Shown here in pieces: positions 1 to 64,000 of a stretch of 64,000 nt of DNA. The position numbers and the translations under genes are program-made. Each line of letters starts with the position of its first letter. The first letter of the stretch is position 1. The DNA comes from an uncultured Chloroflexia bacterium. Its GTDB lineage: Bacteria; Chloroflexota; Chloroflexia; DTKN01. The notes under the pieces were generated by a model. The model was not told the origin of the DNA, did no database searches, and saw nothing but the letters and a program-made list of their open reading frames with translations. Where the stretch lies: the NCBI GenBank assembly GCA_964613665.1, contig CAZTIG010000018.1:2174-66173 (forward strand), written 5' to 3'.

Positions 1-494
1 AGCGAAGCGATCCCACCGTTGGTGATAAAGGTCTTGGCCCCGTCGAGGACATACTCATCCCCCTCGCGGCGGGCAGTGGTGACCAGGGCCGAGAAATCGG
101 AGCCGGCGCCGGCCTCGGTCAGACAGAAGGCGGCCAGGCGCGGTTCGGCGCAGAAGGAGGGAAGGAAGGCCGCCTTCTGTTCCGGCGTGCCGAAGAGGAC
201 GAGCGGCAGCAGGGCCAGGCCGTTGCCCAGCAGGCTGGTGGTGATGCCGGCGCAGCCGGCGGCCAGCTCCTCGGCGATCAGGCTGACCTCGAAAGGCCCC
301 AGGCCGGCGCCGCCGTACTCCTCGGGCACCTCCAGGTTGATCAGGCCGGCGCGGTGGGCCTTGCGCAGGACCTCCCAGGGGAACTCGCCGGTCTCGTCGC
401 ACCGCAGCGCCACCGGGGCGATCTCCTGCCGGGCAAAGTCGCGGGCCAGCTCCAGGAAAGCCTGCTGCTCCTCCGAGAGCGCGAACTCGACCAT
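1..494 (-). CDS. acyl-CoA dehydrogenase, N-terminal part (3' end runs off the window)
   Basis: ATG at 494 preceded by AGGAGGG. Translation MVEFALSEEQQAFLELARDFARQEIAP...FCLTEAGAGSDFSAL...KTFITNGG is a typical ACAD N-terminus and a paralog of the next gene. Absent from the ORF track because it is truncated. Confidence 0.85.
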   Translation of the reverse strand, partial: MVEFALSEEQQAFLELARDFARQEIAPVALRCDETGEFPWEVLRKAHRAGLINLEVPEEYGGAGLGPFEVSLIAEELAAGCAGITTSLLGNGLALLPLVLFGTPEQKAAFLPSFCAEPRLAAFCLTEAGAGSDFSALVTTARREGDEYVLDGAKTFITNGGIAS

Positions 495-543
495 GGGCCC
501 TCCTGATTCCCGATCTCGCGGTGCGCGACCGCCCGCGCCCGGC

Positions 544-1689
<1,146 letters not shown>

Positions 1690-1722
1690 CGCGCACCTCC
1701 TTCGGCTCGTCAGGTTGGCGGG

Positions 1723-1751
1723 ATTATAGCACACGGAGAAGGGAATCGCAA
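1723..1751 (-). promoter_or_regulatory. sigma-70 type promoter for the acyl-CoA dehydrogenase pair
   Basis: Minus strand reads TTGCGA-N17-(TGc)TATAAT, about 30 nt upstream of GTG 1689. Confidence 0.55.
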
Positions 1752-1995
1752 GACGCTGAGCAAGCACCTCTTGACCGGCCGGCCCATTCGCAGGATAGCG
1801 GGAGCAGGGACAGCAGGCATCTGCTCATTCGTACCTACATCCCAGCCTCGGCCGCCCTGTTCGCCACCTCTGCCGGCTTGCCGGCGGCGACCACTCGTCG
1901 CCAAAAACGACCGCCTGTCCGAGAACCCTTCCCTTTCCCACCCGCCTCCGCTATCATGTATGCAGAGTTGACCCCTTCCCATGCGGGGATATCAG

Positions 1996-2004
1996 TGCTA
2001 TAGT
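1996..2004 (+). promoter_or_regulatory. extended -10 element upstream of the LytS-type kinase
   Basis: TGcTATAGT sits in an otherwise GC-rich intergenic region, about 80 nt upstream of ATG 2084. The -35 is weak. Confidence 0.4.
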
Positions 2005-2083
2005 AGCGACGACATCGACGTCGCACTGCTGCGGGGGTCTGCACACGTCCGCGCGACCTATCGTCACCGAGAAGGGGACAGCG

Positions 2084-3631
2084 ATGCGCCGGCCAATCTG
2101 GGGGCGTCTCTCTCTAGCGCGTCCACGGGTGCCCCGCTGCATCCTATTGAGCGGCGCGGCGATCCTGGCCACCGCAGCTGCCTGCGCCTGGGCGCTGTAC
2201 ATAGCCCGGCTGAGGCCGGGGGAGCACTTCCCGCTCCCGGAGGCCGACCTGGGTCGCCTCGTCGTGAACCCCTATGGTTTCGGCCTGGCTCTACAGCTGA
2301 CGGTGATCCCCATGGCCCTCCTCTATCTCTTCAGCAGCACATCTACCTTCCGCCGCTTCATGGGAGGCCGGCCGACACCGCGCGAGAGGCGCACCCTGTT
2401 GATCGCCCTGGCGCTGCTCTGCCTGCTGGTTTTCGGCTATGGCGAGGGCCTGTCCCGGCTGGCCCACGAGCCACCCCACGTGGGGTATATCGCCGTAGTT
2501 CCCCTGGCCGTCGTCGCCGCGGGCCTGCTGGGAGGCTGGAGGATGGGCCTGATCCTGGGGGGCTTGGGGCTGTTCCTCTATGGCACACGCGAGTTCACCT
2601 CCTTTCTTGAGGCGTTCTCCCCAGAGCTCATCTCCCTCTGGCAGCAGGATGGCCTGCGTGGCCTGCTTGGCGTGGAATGGGGGCATGACCTGCTGCGCAT
2701 CTATCTGCTCAGTCCTTGGGCCCCCGGGGTCCTCTGGGCAGGGCTCTTCTGCGGCCTCGCGGCGGACATCCTGGGCCAGCGCCGCTACCAGCCGCTGGCC
2801 GCACTGCTGCTGGGCGCGCTGGCGGGCTTCGGAAACGGTTGCTTCCCCATACTCGCCGGGAGAGGCACTCTATTGGATTTCCTCATTTCTGCGACACTGG
2901 CCTCTGGGCTGGCCATGGTCGTCATCTCCCTGATCGTGCGTGGGGTCCAGGGGGAGGTAGCCCAGAGACAGGCGGCCGCCGCCGAATTGGCCCTGACCCG
3001 GGCTGAACTGCGCGCTCTGCGCGCCCAGATCAACCCGCACTTTCTCTTCAACGCCCTCAACACGATCCGCTTCTTCGCGCGCACTGACCCCGAGGCCGCG
3101 CGGCGCCTTCTACTGCACCTCTCCGAGGTCTTTCAGCGCGCCCTCCGCTCGGGCGAGTCTGTCACCCTGCGCGATGAGCTGGGCTACGTGGAGGCTTACC
3201 TGGCCCTGGAAAAGGCCCGTCTCGGCGAGCGCCTGCGCGTCGAGTGGTCACTGTGCGGGGAGGACTGCCTGCGGTACACCGTGCCCACGCTCATCCTGCA
3301 GCCGCTGGTGGAGAACGCGGTGATCCACGCGATCGCCAAGAAGCCCGAAGGTGGGACGATCCAGGTCGCCGCCAAGGTCGTGGCCGGCGACCTGCTGCTG
3401 CAGGTGGAGGACGATGGCCCGGGAATCGATCCCGGCCGGCTGGCCGAGGTCCTCGGCTCACCAGAAGGGGATCGTCCCACCGTCGGCCTGCACAACGTCG
3501 ATAGCCGGCTGCGGGCGCTCTACGGGGACGATCACGCTCTGGTGGTCGTCTCCGAGGTCGGGCGTGGTACGCGGGTGGAGATCAGGATCCCCCTGGAGGA
3601 AGAGACCAATGCACGTGCTGATCGCCGATGA
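2084..3631 (+). CDS. LytS/YehU-type sensor histidine kinase (polytopic membrane N-terminus)
   Basis: N-terminal multi-TM region, then the His-kinase motif LRAQINPHFLFNALNTI and an HATPase region (ENAVIHA...DDGPGI...GLHNV). RBS AAGGGGA precedes the ATG. Confidence 0.85.
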   Translation: MRRPIWGRLSLARPRVPRCILLSGAAILATAAACAWALYIARLRPGEHFPLPEADLGRLVVNPYGFGLALQLTVIPMALLYLFSSTSTFRRFMGGRPTPRERRTLLIALALLCLLVFGYGEGLSRLAHEPPHVGYIAVVPLAVVAAGLLGGWRMGLILGGLGLFLYGTREFTSFLEAFSPELISLWQQDGLRGLLGVEWGHDLLRIYLLSPWAPGVLWAGLFCGLAADILGQRRYQPLAALLLGALAGFGNGCFPILAGRGTLLDFLISATLASGLAMVVISLIVRGVQGEVAQRQAAAAELALTRAELRALRAQINPHFLFNALNTIRFFARTDPEAARRLLLHLSEVFQRALRSGESVTLRDELGYVEAYLALEKARLGERLRVEWSLCGEDCLRYTVPTLILQPLVENAVIHAIAKKPEGGTIQVAAKVVAGDLLLQVEDDGPGIDPGRLAEVLGSPEGDRPTVGLHNVDSRLRALYGDDHALVVVSEVGRGTRVEIRIPLEEETNARADRR

Positions 3632-4379
3632 CGAGGCCCCCGCCCGGGGCGAACTGCGCTACATCTTGGACATGCTGATCCCGGAGGCCACGTTCTACGA
3701 GGCCACCGATGGCGAAGAGGTGCTGAGACTGGTCGAACGGGAGCCGATCGAGGTGGTCTTCCTGGACATCCACATGCCCGGACTGGATGGCCTGACCGTT
3801 GCCAAGGCGATCATGGAGGGGCCCCAGCCACCGCTGATCGTCTTTGCCACAGCCTACGACGAACATGCCCCGCAGGCGTTTGAGCTGGCAGCTCTGGACT
3901 ATGTGGTCAAGCCGTTTGACGAGCAGCGGCTGGGGCGAACGGTGGAGCGGGTACGCCAGGCCCTGGCCGAGCGCGCTCGCCTAGAGGAGCGACAGGCGGC
4001 GCTACACCTGTACCTCGAGCGGACCGTGCCGGCCGGCGGCCTGACCAAACTGTGGGGCCTACGGGAGACCCAGAACCGCGTGCTGGTGGACTACCGCGAC
4101 ATCTTCTGGATCGTCGCCGGCGAGAAGCGGGTCTACATGCATACCCGGGCCGGCGAGCGGCTCCTGGTACGACACACCCTTGAGGAGCTCGAGCAGCGCC
4201 TCCAGCCCCATGGCTTCGCCCGGGTGCACAAGGGCTACCTGATCAATCTCGACCACGTGCGCGAGGTCGTGCCCTGGTTCTCCGGCACCTGTGTCGTTCG
4301 GATGGCCGACGAGGCCCGCACCGAGATCCCCATGTCCAGGCGCTACGCGGCGCAACTGAGGAACCTGACCGGATGGTGA
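3609..4379 (+). CDS. LytR/AlgR-family response regulator (receiver + LytTR DNA-binding domain)
   Basis: MHVLIADDEAPARGEL...FLDIHMPGLDGL receiver domain, and a C-terminal LytTR-like domain (RVHKGYLINLDHV). The start overlaps the kinase 3' end by 23 nt. Confidence 0.9.
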   Translation: MHVLIADDEAPARGELRYILDMLIPEATFYEATDGEEVLRLVEREPIEVVFLDIHMPGLDGLTVAKAIMEGPQPPLIVFATAYDEHAPQAFELAALDYVVKPFDEQRLGRTVERVRQALAERARLEERQAALHLYLERTVPAGGLTKLWGLRETQNRVLVDYRDIFWIVAGEKRVYMHTRAGERLLVRHTLEELEQRLQPHGFARVHKGYLINLDHVREVVPWFSGTCVVRMADEARTEIPMSRRYAAQLRNLTGW

Positions 4380-4443
4380 TGGCCCCAGGGCAAATCCCCG
4401 ACTGACCTCTTGTCCTCTCTTTCGACCGCTTGTCGGAAATCGC

Positions 4444-4472
4444 TTCACTTCCCGGGCCCCATGCCCTATACT
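4444..4472 (+). promoter_or_regulatory. candidate promoter for the secreted repeat protein
   Basis: TTCACT-N17-TATACT, about 150 nt upstream of GTG 4621. Confidence 0.35.
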
Positions 4473-4620
4473 GAGGCCAGTCAGTCGCGGCACCCTCACG
4501 GCAATCCCCCGCGCGGCTGCCGCCGAGTCGGATAGCAGGCTCGTGTACGTGTAAAGGAGGTGATGCAGGGGTGTCTGGGAAGGTAATGGGTATGCAGAGA
4601 TCTATCCAAGGAGGTATGCA

Positions 4621-5946
4621 GTGAAAGGGAAACGGCTTCTCACAGTCACGTCCTTACTGGTCCTGCTGGCCGCGCTCGGGGTGGGGTTGGCCTCCGCCCA
4701 GGGTGTCGTGCGGCAGCCCCTGGGTACGAAGCCGGCCACGTCCAACCCCGCCGGGGCCAGCATCGAAGGCCGCCCCATCGGTCGCAACTTCTTAATCAGC
4801 GCCACGCTTCTCGATGAAAATGGCACGGCCATCGCCTACAACAGCCAATCGAAGGAGTACCTCGTGGTGTTCTGGAACGACCGGCCGGGCAACGATGACA
4901 TCCGCGCGGAGCGGGTGGGCTGGGACGGGAAACTGCTCGGGGGGAACTGGGTCGCCGCTGGAACTGGTGCCGAGCGGCGCTACCCGGACGTGGCCTACAA
5001 CAGCCAGCGCAACGAGTACCTGGTGGTGTGGGAGGAGGTCGATGGCCTCGGATACGTGTATATCCGCGCGCAGCGTCTCACGGCCGACGCCCAGCTGGTT
5101 GGGACGATGATCACCGTCGCCTCCGGGGTGCTCGGGATGTCGGAAGTCTATTACCCTGCCGTAGACTACGCCTCCACCGCCGACAAGTACCTGGTCGTTT
5201 GGGTCAATTATGTTGTGGGCGCTGCAATGCACATCGTCGGCCAGGTTCTGAACAGTGAGGGGGGGCTGGTGGGTAGCGGCTTTTACGTCTCGGAAGACAC
5301 CACCGGGGAGCCCCGATATCTGCCGGACCTGGCCTACAACCGCCACGGGAATGGGTACCTGGTGGTCTGGCAGCAGTACGACCCCGGCACCAGCCTCTTC
5401 AGCATCCATGGTCAGCTGGTGCATGGCGAAGGCTTCCTCACCGGCAGCCCCATATCTATCGCCTGTCACTCCGCCGTATCGAGCACGTCCCCGGCGGTGG
5501 CGGCCATTCCCACCGGTCCCTCCGCCTACAAGTACCTCGTCGTCTACGAGTATGAGTTCACCCTCGGCGACCTCGATATCCATGGTCGTCTTGTGGAAGA
5601 GGATGGGACAGTAGCTCCTGACGAACTGGACATTGCTACCATGGGGGTGAACGAGTACGCCCCAGCCGTCGCCGGCACCGAGATAGGCGACCAGTTCCTG
5701 GTAGCCTGGGTAATGAATCCCCCGTCCGGGCAGCCCATCCTCGCATGTGCCGTGAGCAGCGACGGTTCCACGGTGGCCCTGCCGGATCCGTTGGGGGGAG
5801 ATGTGGCCAACTCGCCGGCCGTCTCTGCCGGCCCAAACGGTGACTTCCTGGTGGCCTGGCAGGACGTGCAGCCTGGTTTCACCGACTATGACATCTTCGG
5901 CCGGCTCTGGGGCATCCGGGTCTATCTGCCTTTTGTGGTACGCTGA
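4621..5946 (+). CDS. secreted protein with seven degenerate ~55-aa repeats (beta-propeller-like), function unknown
   Basis: GTG start 6 nt after AAGGAGG. Signal peptide KGKRLLTVTSLLVLLAALGVGLASAQG. The recurring blade motif P-x-V-AYN-x3-5-YLVVW appears 7 times (YLVVFW, YLVVWEE, YLVVWVN, YLVVWQQ, YLVVYEY, FLVAWV, FLVAWQD). Confidence 0.75.
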   Translation: MKGKRLLTVTSLLVLLAALGVGLASAQGVVRQPLGTKPATSNPAGASIEGRPIGRNFLISATLLDENGTAIAYNSQSKEYLVVFWNDRPGNDDIRAERVGWDGKLLGGNWVAAGTGAERRYPDVAYNSQRNEYLVVWEEVDGLGYVYIRAQRLTADAQLVGTMITVASGVLGMSEVYYPAVDYASTADKYLVVWVNYVVGAAMHIVGQVLNSEGGLVGSGFYVSEDTTGEPRYLPDLAYNRHGNGYLVVWQQYDPGTSLFSIHGQLVHGEGFLTGSPISIACHSAVSSTSPAVAAIPTGPSAYKYLVVYEYEFTLGDLDIHGRLVEEDGTVAPDELDIATMGVNEYAPAVAGTEIGDQFLVAWVMNPPSGQPILACAVSSDGSTVALPDPLGGDVANSPAVSAGPNGDFLVAWQDVQPGFTDYDIFGRLWGIRVYLPFVVR

Positions 5947-6128
5947 ACCCCGCAGATCCCCCACACAGGCGGGGCACGACAGGCCGGGGCAGATCCCGCC
6001 CGGGGGCGCGGGGTTTGCCCCGGCCCTATCGTCGCCAGCAGTCCCTGCCGAGGTACCCCGCGGCAGCCGGCCAAAGGGCCGCCGCGGAGGGAGCCCTGGG
6101 AGTGTGAAGGGGTGTCAGGCGCCGCTGT

Positions 6129-6157
6129 TTGACACGCCTGCCCTGGCGTGGTAGGAT
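6129..6157 (+). promoter_or_regulatory. sigma-70 promoter for the M23 peptidase gene
   Basis: TTGACA-N17-(TGg)TAGGAT, 24 nt upstream of ATG 6181. Confidence 0.6.
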
Positions 6158-6180
6158 GGGCATGCCAGCAGGAGGTCCCG

Positions 6181-7215
6181 ATGCGTCGCGCCGTCGCCGT
6201 CATCTTATGTCTATCTCTCATCCTGGCCGGCTGCGGCCCGGCCACAATGCTGCCGGCCCCAGTGGCAAGCTCTGCCCCGGCCGCGCCGACCGCCCCGACG
6301 GTCCTGTTCGTCGTGCCGGCGACGCTGCCACCCTGGCCCACCGCCACGGCCACTCCTATCCCCACGGCCGCGCCCACGCAGACACCCACCCCCACTCCCA
6401 CGCCTATCCCGCCGCCCCTCGCCGGGACACTGACGATCGATCCCAGCCAGGTCCGCCCGGGGCAGACGATCCTGGTCCGCCTGCGCACCTCCCTGCCGGC
6501 CACCGCCACCGTCTCCCTGAACGGCGAGCCCATCCCGATGTTCCCGCGGTGGGCATGCCAGGAGCACACCACCGTCGCCGGCATCTGGTTCTGGTCCGCC
6601 AGCGGCTCCCAGGTGCTCGCAGCAACACTGTATGACAGGTGGGGGCGCTCGGCCACCATCAGCAGCACCATCGAGGTGGTGCCGGCCGACTACCCGGTGG
6701 AGCACTTGCAGCTCCTGCCGGGGCGCGAGGCGCTGCTCGATCCCCACCTACTCGAAGACGAATGGGCACTGATCCGGCCGGTCCTGGAGGAGGTCACGCC
6801 GCTGCACCTCTGGGTGGGCCGATTCATTACCCCCACCGAGGGGTACGTCAGCTCGCCGTACGGCGTGATGCGCGCCTACAACGGCGGGCCGCCCAGCGGC
6901 TACCACAACGGGCTGGACATCGCCAACGTCACCGGCACACCGGTGGTGGCCCCGGCCCGCGGCCGCGTCGTCTTTGCCGCCACGCTCCAGGCCCGCGGCA
7001 ACTGCGTCATCGTGGACCACGGCTGGGGCGTGCATAGCAGCTTCTTCCACATGTCGGAGATCCTGGCCACCGTGGGGGAAATGGTGGAGGCGGGCCAGCC
7101 CATCGGCAAGATCGGCGCGACCGGGCTGGTGACTGGGCCGCACCTGCACTGGGAGTTACGGGTGGGGATGATCGCCGTGGACCCACAGGAGTGGATCCAG
7201 CGCTCACTTCCCTGA
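6181..7215 (+). CDS. M23-family metallopeptidase lipoprotein
   Basis: ATG 6181 follows AGGAGG. Lipobox LILAGC, Pro/Thr-rich linker, and M23 motifs HNGLDI...GTPVVAPARG and GPHLHWE. Confidence 0.85.
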   Translation: MRRAVAVILCLSLILAGCGPATMLPAPVASSAPAAPTAPTVLFVVPATLPPWPTATATPIPTAAPTQTPTPTPTPIPPPLAGTLTIDPSQVRPGQTILVRLRTSLPATATVSLNGEPIPMFPRWACQEHTTVAGIWFWSASGSQVLAATLYDRWGRSATISSTIEVVPADYPVEHLQLLPGREALLDPHLLEDEWALIRPVLEEVTPLHLWVGRFITPTEGYVSSPYGVMRAYNGGPPSGYHNGLDIANVTGTPVVAPARGRVVFAATLQARGNCVIVDHGWGVHSSFFHMSEILATVGEMVEAGQPIGKIGATGLVTGPHLHWELRVGMIAVDPQEWIQRSLP

Positions 7216-7256
7216 CCCCAAGCGCCACCCACGCCACGGTGGCAGCCGCCCTGGCC

Positions 7257-8231
7257 CTACGCCGAGGGGTTCTCCGCCGGGCGGGCCGGCCGACGGCGGC
7301 GGATGCGCCGCTTCTCTTCCTTGGGCTTGGCCTCTTCCTTGGGCTTGGCCTCTTCCTTGGGCTTGGCCTCGGCCTTGATCCTGGCCTCCGCCCTGGGTGC
7401 CTCCAGCGGCGGCAGGGCGAAAGAGCTCAGCTCGTAGGGGTTCTCCCCGGGGAGAAAGACCTCGGTCACCGTGCCCGTGGTCAGGATCTGCACCTTGCCC
7501 CGCCGCTCGGCCTCCTTGACAAAGTCCTGAAAGCGCGAAAAGTGGCGGCCCTGGGCGTCGCCGTACTGCCCCTCGTCGAAATTGCCCAGCAACTCCATCA
7601 TCAGCAGCTTCAGCGTGGCCAGCGTGCAGGCATTCTTGCGCTCGCGGGCCAGTTGCAGCGCGTCCACCAGCACGTCGTAGATGTCCTTCTCCTTGGGCTT
7701 GGGCTTGGGCGGCAGGATATCCTCAGCCAGCTGGTGGTAGAAGATGAACTCGTCGGCGCTCTGAGCCAGGTGCGAGGAGGTCGCCGTGGCCACGCCGATG
7801 ACGACGACCCGCTTGCCCTGCTGGCGGATGGTGTTGACCAGGGGGATGAAATCGCGGTCCCCCGTCACCAGGATATAGACCTGGATGTTGGGCGACCCGT
7901 AGAGGGTGCGCATCGTGTCGATGACCAGGTGGATGTCGGCGCTGTTCTTGATGGCCGCGCCGTTTTCCTCGCGGTCGCCGCGCTCGCCGCTACCGTAGTA
8001 GTAGGTGGGAACGTAGCGGGGCTCGATCCCGTTGGCGTAGAGGGCGTTGGTGATCCGCGAGAACTGGTACCAGTCGGCGTACGCGCGGGCCACGACGACC
8101 CGGCCGTACTTCTCGCAGTGCTCCATGATGTACTCGAACTTGGGGTTGCTCTTGTACTTGTCGCGGGTGGCGATGTAGATGTTTTCAAAGTCGATGAAGA
8201 CAGCTACGTCCGGTCCTTTGGTTCCTTCCAT
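7257..8231 (-). CDS. NYN-domain (LabA-like) protein with OST-HTH/LOTUS-like region and KPKEEA-repeat tail
   Basis: VAVFIDFENI...ARAYADW...ILVTGDRDFIPLV is NYN-like. The middle region resembles OST-HTH. The C-terminus has AKPKEE x3. Confidence 0.8.
   Translation of the reverse strand: MEGTKGPDVAVFIDFENIYIATRDKYKSNPKFEYIMEHCEKYGRVVVARAYADWYQFSRITNALYANGIEPRYVPTYYYGSGERGDREENGAAIKNSADIHLVIDTMRTLYGSPNIQVYILVTGDRDFIPLVNTIRQQGKRVVVIGVATATSSHLAQSADEFIFYHQLAEDILPPKPKPKEKDIYDVLVDALQLARERKNACTLATLKLLMMELLGNFDEGQYGDAQGRHFSRFQDFVKEAERRGKVQILTTGTVTEVFLPGENPYELSSFALPPLEAPRAEARIKAEAKPKEEAKPKEEAKPKEEKRRIRRRRPARPAENPSA
7317..7370 (-). repeat. perfect 18-bp tandem repeat x3 inside the NYN gene (encodes the KPKEEA repeats)
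   Basis: TTCCTTGGGCTTGGCCTC occurs three times head to tail (7317-7334, 7335-7352, 7353-7370). Confidence 0.95.
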
Positions 8232-8237
8232 TCCTTC

Positions 8238-8453
8238 TCAATCCTCTCGCTGGCGCCGCCCCCGGCGGCGGTCTTCTTTCCGCCGTAACCGGCGCAGCGC
8301 CTTGCGCATCTTGTCTCGCCGCAGCTCGCCCCGAGAGAGGAAGCGCTGATGGCGGCGGTACTCCTGCATATGCCCGCTCAGGGCCAGTTCGCGGCGAAAC
8401 CGCTTGAGCAGAATCTCGATCGATCCTCCCGTATGCCGCTCCACGCCCGACAT
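8238..8453 (-). CDS. rpsU: 30S ribosomal protein S21
   Basis: MSGVERHTGGSIEILLKRFRRELALSGHMQEYRRHQRFLSRGELRRDKMRKALRRLRRK matches the S21 pattern. I chose the internal ATG 8453 over the longer ORF. Confidence 0.85.
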   Translation of the reverse strand: MSGVERHTGGSIEILLKRFRRELALSGHMQEYRRHQRFLSRGELRRDKMRKALRRLRRKEDRRRGRRQRED

Positions 8454-8539
8454 CGGGCCGGCCCTCCACTTGCACTCTGCCGTGGGTGCCGATGGCCTCC
8501 AAGATGACATGGATCTCTCCCGGCCATCGCCACGAGGTC

Positions 8540-8568
8540 AGTATACCCGCTTTTCGGCCGGCTGTCAA
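8540..8568 (-). promoter_or_regulatory. consensus sigma-70 promoter for rpsU (and the downstream NYN gene)
   Basis: Minus strand reads TTGACA-N17-TATACT. Confidence 0.7.
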
Positions 8569-8583
8569 TCTCGCCTGGCTCAA

Positions 8584-8683
8584 AACCTATCACAACTACC
8601 AAAGGCACGGAGGCACGAAGAAAGGCAAGGAGGAACAGCCAAAAGGCTTCGCGTCTTTGTGCCCTTGTGGTTTGCGATAGGTT
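8584..8683 (-). terminator. long imperfect hairpin plus U4, candidate terminator of the znu operon
   Basis: Arms of about 25 nt (8584-8608 and 8659-8683) pair. On the minus strand the hairpin is followed by UUUUGAGCC. It lies directly after the permease stop. Confidence 0.4.
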
Positions 8684-8684
8684 C

Positions 8685-9578
8685 TCAGTGCCTGGCGGAC
8701 CCCGCGCACGGATCGGCCGGCTCCCGTGCGCGAAGCAGCCGCCCCCGCAGCATGCTCCAGAGCAGCCCTCGGCGCGGGGAGAGGAAAAAGGCCACCACAA
8801 AGAGGGCCGTGGCCACCAGCACCACCGCTCCCCCCGAGGCCACGTTCAGGTAAAAGCTCAGGTAGAGGCCGACGACACTGGCAAGGGCGCCCAGGGCCGC
8901 CGCCAGCAGCATCATCGGGAGGAGCCGCCGCGTCAGGAGGTAGGCCGTCGCCCCGGGTGTCACCAGCATCGCCGCCACCAGCCCCACGCCGACAGTCTGC
9001 AGCGAGACCACGATCGTCAGCGCCAGCAGGATCAGCAGGAGGGTGCGCAGCCGCTCGACCGGCAGGCGCAGCGTCGCCGCCAGGACGGGATCGAAGGAGA
9101 CGACAAGGAACTCCTTGAAGAGCAGGGCAATGGTCAACAGCACGAGCGCGCCCAGGCCCGCGGTCAGCCAGAGGTCGGCCACGCCCACGCCGAGCACATT
9201 CCCGAACAGGATGTGGGTCAGGTCCACGGCATAGGTCTGGATGGTGCTGATCAGGACGATGCCGAGCGAGAGGGCTGCGGCAAAGAGGATACCGATGGCG
9301 GTATCCTCCTTGATCGTCCCGCGCCGGGAGAAGAAGCCGATGCCCAGGGCCACCACCACGGCGGCGATGAGCGCCCCCACCAGCAGGCTGCCCCGCAGCA
9401 GGTAGGCCAGGGCCACGCCGGGCAGAATGGCGTGGGCCATGGCGTCGCCCAGGAAGGCCATGCCCCGCAGGACCACGTAGCAGCCGACCACAGCGCAGAG
9501 GGTCCCCACGAGCAGCGAGGCCACCAGGCCGCGCTGCATGAAGCCGTAGCTCAACGGTCGTACCAGCCATTCGATCAC
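8685..9578 (-). CDS. znuB: metal (Zn/Mn) ABC transporter permease
   Basis: VIEWLVRPLSYGFMQRGLVASLLVG... is a polytopic ZnuB/TroC-like sequence. GTG 9578 overlaps the upstream ATPase stop by 4 nt. Confidence 0.88.
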   Translation of the reverse strand: MIEWLVRPLSYGFMQRGLVASLLVGTLCAVVGCYVVLRGMAFLGDAMAHAILPGVALAYLLRGSLLVGALIAAVVVALGIGFFSRRGTIKEDTAIGILFAAALSLGIVLISTIQTYAVDLTHILFGNVLGVGVADLWLTAGLGALVLLTIALLFKEFLVVSFDPVLAATLRLPVERLRTLLLILLALTIVVSLQTVGVGLVAAMLVTPGATAYLLTRRLLPMMLLAAALGALASVVGLYLSFYLNVASGGAVVLVATALFVVAFFLSPRRGLLWSMLRGRLLRAREPADPCAGSARH

Positions 9579-10381
9579 GCCCTTGCTCCCCGCGGCGGTT
9601 CGCCCGGCGCGCAGCACGGGTTCACCACGACCGCCCCTTCCAGGAAGAGCACCTGGCTGCCAAAGGCCTCGGCGACGTGCCGCGCCGTAAAGACCTGGGC
9701 CGGGTTGCCCCAGGCCACCAGGCGGCGGTTCAGCAGAACGACCTGGTCGAAGCGCGAGGCCGCCAGGTTCAGGTCGTGGGTCGATACCATCACCGTCACG
9801 CCCGCCGCGCGCAGCCGGTCGAGCAGGCTCAGCACCGCCTCCTGGGTGGCCACGTCCACCCCGGTGAAGGGCTCGTCCATCAGCAGGATGTGCGGCTCCT
9901 GGGCCAACGCCCGCGCCAGGAAGACGCGCTGCTGCTGGCCGCCGGAGAGCTCGCCGATGTGCCGGCCGGCCAGGTCGGCGATGCCGATCTGCTCCAGGCT
10001 GCGCGACACCGCCGCGTGGTCCTCCCGGCCGGGTCGGCGCAGCCAGCCCAGCCGGCCGTAGCGGCCCATCATGATCACGTCGGCGACCGTCACCGGGAAC
10101 GCCCAGTCGACCTCTTCGCGCTGCGGCACATAGGCCACGCAGTCCAGGTGCCCCCCGAGCTGCCGACCGTGGATCAGGACGCGGCCTCCGCGCAGCGGCA
10201 GCAGGCCGACCATAGCCTTGAAGAGGGTCGACTTGCCGGCCCCGTTCGGGCCGACCACGGCCACCCGCGCCCCGTGCGGGACCTGGAAGGTGACATCGCA
10301 CACCACCGGCTGGCCGTTGTAGGCCACGCTGACGCCTTCCAGCTCCAGCCGGTGTGGCTCGCCCAAGTCAGAGGATACCAT
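9575..10381 (-). CDS. znuC: metal (Zn/Mn) ABC transporter ATP-binding protein
   Basis: Walker A GPNGAGKST, signature LSGGQQQR, Walker B ILLMDEP. The start is at MVSSDLG (10381); the rest of the 520-aa ORF is a GC-rich extension. Confidence 0.9.
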   Translation of the reverse strand: MVSSDLGEPHRLELEGVSVAYNGQPVVCDVTFQVPHGARVAVVGPNGAGKSTLFKAMVGLLPLRGGRVLIHGRQLGGHLDCVAYVPQREEVDWAFPVTVADVIMMGRYGRLGWLRRPGREDHAAVSRSLEQIGIADLAGRHIGELSGGQQQRVFLARALAQEPHILLMDEPFTGVDVATQEAVLSLLDRLRAAGVTVMVSTHDLNLAASRFDQVVLLNRRLVAWGNPAQVFTARHVAEAFGSQVLFLEGAVVVNPCCAPGEPPRGARA

Positions 10382-10449
10382 CGTGTGCTCCAACTGGCAC
10401 GGCCGGCGACATGGACTGCCCCGGGCCGTGCTGCTGCGGCCACCCCGTC

Positions 10450-11379
10450 TCACCTGGGCGCAAGAGCCCCGACGATCGCCGCGGTGTTGAACCGGATCAT
10501 CTCGATGTAGCTCGGCGCCTCGCCGCCCGCGGCGCTGACCGAGTGCGTGTAGAGCCCGGTCACCACGCGGATGCCCGTCTCCTGCGAGAGCTGCTGGGCC
10601 AGCTGCGGGTTCGCGCCGGTCTCCAGAAAGACGGCCGGAGCGCCGCTGGCCGCGATCCGGTCTACCAGGTCGGCCAACTCGCGCGCCGAAGGCGCCGCCC
10701 CCGTGCTGACGCTGGGAACGATCGCCCCGACGACCTGGAAGCCGTAGCGGTCGGCAAAGTAGCCGAAGCTCTCGTGGTTGGTCACCAGCAGGCGGCGCTC
10801 GGGCGGAACCAGCCGGACCTGCTCCTGGATCCACGCGTCCAGGTCCCGCAGTTGGGCGACGTAGGCCGCGGCGTTTCCGGCGTAGGCCGCCGCTCCTGCC
10901 GCGTCGGCCTGGCTCAGCCCGTCGCGGATGTTCTCCACATAGCGGACGACGTTGTTGGGGTCGAGCCAGAAGTGCGGGTCGACCTCGTGGTCGGCATCCA
11001 GGGGCTCGCCCGGCTGCGGCGCGCGGCTGGCCAGCCCCTGCGAGGCGACGATGAGCCGGTGCTGCCCCCCGGCGGCCTGCAACAGCTCGTCGAGGTAGGC
11101 CTCGAGGCCGGCCCCGTTGACGATGAGCACGTCGCATTCGGCTACCCGGGCCACGTCGCCGGGGGTGGGTTGGTAGCCGTGCGGGTCCACGCCGATGGGC
11201 AGGAGGACCTGCACCTGCACGCGCTCGCCGGCCACGTTCTGAGCGATATCGGCCAGGAAGGTCTCAACGGCCAGGACGCGCAGGGGTTGCGGGGTAGTGG
11301 GTAGCGAAGCGCCGTCACAAGCGGCAGCGCCAGCGCACAGGCACAGGACCGTCATCAGGATACCAATCGCCCGCCTCAC
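10450..11379 (-). CDS. znuA: metal (Zn/Mn) ABC transporter substrate-binding lipoprotein (TroA/ZnuA cluster)
   Basis: GTG 11379 follows GAGGAGG. Lipobox CAGAAAC. Motifs DPHGYQPTP, DPHFWLDP and VTNHESFGYFA. Confidence 0.88.
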   Translation of the reverse strand: MRRAIGILMTVLCLCAGAAACDGASLPTTPQPLRVLAVETFLADIAQNVAGERVQVQVLLPIGVDPHGYQPTPGDVARVAECDVLIVNGAGLEAYLDELLQAAGGQHRLIVASQGLASRAPQPGEPLDADHEVDPHFWLDPNNVVRYVENIRDGLSQADAAGAAAYAGNAAAYVAQLRDLDAWIQEQVRLVPPERRLLVTNHESFGYFADRYGFQVVGAIVPSVSTGAAPSARELADLVDRIAASGAPAVFLETGANPQLAQQLSQETGIRVVTGLYTHSVSAAGGEAPSYIEMIRFNTAAIVGALAPR

Positions 11380-11439
11380 CTGTCCTCCTCGGCCGGGCTC
11401 CCCTCTGCCTCGATGGAAACACCGGCCCACCGGCCCGCG

Positions 11440-11877
11440 TCACCAGGCCTGCCCACCAGCGCGCGCCTGGCAACTGGGGCATACTCCGACCAACTGCAGC
11501 AGGTGGTCCTCGACCTGGTAGCCCGTTTCGCTCTGCACGCGCTGCACCAGGCCCTCCAGGTCCTCGCTGCCCCGGAACTCGGCCGCCTGGCCACAGGCGC
11601 GGCAGAGGACCGAGTGGCGGTGGCCCGGCGAAGCCGCGACATAGGTATGGCGGCAGTCCCTCCCGTACAGCCGCCGCACCAGCCCCAACTCCTCCAGCAG
11701 GTCCAGCGCCCGGTAGACAGAGGCCAGGGGGAGTGGGGATCGCGTCAGCCGGCTTTGCCGCTGGACGTCCGCAGGGGAAAGAGGCCCCTCCGCGGCAGCC
11801 ATGACTCGGATGACGGTGCGGCGCGCGGCGGTCAGGCGATATCCTGCCCGGCTCAGGCGCTCTTCCCACTCCAGCAT
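11440..11877 (-). CDS. zur: Fur-family metalloregulator, probably Zur
   Basis: Winged-helix N-terminus (VYRALDLLEELGLV) and Cys pairs CRAC and CPSC. It heads the znu operon. ATG 11877 lies 5 nt after AAGGAG. Confidence 0.8.
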   Translation of the reverse strand: MLEWEERLSRAGYRLTAARRTVIRVMAAAEGPLSPADVQRQSRLTRSPLPLASVYRALDLLEELGLVRRLYGRDCRHTYVAASPGHRHSVLCRACGQAAEFRGSEDLEGLVQRVQSETGYQVEDHLLQLVGVCPSCQARAGGQAW

Positions 11878-11886
11878 CGGCACTCC

Positions 11887-11908
11887 TTATTGAGAAAGCT
11901 CTCAATAA
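11887..11908. promoter_or_regulatory. palindromic operator (candidate Zur/Fur box)
   Basis: TTATTGAGA-aagc-TCTCAATAA has perfect 9-bp arms. It is AT-rich and covers the predicted +1 region of the zur promoter. Confidence 0.6.
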
Positions 11909-11909
11909 C

Positions 11910-11938
11910 ATTCTAACATGGGCCGGACGTGTTGTCAA
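11910..11938 (-). promoter_or_regulatory. consensus sigma-70 promoter of the zur-znuACB operon
   Basis: Minus strand reads TTGACA-N17-(TGt)TAGAAT. Confidence 0.7.
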
Positions 11939-12126
11939 GGCAGGATCCTCACATCCACTGACAGACGCCGTGCGCCAAGAGAGGCGGCCCGCAGCGCCTC
12001 CAGGACCTGCGGCAGTAGCTCGTGCTGTGAGCGAGAGCGGCGCCCTGCGGGTGGCCAGGGGCCGCCAGCGAGGTAGGCGTGGGGTTCATGAACGGATGTC
12101 AGAGGACATCCGCAGTACGCCCGTAC

Positions 12127-12151
12127 GTCGCCCGGCCGGCAGGCTCCCGCT
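12127..12151 (-). terminator. GC hairpin after the formimidoyltransferase gene
   Basis: GGCCGGCAG-7 nt-CTGCCGGCC lies 12 nt past the stop. A second hairpin CGGATGTC-5 nt-GACATCCG, followed by UUCAUGAA, lies further on. Confidence 0.35.
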
Positions 12152-12162
12152 GCCGGCCCCGC

Positions 12163-13701
12163 CTAGCTCCCCTGGCGGCCGGCCACGACCTGCTGGATCT
12201 GCGCCGCCAGGTCCGCGGCCTGCGACTCGAAGACGGCGATCTGCTGGCGAAAGTGCTCGACCAGGGCGGCATCGTCCAGGGCGGCGGCGTTGACGCGGAC
12301 GTTGGCTGCGGCACCCTGGACCGCCGCCTCGGCCATCGCCACGGCCACCTGCGCGTCGGTCAGGGCGTTGGGGTTGCCCGATGCCGCGATGCGCAGCAGG
12401 AACTCCAGCACCTTGACCGCGCGCTCGGCGGTGGTCAGCGGCACACGGGCAGCACGCCGCGTGGCTTCCTGCACGGCCTGGCGGCGGGGCTCCTGCTCTT
12501 CAGGCGTGCCCTTGGGCCGGCGGTAGGCGGCCATGATATCCGCGAAGGCCGCCGCGTCGCGCACCGCCAGGTCGAGCAGCTCCTCCTGCAGGCGGGCGAC
12601 CGCGGCCTCCATCGCGCGCATCTCGCCCTCGACGGCGGCGTACTGCTTGCGGCCGATGGTCAGGTTGGCGACCATGCGCGTCAACGCGGCAGCCTGGGCG
12701 CCGGCCAAGGCGGCGACAGTGCCCCCGCCGGGCGTGGCCGTGCCGGCGGCAACCCGGGACAGGAAGTCCCGCGGCAAGGCGGCGGCCAGGCTAGGCTCCT
12801 GCGCGCCTGGCCGCAGGCGGTTCTCGAGCACCTGCTCTTGGGAAAAACTGTGTAGCTGCAGCGCGTGGGCGGCCACGTCGAGCAGCGCCTCGGCCGGCAC
12901 CAGGCCCACGATCTCGCTCCCCAGCACCGGCACGCCGTACCGGGCAGCCTCGTCGCGCAGCAGGGCCATCATGCGGTGGATCGGCGTGCGCCGGTAGTCG
13001 GTCAGGTTCATCGAGACCTGCACCTGGCCGGGCCGGTCCACTGCCACGGCCATGGCCTTGACGTAGCGCAGCCCGCCATCGCTGTGGCGCAGTGCCCTGG
13101 CGATGCGCCTGGCCACCCCCAGGTCGGAGGTGCCCAGGTAGACGTTGTAGGCGATAAGGAAGGGACGTGCGCCCACGGCCGTGGCGCCGGCCGGCCCCAG
13201 CACGGCCGGCCCAAAGTCCGGCGCGCGCTCGGGGTCCGCCGCAATCTCCTGCGCCAGCCCCTCGTACTCGCCACGGCGCACGTCGGCCAGGTTGCGTCGC
13301 TCCGGGCGGGCGGCAGCCTCCTCGTACAGGTAGACCGGGATGCCGAGCTCCGCACCGATACGCGCCCCCACCGCGCGGGCCAGGGCCACGCACTCCTCCA
13401 TGGTCACACCCTGCACCGGGACAAAGGGGAGAACGTCGGTGGCGCCGATGCGCGGGTGGGCCCCCTGGTGCCGGCGCATGTCGATCAGGCCGGCCGCCTC
13501 CTGCACCGCCCGAAAGGCGGCCTCGCCCACCGCCTCCGGCGAGCCGACAAAGGTGACCACGGCGCGGTTGTGGCTGGCGTCCATCTCGACGTCCAGGAGC
13601 TGCACGCCAGGCACCGCAGCGATGCGGGCGCAGATCTGGTCCACTACCGGCCGCCGCCGGCCCTCGCTAAAGTTGGGAACGCACTCGACCAGGCGATCCA
13701 T
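12163..13701 (-). CDS. bifunctional glutamate formimidoyltransferase / formiminotetrahydrofolate cyclodeaminase
   Basis: MDRLVECVPNFSEGRR...HPRIGATDVLPFVP is the transferase part. The C-terminal half (GGGTVAALAGAQAAALTRMVANLTIG) is the cyclodeaminase part. ATG 13701 follows AAGGAG. Confidence 0.9.
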   Translation of the reverse strand: MDRLVECVPNFSEGRRRPVVDQICARIAAVPGVQLLDVEMDASHNRAVVTFVGSPEAVGEAAFRAVQEAAGLIDMRRHQGAHPRIGATDVLPFVPVQGVTMEECVALARAVGARIGAELGIPVYLYEEAAARPERRNLADVRRGEYEGLAQEIAADPERAPDFGPAVLGPAGATAVGARPFLIAYNVYLGTSDLGVARRIARALRHSDGGLRYVKAMAVAVDRPGQVQVSMNLTDYRRTPIHRMMALLRDEAARYGVPVLGSEIVGLVPAEALLDVAAHALQLHSFSQEQVLENRLRPGAQEPSLAAALPRDFLSRVAAGTATPGGGTVAALAGAQAAALTRMVANLTIGRKQYAAVEGEMRAMEAAVARLQEELLDLAVRDAAAFADIMAAYRRPKGTPEEQEPRRQAVQEATRRAARVPLTTAERAVKVLEFLLRIAASGNPNALTDAQVAVAMAEAAVQGAAANVRVNAAALDDAALVEHFRQQIAVFESQAADLAAQIQQVVAGRQGS

Positions 13702-14087
13702 CACACGCTCCTTAGGGCAAACAGCGCCAGAAGGAGGACCACCAGCCACACCCCCAGGGCGTTCGCCAGCACGAGTGCGGCCAGGGCCAGGCTGAGCACC
13801 GCGCTCAGGCAGTCCACGGCCATCATCGTGCGCCTGCGGTCGTGGCGGTCGCCCCAGACGCCCGCCAGAGGCGCGCCGAAGACGGTGGGGATGGTCCAGG
13901 CCAGGTCGACGGCGGCCAGCGCTGCCGCCAGTTCCGACTTCTGGGCTGCACTGGGGAAACGCACCACGGTCAGCCAGATGTTCACGGCAAATCCTGTCAG
14001 GGCGCTGCCAGAAACGGAGATCGGTTGGGTGACCCAGACGATGAGAAAGGTACGCCAGCCGTCGGCGGGCGGTTCGTAGGAGGACAC
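13701..14087 (-). CDS. MFS-transporter N-terminal fragment (about 4 TM helices), possibly a gene remnant
   Basis: WRTFLIVWVTQPISVSGSAL...GAPLAGVWGDRHDRRRTMMAV is MFS motif-A-like, but the ORF stops after about 128 aa. Its TGA overlaps the next ATG (TGATG). The start codon is uncertain. Confidence 0.4.
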   Translation of the reverse strand: MSSYEPPADGWRTFLIVWVTQPISVSGSALTGFAVNIWLTVVRFPSAAQKSELAAALAAVDLAWTIPTVFGAPLAGVWGDRHDRRRTMMAVDCLSAVLSLALAALVLANALGVWLVVLLLALFALRSV

Positions 14088-14139
14088 GGAAGACCGCCCC
14101 ACCACCGGTCGCCGCGGGCACTTCCCGCGGGCAGGAGGG

Positions 14140-14168
14140 ATTATAGCAGAACAGGGCCGAGCTGGCAA
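14140..14168 (-). promoter_or_regulatory. sigma-70 promoter for the MFS-fragment/formimidoyltransferase transcript
   Basis: Minus strand reads TTGCCA-N17-(TGc)TATAAT. Confidence 0.55.
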
Positions 14169-14340
14169 TTCGCCGGTCGGGGCGGCGCGCACCGCGGGGA
14201 TAGAGGCCGGTGCGCTCGCGTGCCTGACATCCGGACATATCTCCACGCCACCCATTTCGGTGGGCCCCCAGCCCTGCCAGATGGGCCTGTTGGCCCACTG
14301 TGGCGGGCATTTCCACGGCTGCGATCGGGGTCTCGGCCCA

Positions 14341-14356
14341 CCATTCGTGGTGCACC
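14341..14356 (-). repeat. copy C of the intergenic 16-mer GGTGCACCACGAATGG
   Basis: Exact 16-nt match to the copies at 29332 and 46209, oriented toward the promoter at 14140-14168. Confidence 0.9.
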
Positions 14357-14387
14357 GGCATTTGTGTCCGGACCTCAGGCGTGCTGT

Positions 14388-14416
14388 TTGACGTCCCTGG
14401 CAGCGGATGGTACAAT
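14388..14416 (+). promoter_or_regulatory. sigma-70 promoter for maf
   Basis: TTGACG-N17-TACAAT, 45 nt upstream of ATG 14462. Confidence 0.6.
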
Positions 14417-14461
14417 GCCGCTGGACCGGTGCGGCACCGGGCCGGCCCGGAGAACGCCGCC

Positions 14462-15094
14462 ATGCCGCCAGCACGCCTGATACTGGCCTCCAACTCCCCA
14501 CGCCGGCAGGAGCTGCTGGCCGTCCTGGGGCTCTCGTATGTCGTGCGCGTCGTCGCGGTGGACGAGGCCGAGCTACCCGGCGAGCGGCCGCTGGATATGG
14601 TGGCCCGCCTGGCACGGGAGAAAGCTGCCGCAGTGCCCCTGGCACCGGGCGAGCTGCTCATCGCTGCCGACACCACGGTGGACCTGGCCGGGGAGGTGCT
14701 GGGCAAACCCCGCGACGCCGACGATGCCCGCAGGATGCTGCGCGCGATGCGCGGCCGGCCGCACGCCGTCCACTCGGCCGTGGCCCTGCGCCGCGGCGAC
14801 GAACTGCTGCTCGAGGTGGCCTCCACCGAGGTGGCGATGCGCCCGTACAGCGGTGCCGAGGTCGAGGCCTATATCGCCTCCGGCGGCCCTATGGACAAGG
14901 CCGGCGCCTACGGCATCCAGGACCAGCCTTTTTCGCCGGCCGAGCGCATCGCCGGCTGCTACCTGAACGTGATGGGGCTGCCGCTGTGCCACCTGGCGCG
15001 GGCCTTGCTGCGCTGGGGCGTGCCCCTGCCGGCCCTGCCGCCGCCCTATTGCCAGGTCGTGCTCGGCGGTCCCTGCCCGGTAGCGCTTTTCTAG
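14462..15094 (+). CDS. maf: Maf-like nucleoside triphosphate pyrophosphatase
   Basis: LILASNSPRRQELL...ADTTV...GKP...KAGAYGIQ. Confidence 0.9.
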   Translation: MPPARLILASNSPRRQELLAVLGLSYVVRVVAVDEAELPGERPLDMVARLAREKAAAVPLAPGELLIAADTTVDLAGEVLGKPRDADDARRMLRAMRGRPHAVHSAVALRRGDELLLEVASTEVAMRPYSGAEVEAYIASGGPMDKAGAYGIQDQPFSPAERIAGCYLNVMGLPLCHLARALLRWGVPLPALPPPYCQVVLGGPCPVALF

Positions 15095-15166
15095 GCTCTC
15101 TTCCCCTTCAACGGATCCCAAGCACCTTCTCGCGGGGCAGCGCTGCCTCCTGCCGACGCCCCCGCC

Positions 15167-16936
15167 CTAGCCTGGGAACGGCACCGCCACGACCCCGCGG
15201 GCGACCTCCTGGTGCAGCGCAGCGATCTCCTCCTGCACGCGGCCGAGCACCTCGGCAGACGGCACCACGATGCGCTCCCTACTGTCGCGGCGCTTGAACT
15301 CCACCCCGCCGCGCTCCAGCGAGCGCTCGCTCACCGTCAGGCGCAGCGGCAGGCCGATCAGGTCGGCGTCCATGAACTTGACGCCGGGGCTCTCCTCACG
15401 GTCGTCGTAGAGCACCTCGACGCCAGCGTCCAGCAGGCCCTGATAGAGATCGCCTGCCGCCACGGTCACGGGGCCGGCCGGCCCGTGCAGCCCCACCAGG
15501 TGGACATGGTAGGGGGCCACCGTGATCGGCCAGATCAGCCCGTGCTCGTCGTGGCAGTGCTCGGCCACGCATGCCAGCAGCCGGCCCGTGCCGATCCCGT
15601 AGGAGCCCATCACGACGGGCCGCGGCTGGCCGGCCTGGTCCAGGAAGGTGCAGCCCAGCGCCACGCTGTAGCGCGTCCCGAGCTTGAAGATGTTGCCCAC
15701 CTCGACGCCGCGGGGGGCGCGCATGGCGGCGCTGCACTCTGGGCACGCAGCCCCCTCCTCGGCCGCGGCGATGTCGGCCACCAGGTCGGCCTGGTAGTCG
15801 CGCCCGTAGTTGACGTGGCGCAGGTGGTAGCCGGCCTCGTTGGCCCCGGCCACCAGGTTCGGAGAGGCCGCGACCGCGTCGTCCACGACGACGTACGCGC
15901 CGCGCACGCCGATCGGCGAGCCGTAGCCCGGCTCGGCCCCCACGGCGCGGATCTCGTCCTCCCGCGCCGGCCGCAGCGCCCTGGCCCCGACGGCGTTGGC
16001 CAGCTTGGTCTCGTTGAGCTCCATGTCGCCCCGCACCACGGCAAAGACGAAGCGATCGACATCCTGGCCCTCCCCGCCAACGGTAGCCACCGTGAAGACG
16101 GCCTTGGCCGTCGCCGCCCTGGGCACCCCCAGGAAGGCCGCCAGGTCGTCGATGGTGGTTACGCCGGGCGTGGCCACCTTCTCCACCGGCCGGGGTGGTT
16201 CCTCCGGCACGGTGGCCTTCCGAAAACGGGCCACCTGGCGGTTGGCGGCGTAGCCGCAGGCGTCGCAGAGCAGCAGGGTGTCCTCTCCGGCCGGCGTCAG
16301 GTACATGAACTCGTGGGCCATACTGCCGCCCATCATCCCGACGTCTGAGCGGACGGCCATCACGGGGAGGCCGCAGCGGTGAAAGATGTCGAAGTAGGCC
16401 TGGTAGTGGGCGCGGTACTGGGCGTCGAGGCCCGCCGCGTCGACGTCCAGGCTGTAGCTGTCCAGCATGGTGAACTCGCGCACCCGCATCAGTCCTGCCC
16501 GCGGGCGCGGGTCGTCGCGCCACTTGGTCTGGATGTGGTAGAGGAGGAGCGGGAGCTGGCGGTAGGAACGCACCTCGCGGCGTACCAGGTCGGCGACGAC
16601 CTCCTCGTGGGTCATGGCCAACACCATGTCGCGGCCGGAGCGATCGCGGAAGCGCCCCATCTCCGGGCCGATCTCGTACCAGCGACCCGTCTCCCGCCAG
16701 AGGTCGGCGGGATGGACGACGGGCATGGTAAGCTCCTGCCCGCCGATCGCATCGATTTCCTCCCGCATGATCGCCTCGATCTTGCCGAGCGATCTGCGGG
16801 CCAAGGGCATGTAGGTGAAGATGCCGACTGCCAACTGGCGGATGAAACCGGCGCGCAACAGGAGCTGGTGGCTGGCGATCACGGCCTCGGCCGGCGCCTC
16901 GCGCAGGGTCTGGCTGAAGAGCTTGCTCATGCGCAT
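15167..16936 (-). CDS. proS: prolyl-tRNA synthetase, bacterial type with INS editing domain
   Basis: MRMSKLFSQTLREAPAEAVIASHQLLLRAGFIRQ..., 589 aa, with class II motifs and an inserted editing domain. Confidence 0.95.
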   Translation of the reverse strand: MRMSKLFSQTLREAPAEAVIASHQLLLRAGFIRQLAVGIFTYMPLARRSLGKIEAIMREEIDAIGGQELTMPVVHPADLWRETGRWYEIGPEMGRFRDRSGRDMVLAMTHEEVVADLVRREVRSYRQLPLLLYHIQTKWRDDPRPRAGLMRVREFTMLDSYSLDVDAAGLDAQYRAHYQAYFDIFHRCGLPVMAVRSDVGMMGGSMAHEFMYLTPAGEDTLLLCDACGYAANRQVARFRKATVPEEPPRPVEKVATPGVTTIDDLAAFLGVPRAATAKAVFTVATVGGEGQDVDRFVFAVVRGDMELNETKLANAVGARALRPAREDEIRAVGAEPGYGSPIGVRGAYVVVDDAVAASPNLVAGANEAGYHLRHVNYGRDYQADLVADIAAAEEGAACPECSAAMRAPRGVEVGNIFKLGTRYSVALGCTFLDQAGQPRPVVMGSYGIGTGRLLACVAEHCHDEHGLIWPITVAPYHVHLVGLHGPAGPVTVAAGDLYQGLLDAGVEVLYDDREESPGVKFMDADLIGLPLRLTVSERSLERGGVEFKRRDSRERIVVPSAEVLGRVQEEIAALHQEVARGVVAVPFPG

Positions 16937-16985
16937 ATGTCATCCCTCCGCCGCACAGTGGCCGCCGACAGCCGATCCCCGACCG

Positions 16986-18431
<1,446 letters not shown>

Positions 18432-18453
18432 TCAGATCAGCCCCAAGACCGGG

Positions 18454-18975
18454 CTAGAACGCCCGCTTCACCCCGGTCGTCAGCCAATCGGGGATGGTGT
18501 GGGCAGCTCCGCCCAGCACAAAACCGACCAGCACGTCGACGAAGAAACGCGGGTGGTCGCGCACCAGGCCGGCCCACAGGGCGTGCCATTGGAAGAGCCA
18601 ACCGAAGGCGTCGAAGCCGGCCAGCCAGCCGCCTAGCGCCACGGCCGTCACGCCCAGCATCACCACCAGGTCCACGACCAGCACAAAGTAGACCAGGCGC
18701 AGCAGCGGCCCCAGGACCAGGCCGTGCGAGAGCCAGCTGCGGTGCAGCACCATCCGCGCGTAGGGCCACCACATCCAGCGCAGCGGTCCCCAGCGGCGGT
18801 ACTCGACAGCCTGGATGTCCAGGTCGCAGGAAAAGGCCAGACCGGAGAGCAGGTACGACCCGGTCAGCACGGCCCAGGAGATCCAGCGGTTCTCCGACGG
18901 CACCGCCAGGAACGCCGGTGCCAGCAGCCCGGCGCTGATCACTGTGATGCGATCGTGCACCGCCGTGTCCGGCAC
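18454..18975 (-). CDS. integral membrane protein, DUF2227-like (putative metal-binding)
   Basis: N-terminal HDRITV motif and 4-5 hydrophobic segments. GTG 18975 lies 5 nt after GAGGTG; the longer ORF would overlap tdk. Confidence 0.55.
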   Translation of the reverse strand: MPDTAVHDRITVISAGLLAPAFLAVPSENRWISWAVLTGSYLLSGLAFSCDLDIQAVEYRRWGPLRWMWWPYARMVLHRSWLSHGLVLGPLLRLVYFVLVVDLVVMLGVTAVALGGWLAGFDAFGWLFQWHALWAGLVRDHPRFFVDVLVGFVLGGAAHTIPDWLTTGVKRAF

Positions 18976-19046
18976 CGCCACACCTCGCCGCAGGTTCCAG
19001 GCACCGGGGCGGCGCTCCCCCGGCACCTCGGCCGCCGCACCACTGG

Positions 19047-19634
19047 CTACCTGCCCGGCCGGCCCGGCACCTCGTGGCAGTGCCGGCAGCGCGCCTCGTA
19101 GCTCTCTGCCGCACCCACCAGGATGACCGGGTCGTCGTAGCAAGCCGGCTTCCCGTCGATCAGGCGCTGCGTCCGGCTGGCCGGCGCGCCGCAGCGGACG
19201 CAGATGGCCTGCAGCTTCGAGACCTGCTCGGCGCGGGCCATCAGCTCCGGCATGGGGCCGAAGGGCTCGCCGCGAAAGTTCAGGTCCAGGCCGGCCACGA
19301 TGACCCGCAGGCCGCGGTGGGCCAGCTCCTCACAGAGCGCCACCACGTCCGGGCCGAAGAACTGGGCCTCGTCGATGGCCACGACCTCGGTGTCCGGCTC
19401 GAGGCGCTCGGCGATCTGCTGGGCATTGTCGACGGGCACGGCCACCACGCGCATGCCGTTGTGCGAGGCCACGTGCTCGGCGGTGTAGCGGGCGTCCAGG
19501 CTGGGCTTGAACACCTGCACGCGCTGGCGGGCGATCTGCGCCCGGCGCACCCGCCGGATCAGCTCCTCGGACTTGCCACTGAACATGCTGCCGCAGATCA
19601 CCTCGATCTGTCCGCGCTGCATTTCCCAGGCCAT
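19047..19634 (-). CDS. tdk: thymidine kinase
   Basis: [23 protein letters not shown], and the zinc-ribbon Cys pairs CVRCG and CRHC. Confidence 0.92.
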
Positions 19635-19710
19635 GGCTCCTGCTCCTCTCTGGGGAATCGGATCCTGGTCCTGCTTCGGCGATCCCACCGGGGCGTGCGG
19701 CCTGCCCCGG

Positions 19711-19750
19711 CAAAGGAAGAGGAGGCCAAAGGTCCTGCCTTTGCCTCCTC
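19711..19750 (-). terminator. intrinsic terminator after rpmE
   Basis: A 13-bp stem (GAGGAGGC(C)AAAGG / CCTTTGCCTCCTC) is followed on the minus strand by UUCCUUUG. Confidence 0.45.
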
Positions 19751-19787
19751 CAACAATCCGCTGACCATGCTGAACTGCAGGAGGCAG

Positions 19788-20123
19788 CTAGCCGGCCTCC
19801 TCCGTAGGTGCGACGGTGTCCACCCCTTCCGCCTCGCCCTCTTCCGGCAGCTCGATCAGCAGGCGCGCCCGCCGGCGCTCCGACTTGGCCTGGCGGCGCT
19901 CCTCGGTCTGCTGCTGCAGCCGTTGGCTGACCTCCACGCGCTGCATGAAGCGCTCCACCTGGCCGGCCGTGTCCACGATGCGCTGCTCGCCGGTGAAAAA
20001 GGGGTGGCACTTGGAGCAGACGTCGGTCTTGATGACCGGCCTCGTGGAACGGGTCTTCCAGGTGTTGCCACAGGCGCAGGTCACGGTGGCTTCGACATAT
20101 TCTGGATGAATGCCCGCTTTCAA
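19788..20123 (-). CDS. rpmE: 50S ribosomal protein L31 (Cys-containing type) with an extended acidic C-terminal tail
   Basis: TTG start after [15 protein letters not shown]...CACGNTW...[10 protein letters not shown], followed by about 40 extra residues. Confidence 0.85.
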
Positions 20124-20139
20124 GGGATCCCCTCCTCGA

Positions 20140-20397
20140 CTAGGCTTCCGGGCAGACGCTGACGCGCTTCTGCACGCGCGAGTGCGGCTCGAAGCGCACA
20201 TACCCGTCGACCAGGGCGAAGATGGTGTAGTCGCGCCCCAGGCCGACGTTCTGGCCCGGCTTGAACTTGGTGCCGCGCTGGCGGACGATGATGGTGCCGG
20301 CGCTGACGAACTGGCCCCCGAAGCGCTTGACGCCAAGCCGCTTCGACTGGCTGTCGCGACCGTTCCTGGTGCTGCCCACACCCTTCTTGTGAGCCAT
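20140..20397 (-). CDS. rpmA: 50S ribosomal protein L27
   Basis: [29 protein letters not shown]... Confidence 0.95.
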
Positions 20398-20412
20398 GGC
20401 AAACTCCTCCGG

Positions 20413-20724
20413 CTACGCCTCGATGGCCTCGACGAGCAGGCGCGTCTGTTCCTGGCGATGCCCGGTGTGGCGGCGGTAGCGCTTCTTCGACTTGTACTTG
20501 AACACGTCGATCTTGGGCCCGCGCCCGTGGGCCAACACCGTCGCCCGGACCCTGGCCCCCTCGACCAGCGGGGCGCCGAGGCGCAACCCGCCCTCACCCG
20601 AGACCAGCAGGACCTCGCTCAGCTCGATCTGCTGGCCGACCTCGCAGGGCAGGAGATCGACCTCCAGCGTCTGGTTCGGCTCGACCCGGTACTGCTTGCC
20701 CCCTGTTCGGACAATCGCATACAC
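20413..20724 (-). CDS. rplU: 50S ribosomal protein L21
   Basis: [14 protein letters not shown]...[16 protein letters not shown]. Confidence 0.95.
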
Positions 20725-20768
20725 GATAGAACTCCTTGCAAAATGCCATCCCGTTTTCGCAAGCGGAT

Positions 20769-20797
20769 ATGATAGCAGAAAAGGGGCGGTTTGTCAA
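20769..20797 (-). promoter_or_regulatory. sigma-70 promoter for rplU-rpmA-rpmE
   Basis: Minus strand reads TTGACA-N17-TATCAT. Confidence 0.6.
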
Positions 20798-20817
20798 ATG
20801 CGAGTCGACGGCACGGG

Positions 20818-20846
20818 TTGCGCCCGGCACCCTCCTGTGCTATGAT
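20818..20846 (+). promoter_or_regulatory. sigma-70 promoter for yhhQ
   Basis: TTGCGC-N17-(TGc)TATGAT, leaving a leader of about 96 nt. Confidence 0.6.
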
Positions 20847-20948
20847 GTTCACGAGCCGGTCACCGAAGCACCGCGGCACAACCATCACGGGCCGCGGACG
20901 TTGTTCCACCTGGCTGCGGCGCAGGATCGAGATTGCCTGGGAGATCCG

Positions 20949-21704
20949 ATGGAACAGAGCCGGGCGTTTCGCTACTATGACCTGGTCATGGCCCTCTTTG
21001 TGGCCGTGCTGCTCATCAGCAACGTGGCATCCTCGGCCAAGATGGTCGACTGGGGCGTGTCCCTCTTCGGGCTGCGGCTGGCCTTTGACGCCGGCACGAT
21101 CGTCTTTCCGATCAGCTACGTCTTTGGCGACATCCTCACCGAGGTCTACGGCTATCGCCGCTCCCGCCGCATCATCTGGATCGGCTTTGCCTGCAACGCG
21201 CTGCTGGCCGTGACGCTCATCGTCGTCGGCCTGCTGCCGGCAGAGGCCGAGTGGCGCAGCGGCCTGGAGGTGGTCAACCAGCTCACCGGGGAGCGCGGCG
21301 GGGCCGACCTGGCCTACCGCTACCTCATCACCGACATCGGCAGCGGGGCCTGGCGCATCGTCATCGCCTCGCTGGTGGCCTACTTTGCCGGCGAGTTCTC
21401 CAACTCCTACGTCCTGGCCAAGATGAAGATCTGGAGCAGCGGCCGCTGGCTGTGGATGCGGACGATCGGCTCCACCATCGTCGGCGAGGGCGTCGACACG
21501 GTCCTCTTTGTGCTCATCGCCTTCGCCGGGGTGTGGTCTTGGGAGCTGCTGGCTGCGGTGGCCCTGACGAACTACCTCTTCAAGGTCGGGGTCGAGGCGG
21601 TTATGACCCCGGTCACCTACCGCGTGGTGCGCTTTCTCAAGCGGGCCGAGCAAGAGGACTATTACGACTACGGTACCGATTTCAACCCCTTCCGCACGGG
21701 ATAG
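20949..21704 (+). CDS. yhhQ: queuosine-precursor transporter (YhhQ/DUF165 family)
   Basis: FPISYVFGDILTEVYGY...FAGEFSNSYVLAKMK...RTIGSTIVGEGVDT. The start is at MEQSRAF. Confidence 0.85.
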   Translation: MEQSRAFRYYDLVMALFVAVLLISNVASSAKMVDWGVSLFGLRLAFDAGTIVFPISYVFGDILTEVYGYRRSRRIIWIGFACNALLAVTLIVVGLLPAEAEWRSGLEVVNQLTGERGGADLAYRYLITDIGSGAWRIVIASLVAYFAGEFSNSYVLAKMKIWSSGRWLWMRTIGSTIVGEGVDTVLFVLIAFAGVWSWELLAAVALTNYLFKVGVEAVMTPVTYRVVRFLKRAEQEDYYDYGTDFNPFRTG

Positions 21705-21767
21705 CGCAAGGCCGGGACTGCCTCCTCACCCCGGCCCGGGGCCCCGGCCGCAGCAAGCCGCAGCGGA

Positions 21768-22145
21768 CTACTGCGTGCTCATGCGCATCAGCTCCTCCTG
21801 CGACTGCAGGGCCTCCTGGATGTCCTGTGGCGTCACATAGCCCAGGGCGATCCAGATCTCGCCGATGCGGCGGGTGAAGCCCTCGGCCTGCTGCACGGTC
21901 AGGCCGGACTCGAGCTGCGTGCGGGATATCTTGCGTTTCTCCAGCAGGATCTTGCCCAACATCATGTGGAGCTTCTGGCCCGCCGCCTCCCAGAAATCCT
22001 GGCCTGTGCTGAGACAGGCATGGGCCTTGCGCTTGATGGGCCGCGTAGCCCACCGTTTGCGCAGCCTGGGATGGGTGCAGTGCCCCCACCCCTGCTGCTG
22101 GCTGGGCTCAAAGTAGCTACAGTTGGCACAGCGGCGATCGGACAA
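21768..22145 (-). CDS. small protein: Cys/His-rich N-terminus plus a tandem MshEN/T2SSE_N-like motif
   Basis: The N-terminus has CANC...HCTH. The C-terminus has MLGKILLEKRKISRTQLESGLTVQ and RIGEIWIALGYVTPQDIQEALQSQ, which resemble the 24-residue c-di-GMP-binding repeats. Confidence 0.6.
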   Translation of the reverse strand: MSDRRCANCSYFEPSQQQGWGHCTHPRLRKRWATRPIKRKAHACLSTGQDFWEAAGQKLHMMLGKILLEKRKISRTQLESGLTVQQAEGFTRRIGEIWIALGYVTPQDIQEALQSQEELMRMSTQ

Positions 22146-22379
22146 CTCTCCTCCTTTCCAGAGAGCCCCACACCCCGCGCTGCAGAGCTAGCGGCCTGCG
22201 CACCTCCTGACGCACCGTTTCCGTTCCGGCTCCGGCACGCGCGCCGATTGGCGAAAACCCGCCGGCCCGTTCACCCCGTCCAGCGGCCAGACCATCCGTG
22301 CATCCGTTCCGCTTGTCCACACCGTGCTGGCCGGCTTTTCTTGCCAAAGCTCGGGCGCGAGAGAAATCCGTGTGACGGC

Positions 22380-23015
22380 CTACATCGTCACCCGGCGGTA
22401 CCCCTCGCGCAGCATCGTGCGCACCGCCCCGACGACCGTCTGCAGGTCCTCCGGGCGGTGGACATAGTCCAGGTTGTCGGTGTTGATCGTGAGCAGCGGT
22501 GCGCGGTCGTACTCGGCAAAGAAGGCTTCGTAGGACTGGCGCAGCTCCTCGATATAGTCGCGCTCGACCGTGCGCTCAAAGGCGCGATCGCGCATGGCGA
22601 TCCGGCCCATCAGCACGTCCAGCTGCGCTCGCAGGTAGACGACCAGGTCGGGCTGGCGGGTCCGGTCAGCCAGGATCTCGTAGAGGCGTTCGTACATGTC
22701 CCACTCAATGCCCTCCAGGTTGATGCGGGCAAAGATGCGGTCCTTCTCCAGCAGATAGTCGCTCACGAGCATGCCCCGCCTGATCGCCTGGGGGACGGCC
22801 ACGTGCTGCTGGCGAAAGCGGCTGAGCAGGAAAAAGATCTGCGTCTGGAAGGCGTAGCGGGCCCTGTCCTCGTAGAAGCGCGGCAGGAAGGGGTTCTCCT
22901 CGACGATCTCCAGGAGCAGCTCGTTTTGGAAGTGGGGCTGGAAGAGGCGCGCCAGGGTGGTCTTGCCGACCCCAATGACCCCTTCGATGACGATGAACGC
23001 GTGGTCTTCAGGCAT
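22380..23015 (-). CDS. deoxynucleoside kinase
   Basis: P-loop GVIGVGKTT, ENPFLPRFYED, FQTQIFFLLSRF, DRAFERTVERDYI. Confidence 0.85.
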   Translation of the reverse strand: MPEDHAFIVIEGVIGVGKTTLARLFQPHFQNELLLEIVEENPFLPRFYEDRARYAFQTQIFFLLSRFRQQHVAVPQAIRRGMLVSDYLLEKDRIFARINLEGIEWDMYERLYEILADRTRQPDLVVYLRAQLDVLMGRIAMRDRAFERTVERDYIEELRQSYEAFFAEYDRAPLLTINTDNLDYVHRPEDLQTVVGAVRTMLREGYRRVTM

Positions 23016-23427
23016 GGTCGCTCACCTCTGCTGTGGGACCGATGGGCGCCGCCGTGCCTTCTGACAGCGCGCGCAGGCGCGCCAGAGCCGCCGGCCGGCC
23101 GGCCAGGGGCACGTACTCCCCCAGGATCGCACGGATCAGTCCCGGCTTCCGGGCAACTCTCTGCACCTCCTCCCATGTGTAGGGAAAGACCTCCACCGGC
23201 ATAGGAACGTCCAGCAGATACTCCGGGATGCGATCGCACCAGCGCTCCAGCCGATGCTCGCGCAGGACCAGGAGCAGGTCGGCATCGCTTCCCGGCAGCG
23301 CCCGGCCCTGCGCCAGAGAGCCGAACAGGACCACTACCTCTACCCGGGGGTCGTCAGCGACCAGCCTCCGAGCCACCCGGCGCAGCTCTCGGATTGCCCG
23401 GGCCTTATCCAGAGAGAAGCGCTGCAC
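23008..23427 (-). CDS. minimal nucleotidyltransferase (MNT) domain protein
   Basis: VVLFGSLAQGRALPGSDADLLLV is the classic GS...DxD NTase motif. The GTG 23427 start is tentative. The gene overlaps HEPN by 23 nt and the kinase gene by 8 nt. Confidence 0.7.
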   Translation of the reverse strand: MQRFSLDKARAIRELRRVARRLVADDPRVEVVVLFGSLAQGRALPGSDADLLLVLREHRLERWCDRIPEYLLDVPMPVEVFPYTWEEVQRVARKPGLIRAILGEYVPLAGRPAALARLRALSEGTAAPIGPTAEVSDHA

Positions 23428-23797
23428 AGAGCCGTATGATCGCTTCTGCACAACCAAAGGCTTCCTCGCTGTCGGTGCCGGTGTAGTAATCGCCCGGCTT
23501 GCCCTGGTCAAAGCCATTGGGATAGCACGTGGGGATGTAGAACCGATCCAGGACGCGCCCGCACTGGCGCAGCGCTTCCGTCACTCCATGTCCCGACGGC
23601 AACGCCTCCAACAGGTACTTGACCGAGTGTCCCCACGTCTCCTGGCCGAGGCGTTGGTGAAGCCCCTTCAGTGCCTTCGCGGCGGCCTGCTGTGCACTGA
23701 AACAGGCCCACTCATGGACCCCCCCTGCCGCGGCATAGCGGGAATGCTCCAGATCTCTTTCGGCTTGGGCGATCCAGTCAGCGGCTCGCTCCGGCAT
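23405..23797 (-). CDS. HEPN domain protein
   Basis: MPERAADWIAQAERDLEHS...QQAAAKALKGL...LDRFYIPTCYPNGF is HEPN-like. The start is at ATG 23797. Confidence 0.8.
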   Translation of the reverse strand: MPERAADWIAQAERDLEHSRYAAAGGVHEWACFSAQQAAAKALKGLHQRLGQETWGHSVKYLLEALPSGHGVTEALRQCGRVLDRFYIPTCYPNGFDQGKPGDYYTGTDSEEAFGCAEAIIRLCAALLSG

Positions 23798-23863
23798 GGC
23801 AGTTCCCCTTGCACCTGGTGCTGTCCCAGGGCCGCTCCAGTGGCAGGCACTGACCCCGATTGG

Positions 23864-23892
23864 AGTATACCACAGCGTAGCAGCCGGGTCAA
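23864..23892 (-). promoter_or_regulatory. sigma-70 promoter for HEPN-MNT-deoxynucleoside kinase
   Basis: Minus strand reads TTGACC-N17-(TGg)TATACT. Confidence 0.55.
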
Positions 23893-23928
23893 GACCCGGC
23901 GCGCGCGAGACCTCGCAATGGCCCGCCC

Positions 23929-24900
23929 TCATGTCCCCAGCACCTGCTGCAGCACGGCGGCGTCGACGTTGCCGCCACTGACGACGATGGCGACCCGCCG
24001 GCCGGCCCCTCCCAACCGCCGCCGCATTGCCGCGGCCAGGCCCACGGCCCCCCCTCCCTCCACCACCAGCCGGTGCTGCCGCATGGCGCCGGCCATGGCC
24101 GCGGCGATCTCTTCCTCGGACACCAGGACGGCATCGTCGACGAGCTCCCGGACCATGCGGAAGGTGAAGCGATTGTTCGCACCGAGCCCGCCGACCAGGG
24201 CGTCGGCCAGGGTGGATTCTTCCTCCAACACCACCGGCCGGCCGGCCTTGAGGCTATGGTACATCACCGGGGCACGCTCCATGGAGACGCCGATGACGCG
24301 GATGGCCCGGTCGGCCGACTTGAGCGCCAGGGCAATCCCCGCGATCAGCCCGCCGCCCGAGAGGGGGACCACCGCCGTGTCGAGCTCCGGCCAGTCCTCC
24401 AGCATCTCCAGGCCGATCGTCCCCTGGCCGGCGATGACCAACGGGTCGTCGAACGGCTCGACCATCGTCAGCCCCTGCTCCCGCTGCAGGCGCGCGGCAT
24501 GCTCCATGGCCTGGTCGTAGCCCCGGCCGTGCACGACCACCTCCGCGCCGAGCTGGCGCATGGCGGCGATCTTGTTGGCGGCAGTCGCCTCCGAGACGCA
24601 GATCACAGCGCGCAGGCCCAGGGCGCGGGCGAGAGACGCCACAGCGCGGCCGTGGTTGCCGGTGGACACGGCGAGCACCCCGCGCGCCCGTTCCTCGGCC
24701 GATAGGCTGAGCACACGGTTGGCGGCACCGCGCAGCTTGAACGAGCCGGTCTCCTGCAGGTTCTCCAGCTTCAGGCGCACGGGCACGCCGAGGGCTTGGC
24801 CGAGCCAGGGTGAGTCCAGCAGCGGCGTCCGCCGGACGAGGCCGGCGATGCGCTGGCGGGCCAGGTAGACGTCCTGCACGGTCGGTAGGGGCTCTGCCAT
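23929..24900 (-). CDS. PLP-dependent threonine/serine dehydratase (no regulatory domain)
   Basis: LKLENLQETGSFKLRGA, STGNHG, GGGLIAG. The start is at MAEPLPT (24900). Confidence 0.85.
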   Translation of the reverse strand: MAEPLPTVQDVYLARQRIAGLVRRTPLLDSPWLGQALGVPVRLKLENLQETGSFKLRGAANRVLSLSAEERARGVLAVSTGNHGRAVASLARALGLRAVICVSEATAANKIAAMRQLGAEVVVHGRGYDQAMEHAARLQREQGLTMVEPFDDPLVIAGQGTIGLEMLEDWPELDTAVVPLSGGGLIAGIALALKSADRAIRVIGVSMERAPVMYHSLKAGRPVVLEEESTLADALVGGLGANNRFTFRMVRELVDDAVLVSEEEIAAAMAGAMRQHRLVVEGGGAVGLAAAMRRRLGGAGRRVAIVVSGGNVDAAVLQQVLGT

Positions 24901-24966
24901 GCCATGCTCCTGCGCGCTTGCGAACGGGCAGCATCGCGCTGCCGCGGCGGCTTGCGGCTGCCGGGC

Positions 24967-24995
24967 ACTATAGCACAGCCGGCCGCACCTGGCAA
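24967..24995 (-). promoter_or_regulatory. sigma-70 promoter for the dehydratase gene
   Basis: Minus strand reads TTGCCA-N17-(TGc)TATAGT. Confidence 0.55.
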
Positions 24996-25208
24996 GCTGG
25001 CACAGCGTGGCACCGACGCGCATCTCCGTGCCGACGCATGCATCCGGAGAGCGCTTCGGGCCGGGGATACGCCGACACGGAGAGAGATGCCCCGGAGGCC
25101 GGACTGGCCTCGGCGAGAGCGCGCAGCAAGGGCGTCTTTGGCCGTACGCAGTGGCTGATCCAACGGTGCCAGGCGTGGTCCGCAATCCGCAACGCCCACG
25201 CACCGAGA

Positions 25209-25237
25209 TTGACCGGGGCAGCGCCCCGTGCTAGAAT
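25209..25237 (+). promoter_or_regulatory. sigma-70 promoter for the PBP-like lipoprotein gene
   Basis: TTGACC-N17-(TGc)TAGAAT. Confidence 0.55.
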
Positions 25238-25267
25238 GGACGGGCAGACCGCTCGGTGGAGAGGGCC

Positions 25268-26059
25268 ATGGCCAGAGAGTGCCGCCACACGATCGCCATT
25301 CTGCTGCTGATCGTTCCGCTCGCGGCGGCGGCGTGCGGAGACCCGGCGACGGCGCCAACGCCTGCCCCTACCGGCACTCCGGCCCTCGAACTGCGCATCG
25401 CCGCCGTGCCTACCGCCCCGGACCGATTGGAGCGCTGGTGCAGCCTCTTCCAGGAGGAGTATCCCGGGGTCGCCCTGGCAGTGCTGCCGGCCAGCGCCGC
25501 GGAGGCGCAGGAGGCGCTGGCCCAGGGGCGGGTGGACCTGGCCTACCTGGATCAGCCGCCCGACCCCTTCTATCGCGGCGTGCTCACGGCCACCCGCGTG
25601 GCCAGCGAGCCGATTGCCCTGCTCGCCCACCCGGATAACCCGTTGGTGGACCTCAGCCTCGTAGCGGCGGTGGAGCTCCTCAGCGGCAGGGCCGAGAACT
25701 GGAGCGGGGTCGGGGGAGAGGACAGCCCCGTGCAGGTCTACCTGCGGCCGGACAGCGCTGGCGAGGTGCGGGCGTTGGCAGAGGCGTGGACCGGCCGGCA
25801 GCCCGACCCCCAGGCGATCGTTCGCGCGTCGGCCGCCTCCCTCCGCGCGGCCCTGGCCCAGGACCGCGGTGGCCTGGGGGTGCTGCCGGCCGGGGACGCG
25901 CCAGGCGATCTCCGCGTGCTGCGCGTGGACGGCTTCCTGCCGGCAGAGCCGGGGTATCCCTGGCACCTGCCGCTCTTCCTAGTCTACGGGCCGGGTTCGC
26001 CCGACCAGGCGCGCCGGTTCGTCCGCCGGGTAGAGCTGGACTATGCCGGGAACGAGTAG
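25268..26059 (+). CDS. periplasmic-binding-protein-like lipoprotein (PstS/PBP-like fold suspected)
   Basis: Lipobox LAAAAC and a Pro/Thr linker. The overall pattern resembles a PBP-like domain, but the function is unclear. ATG 25268 was chosen because GTG 25256 is too close to the promoter. Confidence 0.5.
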   Translation: MARECRHTIAILLLIVPLAAAACGDPATAPTPAPTGTPALELRIAAVPTAPDRLERWCSLFQEEYPGVALAVLPASAAEAQEALAQGRVDLAYLDQPPDPFYRGVLTATRVASEPIALLAHPDNPLVDLSLVAAVELLSGRAENWSGVGGEDSPVQVYLRPDSAGEVRALAEAWTGRQPDPQAIVRASAASLRAALAQDRGGLGVLPAGDAPGDLRVLRVDGFLPAEPGYPWHLPLFLVYGPGSPDQARRFVRRVELDYAGNE

Positions 26060-26119
26060 GGTGTCCCGATCGTCCCCGCCGGGGTGCTTCGCTGCCGGCA
26101 CACGGGGAAGCGAGCAGCG

Positions 26120-26341
26120 CTAGGGCTGTTCGCGCGGGGCGGCGGGCCGCCTGGCCCGGCCCAGCTCGACCCGCGCCCGCCAGATCTGGACCGACCCGCA
26201 GTTGCGGCAGGTCACCCAGATCTCCTCGCTGCGCGAGGGCAGCGTGTAGCGCTCGACCGCGTCGCGAACAACCTGCAGGCCGTCGGCGTCCTGCCAGCCC
26301 AAGATCGCCTTGCACTCCTTGCACAGCCAGGCCTCGGCCAT
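26120..26341 (-). CDS. small zinc-ribbon protein, unknown function
   Basis: MAEAWLCKECKAIL...VTCRNCGSVQIW has two CxxC pairs. ATG 26341 follows GGGGGT. Confidence 0.45.
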   Translation of the reverse strand: MAEAWLCKECKAILGWQDADGLQVVRDAVERYTLPSRSEEIWVTCRNCGSVQIWRARVELGRARRPAAPREQP

Positions 26342-26414
26342 CACGACCCCCGATCCAACCCACCCAGGTGCCCGCGCAGACCGCGCCGGCACGGGCCGCA
26401 TCGATCAAGCGCTG

Positions 26415-27485
26415 CTACGCTTGCACGTACTGCACCCCGCCGACATGCCGCACCAGACCCTTGAGCTCCATCAATGTCAGCGTGGCGGAGACGACGGCGA
26501 TGGGCAGCCCCGCCGCCTGGGCCAGCTCGTCGACGTGCTGCGGCTCCGCCGCCAGCAACCCCAGAAGTGAGGCTTCGACCTCGCTCTCGGGAACGATGCG
26601 GCGGGCCTCCTGCTGCTCGACGGCGCGGTCCAGGTTCAGCTCCTGCAGGATGTCCTCGACGCCACGCACCAGGCGCGCCCCCTGGGCGATCAGGTCGTGA
26701 CAGCCCCGGCTGGCCGGCGAGAAGATCGAACCGGGAACCGCCAGGACATCGCGTCCCTGCTCAGCGGCAAAGTCGCTGGTGATAAGGGCTCCGCTGCGCT
26801 GCCCGGCCTCCACGACGACCACGCCCAGGCTCAGCCCGCTGATGATGCGGTTGCGCGGGGGAAAGTTGCGCGGCTCCGGGGCGGTGCCGGGGGGATAGTC
26901 CGACACCAGGGCGCCCTGGTCGACGATGCGCGCCCCCAGCTCGCGGTTGCGCTGCGGATAGACGCTGTCCACGCCGCTGGCCAGGACGGCAACGGTCCGC
27001 CCGCCGGCCGCCAGGGCCGCCTGGTGGGCCTCGCTGTCGATGCCGATGGCCAGCCCGCTGACCACCGTCACCCCGTTCTGCGCCAGGTCGTGGGCCAGTC
27101 GCCGGGCCGCTTCCCGGCCATACGGCGTCGGGCGGCGCGTCCCCACCAGTGCCACCATGGGCTCGCCCTGGAGGAGCGTCCCGCGCACGTACAGCACCGG
27201 CGGCGGCGCATAGATGTGCCGCAGGCGGTCCGGGTAACCGCGGTCGTCCCACGTGAGCAGGGTGATGCCGAGGGCGTTGATGCGGGCCATCTCCCGCTCG
27301 AGGGAGACGCGTCGGCGCGTATCCAGCAGGCTGCCGATGCAGGCCTCGTCGAGGCCGGCCTGGCGCAGCTCCATCGCCGAGGCCTGCCAGGCCCGCTCCG
27401 GGCTGCGAAAGTGCTCCAGGAGCCGGCGCAGCCGCACCGGCCCGATGCCCGGTGTGAGGTTGAATCCCAGGTAGTAGCGCTGCAT
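26415..27485 (-). CDS. dprA: DNA-processing protein DprA
   Basis: LVGTRRPTPYG, SGLAIGIDSEAH, FPPRNRIISGLS, VVEAGQRSGALITS. The start is at MQRYYLG. Confidence 0.92.
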   Translation of the reverse strand: MQRYYLGFNLTPGIGPVRLRRLLEHFRSPERAWQASAMELRQAGLDEACIGSLLDTRRRVSLEREMARINALGITLLTWDDRGYPDRLRHIYAPPPVLYVRGTLLQGEPMVALVGTRRPTPYGREAARRLAHDLAQNGVTVVSGLAIGIDSEAHQAALAAGGRTVAVLASGVDSVYPQRNRELGARIVDQGALVSDYPPGTAPEPRNFPPRNRIISGLSLGVVVVEAGQRSGALITSDFAAEQGRDVLAVPGSIFSPASRGCHDLIAQGARLVRGVEDILQELNLDRAVEQQEARRIVPESEVEASLLGLLAAEPQHVDELAQAAGLPIAVVSATLTLMELKGLVRHVGGVQYVQA

Positions 27486-27515
27486 GGCCCGGTCCTCAGC
27501 TCGTCGCTGCCCCGC

Positions 27516-27544
27516 ATTATACCATGCCCCCTTCGGGCTGTCCA
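27516..27544 (-). promoter_or_regulatory. sigma-70 promoter for dprA
   Basis: Minus strand reads TGGACA-N17-(TGg)TATAAT. Confidence 0.65.
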
Positions 27545-27545
27545 C

Positions 27546-27574
27546 TGGACAGGGCGCGACACATGTGGTATGAT
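27546..27574 (+). promoter_or_regulatory. sigma-70 promoter for the HTH-mtaB transcript
   Basis: TGGACA-N17-(TGg)TATGAT, back to back with the dprA promoter. The two -35 boxes form the palindrome TGTCCAcTGGACA. Confidence 0.6.
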
Positions 27575-27917
27575 AAAAACAGTTACACTTTTGGCGAACC
27601 GTACGGGGGTTTCTTTGGCCAAGCAGGAAGAAATCGAGCTGAACGCGGCCGAGCAGGAGGCCAAGAACAGACGGGCCCGCCAGATCGTGGAGCGGCTGGA
27701 CCTGACGCCGGCCGAGCTGCAGCGCCTGCTGGAGGTGCTGCGCGTGGCGCTGGACACGCTCGACCCCGAGTACCGCGCCAACGTGGCCGCCGTCGCCCGA
27801 CAGCTCGGCAAGAGCCGGCGCACCATTTACCATTGGGCCGACCGCGTCCTGGCGGCAACGGTGCAGGAGCTGCGCGAGATCCGCGTGGGACGCCCCCTGA
27901 AGAAAGGCCGGACGTGA
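27570..27917 (+). CDS. small helix-turn-helix protein, unknown function (start probably downstream, e.g. TTG 27615)
   Basis: The C-terminal GKSRRTIYHWADRV is HTH-like. ATG 27570 lies inside the -10 box, so the true start is likely later. The stop lies 8 nt before the mtaB ATG. Confidence 0.5.
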   Translation: MIKTVTLLANRTGVSLAKQEEIELNAAEQEAKNRRARQIVERLDLTPAELQRLLEVLRVALDTLDPEYRANVAAVARQLGKSRRTIYHWADRVLAATVQELREIRVGRPLKKGRT

Positions 27918-27925
27918 GCGTGGCC

Positions 27926-29425
27926 ATGGAGAGACCGCTGCGGGCAGCCCTGGCGACACTGGGCTGCCGGGTCAACTTCAGCGAGACCGACGCGCTGCGC
28001 GGGCTGCTGCAGGCGGCCGGGTACTTGCTGGTCGATTTCGACCAGGAGGCCGACCTCTACGTCGTCAACACCTGCACGGTCACGCACGTGGCCGACCGCA
28101 AGTCCAGGCAGATGTTGCGGCGGGCCGCGCGCCGCCGGCCGGGCGCCCTGGTCGTGGCGGTCGGCTGCGGTGCGGACGTCGACGCACCGGCGCTGCGTCA
28201 GGTGCCCGGGGTGGACCTGGTGCTGGACCGCGAGGAGGAGCCCGCGCTGGTGGAGCGGGTGCGGGCGCTCCTGGGGGCCCGCGGGCAGGAGGCGCCGGCC
28301 GGCGGCGCGCGGCCGCGGCTTCTGCCGGCGCACCCGACTCGGGCGCTGATCAAGGTCCAGGACGGCTGCGACAACCGCTGCGCCTACTGCATTGTCGCCA
28401 TCGCCCGCGGGCCCAGCCGCTCGCGCCCGGCGGGCGAGATCTTGGCCGAGGTGCAGGAAGTCCTGCGGGCCGGCTCCGTGGAGATCGTCCTCAGCGGCAT
28501 CAATCTGGGGGCGTACCGCGATCCGCAGGTGGGAGACCTGGCCGGCCTGGCGCGCTATCTCCTGGACGGCGCGCCCATCCGGCGCTTGCGCTTCAGCTCC
28601 ATCGAGCCCCAGGACCTGCCGTCCGGGCTGCTCGACCTCTGGCCCGACCCACGCCTGTGCCGGCACCTGCACCTGCCGCTGCAGAGCGGCTGCGACCGCA
28701 CCCTGGCCCGCATGGGCCGTCGCTACCGCCTGGCCGACATCCGCAGCCTGACCGCGGAGATCGTACGGCGCGTCCCCGGCGTCGGGCTGACCACGGACGT
28801 CATCGTGGGGTTCCCCGGGGAGACGGAGGAGGACTTGGCCGCGAGCCTGGCGGCGATCGCCGACCTGCCTTGGAGCGACCTGCACATCTTCCCGTTCTCG
28901 GCGCGGCCGGGGACCGCCGCGGCGGCGATGGCCGGACAGGTCTCTCCCGCCGTGATCCGTCGGCGCTGCGAGCAGGCCCACGACCTGGCCCGCCGGATGG
29001 CGCAGTCCTTTCGCCAGCGCCTCGTCGGGCACGAGCTGGCGGTCCTCTGGGACGGCCGCGCCGGGCCGGCCTGGAGCGGGCTCAGCGACAACTACGTGCG
29101 CGTGGTGGCCAGCGCGGCGGGCGAATGGCTGGGGCAGATCACCGCAACGCGCATCGCCGGCCTGGCCGGGGCAGCCCTGCGCGGACAGATCGTGCCGCAG
29201 CCCGTTGTCGTCCCGCGCGGCCGGCCCGGCGCGGCCGGGAGGGACAACCGCGGCTGTGCGCCGGCCCAGCCCACAGGGGCGATGCCCCTCGCGCCCGAAG
29301 CTTCCCTTCACGCCGACAGCAGGGTCGCGGCGGTGCACCACGAATGGCACGGGCCCGGCCTGCCCGAAGCGCGGCACAGCCGCACCATCGCGGCAAGTGG
29401 CGAATTTGCGTCTTTTGTTGTATAA
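27926..29425 (+). CDS. mtaB: tRNA methylthiotransferase MtaB (radical SAM, MiaB family) with a low-complexity C-terminal extension
   Basis: ALATLGCRVNFSE, the radical-SAM motif CDNRCAYC, and a TRAM-like end. The ORF then continues about 75 codons through an intergenic repeat to the TAA inside a TATAAT box. Confidence 0.88.
   Translation: MERPLRAALATLGCRVNFSETDALRGLLQAAGYLLVDFDQEADLYVVNTCTVTHVADRKSRQMLRRAARRRPGALVVAVGCGADVDAPALRQVPGVDLVLDREEEPALVERVRALLGARGQEAPAGGARPRLLPAHPTRALIKVQDGCDNRCAYCIVAIARGPSRSRPAGEILAEVQEVLRAGSVEIVLSGINLGAYRDPQVGDLAGLARYLLDGAPIRRLRFSSIEPQDLPSGLLDLWPDPRLCRHLHLPLQSGCDRTLARMGRRYRLADIRSLTAEIVRRVPGVGLTTDVIVGFPGETEEDLAASLAAIADLPWSDLHIFPFSARPGTAAAAMAGQVSPAVIRRRCEQAHDLARRMAQSFRQRLVGHELAVLWDGRAGPAWSGLSDNYVRVVASAAGEWLGQITATRIAGLAGAALRGQIVPQPVVVPRGRPGAAGRDNRGCAPAQPTGAMPLAPEASLHADSRVAAVHHEWHGPGLPEARHSRTIAASGEFASFVV
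29332..29393 (+). repeat. copy A of the ~62-nt intergenic repeat (starts with GGTGCACCACGAATGG)
   Basis: About 85 percent identical over 62 nt to the minus-strand copy at 46209-46148, and shares the first 16 nt with 14356-14341. Confidence 0.9.
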
Positions 29426-29426
29426 T
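29398..29426 (+). promoter_or_regulatory. promoter of the Roadblock-MglA operon
   Basis: Perfect TATAAT at 29421-29426, with a weak -35 (TGGCGA), 34 nt upstream of ATG 29460. Confidence 0.45.
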
Positions 29427-29459
29427 GCACTGGGGCATGGATATGAAGGAGGACAGGCG

Positions 29460-29825
29460 ATGACCACAGAAATCCGAGAGTTGCTGGGCTCGTTCCGTTC
29501 CTTGAACGGCGTCTCGCTCGCTGCCGTGGTCGCGACCGACGGCCTGCTGATCGAAGGGGTGGCCGATCCCGACGTGGACATGGACGCCATCTGCGCGGTG
29601 GCCTCCAATGGCCTGGTCATGGCCGAGGCCCTGGGGCGCGAGATCGGCAAGGGCGGCACCACTCAGGCCGTCCTGGAGTACGACAGCGGCCTGGTCATCC
29701 TGGAGCCGTTGAGCGAGGATGCGATGGTGCTCATCGTCTCCAGCCAGCGCAACAGCCTGGGCCGCGTCCGCTTCATGCTGAACCGCTACCATCAGTCCCT
29801 GTTCGATGCGGTGAACGCCATCTGA
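29460..29825 (+). CDS. Roadblock/LC7 (MglB-like) protein
   Basis: LNGVSLAAVVATDGLLIEG...VLEYDSGLVILEPL...MVLIVSS. AAGGAGG lies before the ATG. Confidence 0.85.
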   Translation: MTTEIRELLGSFRSLNGVSLAAVVATDGLLIEGVADPDVDMDAICAVASNGLVMAEALGREIGKGGTTQAVLEYDSGLVILEPLSEDAMVLIVSSQRNSLGRVRFMLNRYHQSLFDAVNAI

Positions 29826-29890
29826 GTCCATTTGCACCTACCGGATCGCCCGCGGTTGCTCCACCGGCAGGCAAGTGGTGAGGGAAAAGC

Positions 29891-30385
29891 ATGGAACCTC
29901 AGCTGAGCAGTCTGATTGTCTCTCTGGAGGAAAAAGAGTCCATCGACGGGTGCCTGCACCGTCTGGTCGAGGACACGGGGGCCACGCACGCCATGCTCCT
30001 CGACAAGAGCGGGCAGGTAATCGCCAGCTATGGACAGGTCGAACGACAGGACACCACCGCCCTGGGGGCGCTCCTGGCGGGGACCTTTGCCTCGTCGCGC
30101 GAGGTGGCGCGGCTCCTGAGGGAGAGGGATTTCCGCGTCCTGTTCCAGCAGGGCATCCGCGAGAACATCTTCACCGCTCTGGTCGAAGAGCAATGGATGC
30201 TGGCCATCGTGTTCGATAAGGGAACGCACATCGGCCTGGTCAAGGTCCTGACCAAGAAGGCCACCGAGGAGCTGGAGGCCATCCTGGAGCGCGTGCGCCA
30301 GGAAGGGAAGCTACGCGACGAGGTGATCAGCACCAGCTTCCGCACGTCGATGGAGGACACCATCGACCTCCTCTTCCGCGACTGA
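29891..30385 (+). CDS. second Roadblock/LC7-like protein with a C-terminal helical extension
   Basis: GATHAMLLDKSGQVIASYG...ALGALLAGTFASS...MLAIVFDK fits the Roadblock fold pattern. Confidence 0.7.
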   Translation: MEPQLSSLIVSLEEKESIDGCLHRLVEDTGATHAMLLDKSGQVIASYGQVERQDTTALGALLAGTFASSREVARLLRERDFRVLFQQGIRENIFTALVEEQWMLAIVFDKGTHIGLVKVLTKKATEELEAILERVRQEGKLRDEVISTSFRTSMEDTIDLLFRD

Positions 30386-30447
30386 CCCGGGCCGACGACG
30401 CGTGTCCGCGCAGATGGCGAGCATCTGTGACGTAAAGTGAGGCCAGC

Positions 30448-31038
30448 ATGGCGTTAATCAACATCGCGGCGAGGGAAATCCACTGCAAGATCGTCTACTA
30501 CGGCCCTGGCCTGAGCGGGAAGACGACCAACCTGAAGTACATCCACAGCCAGGTGCCGAAGGAGGCCAAAGGGGAGCTTCTTTCCATCGCCACCGAGACA
30601 GAGCGCACGCTCTTCTTCGATTTCCTCCCCCTGGACCTGGGACGAGTACGCGGTTTCCAGACCCGCTTTCACCTGTACACCGTCCCTGGGCAGGTGCTCT
30701 ACGAGCGCACCCGCGTTGCCGTGTTGAATGGAGCGGACGGCGTCGTATTCGTGGCCGACTCGCAGCGCAACAAGCTGGAGGAGAACGTCCGCAGCCTTCA
30801 GGAGCTGGCCCGCAACATCACCCGCCAGGGGAAGCGTTTCGCCGAGTTCCCGGTCATTCTGCAGTACAACAAGCGAGACCTGCCCAACGCTCTGCAAGTG
30901 GCGGTCCTCGACCGCTACCTGCGCTACCGCACCAGCGATGGCAACCTGGTCGAGCGCTTTGAGGCGGTCGCTTCCTCCGGCAGGGGAGTTTTCGACACCT
31001 TGAAGTCGATCAGCAAACTGGTGATCAGCAAGCTCTGA
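30448..31038 (+). CDS. mglA: Ras-like small GTPase MglA
   Basis: REIHCKIVYYGPGLSGKTTNLKYI...TLFFDFLP...RFHLYTVPGQV...LQYNKRDLPNA...VFDTLKSISKLV is near-colinear with the Myxococcus/Thermus MglA I recall. Confidence 0.92.
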   Translation: MALINIAAREIHCKIVYYGPGLSGKTTNLKYIHSQVPKEAKGELLSIATETERTLFFDFLPLDLGRVRGFQTRFHLYTVPGQVLYERTRVAVLNGADGVVFVADSQRNKLEENVRSLQELARNITRQGKRFAEFPVILQYNKRDLPNALQVAVLDRYLRYRTSDGNLVERFEAVASSGRGVFDTLKSISKLVISKL

Positions 31039-31064
31039 GCCCTCCCCAAGGTGCTTGAGGAAGA

Positions 31065-31895
31065 ATGCCCCTTCAAGGCGATCTCAGCGAATTCAGCCTG
31101 GCGGACATCATCCAGCTGGTCGACCTGAGCAAGCAGACTGGAGCCGTTCACATTGTCGGGGAACTCGAGGAGAAGGATGTCGAGGGGTGGATCTACTTCC
31201 GGAATGGACAGGCAATCTCGGCTCGGCTGGGCCGGCTAGCACCGCTGGAGGCGCTCTACTCCCTCTTCACCCTACCGGCGGGCTCCTTCATATTCGAAGA
31301 AGGGGTCGACCTGCCCGTACGGGAGATCCATGCCAGCAACGAGATGCTGATCATGGAGGGCATCCGCCGTGTGGACGAGTGGAATGCCCTGAAGGGCAAG
31401 GCTCCGCCCATGGACACCGTGCTGGGCCTGGTGACCACGACCGACGAGTATCGCCAGGAGATCAGCCTCGAGCCGGAGGAGTGGCGGGTCCTCACGCTGG
31501 TGGACGGCCGAAACACGGCGGCCGACATCGCCGATCGCAGTGGCCTGGGCGAGTTCCGCACGCGCCAGATCATCGTCAGCCTGCTGGAAGCCGGCCTGGT
31601 CGAGAAGAGAGAGGTTCGCGTCGGCGAGCGCCTATTCGAGGAGCTGGGGCGCATCGCCGTGGAGAGCCTGGGGCACTCGGCCCGCGTGCTGCTGGAGGAT
31701 GCCTTCAAGCGCCAGGGGCTCCAGCCGAAGGGCGAGGCCTCCCCAGAACAGATCCTGGCTGTCTGCACCGGATTCGAGCGCTCCATCTCCCTGCTGGTCG
31801 GTCCGTCGCGGGCCCACCGGCTCGTGGAGGATATGCGCCTGCGCGCGCGCCAGATCTTTGGCGAGGGCGTCTGGGATAGCGCCGTCCGGAAGTGA
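31065..31895 (+). CDS. DUF4388 domain protein (PatA-N-like) with a winged-helix-like C-terminus
   Basis: MPLQGDLSEFSLADIIQLV...IMEGIRRVDEW...EEWRVLTLVDGRNTAADIADRSGLGEFRTRQIIVSLLEAGLV. Paralog of 50184-51002. Confidence 0.8.
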   Translation: MPLQGDLSEFSLADIIQLVDLSKQTGAVHIVGELEEKDVEGWIYFRNGQAISARLGRLAPLEALYSLFTLPAGSFIFEEGVDLPVREIHASNEMLIMEGIRRVDEWNALKGKAPPMDTVLGLVTTTDEYRQEISLEPEEWRVLTLVDGRNTAADIADRSGLGEFRTRQIIVSLLEAGLVEKREVRVGERLFEELGRIAVESLGHSARVLLEDAFKRQGLQPKGEASPEQILAVCTGFERSISLLVGPSRAHRLVEDMRLRARQIFGEGVWDSAVRK

Positions 31896-32001
31896 CCGGA
31901 GGGCGCAGGCGAGGCCGCACACGCCGCGGCACAGGCCAGTCTGAGCCACGGCGGCCCGTGCATCACGCTGCGGCCTCGGCAGTGGCCGAAAAGGAGGTCC
32001 C

Positions 32002-33063
32002 ATGGAACCTGTCCTGAAGTTCATCCAGCGCCAGCGGTACCTGCTGGAGGCGATTGGCATCGTCGTGATCGCCGTCCTCCTGGGGATGGTCATCTTCCTC
32101 TACGACCGCATCCCGGGCCTGGGGCCGGCCGAGACGTCGACGCCGGTCGTGATCAACGAGGTCTACCCGGCCTTTTGTCGCCCAGACGCGCAGGACCCCA
32201 AGGTCTGCTCGGCCGACGAGCAGGCCCTGCGGCTGCACCAATGGTTCGAGCTGTACAACCGCACCGGCGACTGGAAGGTCCTGGAGGGGTGGGCGGTGGA
32301 GATGGTGCCAGGCGACATGCTGTCGCTGCCACGCATCGTCCTGCCGCCACACGGCTTTGCCGTGGTCGCCGCGGACGAGCAGCAGTTTCGCGCAGATCAC
32401 ACCGACTACCCGGGGCTGCTCGTTTCCCTCGCCGGGGGCTCCTGGCCGGGGATCGGTCGCCAGGATGGCTTCCTGGTCCTCTACGGGGCCGACCGCCAGG
32501 CGGTGGACTGGCTCAACTGGGGCAAGGTGGCAGCGCTGCCCGACAGCGTGAAGCAGATGTGGGCCACCCCGGGTTTTGCCCAGGGCGCTCCCGGCATCGT
32601 GAGCGCCGACGGCAAGATCCTGTCCGACCATTCGCTGGAGCGCAAGCCTCTGGGGGCAGACCGCGATGTCCCGGGCGACGTCATTCGGCAGCCCTTTCCC
32701 TCCCCGGGCACCATCCACGAGCCCAGCGGGACGGCGTTCACCCTGGGGCTGTTCATCGACTGGACCAACATCGTGTCCCTGGCCGGGGGAATTCTCCTGT
32801 GGGTGGCCTTTATCTACGTAGCGCTGATCGCCCGCCGCTTCGAGGCCCTGACGCAGCAGCGCACCTTCTGGCAGGCGATGCTGCTGGCCCCCTCGGGCAT
32901 CCTCTTCTACGTGATCGTGCAGTCGTACGGGTTCCGCACCCGCGGCTCGATGACGGTCGACGAGCAGTGGTGGGGTTTTGTCGTCCTCTTCGTGTCGGCG
33001 CTGCTGTGCGCTGCGCTGGTCTTTCTCTTCCGCCAGCGGGCCAAGAAGATACTGGAGGGTTAG
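32002..33063 (+). CDS. membrane protein with an extracytoplasmic lamin-tail domain (LTD)
   Basis: N-terminal TM helix, LTD motifs VVINEV and WFELYN...LEGW, and 3-4 C-terminal TM helices. AAGGAGG lies before the ATG. Confidence 0.75.
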   Translation: MEPVLKFIQRQRYLLEAIGIVVIAVLLGMVIFLYDRIPGLGPAETSTPVVINEVYPAFCRPDAQDPKVCSADEQALRLHQWFELYNRTGDWKVLEGWAVEMVPGDMLSLPRIVLPPHGFAVVAADEQQFRADHTDYPGLLVSLAGGSWPGIGRQDGFLVLYGADRQAVDWLNWGKVAALPDSVKQMWATPGFAQGAPGIVSADGKILSDHSLERKPLGADRDVPGDVIRQPFPSPGTIHEPSGTAFTLGLFIDWTNIVSLAGGILLWVAFIYVALIARRFEALTQQRTFWQAMLLAPSGILFYVIVQSYGFRTRGSMTVDEQWWGFVVLFVSALLCAALVFLFRQRAKKILEG

Positions 33064-33066
33064 GCC

Positions 33067-33453
33067 ATGGACTGGTTCACTCCGCATCTCGCCATCTGGG
33101 TTCCCTTTCCCCCGCTCTTCCTGGAGATCGGCTTTGTCCTCCTCGGCCTGGTCCTCTTCTGGTACGCCCGCATCCTGGGCTACTTGTTGGAGATGCTGGG
33201 CCGGCCGCCGTTGGACACCTGGGTACGCGTCGCCGGCTGGATCCTCATCCTGACCTTTTCCCTGCCGCACTACTATGTCAGCGCGGTGCTCTACCCGCAC
33301 TTTCGCAACCTCGGCCAGCTTGGCGCGCTGGCATCGCCGGCCATCCTGAGCCAGCTCTGGTTCTGCCGGACGCTCTCCTTCTTCGGCATGTGCGTGGCAG
33401 CCATCCTGGCCTTTGTCCCCGGGTTCATGTACTACCGCTGGACCAGCGAGTAG
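33067..33453 (+). CDS. small polytopic membrane protein, unknown function
   Basis: About four hydrophobic segments. The ATG lies 3 nt after the previous stop and is preceded by GGAGGG. Confidence 0.6.
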   Translation: MDWFTPHLAIWVPFPPLFLEIGFVLLGLVLFWYARILGYLLEMLGRPPLDTWVRVAGWILILTFSLPHYYVSAVLYPHFRNLGQLGALASPAILSQLWFCRTLSFFGMCVAAILAFVPGFMYYRWTSE

Positions 33454-33461
33454 GGCCTGAT

Positions 33462-33502
33462 GCCGTCCTGCCGCAGGGGGTTCGTCCCTGCGGCAGGACG
33501 GC
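33462..33502 (+). terminator. strong hairpin terminator (possibly bidirectional) closing the MglA operon
   Basis: A 17-bp perfect stem (GCCGTCCTGCCGCAGGG / CCCTGCGGCAGGACGGC) is followed by CUGUUUCU. It lies between convergent genes. Confidence 0.6.
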
Positions 33503-33533
33503 CTGTTTCTGAAGGGAGTGCGGCACGGGAGCG

Positions 33534-34492
33534 TCAGTGCCTCTTTACCAGGATCAGCCGCAGCCACTGTGACAGGCTCAGCCAGGCCATGAACAGGGCA
33601 TAGGCCACTACCGTGGCCCGGCCGGCCGGTCCACGCCGCCACAGCCGCTCGGCCAGGGCGGCAGCGCCGAGGCAAAGCAGTGGGAACATGAAGAAGACGT
33701 GCTTCAGGACCATGTCGGCGACCAGCCCGCTGAAGAGGGCAAAGAGGGAAAAGGCGAGCAGCCAGGCCAGCAGCAGCGCGCGCCAGCGCCGCCGGGCCCG
33801 CTCGCACAGGAGCAGCACCACGCCGCTCAGGGAAAAGGCCACCGCCAGGTCGCTGACCCGGTTGCGCACAAAGATCCAGTTGGCCACCCAGTTGCTGAGC
33901 AGGCCCTCCCGCGGGTCGACGGCCAGGTCGCCCAGGCTGCCCGTCCCCGCCGACCGGACGATGGCCGGCAGCGTCTCCTGCCAGAACACCGCGGCAAAGT
34001 TGCCGTGGTAGAGGACCAAGACCACGGCCTCGGCCAGCACGATGCCCCCCAGAATGGCCGCCCGCCGGCCGCGCTGGGCCGGGCCGGCCGCCAGCAGCGG
34101 CTCCAACAGGACCAGCAGGAGCAGCAGCGCCACCGTCAGGATCCCCACCACGGTGTAGGAGAGGATGGCCAAGGCTAGCACAGCCACCCAGTGGACCCAG
34201 GCGGGCCGTCGCCCAATATTCTCATAGGAAAGGACGGGGTAGGTCAACGCCGCCAGCGCACTCCATAACCCCACCTGCGTCGGATAGTTCCCCCAGGACA
34301 GCAGGTAGTACGGCGCCGGCAAGACAGCCCCCCCACATCCACCGTCACGGGGCCGGGGCACTGATAGGCCAGGAAGACGAGGAGAATGGTGCCGAGAACG
34401 ACGGCCAGCGCCGGCCAGCCCAGCCCGCCGCGCAGTATCAGCCAGATACGCCGCGCCAACATCCGCCCGCCCGACCGGCGTGTGCCTGCCAT
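33534..34492 (-). pseudogene. polytopic membrane protein interrupted by a frameshift at a C7/G7 homopolymer
   Basis: The N-terminus (ATG 34492, MAGTRR...TVDVGG) is in one frame and the remaining roughly 265 codons (AVLPAPYYLLSWGNY...) are in another. The switch is at the run 34328-34334, and one extra G would fuse the two. Confidence 0.5.
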
Positions 34493-34622
34493 ACCTGGTT
34501 CCCTCTGACGCCATTCACAGCGGCACGATCGGCCTGCCTCCAGCGGTGTCGTCTGGCACCCAGGAAGCTCGCTCCCGCCGGCGGATGCTGCCGCCTGCCC
34601 CCCACCAGCGGTGCGCCAGGCC

Positions 34623-36215
34623 TTACGGCAGCTCCACGACCTCCCCCTCCGCCAACCCTCCCAGCACCTCCACGTTCTCGCTGTCGGACACCCCCAGGGT
34701 GACCCGCACGCGCTCGCGCCCGCCGCCGCGCAGCACCGTCACGTACGTGCCGGCCCCGACCCTCTCCACCGCCTGCCGCGGGATCAGCAGGGCTGCCGAC
34801 CGCTCCACTGTGACCACCGTCAGGTTGGCCGTCATGCCCAGGCGCAGCGTCAGGGTGGGAACCCCGGCGGCGCCCGGCAGTTGGGCCGAAGCGGGCCCTC
34901 CGCCCAGGAAGACGATGGCCCGATACGAGGCCGTGCCGCGGTCGACAGTCACGGCCGGCGCGATCTCGCCGACGCGACCGCTCAGCGGTCGCCCGGGGTA
35001 GGCGTCCAGGGTGATGGTCACCGGCTGCCCCGGCGACACCTGCCCGACGTCGATCTCGTCGATGCGGGCCTCGATCTGCAGCCGCCGCATGTCGGCCAAC
35101 CGCAGCAGGGCACTGCCCGGGCCGACGATCTCCCCTTCCTTGACCGTCACCTCGACCACCGTGCCGTCGAAAGGCGCGCGCACAGAGGCCTTGTCCCGGT
35201 CCACCAGGGCCTCCTCCAGGTCGAGCCGGGCCAGCTCCAGCTCCTTCTCCAGGATGCGGACGGCGCTGGGGCTCGCCCCGGCGGCGAGCCCATCCAGCAC
35301 CGCCTGGGCTCGCTCCACCTGCGCCTGCGCCTGGGCCAGTTCGGCTGCTGTGGGGCCGGCGAGCAGGGCCTGCAGGCGGGCGCGCGCCTCGGCCAGGCGC
35401 GACTGCGCCGTGGCCAAAGCTGCCTCCCGGTCCTGCTGAGCCTGCTCGTGGGCTAGGCGGGCCTGCTCCATCGCCGCCGTGGCGTCCTGGACCAGCCGCC
35501 AGGCACTGGACTCGGCGTCCTTCTGCGCCTGCGACAGCTCCAGGCCCATCTGCCGCAGGCGCTCGTTCTCCCAGTAGACGCGGCTGTACGCGTCCTGGGC
35601 GTTGCGCAGGGCGTTGGCGGCCGTCTCCCAGCTCAGCCGCGTCGTCTCCACGGCCACCGCGGTGGACTGCCGGGCCTGGGCCAGCGCGGCCTCGGCCCGC
35701 ACCACCTCCTGCCGGGCCGAGGTCGCGTCCTCGGGCCGCGGGTCCTGCAGCGCCTGCAGGCGGGCCCTGGCGGCGGCCAGGTCGGCCTCGGCCGCCGCGA
35801 CCTCCTCGGGCTGGGCGCCCTCGCCGGCCTGCTCGAGGCGCAACTGAGCCAACTCCACGCGAAGCCGGGCCTCGCTCACCCGGTAGGCCAGCGCGCTGGC
35901 CTCCACGGAGACGAGCAGCGTGCCGCTGAGCACCTCGTCGCCCGGCTTGACCAGGAGCTCCGACACCTGTCCGGAGACGCGGCTGGAGAGCTGCACGGCG
36001 CGCGCCGAGGCCACCTCGCCGCCGGCCAGCACCGTGCCGCGGATCGTGCCCCGCCGGACCGCCACCGTGGCCGTCCCGCGCGGCAGGCCCCACAGCAGGT
36101 AGGCGCCCAGACCGGCCAGCACCACCAGGACCAGTCCGGCCCACACGTAGCGCCAGCGGCGACGACGACTTGCAATTTCCTCTTCTTTCTGGTATAATGC
36201 GTTTTGCTCTGTCAT
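34623..36215 (-). CDS. HlyD-family / efflux periplasmic adaptor protein
   Basis: N-terminal TM helix, a lipoyl-like segment (VSGQVSELLVKPGDEV), a long Ala/Gln/Glu-rich coiled coil, then APFDGTVVEV. The start is at MTEQNALYQ. Confidence 0.85.
   Translation of the reverse strand: MTEQNALYQKEEEIASRRRRWRYVWAGLVLVVLAGLGAYLLWGLPRGTATVAVRRGTIRGTVLAGGEVASARAVQLSSRVSGQVSELLVKPGDEVLSGTLLVSVEASALAYRVSEARLRVELAQLRLEQAGEGAQPEEVAAAEADLAAARARLQALQDPRPEDATSARQEVVRAEAALAQARQSTAVAVETTRLSWETAANALRNAQDAYSRVYWENERLRQMGLELSQAQKDAESSAWRLVQDATAAMEQARLAHEQAQQDREAALATAQSRLAEARARLQALLAGPTAAELAQAQAQVERAQAVLDGLAAGASPSAVRILEKELELARLDLEEALVDRDKASVRAPFDGTVVEVTVKEGEIVGPGSALLRLADMRRLQIEARIDEIDVGQVSPGQPVTITLDAYPGRPLSGRVGEIAPAVTVDRGTASYRAIVFLGGGPASAQLPGAAGVPTLTLRLGMTANLTVVTVERSAALLIPRQAVERVGAGTYVTVLRGGGRERVRVTLGVSDSENVEVLGGLAEGEVVELP
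36170..36198 (+). promoter_or_regulatory. sigma-70 promoter for rpsT
   Basis: TTGCAA-N17-(TGg)TATAAT. It lies inside the 5' end of the divergent HlyD-family gene. Confidence 0.7.
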
Positions 36216-36245
36216 CGGAATCAGCTCGAAGGAGGACCCTGTCGC

Positions 36246-36527
36246 ATGGCTACACGTTCGGCTATGAAGCGCATCCGCCAGGCTCAGCGCCGGCAGCAGC
36301 GCAACCTGATGATCCGGTCGCGGGTCAAGACCCTCATTCGCAAGGCCCGCCAGACCATCGAGGCCAGCGACCTCTCGCAGGCACAGATGGCCGTCGGCGA
36401 CGCCATCAGCGCCCTGGACAAGGCCGCCGAGCGCGGCGTCCTGCACCGCAACAACGCCGCCCGCCGCAAGTCGCGCCTGATGCGCCGCTACAACAACGCC
36501 TTCCGCACCACCACCCCGGCGGCCTGA
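36246..36527 (+). CDS. rpsT: 30S ribosomal protein S20
   Basis: MATRSAMKRIRQAQRRQQRNLMIRSRVKTLIRKA...VLHRNNAARRKSRL. GAAGGAGG lies before the ATG. Confidence 0.93.
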   Translation: MATRSAMKRIRQAQRRQQRNLMIRSRVKTLIRKARQTIEASDLSQAQMAVGDAISALDKAAERGVLHRNNAARRKSRLMRRYNNAFRTTTPAA

Positions 36528-36552
36528 TCGGCGCGCTCCCCACAGTCCTGAC

Positions 36553-36579
36553 CGCTACGCCTCCCCAGGAGGCGTAGCG
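36553..36579 (+). terminator. hairpin between the convergent rpsT and holA genes
   Basis: CGCTACGCCTC-5 nt-GAGGCGTAGCG, followed by CGCGUUUCG. Confidence 0.5.
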
Positions 36580-36599
36580 CGCGTTTCGACGAGGCCCCG

Positions 36600-37571
36600 C
36601 TAGCCCGCGCCGGAGATCTCCGTGACGACCAGCTCCAGCGCCACCTCGCCATCGCGCCGGCCGGTCTTGATGTCCCGCTCGACCTCCACCAGCCGGTGGT
36701 AGATGCGCTCCAAGTCCTCGCGCCGCAGCAGCTCGGCCTGGTCCACAACTTTCTCGGCCACGTACGGGTGTATCTTGAGCATACGCGCCACCTGCTCCGG
36801 CTGGCGCTGCCCGGCCGGCAGAGCCTTGGCCTGCAACAGCAGCCGGAACTGGCGCACGATCATCGTCATGAGGTAGAGCGGATGCTGACCGGCCAGGAGC
36901 AGACGCCGCAGCTCGAGCACCGCCCGCGCCCGCCGCCTCCGGCCGATCGCATCCACCAGGGCAAAGATGTCGCTCAAGCGGGCTCCGCTGGCCAGGTCCG
37001 CCACCAGCCGCTCACCGATCTGGCCCTGCGGGCCGACGTAGGTGACCAGCTTCTCCACCTCCTGGCGCAGCACAGAGGGGTCGGACCCCACCGTGGCCGC
37101 CAGCAGGGAGCATGCCGTCGGGTTGATCTCGGCTCCCTCGTCGCGCACGCGCTGGGCGATCCACTGCGCCACCTCCTGCGGCCGCGGCGCGGCGAACTCG
37201 CGCACCTCGCCGACCTGCCTGACCAGGGCGACCAGCGGCTGGCCTGCCCCCAGCGCGACGCGCTCGCGGAAGATCAGCACGGTGCTGGCGGCCACTCGCG
37301 GCAGGTACTCCCGCAGCTGGTCCACCAGGGCCGGCTCGTGGCCGCGCCCCTTTTCCAGGCGCGCGGCAAGCCCCTCGACAATGACCACTCGCTTGGGGGA
37401 GAGGAAGGGGAGCGCCTCGGCGTGCTCGCGCAGGGTGCTCAGCGCTAGGTCGGCCCCGTCGAGCCGGGTCACGGCCAGGTCGAGCACCTCCTGGGGGACC
37501 GCCTCGCGCAGGAGGCGGGCCAGGGCCTTCTCGGCAGCGATGACGTCGTCGCCGTGAAAGAGGTAGATCAT
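36600..37571 (-). CDS. holA: DNA polymerase III delta subunit
   Basis: MIYLFHGDDVIAAEKAL...LPFLSPKRVVIVEG... has delta-subunit-like length and pattern. Confidence 0.8.
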   Translation of the reverse strand: MIYLFHGDDVIAAEKALARLLREAVPQEVLDLAVTRLDGADLALSTLREHAEALPFLSPKRVVIVEGLAARLEKGRGHEPALVDQLREYLPRVAASTVLIFRERVALGAGQPLVALVRQVGEVREFAAPRPQEVAQWIAQRVRDEGAEINPTACSLLAATVGSDPSVLRQEVEKLVTYVGPQGQIGERLVADLASGARLSDIFALVDAIGRRRRARAVLELRRLLLAGQHPLYLMTMIVRQFRLLLQAKALPAGQRQPEQVARMLKIHPYVAEKVVDQAELLRREDLERIYHRLVEVERDIKTGRRDGEVALELVVTEISGAG

Positions 37572-37594
37572 GGCGTCCCTCGCCACAGGCACAC

Positions 37595-37791
37595 GAAAAC
37601 CCCACCATGCCGTAAGCTGGCCAAGTTCTAAACCGAGAGTCCACTCTCGGGGGAGCCGGTGTGGCGGTCCCGCGTTCCCGGGTCAGGTCCCGCCTGCCTG
37701 GTGTACGCAGCCCCGCCAGGGACTGGTTCCCAACGTAACCGGTGTTGGCTCAGAACTCTACTGCCAGCAGTACGCACACGGCAGGGTTTCT
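37595..37791 (-). ncRNA. rod-shaped structured RNA candidate: 6S-like on the minus strand (alternative: SRP/4.5S-like RNA on the plus strand)
   Basis: The 5' and 3' ends pair (37595-37613 with 37778-37790), and further helices are 37616-20/37764-68 and 37624-29/37752-57. There are two local hairpins and an apical domain. The minus-strand promoter places +1 at the base of the stem. The plus strand carries GGUCAGGUCC...GCAGCC. Confidence 0.4.
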
Positions 37792-37797
37792 AGCTGA

Positions 37798-37826
37798 ATT
37801 CTACCACAAATCCCCCTGGAACGCAA
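37798..37826 (-). promoter_or_regulatory. sigma-70 promoter driving the structured RNA and/or holA
   Basis: Minus strand reads TTGCGT-N17-(TGg)TAGAAT. Confidence 0.6.
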
Positions 37827-37875
37827 GTTGCGGAAAGCCGCGCCAAATCTCCCCTTTGGCTCGCGACAAGTGGTC

Positions 37876-38030
37876 CGGCCGCTAGGGCAACCGCAAACTC
37901 GCCGTCGGTGGGGAAGCCGCAGTGGAAACAGCCCGCATTGTGTGAGCTGTGATCTGGAATCGCCCGCAAGGCAAGCTCAAGTGGCGTGCCAGCCCTACAA
38001 ATTCCGACTTGCGGTTGCCCTAGCCGGCCG
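37876..38030. repeat. long-range inverted repeat element (21-bp arms around ~112 nt), either a MITE-like element or a structured RNA
   Basis: CGGCCGCTAGGGCAACCGCAA (37876-37896) pairs with TTGCGGTTGCCCTAG(C)CGGCCG (38009-38030). Nested helices are GTCGG/CCGAC and TGGGG/CCCTA. Confidence 0.5.
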
Positions 38031-38037
38031 CAGGGCC

Positions 38038-38066
38038 TTGCGCGCCGCCCCAAGCTGTTGTAGAAT
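38038..38066 (+). promoter_or_regulatory. sigma-70 promoter for the HTH / zinc-ribbon gene set
   Basis: TTGCGC-N17-TAGAAT. Confidence 0.55.
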
Positions 38067-38113
38067 AGGGCCAGGCGCGCACGCCCGCGCGCTGTTCGCC
38101 GAGCAGGAGAACT

Positions 38114-38368
38114 GTGATGACCGAGACCTGGATGACGTTGGAGGAGGCCGGCCGTGCCTTTGGCCTGACCAACGAGCAGCTCTGGGACCACATCATGGGG
38201 CGCGCCGGCGGCGGCCGGCTGACGGTGTACCGGCTGGGCAGGGGCAGCGAGGTGCGCGTCCGCTACCAGGACATGCTCGCTCTCCTCGAGCCGGTCCTGG
38301 ACGAGCAGGAGCTCGCCGACCTGGAAAGGACCTCGTCCCGCCCGCGCCCGGCCGGCCGCATCCTCTGA
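38114..38368 (+). CDS. excisionase/MerR-like helix-turn-helix protein
   Basis: MTLEEAGRAFGLTNEQLWDHI...LTVYRLGRGSEVRVRYQDMLALL is an HTH_17-like pattern. The start is GTG 38114 or ATG 38117, after AGGAG. Confidence 0.65.
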   Translation: MMTETWMTLEEAGRAFGLTNEQLWDHIMGRAGGGRLTVYRLGRGSEVRVRYQDMLALLEPVLDEQELADLERTSSRPRPAGRIL

Positions 38369-38393
38369 CCACCCGCGGCTGCGAGGTGCAACG

Positions 38394-38567
38394 ATGGCCG
38401 CCTGCCCCGACTGCGACGCCCATATCACCCTCCCCGCATCGGCGTACGTGGGCCAGCCGCTCGTCTGCCCGGAGTGCGGCTGCGCGCTCGAGGTGAGCAG
38501 CCTGGAGCCACCGACGGTGGACTATGCCGCGGGCGCGCCGGACGCGCCCGACGCCGAGGACTGGTGA
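38394..38567 (+). CDS. LysW-like zinc-ribbon carrier-protein homolog lacking the terminal Gly-Glu
   Basis: The 57-aa protein MAACPDCDAHITLPASAYVGQPLVCPECGCALEVSSLEPPTVDYAAGAPDAPDAEDW has two CxxC pairs, and the LEV..L.P...acidic...EDW layout matches the LysW I recall. GAGGTG lies before the ATG. Too short for the ORF track. Confidence 0.55.
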   Translation: MAACPDCDAHITLPASAYVGQPLVCPECGCALEVSSLEPPTVDYAAGAPDAPDAEDW

Positions 38568-38706
38568 CGTGCCGGCCCCGGGCCGTGCGGGGCCGATTCC
38601 GCAGGAGTGCTGACAGCCGAACGGGGCCGTGCCATCGTGCCAGGCCCGCCGTGGCCCGGCAGAGCGCACGTCCCCACGATGCCCGACAGGTCTGCAGGAG
38701 GATATC

Positions 38707-38868
38707 ATGGTCGAACCGGCCGAAGAGCAGCCCCTGATCTGCCCAGAGTGCGGAAAGGAGCTCTGGTACGACGAGGAGGACGAGGCCTGGGTCTGCGAGA
38801 ACTGCGGCGTCGAGCTGTACGACGAGTGGGCCGAGGAGGAGGAAGGCCAGGACCACGAAGGGCTCTAG
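38707..38868 (+). CDS. acidic zinc-ribbon mini-protein (53 aa)
   Basis: MVEPAEEQPLICPECGKELWYDEEDEAWVCENCGVELYDEWAEEEEGQDHEGL. AGGAGG lies 5 nt before the ATG. Confidence 0.55.
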   Translation: MVEPAEEQPLICPECGKELWYDEEDEAWVCENCGVELYDEWAEEEEGQDHEGL

Positions 38869-38877
38869 GAGGACGCC

Positions 38878-39027
38878 ATGCCCCAACCGGCCGAGGAAGG
38901 CCCCATCATCTGCCCCGAGTGCGGTGGAGAGCTGCTGTACGACAGGGAAGGAGCGTGCTGGGTCTGCGACACCTGCGCGCTCGAGTTCGACGAAGAGGAC
39001 TGGGAGATCGTGGACGAGGAGCAGTAG
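38878..39027 (+). CDS. acidic zinc-ribbon mini-protein (49 aa), paralog of the previous gene
   Basis: MPQPAEEGPIICPECGGELLYDREGACWVCDTCALEFDEEDWEIVDEEQ. AGGAGG lies before the ATG, which is 9 nt after the previous stop. Confidence 0.55.
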   Translation: MPQPAEEGPIICPECGGELLYDREGACWVCDTCALEFDEEDWEIVDEEQ

Positions 39028-39055
39028 CCGAGGTGGCCCCGCGGTCCCGCTCTCT

Positions 39056-39084
39056 TTGACAAAACGCCCTGTTGCGGGTATGAT
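39056..39084 (+). promoter_or_regulatory. consensus sigma-70 promoter for ppdK
   Basis: TTGACA-N17-TATGAT. Confidence 0.7.
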
Positions 39085-39188
39085 ACTCGCTTGGCACACG
39101 AACGCCGCCCGGTTGCACACAGTTTCCGCTCGCTCTCGGGCGATGCCGATCGACGTGGGGCGATGCCCCCCAGAGGAGGTTGAGCACG

Positions 39189-42113
<2,925 letters not shown>

Positions 42114-42229
42114 GGCTGGAGATCAAAGTTCGAATCTGAAGTTCGGACCCCCACGAAGGACGCACCGAACCAGGCGCCGAGGACACTCCCAGCCTCGGGG
42201 CCCGGTTGCTCATGCCCGATGCCGGCCCC

Positions 42230-43291
42230 CTACCTCCTCGCCCGCTGGTTCCACCGCTCCAGCTTCGCCAGCTGCTCCAGCGTGGCAAAGACGACGACCT
42301 TGTCCCCTCCTTGCAGGCACGCCTCTGCTGCCGGGTGCATGTCGCGCTGCTGCCCGCGCTGTAGAAAGACCACCGACAGGTCCGCCATCTCCTCCAGTTG
42401 CTGCACCGTCCGGCCGACCAGCTGCCCTCCCGCCCGCACCACCATCTCGCTCACATTCATCACCTGGCCCTCCAGGACGAACGAGTGGGTCACGCCCTCG
42501 CGGATGGCCGCCGTGGCAAAGGCCGGCGCGGCGATGGCCGAGGCGCTGAGGGCCATCTGCACGCCAAAGATCGGTCCCAGCTTCTCCGCCAGATCGGCAT
42601 CGAACATGCGCAGCACCACCCGGATGTCCGGGTTCAGTTGGCGGGCCTTGATCACGACGTCCAGGTTCGTCAGGTCGTTGTTGGTGGCCACAACGATGGC
42701 CTGGGCGCGCTCCGTCCCGGCCTGTCGCAGCACCTCCAGGTCGGTCGCATCACCGGCGAGGACCACTGCACCCGCCCGCCGGGCGCGCTCGATAAAGGCC
42801 ACCCGCGTGTCCAACTCGATCGCCACGACCTCCTGCCCGAACTCCAGCAGCTGCCGGAGCACGCGGAAGCCCACGTGCCCCAGGCCGCACACGACCACGT
42901 GCTGGGAATAGGTCGATGCCAGGGCCACGGTCCACTCTCCTGATGGATTGCGCCTGTCCAGGAGGAGCAGGCTGAAGCTGATGATCCCCTCGGCGACGAC
43001 GCCGAGCCCCAGGATGGGCACGACGAAAAAGAGCACCTCCAGCGGCCCCTCGGGGAAAGGCAGGCTCGACTGGAAAAAGAGCATGCTGAAAGCGCCGTAG
43101 AGAGCTTGGCCGAAGGAGATTCCCTGCTGCGTGGTCGGGTCGACATAGGCCAGCCACAGGATGAGCGTGCCCAGGACGATGATGGCGACAAAAACGCTCA
43201 GGGAAAGGCGGAAGCGGCGCCACAGCAGGATGGTGACGCGCACGTTGGCCAGCAGGAGCCGGCGCAGGCGCAGCAGCCAGCGGCGCAGCAT
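42230..43291 (-). CDS. channel-like membrane protein with RCK (TrkA-N/TrkA-C) domains and a degenerate pore motif
   Basis: Two TM helices plus a pore-like segment, but FSMLFFQSSLPFPEG stands where TVGYG is expected. Rossmann motif VVCGLGHVG and a TrkA-C-like end. Confidence 0.75.
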   Translation of the reverse strand: MLRRWLLRLRRLLLANVRVTILLWRRFRLSLSVFVAIIVLGTLILWLAYVDPTTQQGISFGQALYGAFSMLFFQSSLPFPEGPLEVLFFVVPILGLGVVAEGIISFSLLLLDRRNPSGEWTVALASTYSQHVVVCGLGHVGFRVLRQLLEFGQEVVAIELDTRVAFIERARRAGAVVLAGDATDLEVLRQAGTERAQAIVVATNNDLTNLDVVIKARQLNPDIRVVLRMFDADLAEKLGPIFGVQMALSASAIAAPAFATAAIREGVTHSFVLEGQVMNVSEMVVRAGGQLVGRTVQQLEEMADLSVVFLQRGQQRDMHPAAEACLQGGDKVVVFATLEQLAKLERWNQRARR

Positions 43292-43298
43292 CTCGCCC

Positions 43299-44009
43299 TC
43301 ACTCGATCGGCAGCCAGGCCACCAGCGATCGCACCGGCACCGCGCTCTCCTCGGCCGGCGAGATCGTCACCACCACGACGCTGGCGTCGTCGTGCGGCCG
43401 GCCCTGTTCCAGCGCGACGGCCTCGGCCAGGAGCGCGTCGGCCAGCGCCTGGGCCGAGGACCAACCCCGGGCCAGCCAACGCTCCAGGAAGGCCCGCACA
43501 TCCAGCCTCGTCCCCTGGCGCTCGCCAGCATTGACCACCCCGTCGCTGGTCACGACGACGCCGCTGTGCTCCTGCAGTGGCCGCTCCACAATGACCGGCT
43601 TGGTCCCCGGATAGATCCCGATGGGCGTAACGACCTCGTCGTGGACCTCGACGCCCTCCGTGGAGATATAGTAGGCCGGGCACTGGTCGTTGCGCGACAG
43701 GACCAGCGTCCGCGTCCGCAGGTCCACCGAGACGATGTCCAGCGTGGCCGTCACGTGGCCCTGGCGCAACGTGTAGAGGTAGTCGTGCACCGACCGCGCC
43801 ACCGCCCCGTCGCGCGTACCCTCCTTGATCAGCATCGCCCCCCGGCTGACGATGAGGTTGCTGATCGTCTTGGCGGCCGGGCCGCTCCCCTGGGCGTCCA
43901 CGAGCAGAATGGACAGGCCGCCGTGCGGCCGCTCCACGATCTCGACCGTGTCCCCGCTCTCGCGGCTGGCGTACTTGTGGGTTTTGGCGACGGCGACCTG
44001 GACCAGCAT
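43299..44009 (-). CDS. PP2C/SpoIIE-family serine phosphatase (stand-alone domain)
   Basis: ESGDTVEIVE...LLVDAQGSG...VLSRNDQCPAYY...VVVTSDGV...HDDASVVVV. The ATG lies 2 nt after the purA stop. Confidence 0.8.
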   Translation of the reverse strand: MLVQVAVAKTHKYASRESGDTVEIVERPHGGLSILLVDAQGSGPAAKTISNLIVSRGAMLIKEGTRDGAVARSVHDYLYTLRQGHVTATLDIVSVDLRTRTLVLSRNDQCPAYYISTEGVEVHDEVVTPIGIYPGTKPVIVERPLQEHSGVVVTSDGVVNAGERQGTRLDVRAFLERWLARGWSSAQALADALLAEAVALEQGRPHDDASVVVVTISPAEESAVPVRSLVAWLPIE

Positions 44010-44011
44010 GG

Positions 44012-45295
<1,284 letters not shown>

Positions 45296-45352
45296 CACCA
45301 CACCTCAAAGATGGAGATGGAGATGGGAAAGAGCATCAGGATGTATGTATCC

Positions 45353-45381
45353 ATTATACACGATCAAGGGCCGTTTGCCCA
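45353..45381 (-). promoter_or_regulatory. promoter for purA-PP2C-RCK
   Basis: Minus strand reads TGGGCA-N17-TATAAT. The leader contains CCATCT x3. Confidence 0.5.
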
Positions 45382-45509
45382 CCCATACTTCTTTCCTATC
45401 TTCCGCGCGCGCCGGCGCCTGCTGCCGGCCCGGCAGCGAAAAGCAGAAGCGGCAGGGACGCTGCGTGCGACGCCACTGCCGCGGAAGAGAGGCAGTCCCC
45501 GGGTTTGCC

Positions 45510-45965
45510 CTACTGCTCCTGCAGCAGGCTGTCCACCTCCTCGCGGATATCGTGCAGGTCGGCGAAGGAGCGGTAGACCGAGGCGAAGCGGATGTAGGCG
45601 ATGGTGTCGATCCCGCGCAGCTTCTCCATGACCAGCTCGCCGATGGCGCGGCTGGAGACCTCCTCGTTGGCCGTGGCGAAGAGAGCAGTCTCGGTCTCGT
45701 CGATCACGCGCTGGATGGCCTCGGCAGGGATGGGGCGCTTGCCGCAGGCCACGCGGATGCCATACTCCAACTTGCGGCGGTCGTACGGCTCGCGCCGGCC
45801 GTCCTTCTTCACCACCGCCAGGCTGATCGGCTCCACCCGCTCGTAGGTGGTGAAGCGCCGCCCACACTCGCGGCACTGCCGCCTGCGGCGGACGGCCTCC
45901 ACATCGAAGATCTCGCGCGTGTCGATGACCCGGGAGTCGCTCGCCCGGCAGAATGGACATCTCAT
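45510..45965 (-). CDS. nrdR: transcriptional repressor NrdR
   Basis: MRCPFCRASDSRVIDTR...CRECGRRFTTYE zinc ribbon plus an ATP-cone. Confidence 0.95.
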   Translation of the reverse strand: MRCPFCRASDSRVIDTREIFDVEAVRRRRQCRECGRRFTTYERVEPISLAVVKKDGRREPYDRRKLEYGIRVACGKRPIPAEAIQRVIDETETALFATANEEVSSRAIGELVMEKLRGIDTIAYIRFASVYRSFADLHDIREEVDSLLQEQ

Positions 45966-46022
45966 GGCACCCGCTCCTGGCTAGTCTCAAGGTCGGCAAT
46001 CCAGGCTCCCCCCGTCCTTGCC

Positions 46023-46051
46023 ATTATAGTACACTTTGGCCGTTTCGACAA
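46023..46051 (-). promoter_or_regulatory. sigma-70 promoter for nrdR
   Basis: Minus strand reads TTGTCG-N17-TATAAT. Confidence 0.6.
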
Positions 46052-46147
46052 GTGGCAATCGCGAAGCGGCACGGCCACAAAAGTCGCCGGCCTTGACCGG
46101 CAAGTGCCCGGCCCCGGCAACGACACGACGCCGCCTATGCAGGGGCG

Positions 46148-46209
46148 GCGCAATGGCACGGCCGTGTCGCGCTTCGTGCAGGCCGGGCGCTTGCCATTCG
46201 TGGTGCACC
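46148..46209 (-). repeat. copy B of the ~62-nt intergenic repeat (GGTGCACCACGAATGG...)
   Basis: Reverse complement of 46148-46209 aligns with 29332-29393 (53 of 62 nt). It contains the hairpin AATGGCA...TGCCATT. Confidence 0.9.
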
Positions 46210-46399
46210 ACCGCGACCTTGATATGGCCATGGCGGAACCGGCGCCCGCCGTATTCGCAGGTCGACCCTGGCGCGCTCCGCCCGCAATCAGATGCTCGCC
46301 GAGTTGGGGTGGCCCGACGCGCCCGGCGCAGCGTGAGCTCCCATCGGGCCAGGCGGAGCGCTGCCGTGTTGCACCGTCGAGAGTGGCACGCACCCGCGC

Positions 46400-46816
46400 T
46401 CAGCCGTGCAGCGCGGCGCGGACGCGCGCGGCCACCGCATCCAGCGGCTCCGCGTTGCGCGCCAGCTGTCCCCGCGCCAGGGGTAGGCCGTCGCCATACC
46501 AGCGCGGGATCAGGTGCACGTGCAGGTGCGGAACCACCTGGCCGGCAGCGCGCCCGTTGTTCTGCAGCACGGCGAGGCCGTCCGGCTGCAGCGCCTGCCG
46601 CAGCGCGCGGCCTACCCGCGCAACCAGCTCCATCAGCACGGCCCCCGTCTCTTCATCGATCTCCCAGATGGCTTGCCAGTGCACCCGCGGGATCACCAGG
46701 GTGTGCCCGGGCGCGGCCGGCTGCACGTCGAGAAAGGCGAGGGCGGCCTCCTCTTGGCAGAGGATCTCGGCCGGGGCCCGCCCGGCGGCGATGGCGCAGA
46801 AGATGCAGTCCTCCAT
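46400..46816 (-). CDS. HIT-family (histidine triad) protein
   Basis: CIFCAI...PGHTLVIP...VPHLHVHLIP. Confidence 0.9.
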   Translation of the reverse strand: MEDCIFCAIAAGRAPAEILCQEEAALAFLDVQPAAPGHTLVIPRVHWQAIWEIDEETGAVLMELVARVGRALRQALQPDGLAVLQNNGRAAGQVVPHLHVHLIPRWYGDGLPLARGQLARNAEPLDAVAARVRAALHG

Positions 46817-46829
46817 GGCCGCGGGCCCC

Positions 46830-47375
46830 CTAGGCCACTTTCCGCGGGTGGATCCACTCCGAGACCCAGCGGTAGCGAAAGTCCTTGCCGTCGAGCACGT
46901 GGAGTGCCCCGACGCAGCCGTAGATCAGGCTGCCCACGGTCACCACGGCGGTGAGCGCCGAGATGCCCAGCGCCAGCGGCAGCAGGCAGAAGCCGACCCC
47001 GATGAACATCAGCGGGATCGTCACAAGCCACAGGATGCCCGTGATGATCCCCAGCACCAGCCCTACCAGCATGGCCAGCCCCTGGAAGACGAACGCCTGC
47101 AGGGCGTGCCAGGACACGTACTCTGACTTTTTCTCGTACAAGAAGCTCAGGACCAGCGCCAGGACGGGGCCACCGATGCCGGTGATCAGGTTGAGGAGGA
47201 TCCCGCCATGGGCCAGCGCCGCGACCCGGCGCTCCTCGGCAGTCAGGCGCGGCACAGCCTCCAGCGCCACGGCGGGCTCTGCCAGCACCGGCAAGTCGCC
47301 TGCCGGCGGCACTGGTCCGGGCGGGGCCGGCTCCGCCTGCAGCACGGGAGCCTCGTCCTTTCTCTTTCGCGGCAT
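46830..47375 (-). CDS. DUF4870-like membrane protein
   Basis: Pro-rich N-terminus, then AALAHGGILLNLITGIGGPVLALVLS...SWHALQAFVFQ. ATG 47375 lies 5 nt after AGGAGGG and is preferred over ATG 47396. Confidence 0.6.
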   Translation of the reverse strand: MPRKRKDEAPVLQAEPAPPGPVPPAGDLPVLAEPAVALEAVPRLTAEERRVAALAHGGILLNLITGIGGPVLALVLSFLYEKKSEYVSWHALQAFVFQGLAMLVGLVLGIITGILWLVTIPLMFIGVGFCLLPLALGISALTAVVTVGSLIYGCVGALHVLDGKDFRYRWVSEWIHPRKVA

Positions 47376-47397
47376 CGTTTCCCTCCTGTTGCCCATG

Positions 47398-48348
47398 TCA
47401 GCGCCGGGAGGGGCCGACCACCTGGCTGCAGGTGCCCACGCGGCTCAGGACGACCGCCCCGACTCCGGCGCTGGCCAGCAGCACGGCACAGGCCGGCCCC
47501 CACCAGGGGGCGACCACGGCCGGCAGCACCGTCAGCACGACCAGGATGGCCAGGCCCAGCGCGGTGGACAACCCGGCCGGCAGAGCCTGCAGCCGCGCCC
47601 GCAGGGCCTCGCCCAACGCCATGCCGCCCACCGTCAGCCCGGCCAGGTACAGCAGCAGCACCGGCAGGACGAGCACCGGGACCAACACCACCCCCACCAC
47701 CGTGAGCAGGAGCAGCAGGAGCGCCACCGGGACGATTGCGGCCAGCAGGATGGTGCTGGCCACTCCCAGCCCCAGGCTCGGGAGAAACCGCCCCCGCAGT
47801 GTCTCCACCACGGCCTGGCTGCGCCGCGGCCAACAGGCCCGCAGGCCCCAGGCCAGCAGCAGGCACAGGCCCAGCGCCACGGCCGCGGCCAGCGCGGCGC
47901 CGCCCAGCTGAGCCCACAGCGAGGCCTCCGGACGGTCGTATACGCTTTCCCACCCCGCCACGGCCGGCCCGCCCACGAGCACGCCGCCGCGGACGGCGCT
48001 GCCCGCCTCCATGTGCAGCAGGCCGCCCAGGACGCTCACGTCCCCGGCGACCTGCGCGCGGCCCTGCAGCAGAACCTCGCCGGCCAGGCTGACCACGTCC
48101 CCCTCCACCTGGCCGCTGACCCAGACCGATCCGCCGATAGCAACGGCGCTTCCGCCGACCCGCCCGCGCACGACGACATCCCCGCCGATGGCGACAGCAT
48201 CGCCGGCACATGACTCGCCCGCGGGGACGATCACATCCTGGCCCACGCGGATGCACTGCGGACCCTGGGCCAGGGCCGGCCGGACCAGGAGGAAGGCCCC
48301 CCCGAGCACGGCCACAGCGATGGCAGCAGCGACCACGATCCGCGGCAT
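47398..48348 (-). CDS. bactofilin-repeat (polymer-forming cytoskeletal-like) domain fused to a polytopic membrane domain
   Basis: Signal/TM segment, then GDAVAIGGDVVVRGRVGGSAVAIGGSVWVSGQVEGDVVSLAGEVLLQG beta-helix repeats, then about 5 TM helices. ATG 48348 follows GGAGGA. Confidence 0.65.
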   Translation of the reverse strand: MPRIVVAAAIAVAVLGGAFLLVRPALAQGPQCIRVGQDVIVPAGESCAGDAVAIGGDVVVRGRVGGSAVAIGGSVWVSGQVEGDVVSLAGEVLLQGRAQVAGDVSVLGGLLHMEAGSAVRGGVLVGGPAVAGWESVYDRPEASLWAQLGGAALAAAVALGLCLLLAWGLRACWPRRSQAVVETLRGRFLPSLGLGVASTILLAAIVPVALLLLLLTVVGVVLVPVLVLPVLLLYLAGLTVGGMALGEALRARLQALPAGLSTALGLAILVVLTVLPAVVAPWWGPACAVLLASAGVGAVVLSRVGTCSQVVGPSRR

Positions 48349-48367
48349 CCGTTCCTCCGCGATCCGC

Positions 48368-48931
48368 TCAGAGAGAGCCGCTGCGAGGGGCGCTACGGCG
48401 CCACAGCCACACCCACAGCAGCGCGGCGGCGGCCACGGCCAGCCCGGAGACGGCCAGCCAAGGCCAGCGCAGGCCCTGCCACAGCGCGCCCAGCACGTGG
48501 CCCAGCGCGCCGAGGAGCTGCGGGACATCGCCCCATCCCGCGGCGGCGATCTCCTTTCCTCCCTGCCGCAGGAGCAGCCAGTCTTCCTGCCCGGGCTGCA
48601 GGCCCAGGAGGGCCGTCAGCGCGGCCAGCCCCACAAAGAGCAGCACCATCCCGGCCAGCACCGCCTGGCTGGCCCGCGTCCAGATCGGCACAGGGAGGGC
48701 CAGCGATCGACGGTCCGCGGGGAGACGCGCCAGCACCCTGGCCGAAAGGCCGGCCGGCGGGTCCAGCCACTGGGGGCGGCCCAGGACATCGTGAGCGCGG
48801 CGCATGGCGGCCCAGGTAGCCCGGCAGCGGGCACACCGCTCCAGGTGCCGGGAGAGGCGGGCTAGCTCCTGGGGAGGCAGTCCTCCATCGAGCTGCAGCG
48901 ACATCAGGCTGCTGGCCGCACGACAGCGCAT
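48368..48931 (-). CDS. anti-sigma factor (zf-HC2 type) with TM segments
   Basis: MRCRAASSL...LSRHLERCARC is the H-x3-C-x2-C motif. An alternative start at ATG 48904 forms TGATG with the sigma stop. Confidence 0.7.
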   Translation of the reverse strand: MRCRAASSLMSLQLDGGLPPQELARLSRHLERCARCRATWAAMRRAHDVLGRPQWLDPPAGLSARVLARLPADRRSLALPVPIWTRASQAVLAGMVLLFVGLAALTALLGLQPGQEDWLLLRQGGKEIAAAGWGDVPQLLGALGHVLGALWQGLRWPWLAVSGLAVAAAALLWVWLWRRSAPRSGSL

Positions 48932-49482
48932 CGCTCTTCTTCCTCTTGCATCGCCCGGGCCAGCATGTTGCGTGCCCGGTGCAGCCGCGTCTTGACCGTG
49001 TTCAGCGACAGGCCGGCCGCGGCAGCAATCTCCTCATATGACAGGTCGTACCAGTAGCGCAACACGACGACCACCCGGTACTTGTCGGGCAGGCGCTGCA
49101 AGAGCCGCTGGAGCTGGGCGGACTCCTCCGCGCGCAATACCCCGCTCGAAGGCTCCTCCACGTCCGCCGCCAGCCGGAACGAGACGTCCTCCAGCGACAT
49201 CCAGGCATATCGCCGCCGGCGCAGGATATCCACGCACAGGTTGGAGGCGATCGCCAGGAGCCAGGAGGAGAACTTCCGGCCCAACTGGAAGGACGGGAGG
49301 GCCGCATAGGCCCGCAGAAAGGACTCCTGCGCAGCGTCCTCGGCATCTTCGGCATTCCCCAGCAGGCGGTAGGCCAGGTTGTACACCTGCCGCTGGTAGC
49401 GACAGACTAGCTGTGCAAAGGCCGGCTGGTCGCCCTGCAACGCCTGCAAGATCCAGATTTGTTCTTCCTGCGCTGGATCCAT
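48904..49482 (-). CDS. ECF-type RNA polymerase sigma factor
   Basis: Region 2 (YRYQRQVYNLAYRLLGNAEDAEDAAQESFLRAY) and region 4 (LSYEEIAAAAGLSLNTVKTRLHRAR). Confidence 0.9.
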   Translation of the reverse strand: MDPAQEEQIWILQALQGDQPAFAQLVCRYQRQVYNLAYRLLGNAEDAEDAAQESFLRAYAALPSFQLGRKFSSWLLAIASNLCVDILRRRRYAWMSLEDVSFRLAADVEEPSSGVLRAEESAQLQRLLQRLPDKYRVVVVLRYWYDLSYEEIAAAAGLSLNTVKTRLHRARNMLARAMQEEEERCAVVRPAA

Positions 49483-49497
49483 CGCCGTTACTCTCTG

Positions 49498-49524
49498 ATT
49501 ACGGAGATACGGGAGGAATGTTCC
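49498..49524 (-). promoter_or_regulatory. ECF-type promoter-like motif in front of the sigma gene
   Basis: Minus strand reads GGAAC-N16-CGTAAT in the 54-nt gap between the GTPase stop and the sigma ATG. It would leave a very short leader. Confidence 0.3.
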
Positions 49525-49536
49525 GTGAGGAAGGCG

Positions 49537-50070
49537 CTATCCTTCCTCGGCCTCCTGCAGAACCAGGTAGAGCAGTTCCAGCAGAACCGCCTTGACGCTG
49601 TCGCGGCGGGTGGCTGCACAGGGCAGCACCTTGATGGTCTCGGGCAGGCGCAGCGCCAGGCGCAGCTCTTCCGGGGACCAGGCATTGTCCAGGTCCTGCT
49701 TGTTGGCCACGATGAGATAGGGGCTCTCGCGGTAGGAGGTGAAAAAGTCGACGATGCGCAGCGTCTCGCGGAACGTCTCCGGCCGGGTGCTGTCCACCAG
49801 GATGAGCAGCCCCAGCATGCCCTCGGAGAGAATCTCCCACATGAAGTCAAAGCGCTTCTGGCCCGGCGTGCCAAAGAGGTGCAGCACCAGATCGTTGGCG
49901 ATGGTGATGCGGCCAAAGTCCATGGCCACGGTCGTCTCCGCCTTGATCTGGCTGACCTCGTCGGTCGAGCGGCGTTCGGTGGAAACGACCTCGATCTCGC
50001 TGATGGTGCGGATGAACTGGGTCTTGCCAGAGTTCACCGCTCCGGTGATGACCATCTTGACCGTCTTCAC
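49537..50070 (-). CDS. small Ras-like GTPase (COG2229/CvnD-like ATP/GTP-binding protein)
   Basis: P-loop GAVNSGKT, switch II FGTPGQ, NKQD. GTG 50070 lies 8 nt after GGGAGGAG. Confidence 0.8.
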   Translation of the reverse strand: MKTVKMVITGAVNSGKTQFIRTISEIEVVSTERRSTDEVSQIKAETTVAMDFGRITIANDLVLHLFGTPGQKRFDFMWEILSEGMLGLLILVDSTRPETFRETLRIVDFFTSYRESPYLIVANKQDLDNAWSPEELRLALRLPETIKVLPCAATRRDSVKAVLLELLYLVLQEAEEG

Positions 50071-50183
50071 CTACCCAGCTCCTCCCGGCAGCCGGACAAC
50101 GACGGCAGTGCGTAGATCGGGTGGCAAGGCGAGCGCCAAGGCCACCAGGTTAGCGGTTTGACAGCGCCCCGGTCCAAGGGGAA

Positions 50184-51002
50184 CTACATCCCTCGAATCC
50201 GCTCGATGATCCGGTTGATGAGGCTGCGCTTGGGGCGCTCAACCGGGACCGGGGCGCTAACCCCAGGGGGGGGTGAAGGTTTCTCCTTCACCAGTTCCAC
50301 CAGGCCGGCCGAGATAAAGCCATAGATGATCCGGCAGACCTCGAATTCGCCCAGGCCGGTGCGCTCGGAGATCGTGCGCACCGCGTCCTTGCCGTTGATG
50401 CGGGCAAAGACGCGCCACTCGTCGGGCGTCAGGTTGACCCCCTTGGCGCGCTCGCTGGGCTGGTCCACGAACTTGACCACCACCTCGGTGCTGGGGATGC
50501 GATCGCGGATGCGGCTCCACTCGTCAATGCGCCGCACGCCCTCCATGATGATGTTCTCTACCCCCAGTGGGAGCGTGATCATCACGTCGCCCGGGGCCAC
50601 CAGCACGCCGGCGTCGAAGCGGAACTCCCCGTCCGCCCAGGTGAAGAGGCGATAGACCGTCTCCTCGATCTGGGTACGGACGTGCCGCCGCAGCTCCTCG
50701 TCCGCCACGTAGCCGAGGTCGACCAGGACGGCGCCCAGCGGCTTGCCGGCATAGGGTCCCTGCTGGAGATGCACGGCGTGATCGCGCTGTTCGCTGGTGA
50801 TGCGGCCGACCCGCACCAGCATCTCCCCCAGGCGCTCCTCGCGGCTGTACTGGGTGGCATAGACCAGCTTGCCCTTTTCAAAGTACAGCGTGGCGGCGTC
50901 GTCGGAGCGCTTGAGGGTCAGCCGGCCTGTCTTGTAGCCGCGGTCGACCAGGTAGAGAAAGTCCGCCAGGTTAAAGTCGCGCAGGTTGCCAACCAGTGCC
51001 AT
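50184..51002 (-). CDS. DUF4388 domain protein with an inserted tandem MshEN-like motif
   Basis: MALVGNLRDFNLADFLYLV. The insert has RLGEMLVRVGRITSEQRDHAVHLQ and PLGAVLVDLGYVADEELRRHVRTQ. The C-terminus is paralogous to 31065-31895 (IMEGVRRIDEW...DEWRVFARINGKDAVRTISERTGLGEFEV). Confidence 0.8.
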   Translation of the reverse strand: MALVGNLRDFNLADFLYLVDRGYKTGRLTLKRSDDAATLYFEKGKLVYATQYSREERLGEMLVRVGRITSEQRDHAVHLQQGPYAGKPLGAVLVDLGYVADEELRRHVRTQIEETVYRLFTWADGEFRFDAGVLVAPGDVMITLPLGVENIIMEGVRRIDEWSRIRDRIPSTEVVVKFVDQPSERAKGVNLTPDEWRVFARINGKDAVRTISERTGLGEFEVCRIIYGFISAGLVELVKEKPSPPPGVSAPVPVERPKRSLINRIIERIRGM

Positions 51003-51040
51003 GGGCACCCCCCTGTTGGGTAAGGTTTGCCAGTGGTTCT

Positions 51041-51069
51041 ATTATACTTGCTTCGGGGCACTACGTCAA
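51041..51069 (-). promoter_or_regulatory. sigma-70 promoter for the DUF4388-GTPase cluster
   Basis: Minus strand reads TTGACG-N17-TATAAT. Confidence 0.6.
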
Positions 51070-51076
51070 CACGGAG

Positions 51077-51105
51077 TTGCGCGTCCCCAGCGACTATAGT
51101 ACAAT
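51077..51105 (+). promoter_or_regulatory. sigma-70 promoter for the DUF2342-like metalloprotease gene
   Basis: TTGCGC-N17-TACAAT (an overlapping TATAGT is also present). Confidence 0.55.
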
Positions 51106-51147
51106 AGCATTGCCACGGGCCAGGAACGCCTGCCCGGTAGGAGGTGC

Positions 51148-52326
51148 ATGTTGCCACGCAACCGAGCCCCTTTGCTGGCCGGCGGCTTTCTCATGGGAGC
51201 CACCGCCGGCCTGCTGTGGACCTGGCGGCGCATCCGGCAGATCGTCCGCCATGGCCTGCCCGGCCTCATCGACTGGGAGAGGGTCCAGAAGATCGCCGGC
51301 CGCTCCTGCCAGGACGGTGGCGTGGCCCCCGGCGCCGGTCCCTTCTTCTCCGGCCTGGTCGGGCGCGGCATCTACGAGGTCTCCGGCTACACCGGCCAAC
51401 AGCTGCCCTCCGCGCGCCTGTCCCTGCACATCTTTACCCGGCAGCAGTGGCTCGAGGCCAACATCCAGACGTTCCGCGCCGTCCTGCAGCCGCTGGAGGA
51501 CATGTATAGGAAGGCCTCCTCACCGCGCAACCCGCTGACGGTCGTCTTTGGCAGCCCGGTGGAGGCGTTCCTCAGTCAGCAGATGGGCATGCTCCTGGGA
51601 TACCTGGCCCAACGCGTCTTGGGGCAGTACGACATCGCCCTCCTGGGGAGGGAACCGCTGCACGACGGACAGCTCTACTTTGTCGAGCCGAACATCCGCG
51701 CCACCCAGGCCCAGCTCGGACTGACCGGCAACGACTTCCCCCTCTGGGTGGCACTGCACGAGACCACCCACGCCTTTGAGTTCGAGACCCATCCCTGGCT
51801 GCGCGGACACTTCAACGCCCTCCTGCAGGAGTACCTGGCCGACCTGGAGGGCGAGGCGGAGCGCCTCGGCGAGATGCTCTCCCTGGCAGGCCTGGGCGAG
51901 TTGTTCAAGCCTTCGCCGGATGGCGAGTCCTGGCTGTTGCGGGCGCTGACCCCGCGCCAGCGCAAGGTCTTTGAGCAGATGCAGGCGCTGATGTGCATCG
52001 TCGAGGGGTACAGCAACCACGTGATGAAGCATGTGGGCCGGCAGATCCTGCCCACCTTCGACCTGATCGAGTCGCGCATCGCCGCCCGCCAGGCCCAGCG
52101 CAGCCAGATGGAGCGCCTGTTCATCCGCCTGACCGGCCTGGAGCTGAAGATGGAGCAGTACCGTCTGGGGGAGAGCTTCGTCGCAGCCGTGGTGGAGGCG
52201 CGCGGGCTCCCCTTCCTGCAGCGGGTCTGGGACGGCCCGGAGAGACTGCCGACGCTGGCCGAGATCAACCAGCCGGGGCAGTGGATCGCACGCATGGAGG
52301 CCGCCGATGGCACAGCGGGTCGGTGA
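51148..52326 (+). CDS. zinc metalloprotease-like hydrolase (DUF2342 family pattern)
   Basis: HExxH in WVALHETTHAFEF, an N-terminal hydrophobic segment, and TAGGAGGTGC before the ATG. Confidence 0.7.
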   Translation: MLPRNRAPLLAGGFLMGATAGLLWTWRRIRQIVRHGLPGLIDWERVQKIAGRSCQDGGVAPGAGPFFSGLVGRGIYEVSGYTGQQLPSARLSLHIFTRQQWLEANIQTFRAVLQPLEDMYRKASSPRNPLTVVFGSPVEAFLSQQMGMLLGYLAQRVLGQYDIALLGREPLHDGQLYFVEPNIRATQAQLGLTGNDFPLWVALHETTHAFEFETHPWLRGHFNALLQEYLADLEGEAERLGEMLSLAGLGELFKPSPDGESWLLRALTPRQRKVFEQMQALMCIVEGYSNHVMKHVGRQILPTFDLIESRIAARQAQRSQMERLFIRLTGLELKMEQYRLGESFVAAVVEARGLPFLQRVWDGPERLPTLAEINQPGQWIARMEAADGTAGR

Positions 52327-52891
52327 GACAATCGAGGTCAGCATCCACAAGTTCGAGGCCCAGAGCTACGACCTCTACCTGTCGCCTCCCTTCGGATCGT
52401 TCATCCGCGTGGCCAGCACCGCCCCCGGCGTCGAGATCTATGCCGTCGTCGAGGAGATCCGTAGCGGGCCCATCGACGCCTCGCGGCCGGTGGTGGCCCG
52501 CGGGGCCGACCTGGCCAGCGAGGAGGCGATCTACCAGGAGAACCCCCACTTTCAGCACGTCATGCGCACCAGCTTCTCGGCCGTGGTGGTCGGCTACGTC
52601 CAGGACGGCCGGCCGCTGCACATGCTGCCGCCGCAGCCACCGCGCATCCACGGCTTTGTGCACGCGTGCGCGCCCGAGGAGATCGCCGCCTTCACCCAGC
52701 GTTTCGGCTTCCTGCGCCTGCTCAAGGCGGCCCAGGCCTCCAACGACCTGCTGTCGGCCTGCGTGCGCGGCGCGGCGGCGGCGCGCGCCGGCGAGGCCGG
52801 CTACCTGGTGGAGGCCGGGAAGGAGCTCATGGTCCTCCTGGCCGACGACCCGGAAAGGCTGAATGTGCTGCTGCCGCTGCTGCAGGGCTGA
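52307..52891 (+). CDS. hypothetical protein
   Basis: The 194-aa ORF overlaps the previous gene by 20 nt and has coding-like composition. I recognise no motif. Confidence 0.5.
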   Translation: MAQRVGETIEVSIHKFEAQSYDLYLSPPFGSFIRVASTAPGVEIYAVVEEIRSGPIDASRPVVARGADLASEEAIYQENPHFQHVMRTSFSAVVVGYVQDGRPLHMLPPQPPRIHGFVHACAPEEIAAFTQRFGFLRLLKAAQASNDLLSACVRGAAAARAGEAGYLVEAGKELMVLLADDPERLNVLLPLLQG

Positions 52892-52911
52892 GAGACACCA
52901 GAGCGCCGCCA

Positions 52912-55900
52912 ATGGGAACGAGAGGCCGACAGAAGCGTGAAGGCGTGCCCCCAGCCGGCCGCCGGTGCGGCGGCCGACTGGGCATGGCCGCCCTGCTGCT
53001 GCTGGCGCTGGCCGCCTGTGCCCCCCCCGCTACGCCCCCGCCCACGGCCGCGCCCGCCTCCCCCACGGCGGAACCGACCCCGATCTCCACGCCCCCGCCG
53101 CCCCCGCGCGTCACCACCACCCCAGGGCCGCCGACGACGCCGCCCGCGCCGTTGGGCCTGGTGCGCCTATGGCGCACCGCCACCGGGGACACCGTCTGGG
53201 ACCTCGTCGCCGCCGACATCGCCGGCGACGGCCGGCCGGAGGTGTGGGCGGCCTCCTACGACCACAGCCTCTACCTGATCACCGCCACCGGCGGGATCAG
53301 TTGGTCCGTGCCCAGCCCCGGCCCGCTCTACGCCGCCGCGCCGGCCGACCTGGACGGTGACGGCCGCCCCGAGCTCCTCATCGGCGGCGACGGCAATGTC
53401 GTCCAGGCCGTCTCCCGCGCCGGCGCCACGCTCTGGTCCTATCGGGCCGGCAGCCGCGTCACCCACCTGGCGGCCGGCGACGTCGACGGCGATGGCCAGG
53501 TCGAGGCACTGGCGGCGACGTGGGATGGCATCCTGCACGTCATTGCCGCGGACGGCACGCTGCGGCGGCGCGTTGCCTTGGAAAGCGAATCCACCGCCCT
53601 GGCCACGGCCGATGTCGACGGCGACCGCTTCCCGGAGATCCTCGTCGGTACCGCGGCCGGTCAGGTGCTGGCCCTGACGGGCGGCGGCACGCTCCTGTGG
53701 CAACAGGGGCTGACGGGAGCTGTACGCGCGCTCCTGCCGGGCGACCTGGACGGCGACCGCCGCGAGGACGTGCTGGTGGGCTGCCGTGACGGGATGGTGG
53801 CGCTGATCGGGCTGGACGGCGAGCCCCGCTGGGCCCAGCGGGCCGGTGACACCATCGTCAGCCTGGCCGGCCTGGGGGCGCGCCGCCTCGTCTTCCTGGG
53901 ACTGGCCCACGGCATCGCCGCACTGGACGCGACCAGCGGTCTCCTCCAGTGGTCGCAGGCCACCCCCCAGGGCGTCTGGAGCCTGCTCATCTTGGGCCTG
54001 GCCGATCCGGTCCTGGCTGCCGGAACCGACGGCGGGCAGATCTACCTGCTCAACATGCACGGTCAGGTGCGCGGCGTCACCGCCCTGCCCTCGCGCGTGC
54101 GCGGGTTGACCAGCGCCGACCTGGACCGCGACGGCCGGCCCGACCTGCTGGCGCACGCCGGCGATTATGTCTACGCCTTTCGCACCGACCCCCAGGGCGA
54201 GGCCGGTGAGCCGGCGCCCACCGTGACGACGCTGCCGCGCTGGCCCTCGCCCTCGCCGCTGGCAGCCCCACCCGAGGGCCGCATCGCCCTGGCTGCCGTG
54301 GGCGACGTCATGCTGGGCCGCAGCATCGAGGAGCGCATGGAGGCCTATGGCACCGACTACCCCTTCCAGGCGCTGGCGCCGCTCCTGCGCCAGGCCGACA
54401 TCACGGTGGGCAACCTGGAGAGCGTCCTGTCCCAGGGCGGGGAACCGGCAGCCAAGATGTTTGTCTTTCGCGGCCATCCGCGGATGGCCGCCGGCCTGGC
54501 CGAGGCCGGCTTCGACGTGCTCAACCTGGCCAATAACCACATCCTCGACTATGGCGCGGAAGGCGTCACCGAGACGTTGGCCGCGCTCGAGGGGCAAGGC
54601 GTGCACGGCATCGGGGCCGGGCCACAGGCCGCCGATCCCGTGGTGGTGGAGGCCCGCGGCATCCGCGTGGCCTTCCTGGCCCGCAACATCGCCGGGCCGG
54701 CCCAGACCGGCGTCGCCGCCGTGCCCGACGAGGCGACCCTGCGGCGCGACGTCTGGCAGGCCCGCAAGCAGGTCGACGCGCTGGTCCTGCTGCTGCACAC
54801 CGGCACCGACTACGACGACCAGCCCACGCCGCAGCAGCGCGCTCTGGCCCGCACGGCCGTCGAGGCCGGCGCCGACCTGGTCATCGGCTACCACCGCTAC
54901 CTGGTCCAGGACACCGAGCAGTACGGCCGCGGCTTTATCGCCTACGGCCTGGGCGACTTTTCCTTCGACATCGACATCGTCGACGAGGCACGCGACGGCG
55001 CCGTGCTGTGGGTGCTGCTGAGCAAGGACGGCGTCGCCCAGGTGGACTGGATCCCCACGCGCACTGTGGATGACGTGCAGCCGCGCGCCCGGCCGGCCCC
55101 CGGCGGGCGCGTGGAGATGGCCAGCCTGCTGGTCCAGGCCGGCGAACCGCTGGCCGCGCCGCCGGCCCCGCGGCCCAGCTACATCCTGGCCGCCAGCGCG
55201 GCCACGGCGACCGGGCCCGTCTCGGTCCAGCAGACGGTCGTGTTCCCCAACACCACGGGCGACTCCCTGAACGACCTGTACTTCTTCGTCTTCCCCAACG
55301 CGCTCCCGGGCGCCTTTGCCCTGGGCACGGTGCAGGTCCAACAGGAGCGGACCTATGTCCCCTCCTATGTGCTCGCCGACACGACGCTGCACCTCTTCCT
55401 CGGCGCGCCGCTGGCCCCGGGCGGCGCGCTCACGGTGACCATGGCCTATACTCTCTCGCCGCCGACGATCGACCCGGCCGCCCTGCCCCCGGCCGGCGTT
55501 CTGGGGCACAGCGCCGACGGCCGCGCGCTGAACCTGGGCCACTGGTACCCGCAGCTGGTGCCCTACCTGCACGGCTATGGCTGGCAGACGTGGGAGTACC
55601 ACGCGGTGGGCGATCCGTTCTACGCCGACCTGGCGGACTATCGCCTCACCGTCGATGTGCCGGCCGGCTACAGCGCCTTTGGCGCCGGCGAGCGCGGTCA
55701 GGAGGGCACGCGCTGGCGCTTCTCGCTGGACGCGGTGCGAGATTTCGCCCTGGTGATCGGGCGGGACTATGCCCAGGAGAGCGGCCAGTTCGGCGGGGTC
55801 ACCGTGCGCTCCGTCTACCGGCCGGAGCATGCCGCGGCCGGCCGTGCCGTGCTGGACGACACGCTGCGGGCACTGCAGCTCTTCCAGGAACGCTACGGCC

Positions 55901-56457
55901 CCTACCCGGCGCCCACCTTCACCGTCGTCGAGAGCGATATGGGCGGAGCCCAGGAGTACGGCCACATGGCCGTTCTGGGGTCCCGCTTCTACGACTCGTA
56001 CGAGGGGCTCCCGACAGCGACGCTGCCCGGCCTGACCGTCCACGAGCTGGCCCACCAGTGGTGGTACAACGTCGTCGGGAACGACGGTGTGCGCGAGCCG
56101 TGGCTGGACGAGGCCCTGGCTACCTACAGCGAGCTCGTCTACTACGAGCACGTCTACAGCACCGCGGTGGGCTGGTGGTGGGAGCAGCGTGACCGCTGGG
56201 CGCCGCGCGGGCCGGTCGATACCTCCATCTACGACTTTGCCGACACCGCCACCTACATCCACAACCTGTACGGCCAGGCGGCGCACTTTCTGCAAGACCT
56301 GCGCGCCCAGATGGGCGACGAGCCCTTCTTCTCCTTCCTGCAGCGTTACTACCGCGACAACACCTGGCGGCGGGCCACGCGGCGCGACTTTTTCCGGGCG
56401 CTGACCGCGGCCGGGGTGGAGGTGGAAGAGCTGGTCCAGGTGTATTTCCAGCAGTAG
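52912..56457 (+). CDS. large lipoprotein: FG-GAP/VCBS-like propeller + CapA (PGA_cap) metallophosphatase-like domain + M1-type zinc peptidase domain
   Basis: Lipobox LALAAC and a Pro/Thr linker. DxDGDG repeats (DLDGDGRPELLIG, DVDGDGQVE, DVDGDRFPE, DLDGDRRED, DLDRDGRPD). The CapA-like block is VGDVMLGR...GNLES...NLANNH. The M1 peptidase motif is HELAHQWW-x-E (HExxH-X18-E). The start could also be ATG 52984. Confidence 0.8.
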   Translation: MGTRGRQKREGVPPAGRRCGGRLGMAALLLLALAACAPPATPPPTAAPASPTAEPTPISTPPPPPRVTTTPGPPTTPPAPLGLVRLWRTATGDTVWDLVAADIAGDGRPEVWAASYDHSLYLITATGGISWSVPSPGPLYAAAPADLDGDGRPELLIGGDGNVVQAVSRAGATLWSYRAGSRVTHLAAGDVDGDGQVEALAATWDGILHVIAADGTLRRRVALESESTALATADVDGDRFPEILVGTAAGQVLALTGGGTLLWQQGLTGAVRALLPGDLDGDRREDVLVGCRDGMVALIGLDGEPRWAQRAGDTIVSLAGLGARRLVFLGLAHGIAALDATSGLLQWSQATPQGVWSLLILGLADPVLAAGTDGGQIYLLNMHGQVRGVTALPSRVRGLTSADLDRDGRPDLLAHAGDYVYAFRTDPQGEAGEPAPTVTTLPRWPSPSPLAAPPEGRIALAAVGDVMLGRSIEERMEAYGTDYPFQALAPLLRQADITVGNLESVLSQGGEPAAKMFVFRGHPRMAAGLAEAGFDVLNLANNHILDYGAEGVTETLAALEGQGVHGIGAGPQAADPVVVEARGIRVAFLARNIAGPAQTGVAAVPDEATLRRDVWQARKQVDALVLLLHTGTDYDDQPTPQQRALARTAVEAGADLVIGYHRYLVQDTEQYGRGFIAYGLGDFSFDIDIVDEARDGAVLWVLLSKDGVAQVDWIPTRTVDDVQPRARPAPGGRVEMASLLVQAGEPLAAPPAPRPSYILAASAATATGPVSVQQTVVFPNTTGDSLNDLYFFVFPNALPGAFALGTVQVQQERTYVPSYVLADTTLHLFLGAPLAPGGALTVTMAYTLSPPTIDPAALPPAGVLGHSADGRALNLGHWYPQLVPYLHGYGWQTWEYHAVGDPFYADLADYRLTVDVPAGYSAFGAGERGQEGTRWRFSLDAVRDFALVIGRDYAQESGQFGGVTVRSVYRPEHAAAGRAVLDDTLRALQLFQERYGPYPAPTFTVVESDMGGAQEYGHMAVLGSRFYDSYEGLPTATLPGLTVHELAHQWWYNVVGNDGVREPWLDEALATYSELVYYEHVYSTAVGWWWEQRDRWAPRGPVDTSIYDFADTATYIHNLYGQAAHFLQDLRAQMGDEPFFSFLQRYYRDNTWRRATRRDFFRALTAAGVEVEELVQVYFQQ

Positions 56458-56468
56458 GGAAAGACAGG

Positions 56469-56502
56469 CGACAGACGACAGCCCCAGGTCTGTCGTCTGT
56501 CG
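56469..56502 (+). terminator. hairpin between convergent genes
   Basis: A 13-bp perfect stem (CGACAGACGACAG / CTGTCGTCTGTCG) with an 8-nt loop, followed by UCCUUCG. Confidence 0.5.
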
Positions 56503-56541
56503 TCCTTCGCCGGTCGTCCGCAGCCTCTCCCCCCTTCCTCC

Positions 56542-57084
56542 CTACCCCTCGAACATGGGCAGCTCCTGCTCGTCAAAGTACCACGCCCCCTGCGTCTGCA
56601 GGTACTCGTAGGCGCGCTGGATAAAGTCAAAGTGCTTCTGCTCCTGGTCGCCCAGGAACTGGTAGAGGGCCCGGCCGGCCGGGTCGTCGGTCTCGCCTGC
56701 CAGCCGCCGGTACATCCGGTAGCCCCGCCGCTCGAAATCGAGCGCGATCTCCAGGGCCTTGAGGTCGTCCGGCTCCGCCGGGAGCAGCGCCGCCAGGGCC
56801 TCGTCCTCCTGGGGAAAAAGCTGCTCGACCGCGGCCCCCGGCTCCAGCTCGCAGGCCTGCTCCATGCTGAGCCACTGCCCGCCGCCGGCCAGGGACCCGT
56901 ACTGGACCTTGAGCAGGCGCAGGTGCCCGACCTCCTCGTGGGCCAGGCTGCGAAAGACCTCGCGCCCCTTCTCATCGCGGGTCCGCTCCCCCGCCTTGCG
57001 GTAGAACGTCACTCCCTGCAGCTCGGTCTGGATGCCCTGGTGCAGGGCCTGGAGCACAGCACTCTGTTCCATCGCGACCTCCAT
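56542..57084 (-). CDS. ferritin-like / rubrerythrin-family diiron protein (no rubredoxin domain)
   Basis: Two ExxH half-sites (LAHEEVGH and DQEQKHFD) in a four-helix-bundle-like layout. Confidence 0.7.
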   Translation of the reverse strand: MEVAMEQSAVLQALHQGIQTELQGVTFYRKAGERTRDEKGREVFRSLAHEEVGHLRLLKVQYGSLAGGGQWLSMEQACELEPGAAVEQLFPQEDEALAALLPAEPDDLKALEIALDFERRGYRMYRRLAGETDDPAGRALYQFLGDQEQKHFDFIQRAYEYLQTQGAWYFDEQELPMFEG

Positions 57085-57106
57085 AGACGATTGACGATTG
57101 ACCTCG

Positions 57107-57976
57107 CTAGATGTACTCCTCGACCAGCGCCTGCAGCTGCTCCTGTGTCCAGCAGCCCAAGGGTTGCTCGGCCAGCGGGCCGGCCTCCAGGACGGCCAGG
57201 CGCTCGTGGTAGGCGGGGATATCCTCGCGCTGGTAGAACACCCCCACCGGGATGCGCTTGCCCCACTCCTGGGCCCGGGCGATGGCCGCCTGCAGGTCGC
57301 CGGTGTCGTGGCCGTCCTCCTGCAGCTTGTAGGCGCGCTCGCCGTACCATTCGTAGGTGTTGCGCTTGTTGAAGGTGACGCAGGGCTGCAGCACGTCGAC
57401 CAGGGCGTAGCCGCGGTGCTGCAGCGCCTGGGCTATCAGCCAGGTCAGGTGCGGCAGGTCGCGGGCAAAGCCGCGGCCGACGAAGGTGGCCCCGGCGGCC
57501 AGCGCCAGCAGGATGGGATTGATGCGCTGCTCATAGGCCCCCTGCGGCGAGGTCGGGCTGATGTAGCCGGGGTCGCTCGTGGGCGAGTATTGCCCCTTGG
57601 TCAGGCCATAGACCTGGTTGTCCTGGATGATGTCCACGATGGCCATGTTGCGCCGGCAGGCGTTGATAAAGTGCCCCAGCCCCAGGCCGAAGGAATCGCC
57701 GTCGCCGTGCGTGCAGATGACCTTCAGGCGGTGGTTGGCCAACTGCGCGCCGCTGGCGACAATGACCGGCCGGCCGTGGATGGTGTTGAAACCGTTGGCC
57801 CGGATGTAGTCGGGCAGCTTGCTGCCGCAGCCGATGCCCGAGACGATCAGCACCTCGTGCGGCGCCAGGCCCACCTGCACCAGGGCCCCCTTGAGAGCAT
57901 TCCAGATGCCAAAGTTGCCGCAGCCGCTGCACCAGGTCGGGCGAACCGGGCTGGCATAGTCCTCGCGGGTGACCAT
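57107..57976 (-). CDS. 2-oxoacid:ferredoxin oxidoreductase beta subunit (KorB-like, TPP-binding)
   Basis: WCSGCGNFGI, GIGCGSK, GDGDSFGLGLGH. The ATG overlaps the alpha stop (ATGA). Confidence 0.9.
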   Translation of the reverse strand: MVTREDYASPVRPTWCSGCGNFGIWNALKGALVQVGLAPHEVLIVSGIGCGSKLPDYIRANGFNTIHGRPVIVASGAQLANHRLKVICTHGDGDSFGLGLGHFINACRRNMAIVDIIQDNQVYGLTKGQYSPTSDPGYISPTSPQGAYEQRINPILLALAAGATFVGRGFARDLPHLTWLIAQALQHRGYALVDVLQPCVTFNKRNTYEWYGERAYKLQEDGHDTGDLQAAIARAQEWGKRIPVGVFYQREDIPAYHERLAVLEAGPLAEQPLGCWTQEQLQALVEEYI

Positions 57977-59727
57977 CAGTGCACCTCCTTTTCCAGGCGG
58001 GCCACGATTTCCTCCGGGGTGAAGGCGCGACCGTCCCACTTCAGTATCCCGCCGTGGACCTGGTGGCCGGTCTGCATGCGGATGAGCATGCCCATCTGGC
58101 CGGTGTAGTTGTTCTCCACGGTGAGCGTGCGGTGCGCGCCGGACAGCAGCTCCGCCACGGCCCCACTCGGGAAGGGCCAGATGTCGACGAAATGGAGCAT
58201 GTTGACCCGCGCCCCGGCGGCGTTGGCCCGGTCCACCGCCTCGCGGATAGCCCCATAGGTGCTGCCCCAGCCGATGAGCGTGACCTCGGCCTCGGTCGGG
58301 CCGTACTGCACGGGCGGGCGGATGTCGGCCAGGGCCGTGCGCAGCTTGCGCATGCGTTTGGCGTGGGCGCGGGTGCGGTTGTCGGCATCCTCCGAGTCGA
58401 TGTGGCCGTCCTCCGTATGCTCGTCGCTGGTGGCGCTGTAGACGGCCCGCGGATGGCCGGGCACGGCCCGCGGGGAGATCCCGTCATCGCTCGCGCGGTA
58501 GCGCAGGTAGGGCCCCTCCAGCCCGTCCAGTGTGGCCCTGTCCAGGAAGAGGCCGCGGTCGACGGCCACCTCCTCCATGTGCAGGTCGTCGGGCAGCACG
58601 GTGCGTAGCAGGCCGGAGAGGTGGTGGTCCAGCAGGACGACGACCAGGGTCTGGTACTTCTCGGCCAGGTTGAAGGCGCGCCAGCCGGCGGCAAAGGCCT
58701 CCTCGTGCGTGTGGGGTGCCAGCACCAGGCGTGGGAACTCGTCCTGCGAGGCAAAGAGGGAAAAGAGCAGGTCACCCTGGGCGCTGCGCGTGGCCATGCC
58801 GGTGGAGGGGCCAGGGCGCTGCGAGAGCAAGACCACCAGCGGCGTCTCGGTCATGCCGGCCAGGCCCAGCGCCTCGGTCATCAGGGAGAAGCCGCCGCCA
58901 GAGGTGCTGGCCATGGCGCGCACCCCGGCAAAGTTGGCCCCGATGGCCATGTTGACCGCGGCAATCTCGTCCTCGACGTGCTTGATGACGGCGCCGTAGC
59001 GGTCGCCGTGGGCGGCGAACCACTGGATGACCGGGGTGGCCGGGGTCATCGGGTAGGCGCAGACCATCTTGCAGCCGCCCAGCAGCGCGCCCATGGCAAA
59101 GAGCTCGTTGCCGCTGATGACCATGCGCCGCGGCGACTCCAGAGGCTGCAGCTTCCAGGGGAAACCGGCCCCGTAGCGCTCGCGGCCGAACTCATAGCCC
59201 TGCTGGGCCACGGCCACGTTGAGGCGTATGATCTCCTCGCCCTTGCGGGCAAAGCCCTGCTGGATGACGCCGGCCATGGCTGCAAAGTCGAGCTCCACGA
59301 TGCCGGCGGCCACCCCCAGTGCGGCGGTGTTGACCATCACGGCCGTCCCGCCGGCCGCGCTGGCGATGCCGGCCAGCGGCGCCGGGAAGGCCCTGACGCC
59401 CTGCGCCGCCAGTCCGGCGGCGTCCACCTCGAGGGCCTCATCGTAGATGACGCCCCCGCCGGGGGACACATCGGCGGCGTGGCGGCGCACCGTTTCCTCG
59501 TCCATCGCCAGGACCAGGTGCACGTCATGCGCATGGGTCAGGATGGGGCCCTCGGCGACACGGATCTGGTAAAAGTTGTGCCCGCCGCGGATGCGCGACA
59601 TGTAGTCGGGCACGCCGACGACGTGCAGGCCCGTCCGGGCCAGGGCCCGGGCGAAGCCGGCCCCGTTGGACTCGATGCCCTGGCCGGCTGCCCCCCCAAA
59701 GAGAAAGGTCATGTCATTGCCAGGCAT
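57976..59727 (-). CDS. 2-oxoacid:ferredoxin oxidoreductase alpha subunit (KorA-like, with an N-terminal gamma-like domain)
   Basis: FGGAAGQGIES...YPMTPATP...SGGGFSLMTEALGLAGMTETPLV. ATG 59727 follows GAGGAG. Confidence 0.9.
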   Translation of the reverse strand: MPGNDMTFLFGGAAGQGIESNGAGFARALARTGLHVVGVPDYMSRIRGGHNFYQIRVAEGPILTHAHDVHLVLAMDEETVRRHAADVSPGGGVIYDEALEVDAAGLAAQGVRAFPAPLAGIASAAGGTAVMVNTAALGVAAGIVELDFAAMAGVIQQGFARKGEEIIRLNVAVAQQGYEFGRERYGAGFPWKLQPLESPRRMVISGNELFAMGALLGGCKMVCAYPMTPATPVIQWFAAHGDRYGAVIKHVEDEIAAVNMAIGANFAGVRAMASTSGGGFSLMTEALGLAGMTETPLVVLLSQRPGPSTGMATRSAQGDLLFSLFASQDEFPRLVLAPHTHEEAFAAGWRAFNLAEKYQTLVVVLLDHHLSGLLRTVLPDDLHMEEVAVDRGLFLDRATLDGLEGPYLRYRASDDGISPRAVPGHPRAVYSATSDEHTEDGHIDSEDADNRTRAHAKRMRKLRTALADIRPPVQYGPTEAEVTLIGWGSTYGAIREAVDRANAAGARVNMLHFVDIWPFPSGAVAELLSGAHRTLTVENNYTGQMGMLIRMQTGHQVHGGILKWDGRAFTPEEIVARLEKEVH

Positions 59728-59782
59728 GCTCTGCTCCTCTCGCTCAGCGCCGCGGCGCGAGACTCTCTGCGGCTGCAGGTCC

Positions 59783-59811
59783 AGTATACGGGGCAAAGAG
59801 GCCGGTGTCAA
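59783..59811 (-). promoter_or_regulatory. consensus sigma-70 promoter for the oxidoreductase operon
   Basis: Minus strand reads TTGACA-N17-TATACT. Confidence 0.65.
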
Positions 59812-59830
59812 GGGAAGGGGATCACAGAGC

Positions 59831-59859
59831 TTGAATTCCCGCCCCATCCATGGTATGAT
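59831..59859 (+). promoter_or_regulatory. sigma-70 promoter for plsY
   Basis: TTGAAT-N17-(TGg)TATGAT. Confidence 0.65.
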
Positions 59860-59924
59860 GGGGTCGAGCTGCCCAGCCTCGGGCAGAGCCTGTGGGCGGG
59901 CCCCGGCCCCCCAGGAGGTGTGCC

Positions 59925-60638
59925 ATGTTCGCACGCGATCTGGTGGCCATCGTCGCCGGATACTTCATCGGCGCCATTCCCTTTGCCCACCTGGTGACCA
60001 GGCTGCGTACCGGGCGCAACATCCGCCACGTGGGCGACGGCAACGTCGGGGCGCGCAACGTCTGGCACGTCGTCGGACCCCTGGCCGGGGCCATCGTTAC
60101 CGTGCTCGACGGGCTCAAGGGCATCGCTGCCGTGCTGCTGGCCCGCGCCCTCGGCGCCAGCCTGACGGGCGAACTGCTGGCCGGCCCCCTGGCCATGGTG
60201 GGGCACTGCTTCCCGGTCTGGCTGGGCTTCCAGGGCGGAAAGGGCGTGGCCACACTGGCCGGCGTCGCCCTGCTCTGGGCGCCCTGGTCCACCATCACCG
60301 CCCTGGGCATCGTCGCCGTGTCGCAGCTCTTCCTGCACAATATGGACCGGGCCATCCCCATCGGGGCCATCTGCGGAATCTTCCTGCCGCCCGTCTTTGG
60401 CTACCCATGGACGATGACGGTCTATATCCTGGCCCTCTTTGTCATGGTGGGGCTCAAGAAGCTGCTCGACCTGCCGCACGAGCGGCGCGTCTGGTCGCAA
60501 TCGGGCTGGAAGGACGTCGGCCGGAGCGACTGGTACCCCGGCCTGCAGGCCGGCCAGGGCCAGGAGCCGGCCGAGAGACTGGCCCCCGCCAACGGCGCGG
60601 TCCAGCCGGAAGGCAACGGCGCACCCAACCACCACTGA
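59925..60638 (+). CDS. plsY: glycerol-3-phosphate acyltransferase PlsY with a C-terminal extension
   Basis: GYFIGAIPFAHLV...GDGNVGARNV...DGLKG...GHCFPVWLGFQGGKGVAT. Confidence 0.9.
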   Translation: MFARDLVAIVAGYFIGAIPFAHLVTRLRTGRNIRHVGDGNVGARNVWHVVGPLAGAIVTVLDGLKGIAAVLLARALGASLTGELLAGPLAMVGHCFPVWLGFQGGKGVATLAGVALLWAPWSTITALGIVAVSQLFLHNMDRAIPIGAICGIFLPPVFGYPWTMTVYILALFVMVGLKKLLDLPHERRVWSQSGWKDVGRSDWYPGLQAGQGQEPAERLAPANGAVQPEGNGAPNHH

Positions 60639-60698
60639 CGCACCGCACCGCCCTTCCCCCTGCCCCCATTCTCCTGCTTCTTGCCTCTTGCCCCTGTT

Positions 60699-60727
60699 TT
60701 GCGCTCCTGTCCGTTTTGCGGTACAAT
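60699..60727 (+). promoter_or_regulatory. sigma-70 promoter for ileS
   Basis: TTGCGC-N17-TACAAT, 35 nt upstream of ATG 60762. Confidence 0.55.
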
Positions 60728-60761
60728 GCCGCCGAATACGCACGCGTCCAGAGGAGGCACG

Positions 60762-63700
60762 ATGTTCCGTCCCGTCGACCCGTCCATCTCCTGGCCGGAG
60801 ATGGAGCAGCAGTGGCTTCGGTGGTGGCAGGACCAGGGCGTCCTGCAGCACTACCTGGCAGGCCCCCCCGACGGTCCTGTCTTCTCCTTCTTCGAGGGCC
60901 CGCCCACGGCCAACGGCCGGCCCGGCGTCCACCACGTCCTGGCCCGCGTCTTCAAGGACGTCGTCCTGCGCTACTACCGCCTGAAGGGCTACCGCCTGCT
61001 CGGCGCCCGCGGCGGCTGGGACACCCACGGCCTGCCCGTGGAGATCGAGGTGGAGAAGGAGCTGGGCTTTTCCGGCAAGGGCGACATCGAGCGCTACGGC
61101 ATCGCCGCCTTCAACGCCCGCTGCCGCGAGAGCGCCTTTCGCTACATCCAGGACTGGGAGCGCATGACCGACCGCATCGCCTACTGGATCGACCAGCAGA
61201 ACGCCTACATCACCTATACCAACGACTACATCGAATCTTGCTGGCACATCCTGCGTACCCTGTGGGACCGCGGCCTCCTCTTCCGCGACTTCAAGGTCAC
61301 TATGCACTGCCCGCGCTGCAATACCTCCCTGGCGGACCACGAGGTCTCCCTGGGCTTTCGCGACGAGGTCGAGGACCCCTCGGTATGGGTCAGGTTCCGC
61401 CTGCAGGCGCCCGATGGTCAGCTGCCCCCGCCTCTGGCCGACCTGCCGGCGCCGGTCTCCGTCCTGGCCTGGACCACCACCCCCTGGACCCTGCCGGCCA
61501 ACGTGGCCCTGGCCCTGGCCCCCAACGCGCCCTACGCCGTGGTCGAGAGCGGCGACGGCCGCCTGATCGTCGCCGGCGAGCGGCTCGGCGCGGTCTTTCC
61601 CGAGGGCGGCTACACTACCCTGCGTACCCTGCGCGGGCGCGACCTGGCCGGCCTGCACTACGAGCCGCTCTTCCGCGGCACCCCCGCCCCCGGCGACGCG
61701 GTGGACTGGGACGCCGCCTATGTCACCATCGTCGACGAGATCGTCTCCATGGAGGAGGGCACCGGCATCGTGCACATCGCCCCGGCCTACGGCGACCTGG
61801 ACGTTGGCCGCCGCCACGGCCTGCCCACCCTCTTCTCCGTCGACCTGGAGGGCCGCGTCCTGGACGGCTTCCCCGGGGCCGGCATGTTCTTCAAGGAGGC
61901 CGACCCGCTGATCAGCCGCGACCTGGAGGAGCGCGGCCTGCTCCTGCGCAGCGGTCGCCTGACCCACGCCTACCCCTTTTGCTGGCGCTGCGGCGCGCCA
62001 CTCCTGTACTATGCGAAATCGTCCTGGTACATCCGCACCACCGCCGTGAAGGACCGCCTGATCGAGGGCAACCGCCAGATCCACTGGTACCCGGCCCACG
62101 TGCGCGACGGGCGTTTCGGCGACTGGCTGGCCAACAACGTCGACTGGGCCCTCTCGCGCGAGCGCTTCTGGGGCACGCCGCTGCCGATCTGGCAGTGCAG
62201 CGGCTGCGGACACCAGCAGTGCATCGGCAGCGTGGCCGAGCTCTCGGAGAGGGCCGGCCGCGACCTGGCCCAGCTCGACCTGCACCGCCCCTACGTCGAC
62301 GAGGTCACCTGGGCGTGCGACAGGTGCGGCGGCACGATGCAGCGCCTGCCGGAGGTCCTGGACTGCTGGTTCGACAGCGGGGCCATGCCCTACAGCCAGT
62401 GGCACTATCCCTTCGAGAACCTGGACACCTGGCAGCAGAACTACCCGGCCGACTTTATCTCCGAGGCCATCGACCAGACGCGCGGCTGGTTCTATTCCCT
62501 GCACGCCCTGTCGACGCTGCTCTTTGACCGGCCATGCTTCCGCAACGTCATCTGTCTGGGCCTTATCCTCGACGGCGAGGGCCAGAAGATGAGCAAGTCG
62601 CGCGGCAACGTCGTCGATCCCTGGGCGGTGCTCGAGGCCCACGGGACCGACCCGCTGCGCTGGTACCTCTTTACCGCCGGCCCGCCGGGCAACCCGCGCC
62701 GATTCTCCATCGATCTGGTCGGCGAATCGCTGCGCCGCTTCCTGCTAACGCTCTGGAACACCTACTCCTTCTTCGTCCTCTACGCCAACCTGGACCGGTG
62801 GTCCCCCACCTCCTCGCCCCTGTCTATCTCTCTCCTCGACCGCTGGCTGCTCGCGCGCCTGTACGGCCTGGTCGGCGCGGTCACCGCGGCCATGGACGGC
62901 TATGACATCACCGGCGCCTGCCGCGAACTGGACGCCTTTGTCGACGACCTCTCCAACTGGTACGTCCGCCTGAACCGCCGCCGTTTCTGGAAGGCCGGCG
63001 ATGACGCCGACAAGGCCGCTGCCTACCAGACCCTCTACACGGCGCTGAGCACGCTGGCGCGGCTCCTGGCGCCCTTTACGCCCTTCCTGAGCGAGGAGCT
63101 CTACCAGAATCTGGTACGCACGGCCGACGCCGCCGCCCCGGCCAGCGTGCACCTGTCCACCTGGCCGCAGGCCGAGGCCGGCTGGGAAGACGCCGGCCTG
63201 CTCGCCGACATGGCCGTGGCCATGCGTGTGGTGCGCATGGGCCGGGCCGTGCGCCGGCAGGCGGCCCTGAAGGTGCGCCAACCACTGCGCCGCCTGCTGG
63301 TGCGCCCGCCCCAGGCCCAGGCCGGCCGGTCGGTGCAGCGCCTGCAGGAGGCCATCCTGGACGAGCTGAACGTCAAGGAGCTGCAGCTCCTCGAGCCCGG
63401 CGAGTCCTTCGAGACCTACCGCCTCAAGCCGAATCTGCCGGTGGTGGGACCGAAGCACGGCCGGGCCGTCCCGGCCATCCGCGGGAGCCTGGCCGCGCTC
63501 GGCGCGGCCGACGCCGCCGCCGCGGTGCGCGTGCTGCAGGAGGGCCGGCCCTTCTCCCTCTCCCTGGCCGACGGCGGCACCGTCGACCTGGGGCCCGACG
63601 AGGTGTTGGTGGAGACCACTGCCCCGGAGGGCTATCGCTTCCTGGAGGAAGAGGACTACCTGGTGGCGCTGGACACGACGCTGGACGAGGCCCTGATGCT

Positions 63701-63965
63701 GGAGGGACTGGCGCGCGAGCTGGTGCGGCAGATACAGGAGGCGCGCAAGGAGGCCGGCCTGGCGGTGAACGACCGCATCCGCGCCTACCTGGGCGGGGCC
63801 GGCGCGCTCACGGCCCAGGCCATCGCTGCCCACCAGGCCTATATCGCCGGCGAGACCCTCTCCCTGGAGCTGCGCCTGGAGCAGCCCCCGGCCGGCACCT
63901 ACCGCAAGACGGTGGTCATCGAAGAGGAGGAGAACACGCTGGGGATCGAGAGGGTTCCGGGCTAG
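60762..63965 (+). CDS. ileS: isoleucyl-tRNA synthetase
   Basis: HIGH-like PTANGRPGVHHV, KMSKS, the CP1 editing region, and Cys clusters. The start is at MFRPVDP after GAGGAGG. Confidence 0.95.
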   Translation: MFRPVDPSISWPEMEQQWLRWWQDQGVLQHYLAGPPDGPVFSFFEGPPTANGRPGVHHVLARVFKDVVLRYYRLKGYRLLGARGGWDTHGLPVEIEVEKELGFSGKGDIERYGIAAFNARCRESAFRYIQDWERMTDRIAYWIDQQNAYITYTNDYIESCWHILRTLWDRGLLFRDFKVTMHCPRCNTSLADHEVSLGFRDEVEDPSVWVRFRLQAPDGQLPPPLADLPAPVSVLAWTTTPWTLPANVALALAPNAPYAVVESGDGRLIVAGERLGAVFPEGGYTTLRTLRGRDLAGLHYEPLFRGTPAPGDAVDWDAAYVTIVDEIVSMEEGTGIVHIAPAYGDLDVGRRHGLPTLFSVDLEGRVLDGFPGAGMFFKEADPLISRDLEERGLLLRSGRLTHAYPFCWRCGAPLLYYAKSSWYIRTTAVKDRLIEGNRQIHWYPAHVRDGRFGDWLANNVDWALSRERFWGTPLPIWQCSGCGHQQCIGSVAELSERAGRDLAQLDLHRPYVDEVTWACDRCGGTMQRLPEVLDCWFDSGAMPYSQWHYPFENLDTWQQNYPADFISEAIDQTRGWFYSLHALSTLLFDRPCFRNVICLGLILDGEGQKMSKSRGNVVDPWAVLEAHGTDPLRWYLFTAGPPGNPRRFSIDLVGESLRRFLLTLWNTYSFFVLYANLDRWSPTSSPLSISLLDRWLLARLYGLVGAVTAAMDGYDITGACRELDAFVDDLSNWYVRLNRRRFWKAGDDADKAAAYQTLYTALSTLARLLAPFTPFLSEELYQNLVRTADAAAPASVHLSTWPQAEAGWEDAGLLADMAVAMRVVRMGRAVRRQAALKVRQPLRRLLVRPPQAQAGRSVQRLQEAILDELNVKELQLLEPGESFETYRLKPNLPVVGPKHGRAVPAIRGSLAALGAADAAAAVRVLQEGRPFSLSLADGGTVDLGPDEVLVETTAPEGYRFLEEEDYLVALDTTLDEALMLEGLARELVRQIQEARKEAGLAVNDRIRAYLGGAGALTAQAIAAHQAYIAGETLSLELRLEQPPAGTYRKTVVIEEEENTLGIERVPG

Positions 63966-64000
63966 CACGTTGCAGGTCGTCTGGCAGGGATCTTCCCGGC

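What the first reader, a model, noticed from the sequence alone, without database searches (positions are those of the whole stretch)
46830..51069. Second DUF4388 + small GTPase pair heading an ECF sigma / anti-sigma / bactofilin-repeat membrane protein cluster
On the minus strand, a consensus promoter (TTGACG-N17-TATAAT, 51041-51069) is followed without strand change by seven genes:
- a DUF4388 paralog (50184-51002)
- a CvnD/COG2229-like small GTPase (49537-50070)
- an ECF sigma factor (48904-49482)
- a zf-HC2 anti-sigma factor (48368-48931), overlapping the sigma gene
- a protein with bactofilin-like beta-helix repeats fused to about 5 TM helices (47398-48348, 19 nt gap)
- a DUF4870 membrane protein (46830-47375)
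- a HIT protein

The two DUF4388 proteins in this window share a clearly homologous C-terminal half: IMEG(I/V)RR(V/I)DEW ... (E/D)EWRV ... GLGEF ... AGLVE.

A Ras-like GTPase and a DUF4388 protein placed directly upstream of a sigma/anti-sigma pair suggests GTPase-gated control of an extracytoplasmic-function regulon. This would be analogous to, but differently built from, the actinobacterial conservons (sensor, Roadblock, DUF742, GTPase). I am not aware of a described system with this composition.
Basis: partly seen in the sequence, partly recalled or inferred. Interest (0 to 1): 0.75.

Follow-up and report, generated by a model that had tools for sequence, protein, structure and literature searches.

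The report
GTPase switch beside ECF sigma module
The seven genes are real, but they are two ordinary, separately conserved modules (a PATAN/small-GTPase switch and a self-regulated stress sigma factor with its membrane partners) that lie side by side only in one narrow lineage of Chloroflexia, and nothing shows that the GTPase controls the sigma factor.

Summary
Every gene, the sigma-70-type promoter and the paralogy of the two DUF4388 (PATAN) proteins are confirmed.

**Module 1: PATAN + GTPase.**
- The GTPase has GTPGQ, a TT G2 region and NKQD. This fits MglA family Group 5 (Wuichet & Sogaard-Andersen 2014), not the conservon protein CvnD.
- A PATAN gene sits directly upstream in 43 of 44 assessable Chloroflexota loci.
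- In Actinomycetota MAGs the order is Roadblock-PATAN-GTPase-PilB.
- The link between PATAN and MglA-like genes is already published.

**Module 2: SigW-like ECF sigma, zf-HC2 anti-sigma and a beta-helix membrane protein.**
- It has its own conserved ECF-type promoter (GGAAC-N16-CGTA, 49524-49500).
- Related sigma genes lack the pair in 36 of 36 metagenome loci with enough upstream sequence.

**Where the two modules are adjacent.**
- They are adjacent only in the window's own lineage (GTPase 82-89% identical, where full-length).
- There the block is kept in at least six distinct sequenced loci, while the gene upstream of it differs in every locus.
- None of about 41 loci outside the lineage shows the linkage, including two with GTPases 80% identical.

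**Verdict.** This is a lineage-specific cluster of two known kinds. Read-through transcription is the only coupling the sequence supports. GTPase gating of the sigma factor is possible but unsupported (about 10%). Interest is modest.

The parts
51041..51069 (-). sigma-70-type promoter TTGACG-N17-TATAAT upstream of the PATAN gene
   Evidence: It is an 11/12 match. Shuffles of the region give a mean of 0.1 such sites in total, against 2 found. The same TTGACG...TATAAT sequence is conserved upstream of the PATAN orthologue in L086, L088, L089 and L093.
50184..51002 (-). PATAN (DUF4388/PatA_N) protein, 272 aa. It has a PATAN core with a two-repeat alpha-clip insertion (residues ~48-111), a winged-helix domain (~175-238), a Pro-rich disordered linker and a C-terminal amphipathic helix (259-271).
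   Evidence: - Pfam PF14332, 119.5 bits.
- The insertion matches the PilF/PilB/MshE N-termini (6f8l, E 7e-9) and NCBIfam NF053729 'c-di-GMP_motif' (38.9 bits, cutoff 38).
- The winged helix gives only marginal hits to TrmB here, and to MarR and DUF742 for the paralogue PATAN_A.
- AF2 model, pLDDT 83.
- The C-terminal helix is conserved in GTPase-linked PATAN proteins of five phyla.
49537..50070 (-). small Ras-superfamily GTPase of the MglA family with Group 5-type motifs (GAVNSGKT, ETTVAMDF, GTPGQ, NKQD), 177 aa
   Evidence: - Pfam ATP_bind_1, Arf and Ras.
- It is 70-89% identical across Chloroflexota.
- Motif comparison against the group definitions in PMC4316618.
- The closest solved bacterial relative is MglA, among Asgard Arf-type GTPases that score equally weakly (E 1e-7 to 3e-7).
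49500..49524 (-). ECF-type promoter GGAAC-N16-CGTA in the 54-nt gap between the GTPase and the sigma gene (probable autoregulatory promoter)
   Evidence: It is read directly from the sequence. The motif is kept 30-55 nt upstream of the sigma start codon in L086/L087, L088, L089 and L093, although the gaps differ in length (about 50 to 166 nt) and in sequence. The window has only one other match, and that lies inside the 6S RNA gene.
48904..49482 (-). ECF (group 4) sigma factor, SigW-like, 192 aa
   Evidence: - Sigma70_r2 and Sigma70_r4_2.
- Best PDB match is B. subtilis SigW, E 1e-37.
- Best NCBIfam matches are the SigW models, at 162 and 156 bits, below their equivalog cutoffs of 209 and 243.
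48368..48931 (-). membrane anti-sigma factor with an N-terminal zf-HC2 anti-sigma domain (H29-x3-C33-x2-C36) and two predicted TM segments. It overlaps the sigma gene by 28 nt.
   Evidence: - Pfam zf-HC2, 38.8 bits.
- NCBIfam anti-sigma models.
- Hydropathy segments at 86-114 and 156-177.
- The same 28-nt overlap occurs in L086 and L088.
47398..48348 (-). membrane protein, 316 aa: an N-terminal signal/anchor helix, an extracytoplasmic bactofilin-like beta-helix (32-126) and a helical membrane domain (142-309)
   Evidence: - AF2 model, pLDDT 81.
- Hydropathy.
- Homologues carry PF26514/DUF8173, and some carry bactofilin PF04519.
- Foldseek match to T. thermophilus bactofilin 6ria: probability 0.87 but E 0.33.
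46830..47375 (-). DUF4870 / MamF_MmsF-family membrane protein, 181 aa
   Evidence: Pfam PF09685, 50.8 bits. It follows the beta-helix protein in L086-L089 and L173 but not in L093. One distant homologue (P0160) is annotated by JGI as a bactofilin/Tic20-family fusion.
46400..46816 (-). HIT-family protein. It is a variable end of the block, present in the window and L173 only.
   Evidence: Pfam HIT, 93 bits. It is absent after DUF4870 in L086-L089 and present in L173.
46084..46103 (-). terminator-like hairpin plus T-run, about 300 nt after HIT and just upstream of the nrdR promoter-like site (46051-46023). It is a possible end of the transcription unit.
   Evidence: Pattern scan only. The count of such sites is not above the chance expectation for the region.
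29463..31895 (+). context: the 'first pair', made of two Roadblock/MglB-like genes, a Group 1-type MglA (RT in G2, TVPGQ, NKRD) and a PATAN protein without the alpha-clip insertion or the C-terminal helix
   Evidence: ORFs and Pfam. Motifs. Alignment and C-termini.

Best explanation
Two autonomous and individually ordinary modules lie head to tail, and only in this lineage.

**Module 1 (51069-49537).** It is transcribed from a strong sigma-70-type promoter and encodes a cytoplasmic small-GTPase switch.
- The GTPase is an MglA-family Group 5-type protein. It has no intrinsic arginine finger, so it presumably needs a Roadblock-type GAP encoded elsewhere.
- Its fixed partner is a PATAN adaptor protein. 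The PATAN alpha-clip insertion is homologous to the c-di-GMP-binding N-terminus of type IV pilus ATPases. The protein also has a winged-helix domain and a conserved C-terminal amphipathic helix.
- By analogy with MglA/MglB and with cyanobacterial PATAN regulators that bind PilB/PilC, the pair most likely controls the placement or activity of surface-motility or pilus machinery, perhaps in response to c-di-GMP. This step is inferred.

**Module 2 (49524-46830, with HIT to 46400).** It is a conventional envelope-stress ECF unit.
- A SigW-like sigma factor is held by a zinc-finger transmembrane anti-sigma factor.
- After release, it activates its own GGAAC-N16-CGTA promoter.
- It is co-expressed with a beta-helix membrane protein and a DUF4870 membrane protein.

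**Coupling.** The only coupling the sequence supports is possible read-through from the upstream promoter, because no terminator is detected in the 54-nt gap. This would give basal sigma/anti-sigma expression. The adjacency arose once in a narrow Chloroflexia lineage and has been kept there.
For: **The pair is autonomous.**
- PATAN lies immediately upstream of the GTPase in 34 of 34 Chloroflexota genome loci with GTPase at least 59% identical. The same holds in Herpetosiphon, Chloroploca and others.
- None of these loci has an ECF gene within 8 kb.
- The ancestral Chloroflexia context is MnmA-x-x-(DUF1385)-PATAN-GTPase.
- Six Actinomycetota MAG loci read Roadblock-PATAN-GTPase-PilB.
- Literature: PATAN binds PilB1/PilC, and mglA/mglB genes are often near PATAN genes.

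**The sigma module is autonomous.**
- 36 of 36 loci with an ECF 42-60% identical and enough upstream sequence lack the pair. 13 of 34 loci with enough downstream sequence carry a beta-helix membrane protein.
- It has its own promoter, conserved in all five related sequences (four of them distinct) despite dissimilar gaps.
- It has a complete sigma/anti-sigma pair, SigW/RsiW-like.

**No specialisation of the pair.** Motifs and domain architecture in the linked lineage are the same as in unlinked orthologues.
Against: - Within the lineage the junction between the GTPase and the ECF gene is kept in every sequenced locus (window, L086/L087, L088, L089, L093, L173). Meanwhile the gene upstream of the block differs in all six and the downstream gene in three ways. 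That looks like selection for keeping the two modules together.
- All genes are on one strand with short gaps and no detectable terminator between the modules. They may therefore be one operon.
- The motility/pilus role of the pair is inferred. No pil gene lies near it in the window or in any Chloroflexota locus examined.
- No expression data exist.
Confidence: 0.6

Rival explanations
1. Shared-process operon without direct gating. In this lineage the switch and the ECF module act on the same envelope or surface structure, for example pilus or gliding machinery together with an envelope-stress response. They are kept together for co-expression, but the GTPase does not touch the sigma/anti-sigma pair.
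For: - The six-gene block survives rearrangement of both flanks in six loci.
- The genes share one strand, the gaps are about 50 to 166 nt, and the pattern scan finds no convincing terminator between the modules. The single hairpin match in the L088 gap overlaps the promoter motif itself.
- Both modules concern the cell envelope or surface (inference).
Against: - The linkage is confined to one narrow lineage. Its PATAN proteins are 80-92% identical to the window's, and the next relatives are at most 66%.
- The sigma gene has its own promoter.
- In L093 the linked GTPase has lost its G2 and G3 motifs while the sigma module looks intact.
Confidence: 0.22
2. The GTPase, with the PATAN protein, is a cytoplasmic input that gates the anti-sigma factor or the sigma factor, giving a GTP-controlled (and perhaps c-di-GMP-controlled) ECF regulon.
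For: - The adjacency is conserved within the lineage.
- The PATAN protein carries a winged helix and an MshEN-like c-di-GMP motif.
- The anti-sigma factor has a cytoplasmic N-terminal domain that a soluble partner could reach.
Against: - Orthologous pairs 73-80% (GTPase) and 48-61% (PATAN) identical work without any neighbouring ECF gene.
- Sigma genes 42-60% identical occur without the pair.
- No feature of the PATAN protein or the GTPase is specific to the linked lineage.
- A zf-HC2 transmembrane anti-sigma factor is a self-sufficient signalling route in characterised systems such as SigW/RsiW (established knowledge).
- The degenerate GTPase in the linked locus L093 argues against an essential catalytic role.
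Confidence: 0.1
3. The PATAN protein is a DNA-binding regulator that acts through its winged helix. Its activity is set by the GTPase, and it controls transcription of the adjacent ECF operon or other genes.
For: - A C-terminal winged-helix fold is predicted, with marginal hits to TrmB, MarR and HTH_27.
- Wuichet & Sogaard-Andersen proposed a REC-like plus wHTH partner for Group 3 MglA proteins.
Against: - The winged helix resembles DUF742/CvnC at least as well (hhalign probability 80%). That domain is regarded as a GTPase partner, not a DNA binder.
- No conserved operator-like repeat was noticed in the aligned intergenic regions.
- Cyanobacterial PATAN proteins act by protein-protein contact.
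Confidence: 0.05

Closest known systems
MglA-family Group 5 small GTPases with neighbouring PATAN genes (Wuichet & Sogaard-Andersen 2014, PMC4316618; Makarova et al. 2006)
   Same: - The GTPase has GTPGQ in G3, Thr-Thr instead of the Arg finger in G2, and a canonical NKxD G4.
- Group 5 is reported in Chloroflexi, often in the same genome as a Group 1 MglA, as is the case in this window.
- A PATAN gene is adjacent.
   Different: - The published association was called 'occasional'. Here it is near-universal in Chloroflexota and in a fixed order, with PATAN first.
- No Roadblock/MglB gene lies next to this pair.
- Placement in the Group 5 clade was judged from motifs and taxonomy only, not from a tree with the reference set.
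MglA/MglB polarity switch of Myxococcus and Thermus (Group 1), and cyanobacterial PatA-type PATAN-REC regulators that bind PilB1/PilC
   Same: All involve a small GTPase switch and/or a PATAN output domain. The alpha-clip insertion is shared with the N-termini of pilus ATPases. In Actinomycetota MAGs the homologous module lies next to pilB.
   Different: - There is no intrinsic Arg finger.
- The PATAN protein has no REC domain. It has a winged helix and a C-terminal helix instead.
- No pilus gene is nearby in Chloroflexota.
- The function has not been tested.
Actinobacterial conservon (CvnA histidine kinase, CvnB Roadblock, CvnC DUF742, CvnD GTPase)
   Same: The GTPase is 39-45% identical to CvnD and shares GTPGQ and the TT G2 region. 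The PATAN C-terminal winged helix resembles the DUF742 winged helix weakly (hhalign probability 80%, E 1.4e-5 over 54 columns).
   Different: - There is no kinase, no Roadblock and no separate DUF742 gene.
- G4 is NKQD, not NxFD.
- G5 lacks the DAR motif.
SigW/RsiW of Bacillus subtilis (ECF sigma with a zinc-binding transmembrane anti-sigma factor, released by regulated proteolysis)
   Same: It is the best sequence match for the sigma factor (PDB 5wuq, E 1e-37). The anti-sigma factor has a zf-HC2 anti-sigma domain and membrane spans. The promoter type is an AAC-containing -35 element and a CGTA -10 element.
   Different: - The scores are below the NCBIfam SigW equivalog cutoffs (162 vs 209 bits).
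- The anti-sigma factor has two predicted TM segments and a short outside loop.
- The co-transcribed beta-helix and DUF4870 membrane proteins are not part of the Bacillus unit.
- The proteolytic cascade is not testable here.

Membership tests
MglA family, Group 5 (Wuichet & Sogaard-Andersen 2014) | G3 motif GTPGQ (Groups 2-5), as opposed to TVPGQ (Group 1) or DxxGQ (Ras) | tested here: met
   The window protein has LFGTPGQ, and 42 of 43 Chloroflexota orthologues have it too.
MglA family, Group 5 (Wuichet & Sogaard-Andersen 2014) | G2: a conserved Thr in place of the intrinsic Arg finger of Group 1 | tested here: met
   The window protein has ETTVAMDFG. The Group 1 paralogue in the window has the R-T pair, ETERTLFFDF.
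MglA family, Group 5 (Wuichet & Sogaard-Andersen 2014) | canonical G4 [NT]KxD (Groups 1, 4 and 5), unlike Groups 2 and 3 | tested here: met
   The window protein has NKQD.
MglA family, Group 5 (Wuichet & Sogaard-Andersen 2014) | placement inside the Group 5 clade in a tree with the reference sequences | not tested
   The reference set (supplementary table S2 of the paper) was not retrieved. The assignment rests on motifs and on the reported occurrence of Group 5 in Chloroflexi.
MglA family, Group 5 (Wuichet & Sogaard-Andersen 2014) | a coupled MglB/Roadblock partner | tested here: inconclusive
   No Roadblock gene is adjacent here. One follows the orthologous pair in L004, L006 and L015 and precedes it in the Actinomycetota, Aquificales and some cyanobacterial loci. 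Two Roadblock genes lie 18 kb away, with the Group 1 MglA.
Actinobacterial conservon (CvnABCD) | an adjacent CvnA-type histidine kinase | tested here: not met
   There is no kinase in the cluster or its flanks.
Actinobacterial conservon (CvnABCD) | adjacent Roadblock (CvnB) and DUF742 (CvnC) genes | tested here: not met
   Neither gene is present. The only DUF742 signal is a sub-threshold hit in the paralogue PATAN_A (E 0.05), and the PATAN C-terminal winged helix resembles the DUF742 winged helix weakly (hhalign probability 80%).
Actinobacterial conservon (CvnABCD) | CvnD-type G4 motif NxFD and G5 motif DAR | tested here: not met
   The window has NKQD and PCAAT. All 32 conservon GTPases fetched here have NxF[D/H/N], and those printed have DAR or DVR in G5.
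PATAN domain (PF14332) with alpha-helical insertion | a match to the domain model above its gathering score | tested here: met
   119.5 bits against a cutoff of 25, in two stretches split by the insertion.
PATAN domain (PF14332) with alpha-helical insertion | a two-repeat alpha-clip insertion homologous to the N-termini of T2SS/T4P ATPases | tested here: met
   - phmmer match to PilF 6f8l, E 6.8e-9, and weaker matches to MshE and PilB.
- Four helices at residues 58-120 in the AF2 model.
- The insertion is described in the literature.
PatA-type response regulator (PATAN-REC) | a C-terminal receiver domain | tested here: not met
   There is no Response_reg hit. The C-terminus is a winged helix, a linker and a helix.
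MshEN c-di-GMP-binding domain (Wang et al. 2016) | [quoted passage not shown] | tested here: inconclusive
   - NCBIfam NF053729 scores 38.9 bits against a cutoff of 38, over the full profile.
- Motif I, RLGEMLVRVGRITSEQRDHAVHLQ, keeps R, L, G, G and Q but has Arg at positions 11 and 17.
- Motif II fits the relaxed pattern.
- The spacer is 7 residues, not 5.
MshEN c-di-GMP-binding domain (Wang et al. 2016) | binding of c-di-GMP | not testable with these tools
   This needs ITC or DRaCALA with purified protein.
ECF (group 4) sigma factor with a class I anti-sigma factor | sigma regions 2 and 4 only, and an adjacent anti-sigma factor with an HxxxCxxC zinc-finger domain | tested here: met
   Sigma70_r2 and Sigma70_r4_2. 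zf-HC2 with H29, C33 and C36. The two genes overlap by 28 nt.
SigW (NCBIfam equivalogs NF007223, TIGR02948) | a score above the equivalog cutoff | tested here: not met
   162 bits against 209, and 155.8 bits against 243.1. The protein is SigW-like but not an SigW orthologue by the curated threshold.
Bactofilin (PF04519) | a match to the domain model, and a right-handed triangular beta-helix | tested here: inconclusive
   - The window protein has no Pfam hit even at E 10.
- Some distant homologues carry PF04519.
- AF2 predicts a beta-helix at residues 32-126.
- The Foldseek match to bactofilin 6ria has probability 0.87 but E 0.33.

The most novel reading that the evidence does not exclude
In this one Chloroflexia lineage, the ancient PATAN/Group 5 MglA switch has been recruited as a cytoplasmic input to a SigW-like ECF system. 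The switch may itself read c-di-GMP through the MshEN-like insertion of the PATAN protein. The GTPase state would then modulate the anti-sigma factor from the inside. This would be the first link from a small GTPase or c-di-GMP to an ECF sigma factor.
Probability: 0.1. Interest if true: 0.7.

Novelty: new member of a known kind. Interest (0 to 1): 0.3.

Why it matters
If the main reading holds, the finding adds little new. It is another instance of the published PATAN/MglA-like association next to a conventional ECF unit.

The comparative work does yield some useful points:
- The PATAN-GTPase pair is one of the most conserved uncharacterised two-gene modules of Chloroflexota. The GTPase is 70-89% identical among the closest database hits, which span several Chloroflexota lineages, and about 59-68% identical in Anaerolineae.
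- The PATAN partner has a fixed architecture: an alpha-clip/MshEN-like insertion, a winged helix and a C-terminal amphipathic helix.
- In Actinomycetota MAGs the module sits beside pilB.

Together these give concrete, testable hypotheses for the experimentally unexplored Group 5 MglA proteins: c-di-GMP input, docking through the C-terminal helix, and output to the pilus motor. The lineage-specific fusion with an ECF unit would matter only if a physical or regulatory link were demonstrated.

Tried and rejected
1. **Conservon membership: rejected.** The G4 and G5 motifs and the gene content do not fit.
2. **A hidden DUF742 gene between PATAN and the GTPase in Actinomycetota MAG loci: rejected.** The apparent gap is simply a longer PATAN protein.
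3. **Specific homology of the PATAN C-terminus to DUF742: left open.** hhalign gives probability 80%, but Pfam gives equally marginal hits to generic winged-helix families.
4. **ECF-type promoter motif as a family-wide feature: not found.** Only 2 of about 70 more distant ECF loci have it upstream. The motif is informative only within the close lineage.
5. **ECF regulon members in the window: none found.** The only other motif match lies inside the 6S RNA gene.
6. **pilB near the pair in Chloroflexota or in the window: none found.**
7. **Fold search of the PATAN model against the PDB: no significant match.** The best hits, to GATOR1 Nprl2/Nprl3, have E 0.08-0.5.
8. **Fold search of the beta-helix protein: only weak bactofilin and SV2A-type matches.**
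9. **Anti-phage defence models: no hits**, apart from a generic HIT-family match.
10. **The genome-contig scan hit its row limit.** It returned no Chloroflexia closer than 68%, so the close relatives had to be reached one by one through exact-protein look-ups.
11. **ECF group number (ECF Hub classification): not determined.** No such models were available.

Full report
**1. Observation**

Pfam confirms:
- a DUF4388/PATAN protein (50184-51002, PF14332, 119.5 bits);
- a small GTPase (49537-50070; ATP_bind_1, Arf, Ras);
- an ECF sigma factor (48904-49482);
- a zf-HC2 anti-sigma factor that overlaps it by 28 nt (48368-48931);
- a DUF4870/MamF_MmsF membrane protein (46830-47375);
- a HIT protein (46400-46816).

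The 316-aa protein at 47398-48348 has no Pfam hit of its own, even at E 10. Its homologues carry PF26514/DUF8173 and sometimes bactofilin PF04519. An AlphaFold2 model (pLDDT 81) shows an N-terminal helix, a beta-helix (residues 32-126) and six long, mostly hydrophobic helices over 142-309.

The promoter TTGACG-N17-TATAAT at 51069-51041 is an 11/12 match; shuffles give a mean of 0.1 such sites in the region, against 2 found. It is conserved upstream of the orthologous PATAN gene in four related loci.

The second PATAN protein of the window (31065-31895) is a true paralogue (E 1e-25). It belongs to a cluster of two Roadblock genes, an MglA-like GTPase and a PATAN gene at 29463-31895.

**2. What the first two genes are**

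The GTPase has a P-loop GAVNSGKT, a G2 region ETTVAMDF, a G3 motif GTPGQ and a G4 motif NKQD. In the classification of Wuichet & Sogaard-Andersen (PMC4316618):
- GTPGQ together with Thr in place of the intrinsic arginine finger marks MglA Groups 2-5;
- a canonical NKxD G4 separates Groups 1, 4 and 5 from the conservon Group 2, which has NxFD.

All 32 actinobacterial conservon GTPases fetched here have NxF[D/H/N], while 42 of 43 Chloroflexota PATAN-linked GTPases have NKQD. Group 5 is reported from Chloroflexi and often co-occurs with a Group 1 MglA. The window fits this, because its other GTPase (30448-31038) has the Group 1 hallmarks: an R-T pair in G2, TVPGQ and NKRD. The second GTPase is therefore best called a Group 5-type MglA homologue, not CvnD. 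Placement in a reference tree was not done.

The PATAN protein has a three-part build in its AF2 model (pLDDT 83):
- a PATAN core interrupted by four helices (residues 58-120);
- a winged helix (about 175-238);
- a disordered Pro-rich linker followed by a terminal helix (259-271).

The inserted helices are homologous to the N-termini of the pilus ATPases PilF, PilB and MshE (6f8l, E 6.8e-9). They just pass the curated NCBIfam model for the MshE-type c-di-GMP motif (38.9 bits against a cutoff of 38). Motif I deviates at two hydrophobic positions and the spacer is 7 residues rather than 5, so c-di-GMP binding is a hypothesis only. The homology of this insertion to pilus-ATPase N-termini is already in the literature.

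The terminal helix K(R/K)SL(I/V)xR(I/L)IxRIRG(M/L) is conserved in GTPase-linked PATAN proteins from Chloroflexota, Actinomycetota MAGs, Aquificales and Caldisericum, and in looser form in cyanobacteria. It is absent from the window's other PATAN protein.

**3. The pair elsewhere**

The GTPase is 70-89% identical among the 120 best database hits. These come from Herpetosiphon, Roseiflexaceae, Chloroflexaceae, Chlorohelix and unnamed Chloroflexota.
- In 34 of 34 Chloroflexota genome loci with a GTPase at least 59% identical, a PATAN gene lies immediately upstream.
- The same holds in Herpetosiphon aurantiacus, Chloroploca asiatica and other long contigs. In one locus (L091) the PATAN gene lies 1.3 kb away on the other strand.
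- A Roadblock gene sometimes follows the pair (L004, L006, L015).
- In MAGs of Actinomycetota and Aquificales and in some cyanobacterial loci, a Roadblock gene precedes the pair.
- In six Actinomycetota loci the order is Roadblock-PATAN-GTPase-PilB.

Published work states that PATAN genes lie near some Group 1 and Group 5 mglA genes and near mglB, and that cyanobacterial PATAN domains bind the pilus motor proteins PilB1 and PilC. The pair is thus a known kind of module, although no member of this group has been studied experimentally as far as the searched literature shows.

**4. The sigma module elsewhere**

The sigma factor is closest to B. subtilis SigW (PDB 5wuq, E 1e-37). NCBIfam SigW models score 162 and 156 bits, below their equivalog cutoffs. 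The anti-sigma factor has the HxxxCxxC zinc motif and two predicted membrane spans.

A metagenome scan with the sigma factor returned 80 loci.
- Of 36 loci with a sigma gene 42-60% identical and at least 1.5 kb of upstream sequence, none has a PATAN or GTPase gene.
- Of 34 loci with at least 2 kb downstream (one of them the linked L093), 13 have a beta-helix membrane protein like the one here within 2 kb.

The sigma/anti-sigma/beta-helix unit therefore exists on its own in many organisms.

**5. Where the two modules meet**

The ECF block follows the pair only in the closest relatives: L086/L087, L088, L089, L093 and L173. Matching longest-contig lengths of GTPase and beta-helix-protein hits suggest it does so on four more contigs as well. 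In these loci the GTPase is 82-89% identical where it aligns over its full length. L173's aligns over about 90% at 80%, and L093's is degenerate at 57%. PATAN identity is 79-92%, and the next PATAN relatives drop to 66% or less. The lineage consists of uncultured 'Chloroflexia bacterium' MAGs.

Loci with a GTPase 80% identical (L090, L174), and everything more distant, lack the ECF block.

Within the lineage the gene upstream of the block is different in every locus. The downstream neighbour is nrdR-purA, ASCH-FemAB, HIT-ferredoxin or transaldolase. The internal order is nevertheless invariant. This is the one real argument for a functional tie.

**6. Transcription signals**

The 54-nt gap between the GTPase and the sigma gene contains GGAAC-N16-CGTA (49524-49500), a typical ECF-type -35/-10 pair. 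The same motif sits 30-55 nt before the sigma start codon in L086/L087, L088, L089 and L093, although the gaps range from about 50 to 166 nt and are otherwise unalignable. The window has only one other match, and it lies inside a 6S RNA gene.

There are thus two conserved promoters: a housekeeping-type promoter for the pair and an autoregulatory type for the sigma block. No terminator-like element separates them in the window, so read-through is possible.

**7. Most likely mechanism**

*Shown.* There are two modules, each conserved without the other. Each has its own promoter-like element. The pair shows no lineage-specific change in sequence or architecture.

*Inferred.* The pair is a nucleotide switch whose PATAN partner may sense c-di-GMP and may dock on the GTPase or the membrane through its terminal helix. 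Its output is probably to surface-motility or pilus machinery. The sigma unit is an envelope-stress circuit released by proteolysis of the anti-sigma factor, as with SigW/RsiW. Read-through supplies basal expression. I give this reading 0.6.

The alternatives are:
- a shared-process operon without direct gating, 0.22;
- a DNA-binding role for the PATAN winged helix, 0.05.

The degenerate GTPase in the linked locus L093 (G2 RIPVDFG, G3 AVPAL) argues against an indispensable catalytic role for the GTPase in the sigma circuit.

**8. Comparison with known systems, and novelty**

- The GTPase meets the motif criteria of MglA Group 5. A tree was not made.
- It fails the conservon criteria: no kinase, no Roadblock gene, no DUF742 gene, and NKQD instead of NxFD.
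- The PATAN protein is a member of PF14332 with the known alpha-clip insertion. It is not a PatA-type response regulator, because it has no REC domain.
- The sigma factor is an ECF sigma factor of the SigW type, but below the equivalog thresholds.

Only the adjacency of the two modules seems undescribed, and it is confined to one narrow lineage. I therefore file the finding as a new member of known kinds, with modest interest (0.3). The residual novel reading, a small-GTPase or c-di-GMP input into an ECF system, has a probability of about 0.1. It would deserve about 0.7 if shown.

Noticed in passing
window 37595-37790 (-): A 6S RNA (SsrS) gene lies immediately upstream of holA (36600-37592): Rfam RF00013, 55.8 bits against a gathering score of 46.4, full-length match. 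The window's only other GGAAC-N15-18-CGTA match (37704-37730) lies inside it.
   Followed up: partly
window 50184-51002 (-), residues 57-111: The alpha-clip insertion of the PATAN protein just passes the curated NCBIfam model for the MshE-type c-di-GMP-binding motif (38.9 bits against a cutoff of 38). The leading Arg of motif I is kept in several Chloroflexia orthologues and replaced in the Anaerolineae orthologues. This suggests a c-di-GMP input into the GTPase switch in part of the phylum.
   Followed up: partly
window 50184-50225 (-) (PATAN residues 259-272); also the C-termini of PATAN genes in L001-L052, L086-L093: A C-terminal amphipathic helix, K(R/K)SL(I/V)xR(I/L)IxRIRG(M/L), follows a Pro-rich disordered linker of variable length. 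It is conserved in GTPase-linked PATAN proteins of five phyla and absent from the Group 1-associated paralogue at 31065-31895. It could be a GTPase-docking or membrane-targeting peptite-like element, by analogy with the MglB C-terminal helix (analogy recalled from memory, not tested).
   Followed up: partly
L036, L042, L043, L045, L048, L051 (Actinomycetota MAGs), about 6000-10500 in each: The conserved order is Roadblock, then a long PATAN protein (333-1130 aa), then a Group 5-like GTPase, then PilB-type pilus ATPase. Several of these GTPases have degenerate G4 motifs (LNR-AA, LNR-SS, and others).
   Followed up: partly
L093 5392-5946: In one ECF-linked relative the GTPase keeps the P-loop and NKQD but has lost G2 and G3 (RIPVDFG and AVPAL in place of TTVAMDFG and GTPGQ). 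It is a possible pseudo-GTPase. A response-regulator/GGDEF gene and a second ECF sigma gene lie upstream on the other strand.
   Followed up: partly
window 29463-31895 (+): A classical MglA/MglB-type cluster is present: two Roadblock genes, a Group 1 MglA (RT in G2, TVPGQ) and a PATAN-winged-helix protein without the alpha-clip insertion. It is followed by a Lamin-tail-domain membrane protein (32002-33063).
   Followed up: partly
window 50150-50183 (-) and the same position in L086, L088, L089: A short conserved GC hairpin (CCCC...GGGGCGCT, followed by T-rich sequence in L086 and L088) lies directly after the PATAN stop codon. It might attenuate transcription into the GTPase gene.
   Followed up: no
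PATAN_B model m481732da108e (window 50184-51002): The best Foldseek hits, none significant (E 0.08-0.5), are the Nprl2/Nprl3-type subunits of GATOR1/SEA. From memory, these are longin plus winged-helix GAP components for Rag GTPases. This is a lead that PATAN plus a winged helix may be a GTPase-regulator architecture.
   Followed up: no
window 52666-56457 (+): A 1263-aa ORF combines FG-GAP/beta-propeller repeats, a PGA_cap (CapA) domain and a peptidase M1 domain. This is an unusual fusion. The ORF may start later than the listed GTG.
   Followed up: no
protein P0160 (homologue of window 47398-48348): JGI annotates a distant homologue as a fusion of a bactofilin-family domain with a Tic20-family membrane domain. 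If that domain is DUF4870-like, it would tie the beta-helix protein functionally to the DUF4870 protein next to it.
   Followed up: no
L001-L003, L090, L092 (Chloroflexia): The apparent ancestral context of the pair is mnmA, then two small unknown ORFs, then DUF1385 (present in some loci), then PATAN and the GTPase. This context has been lost in the ECF-linked lineage.
   Followed up: no
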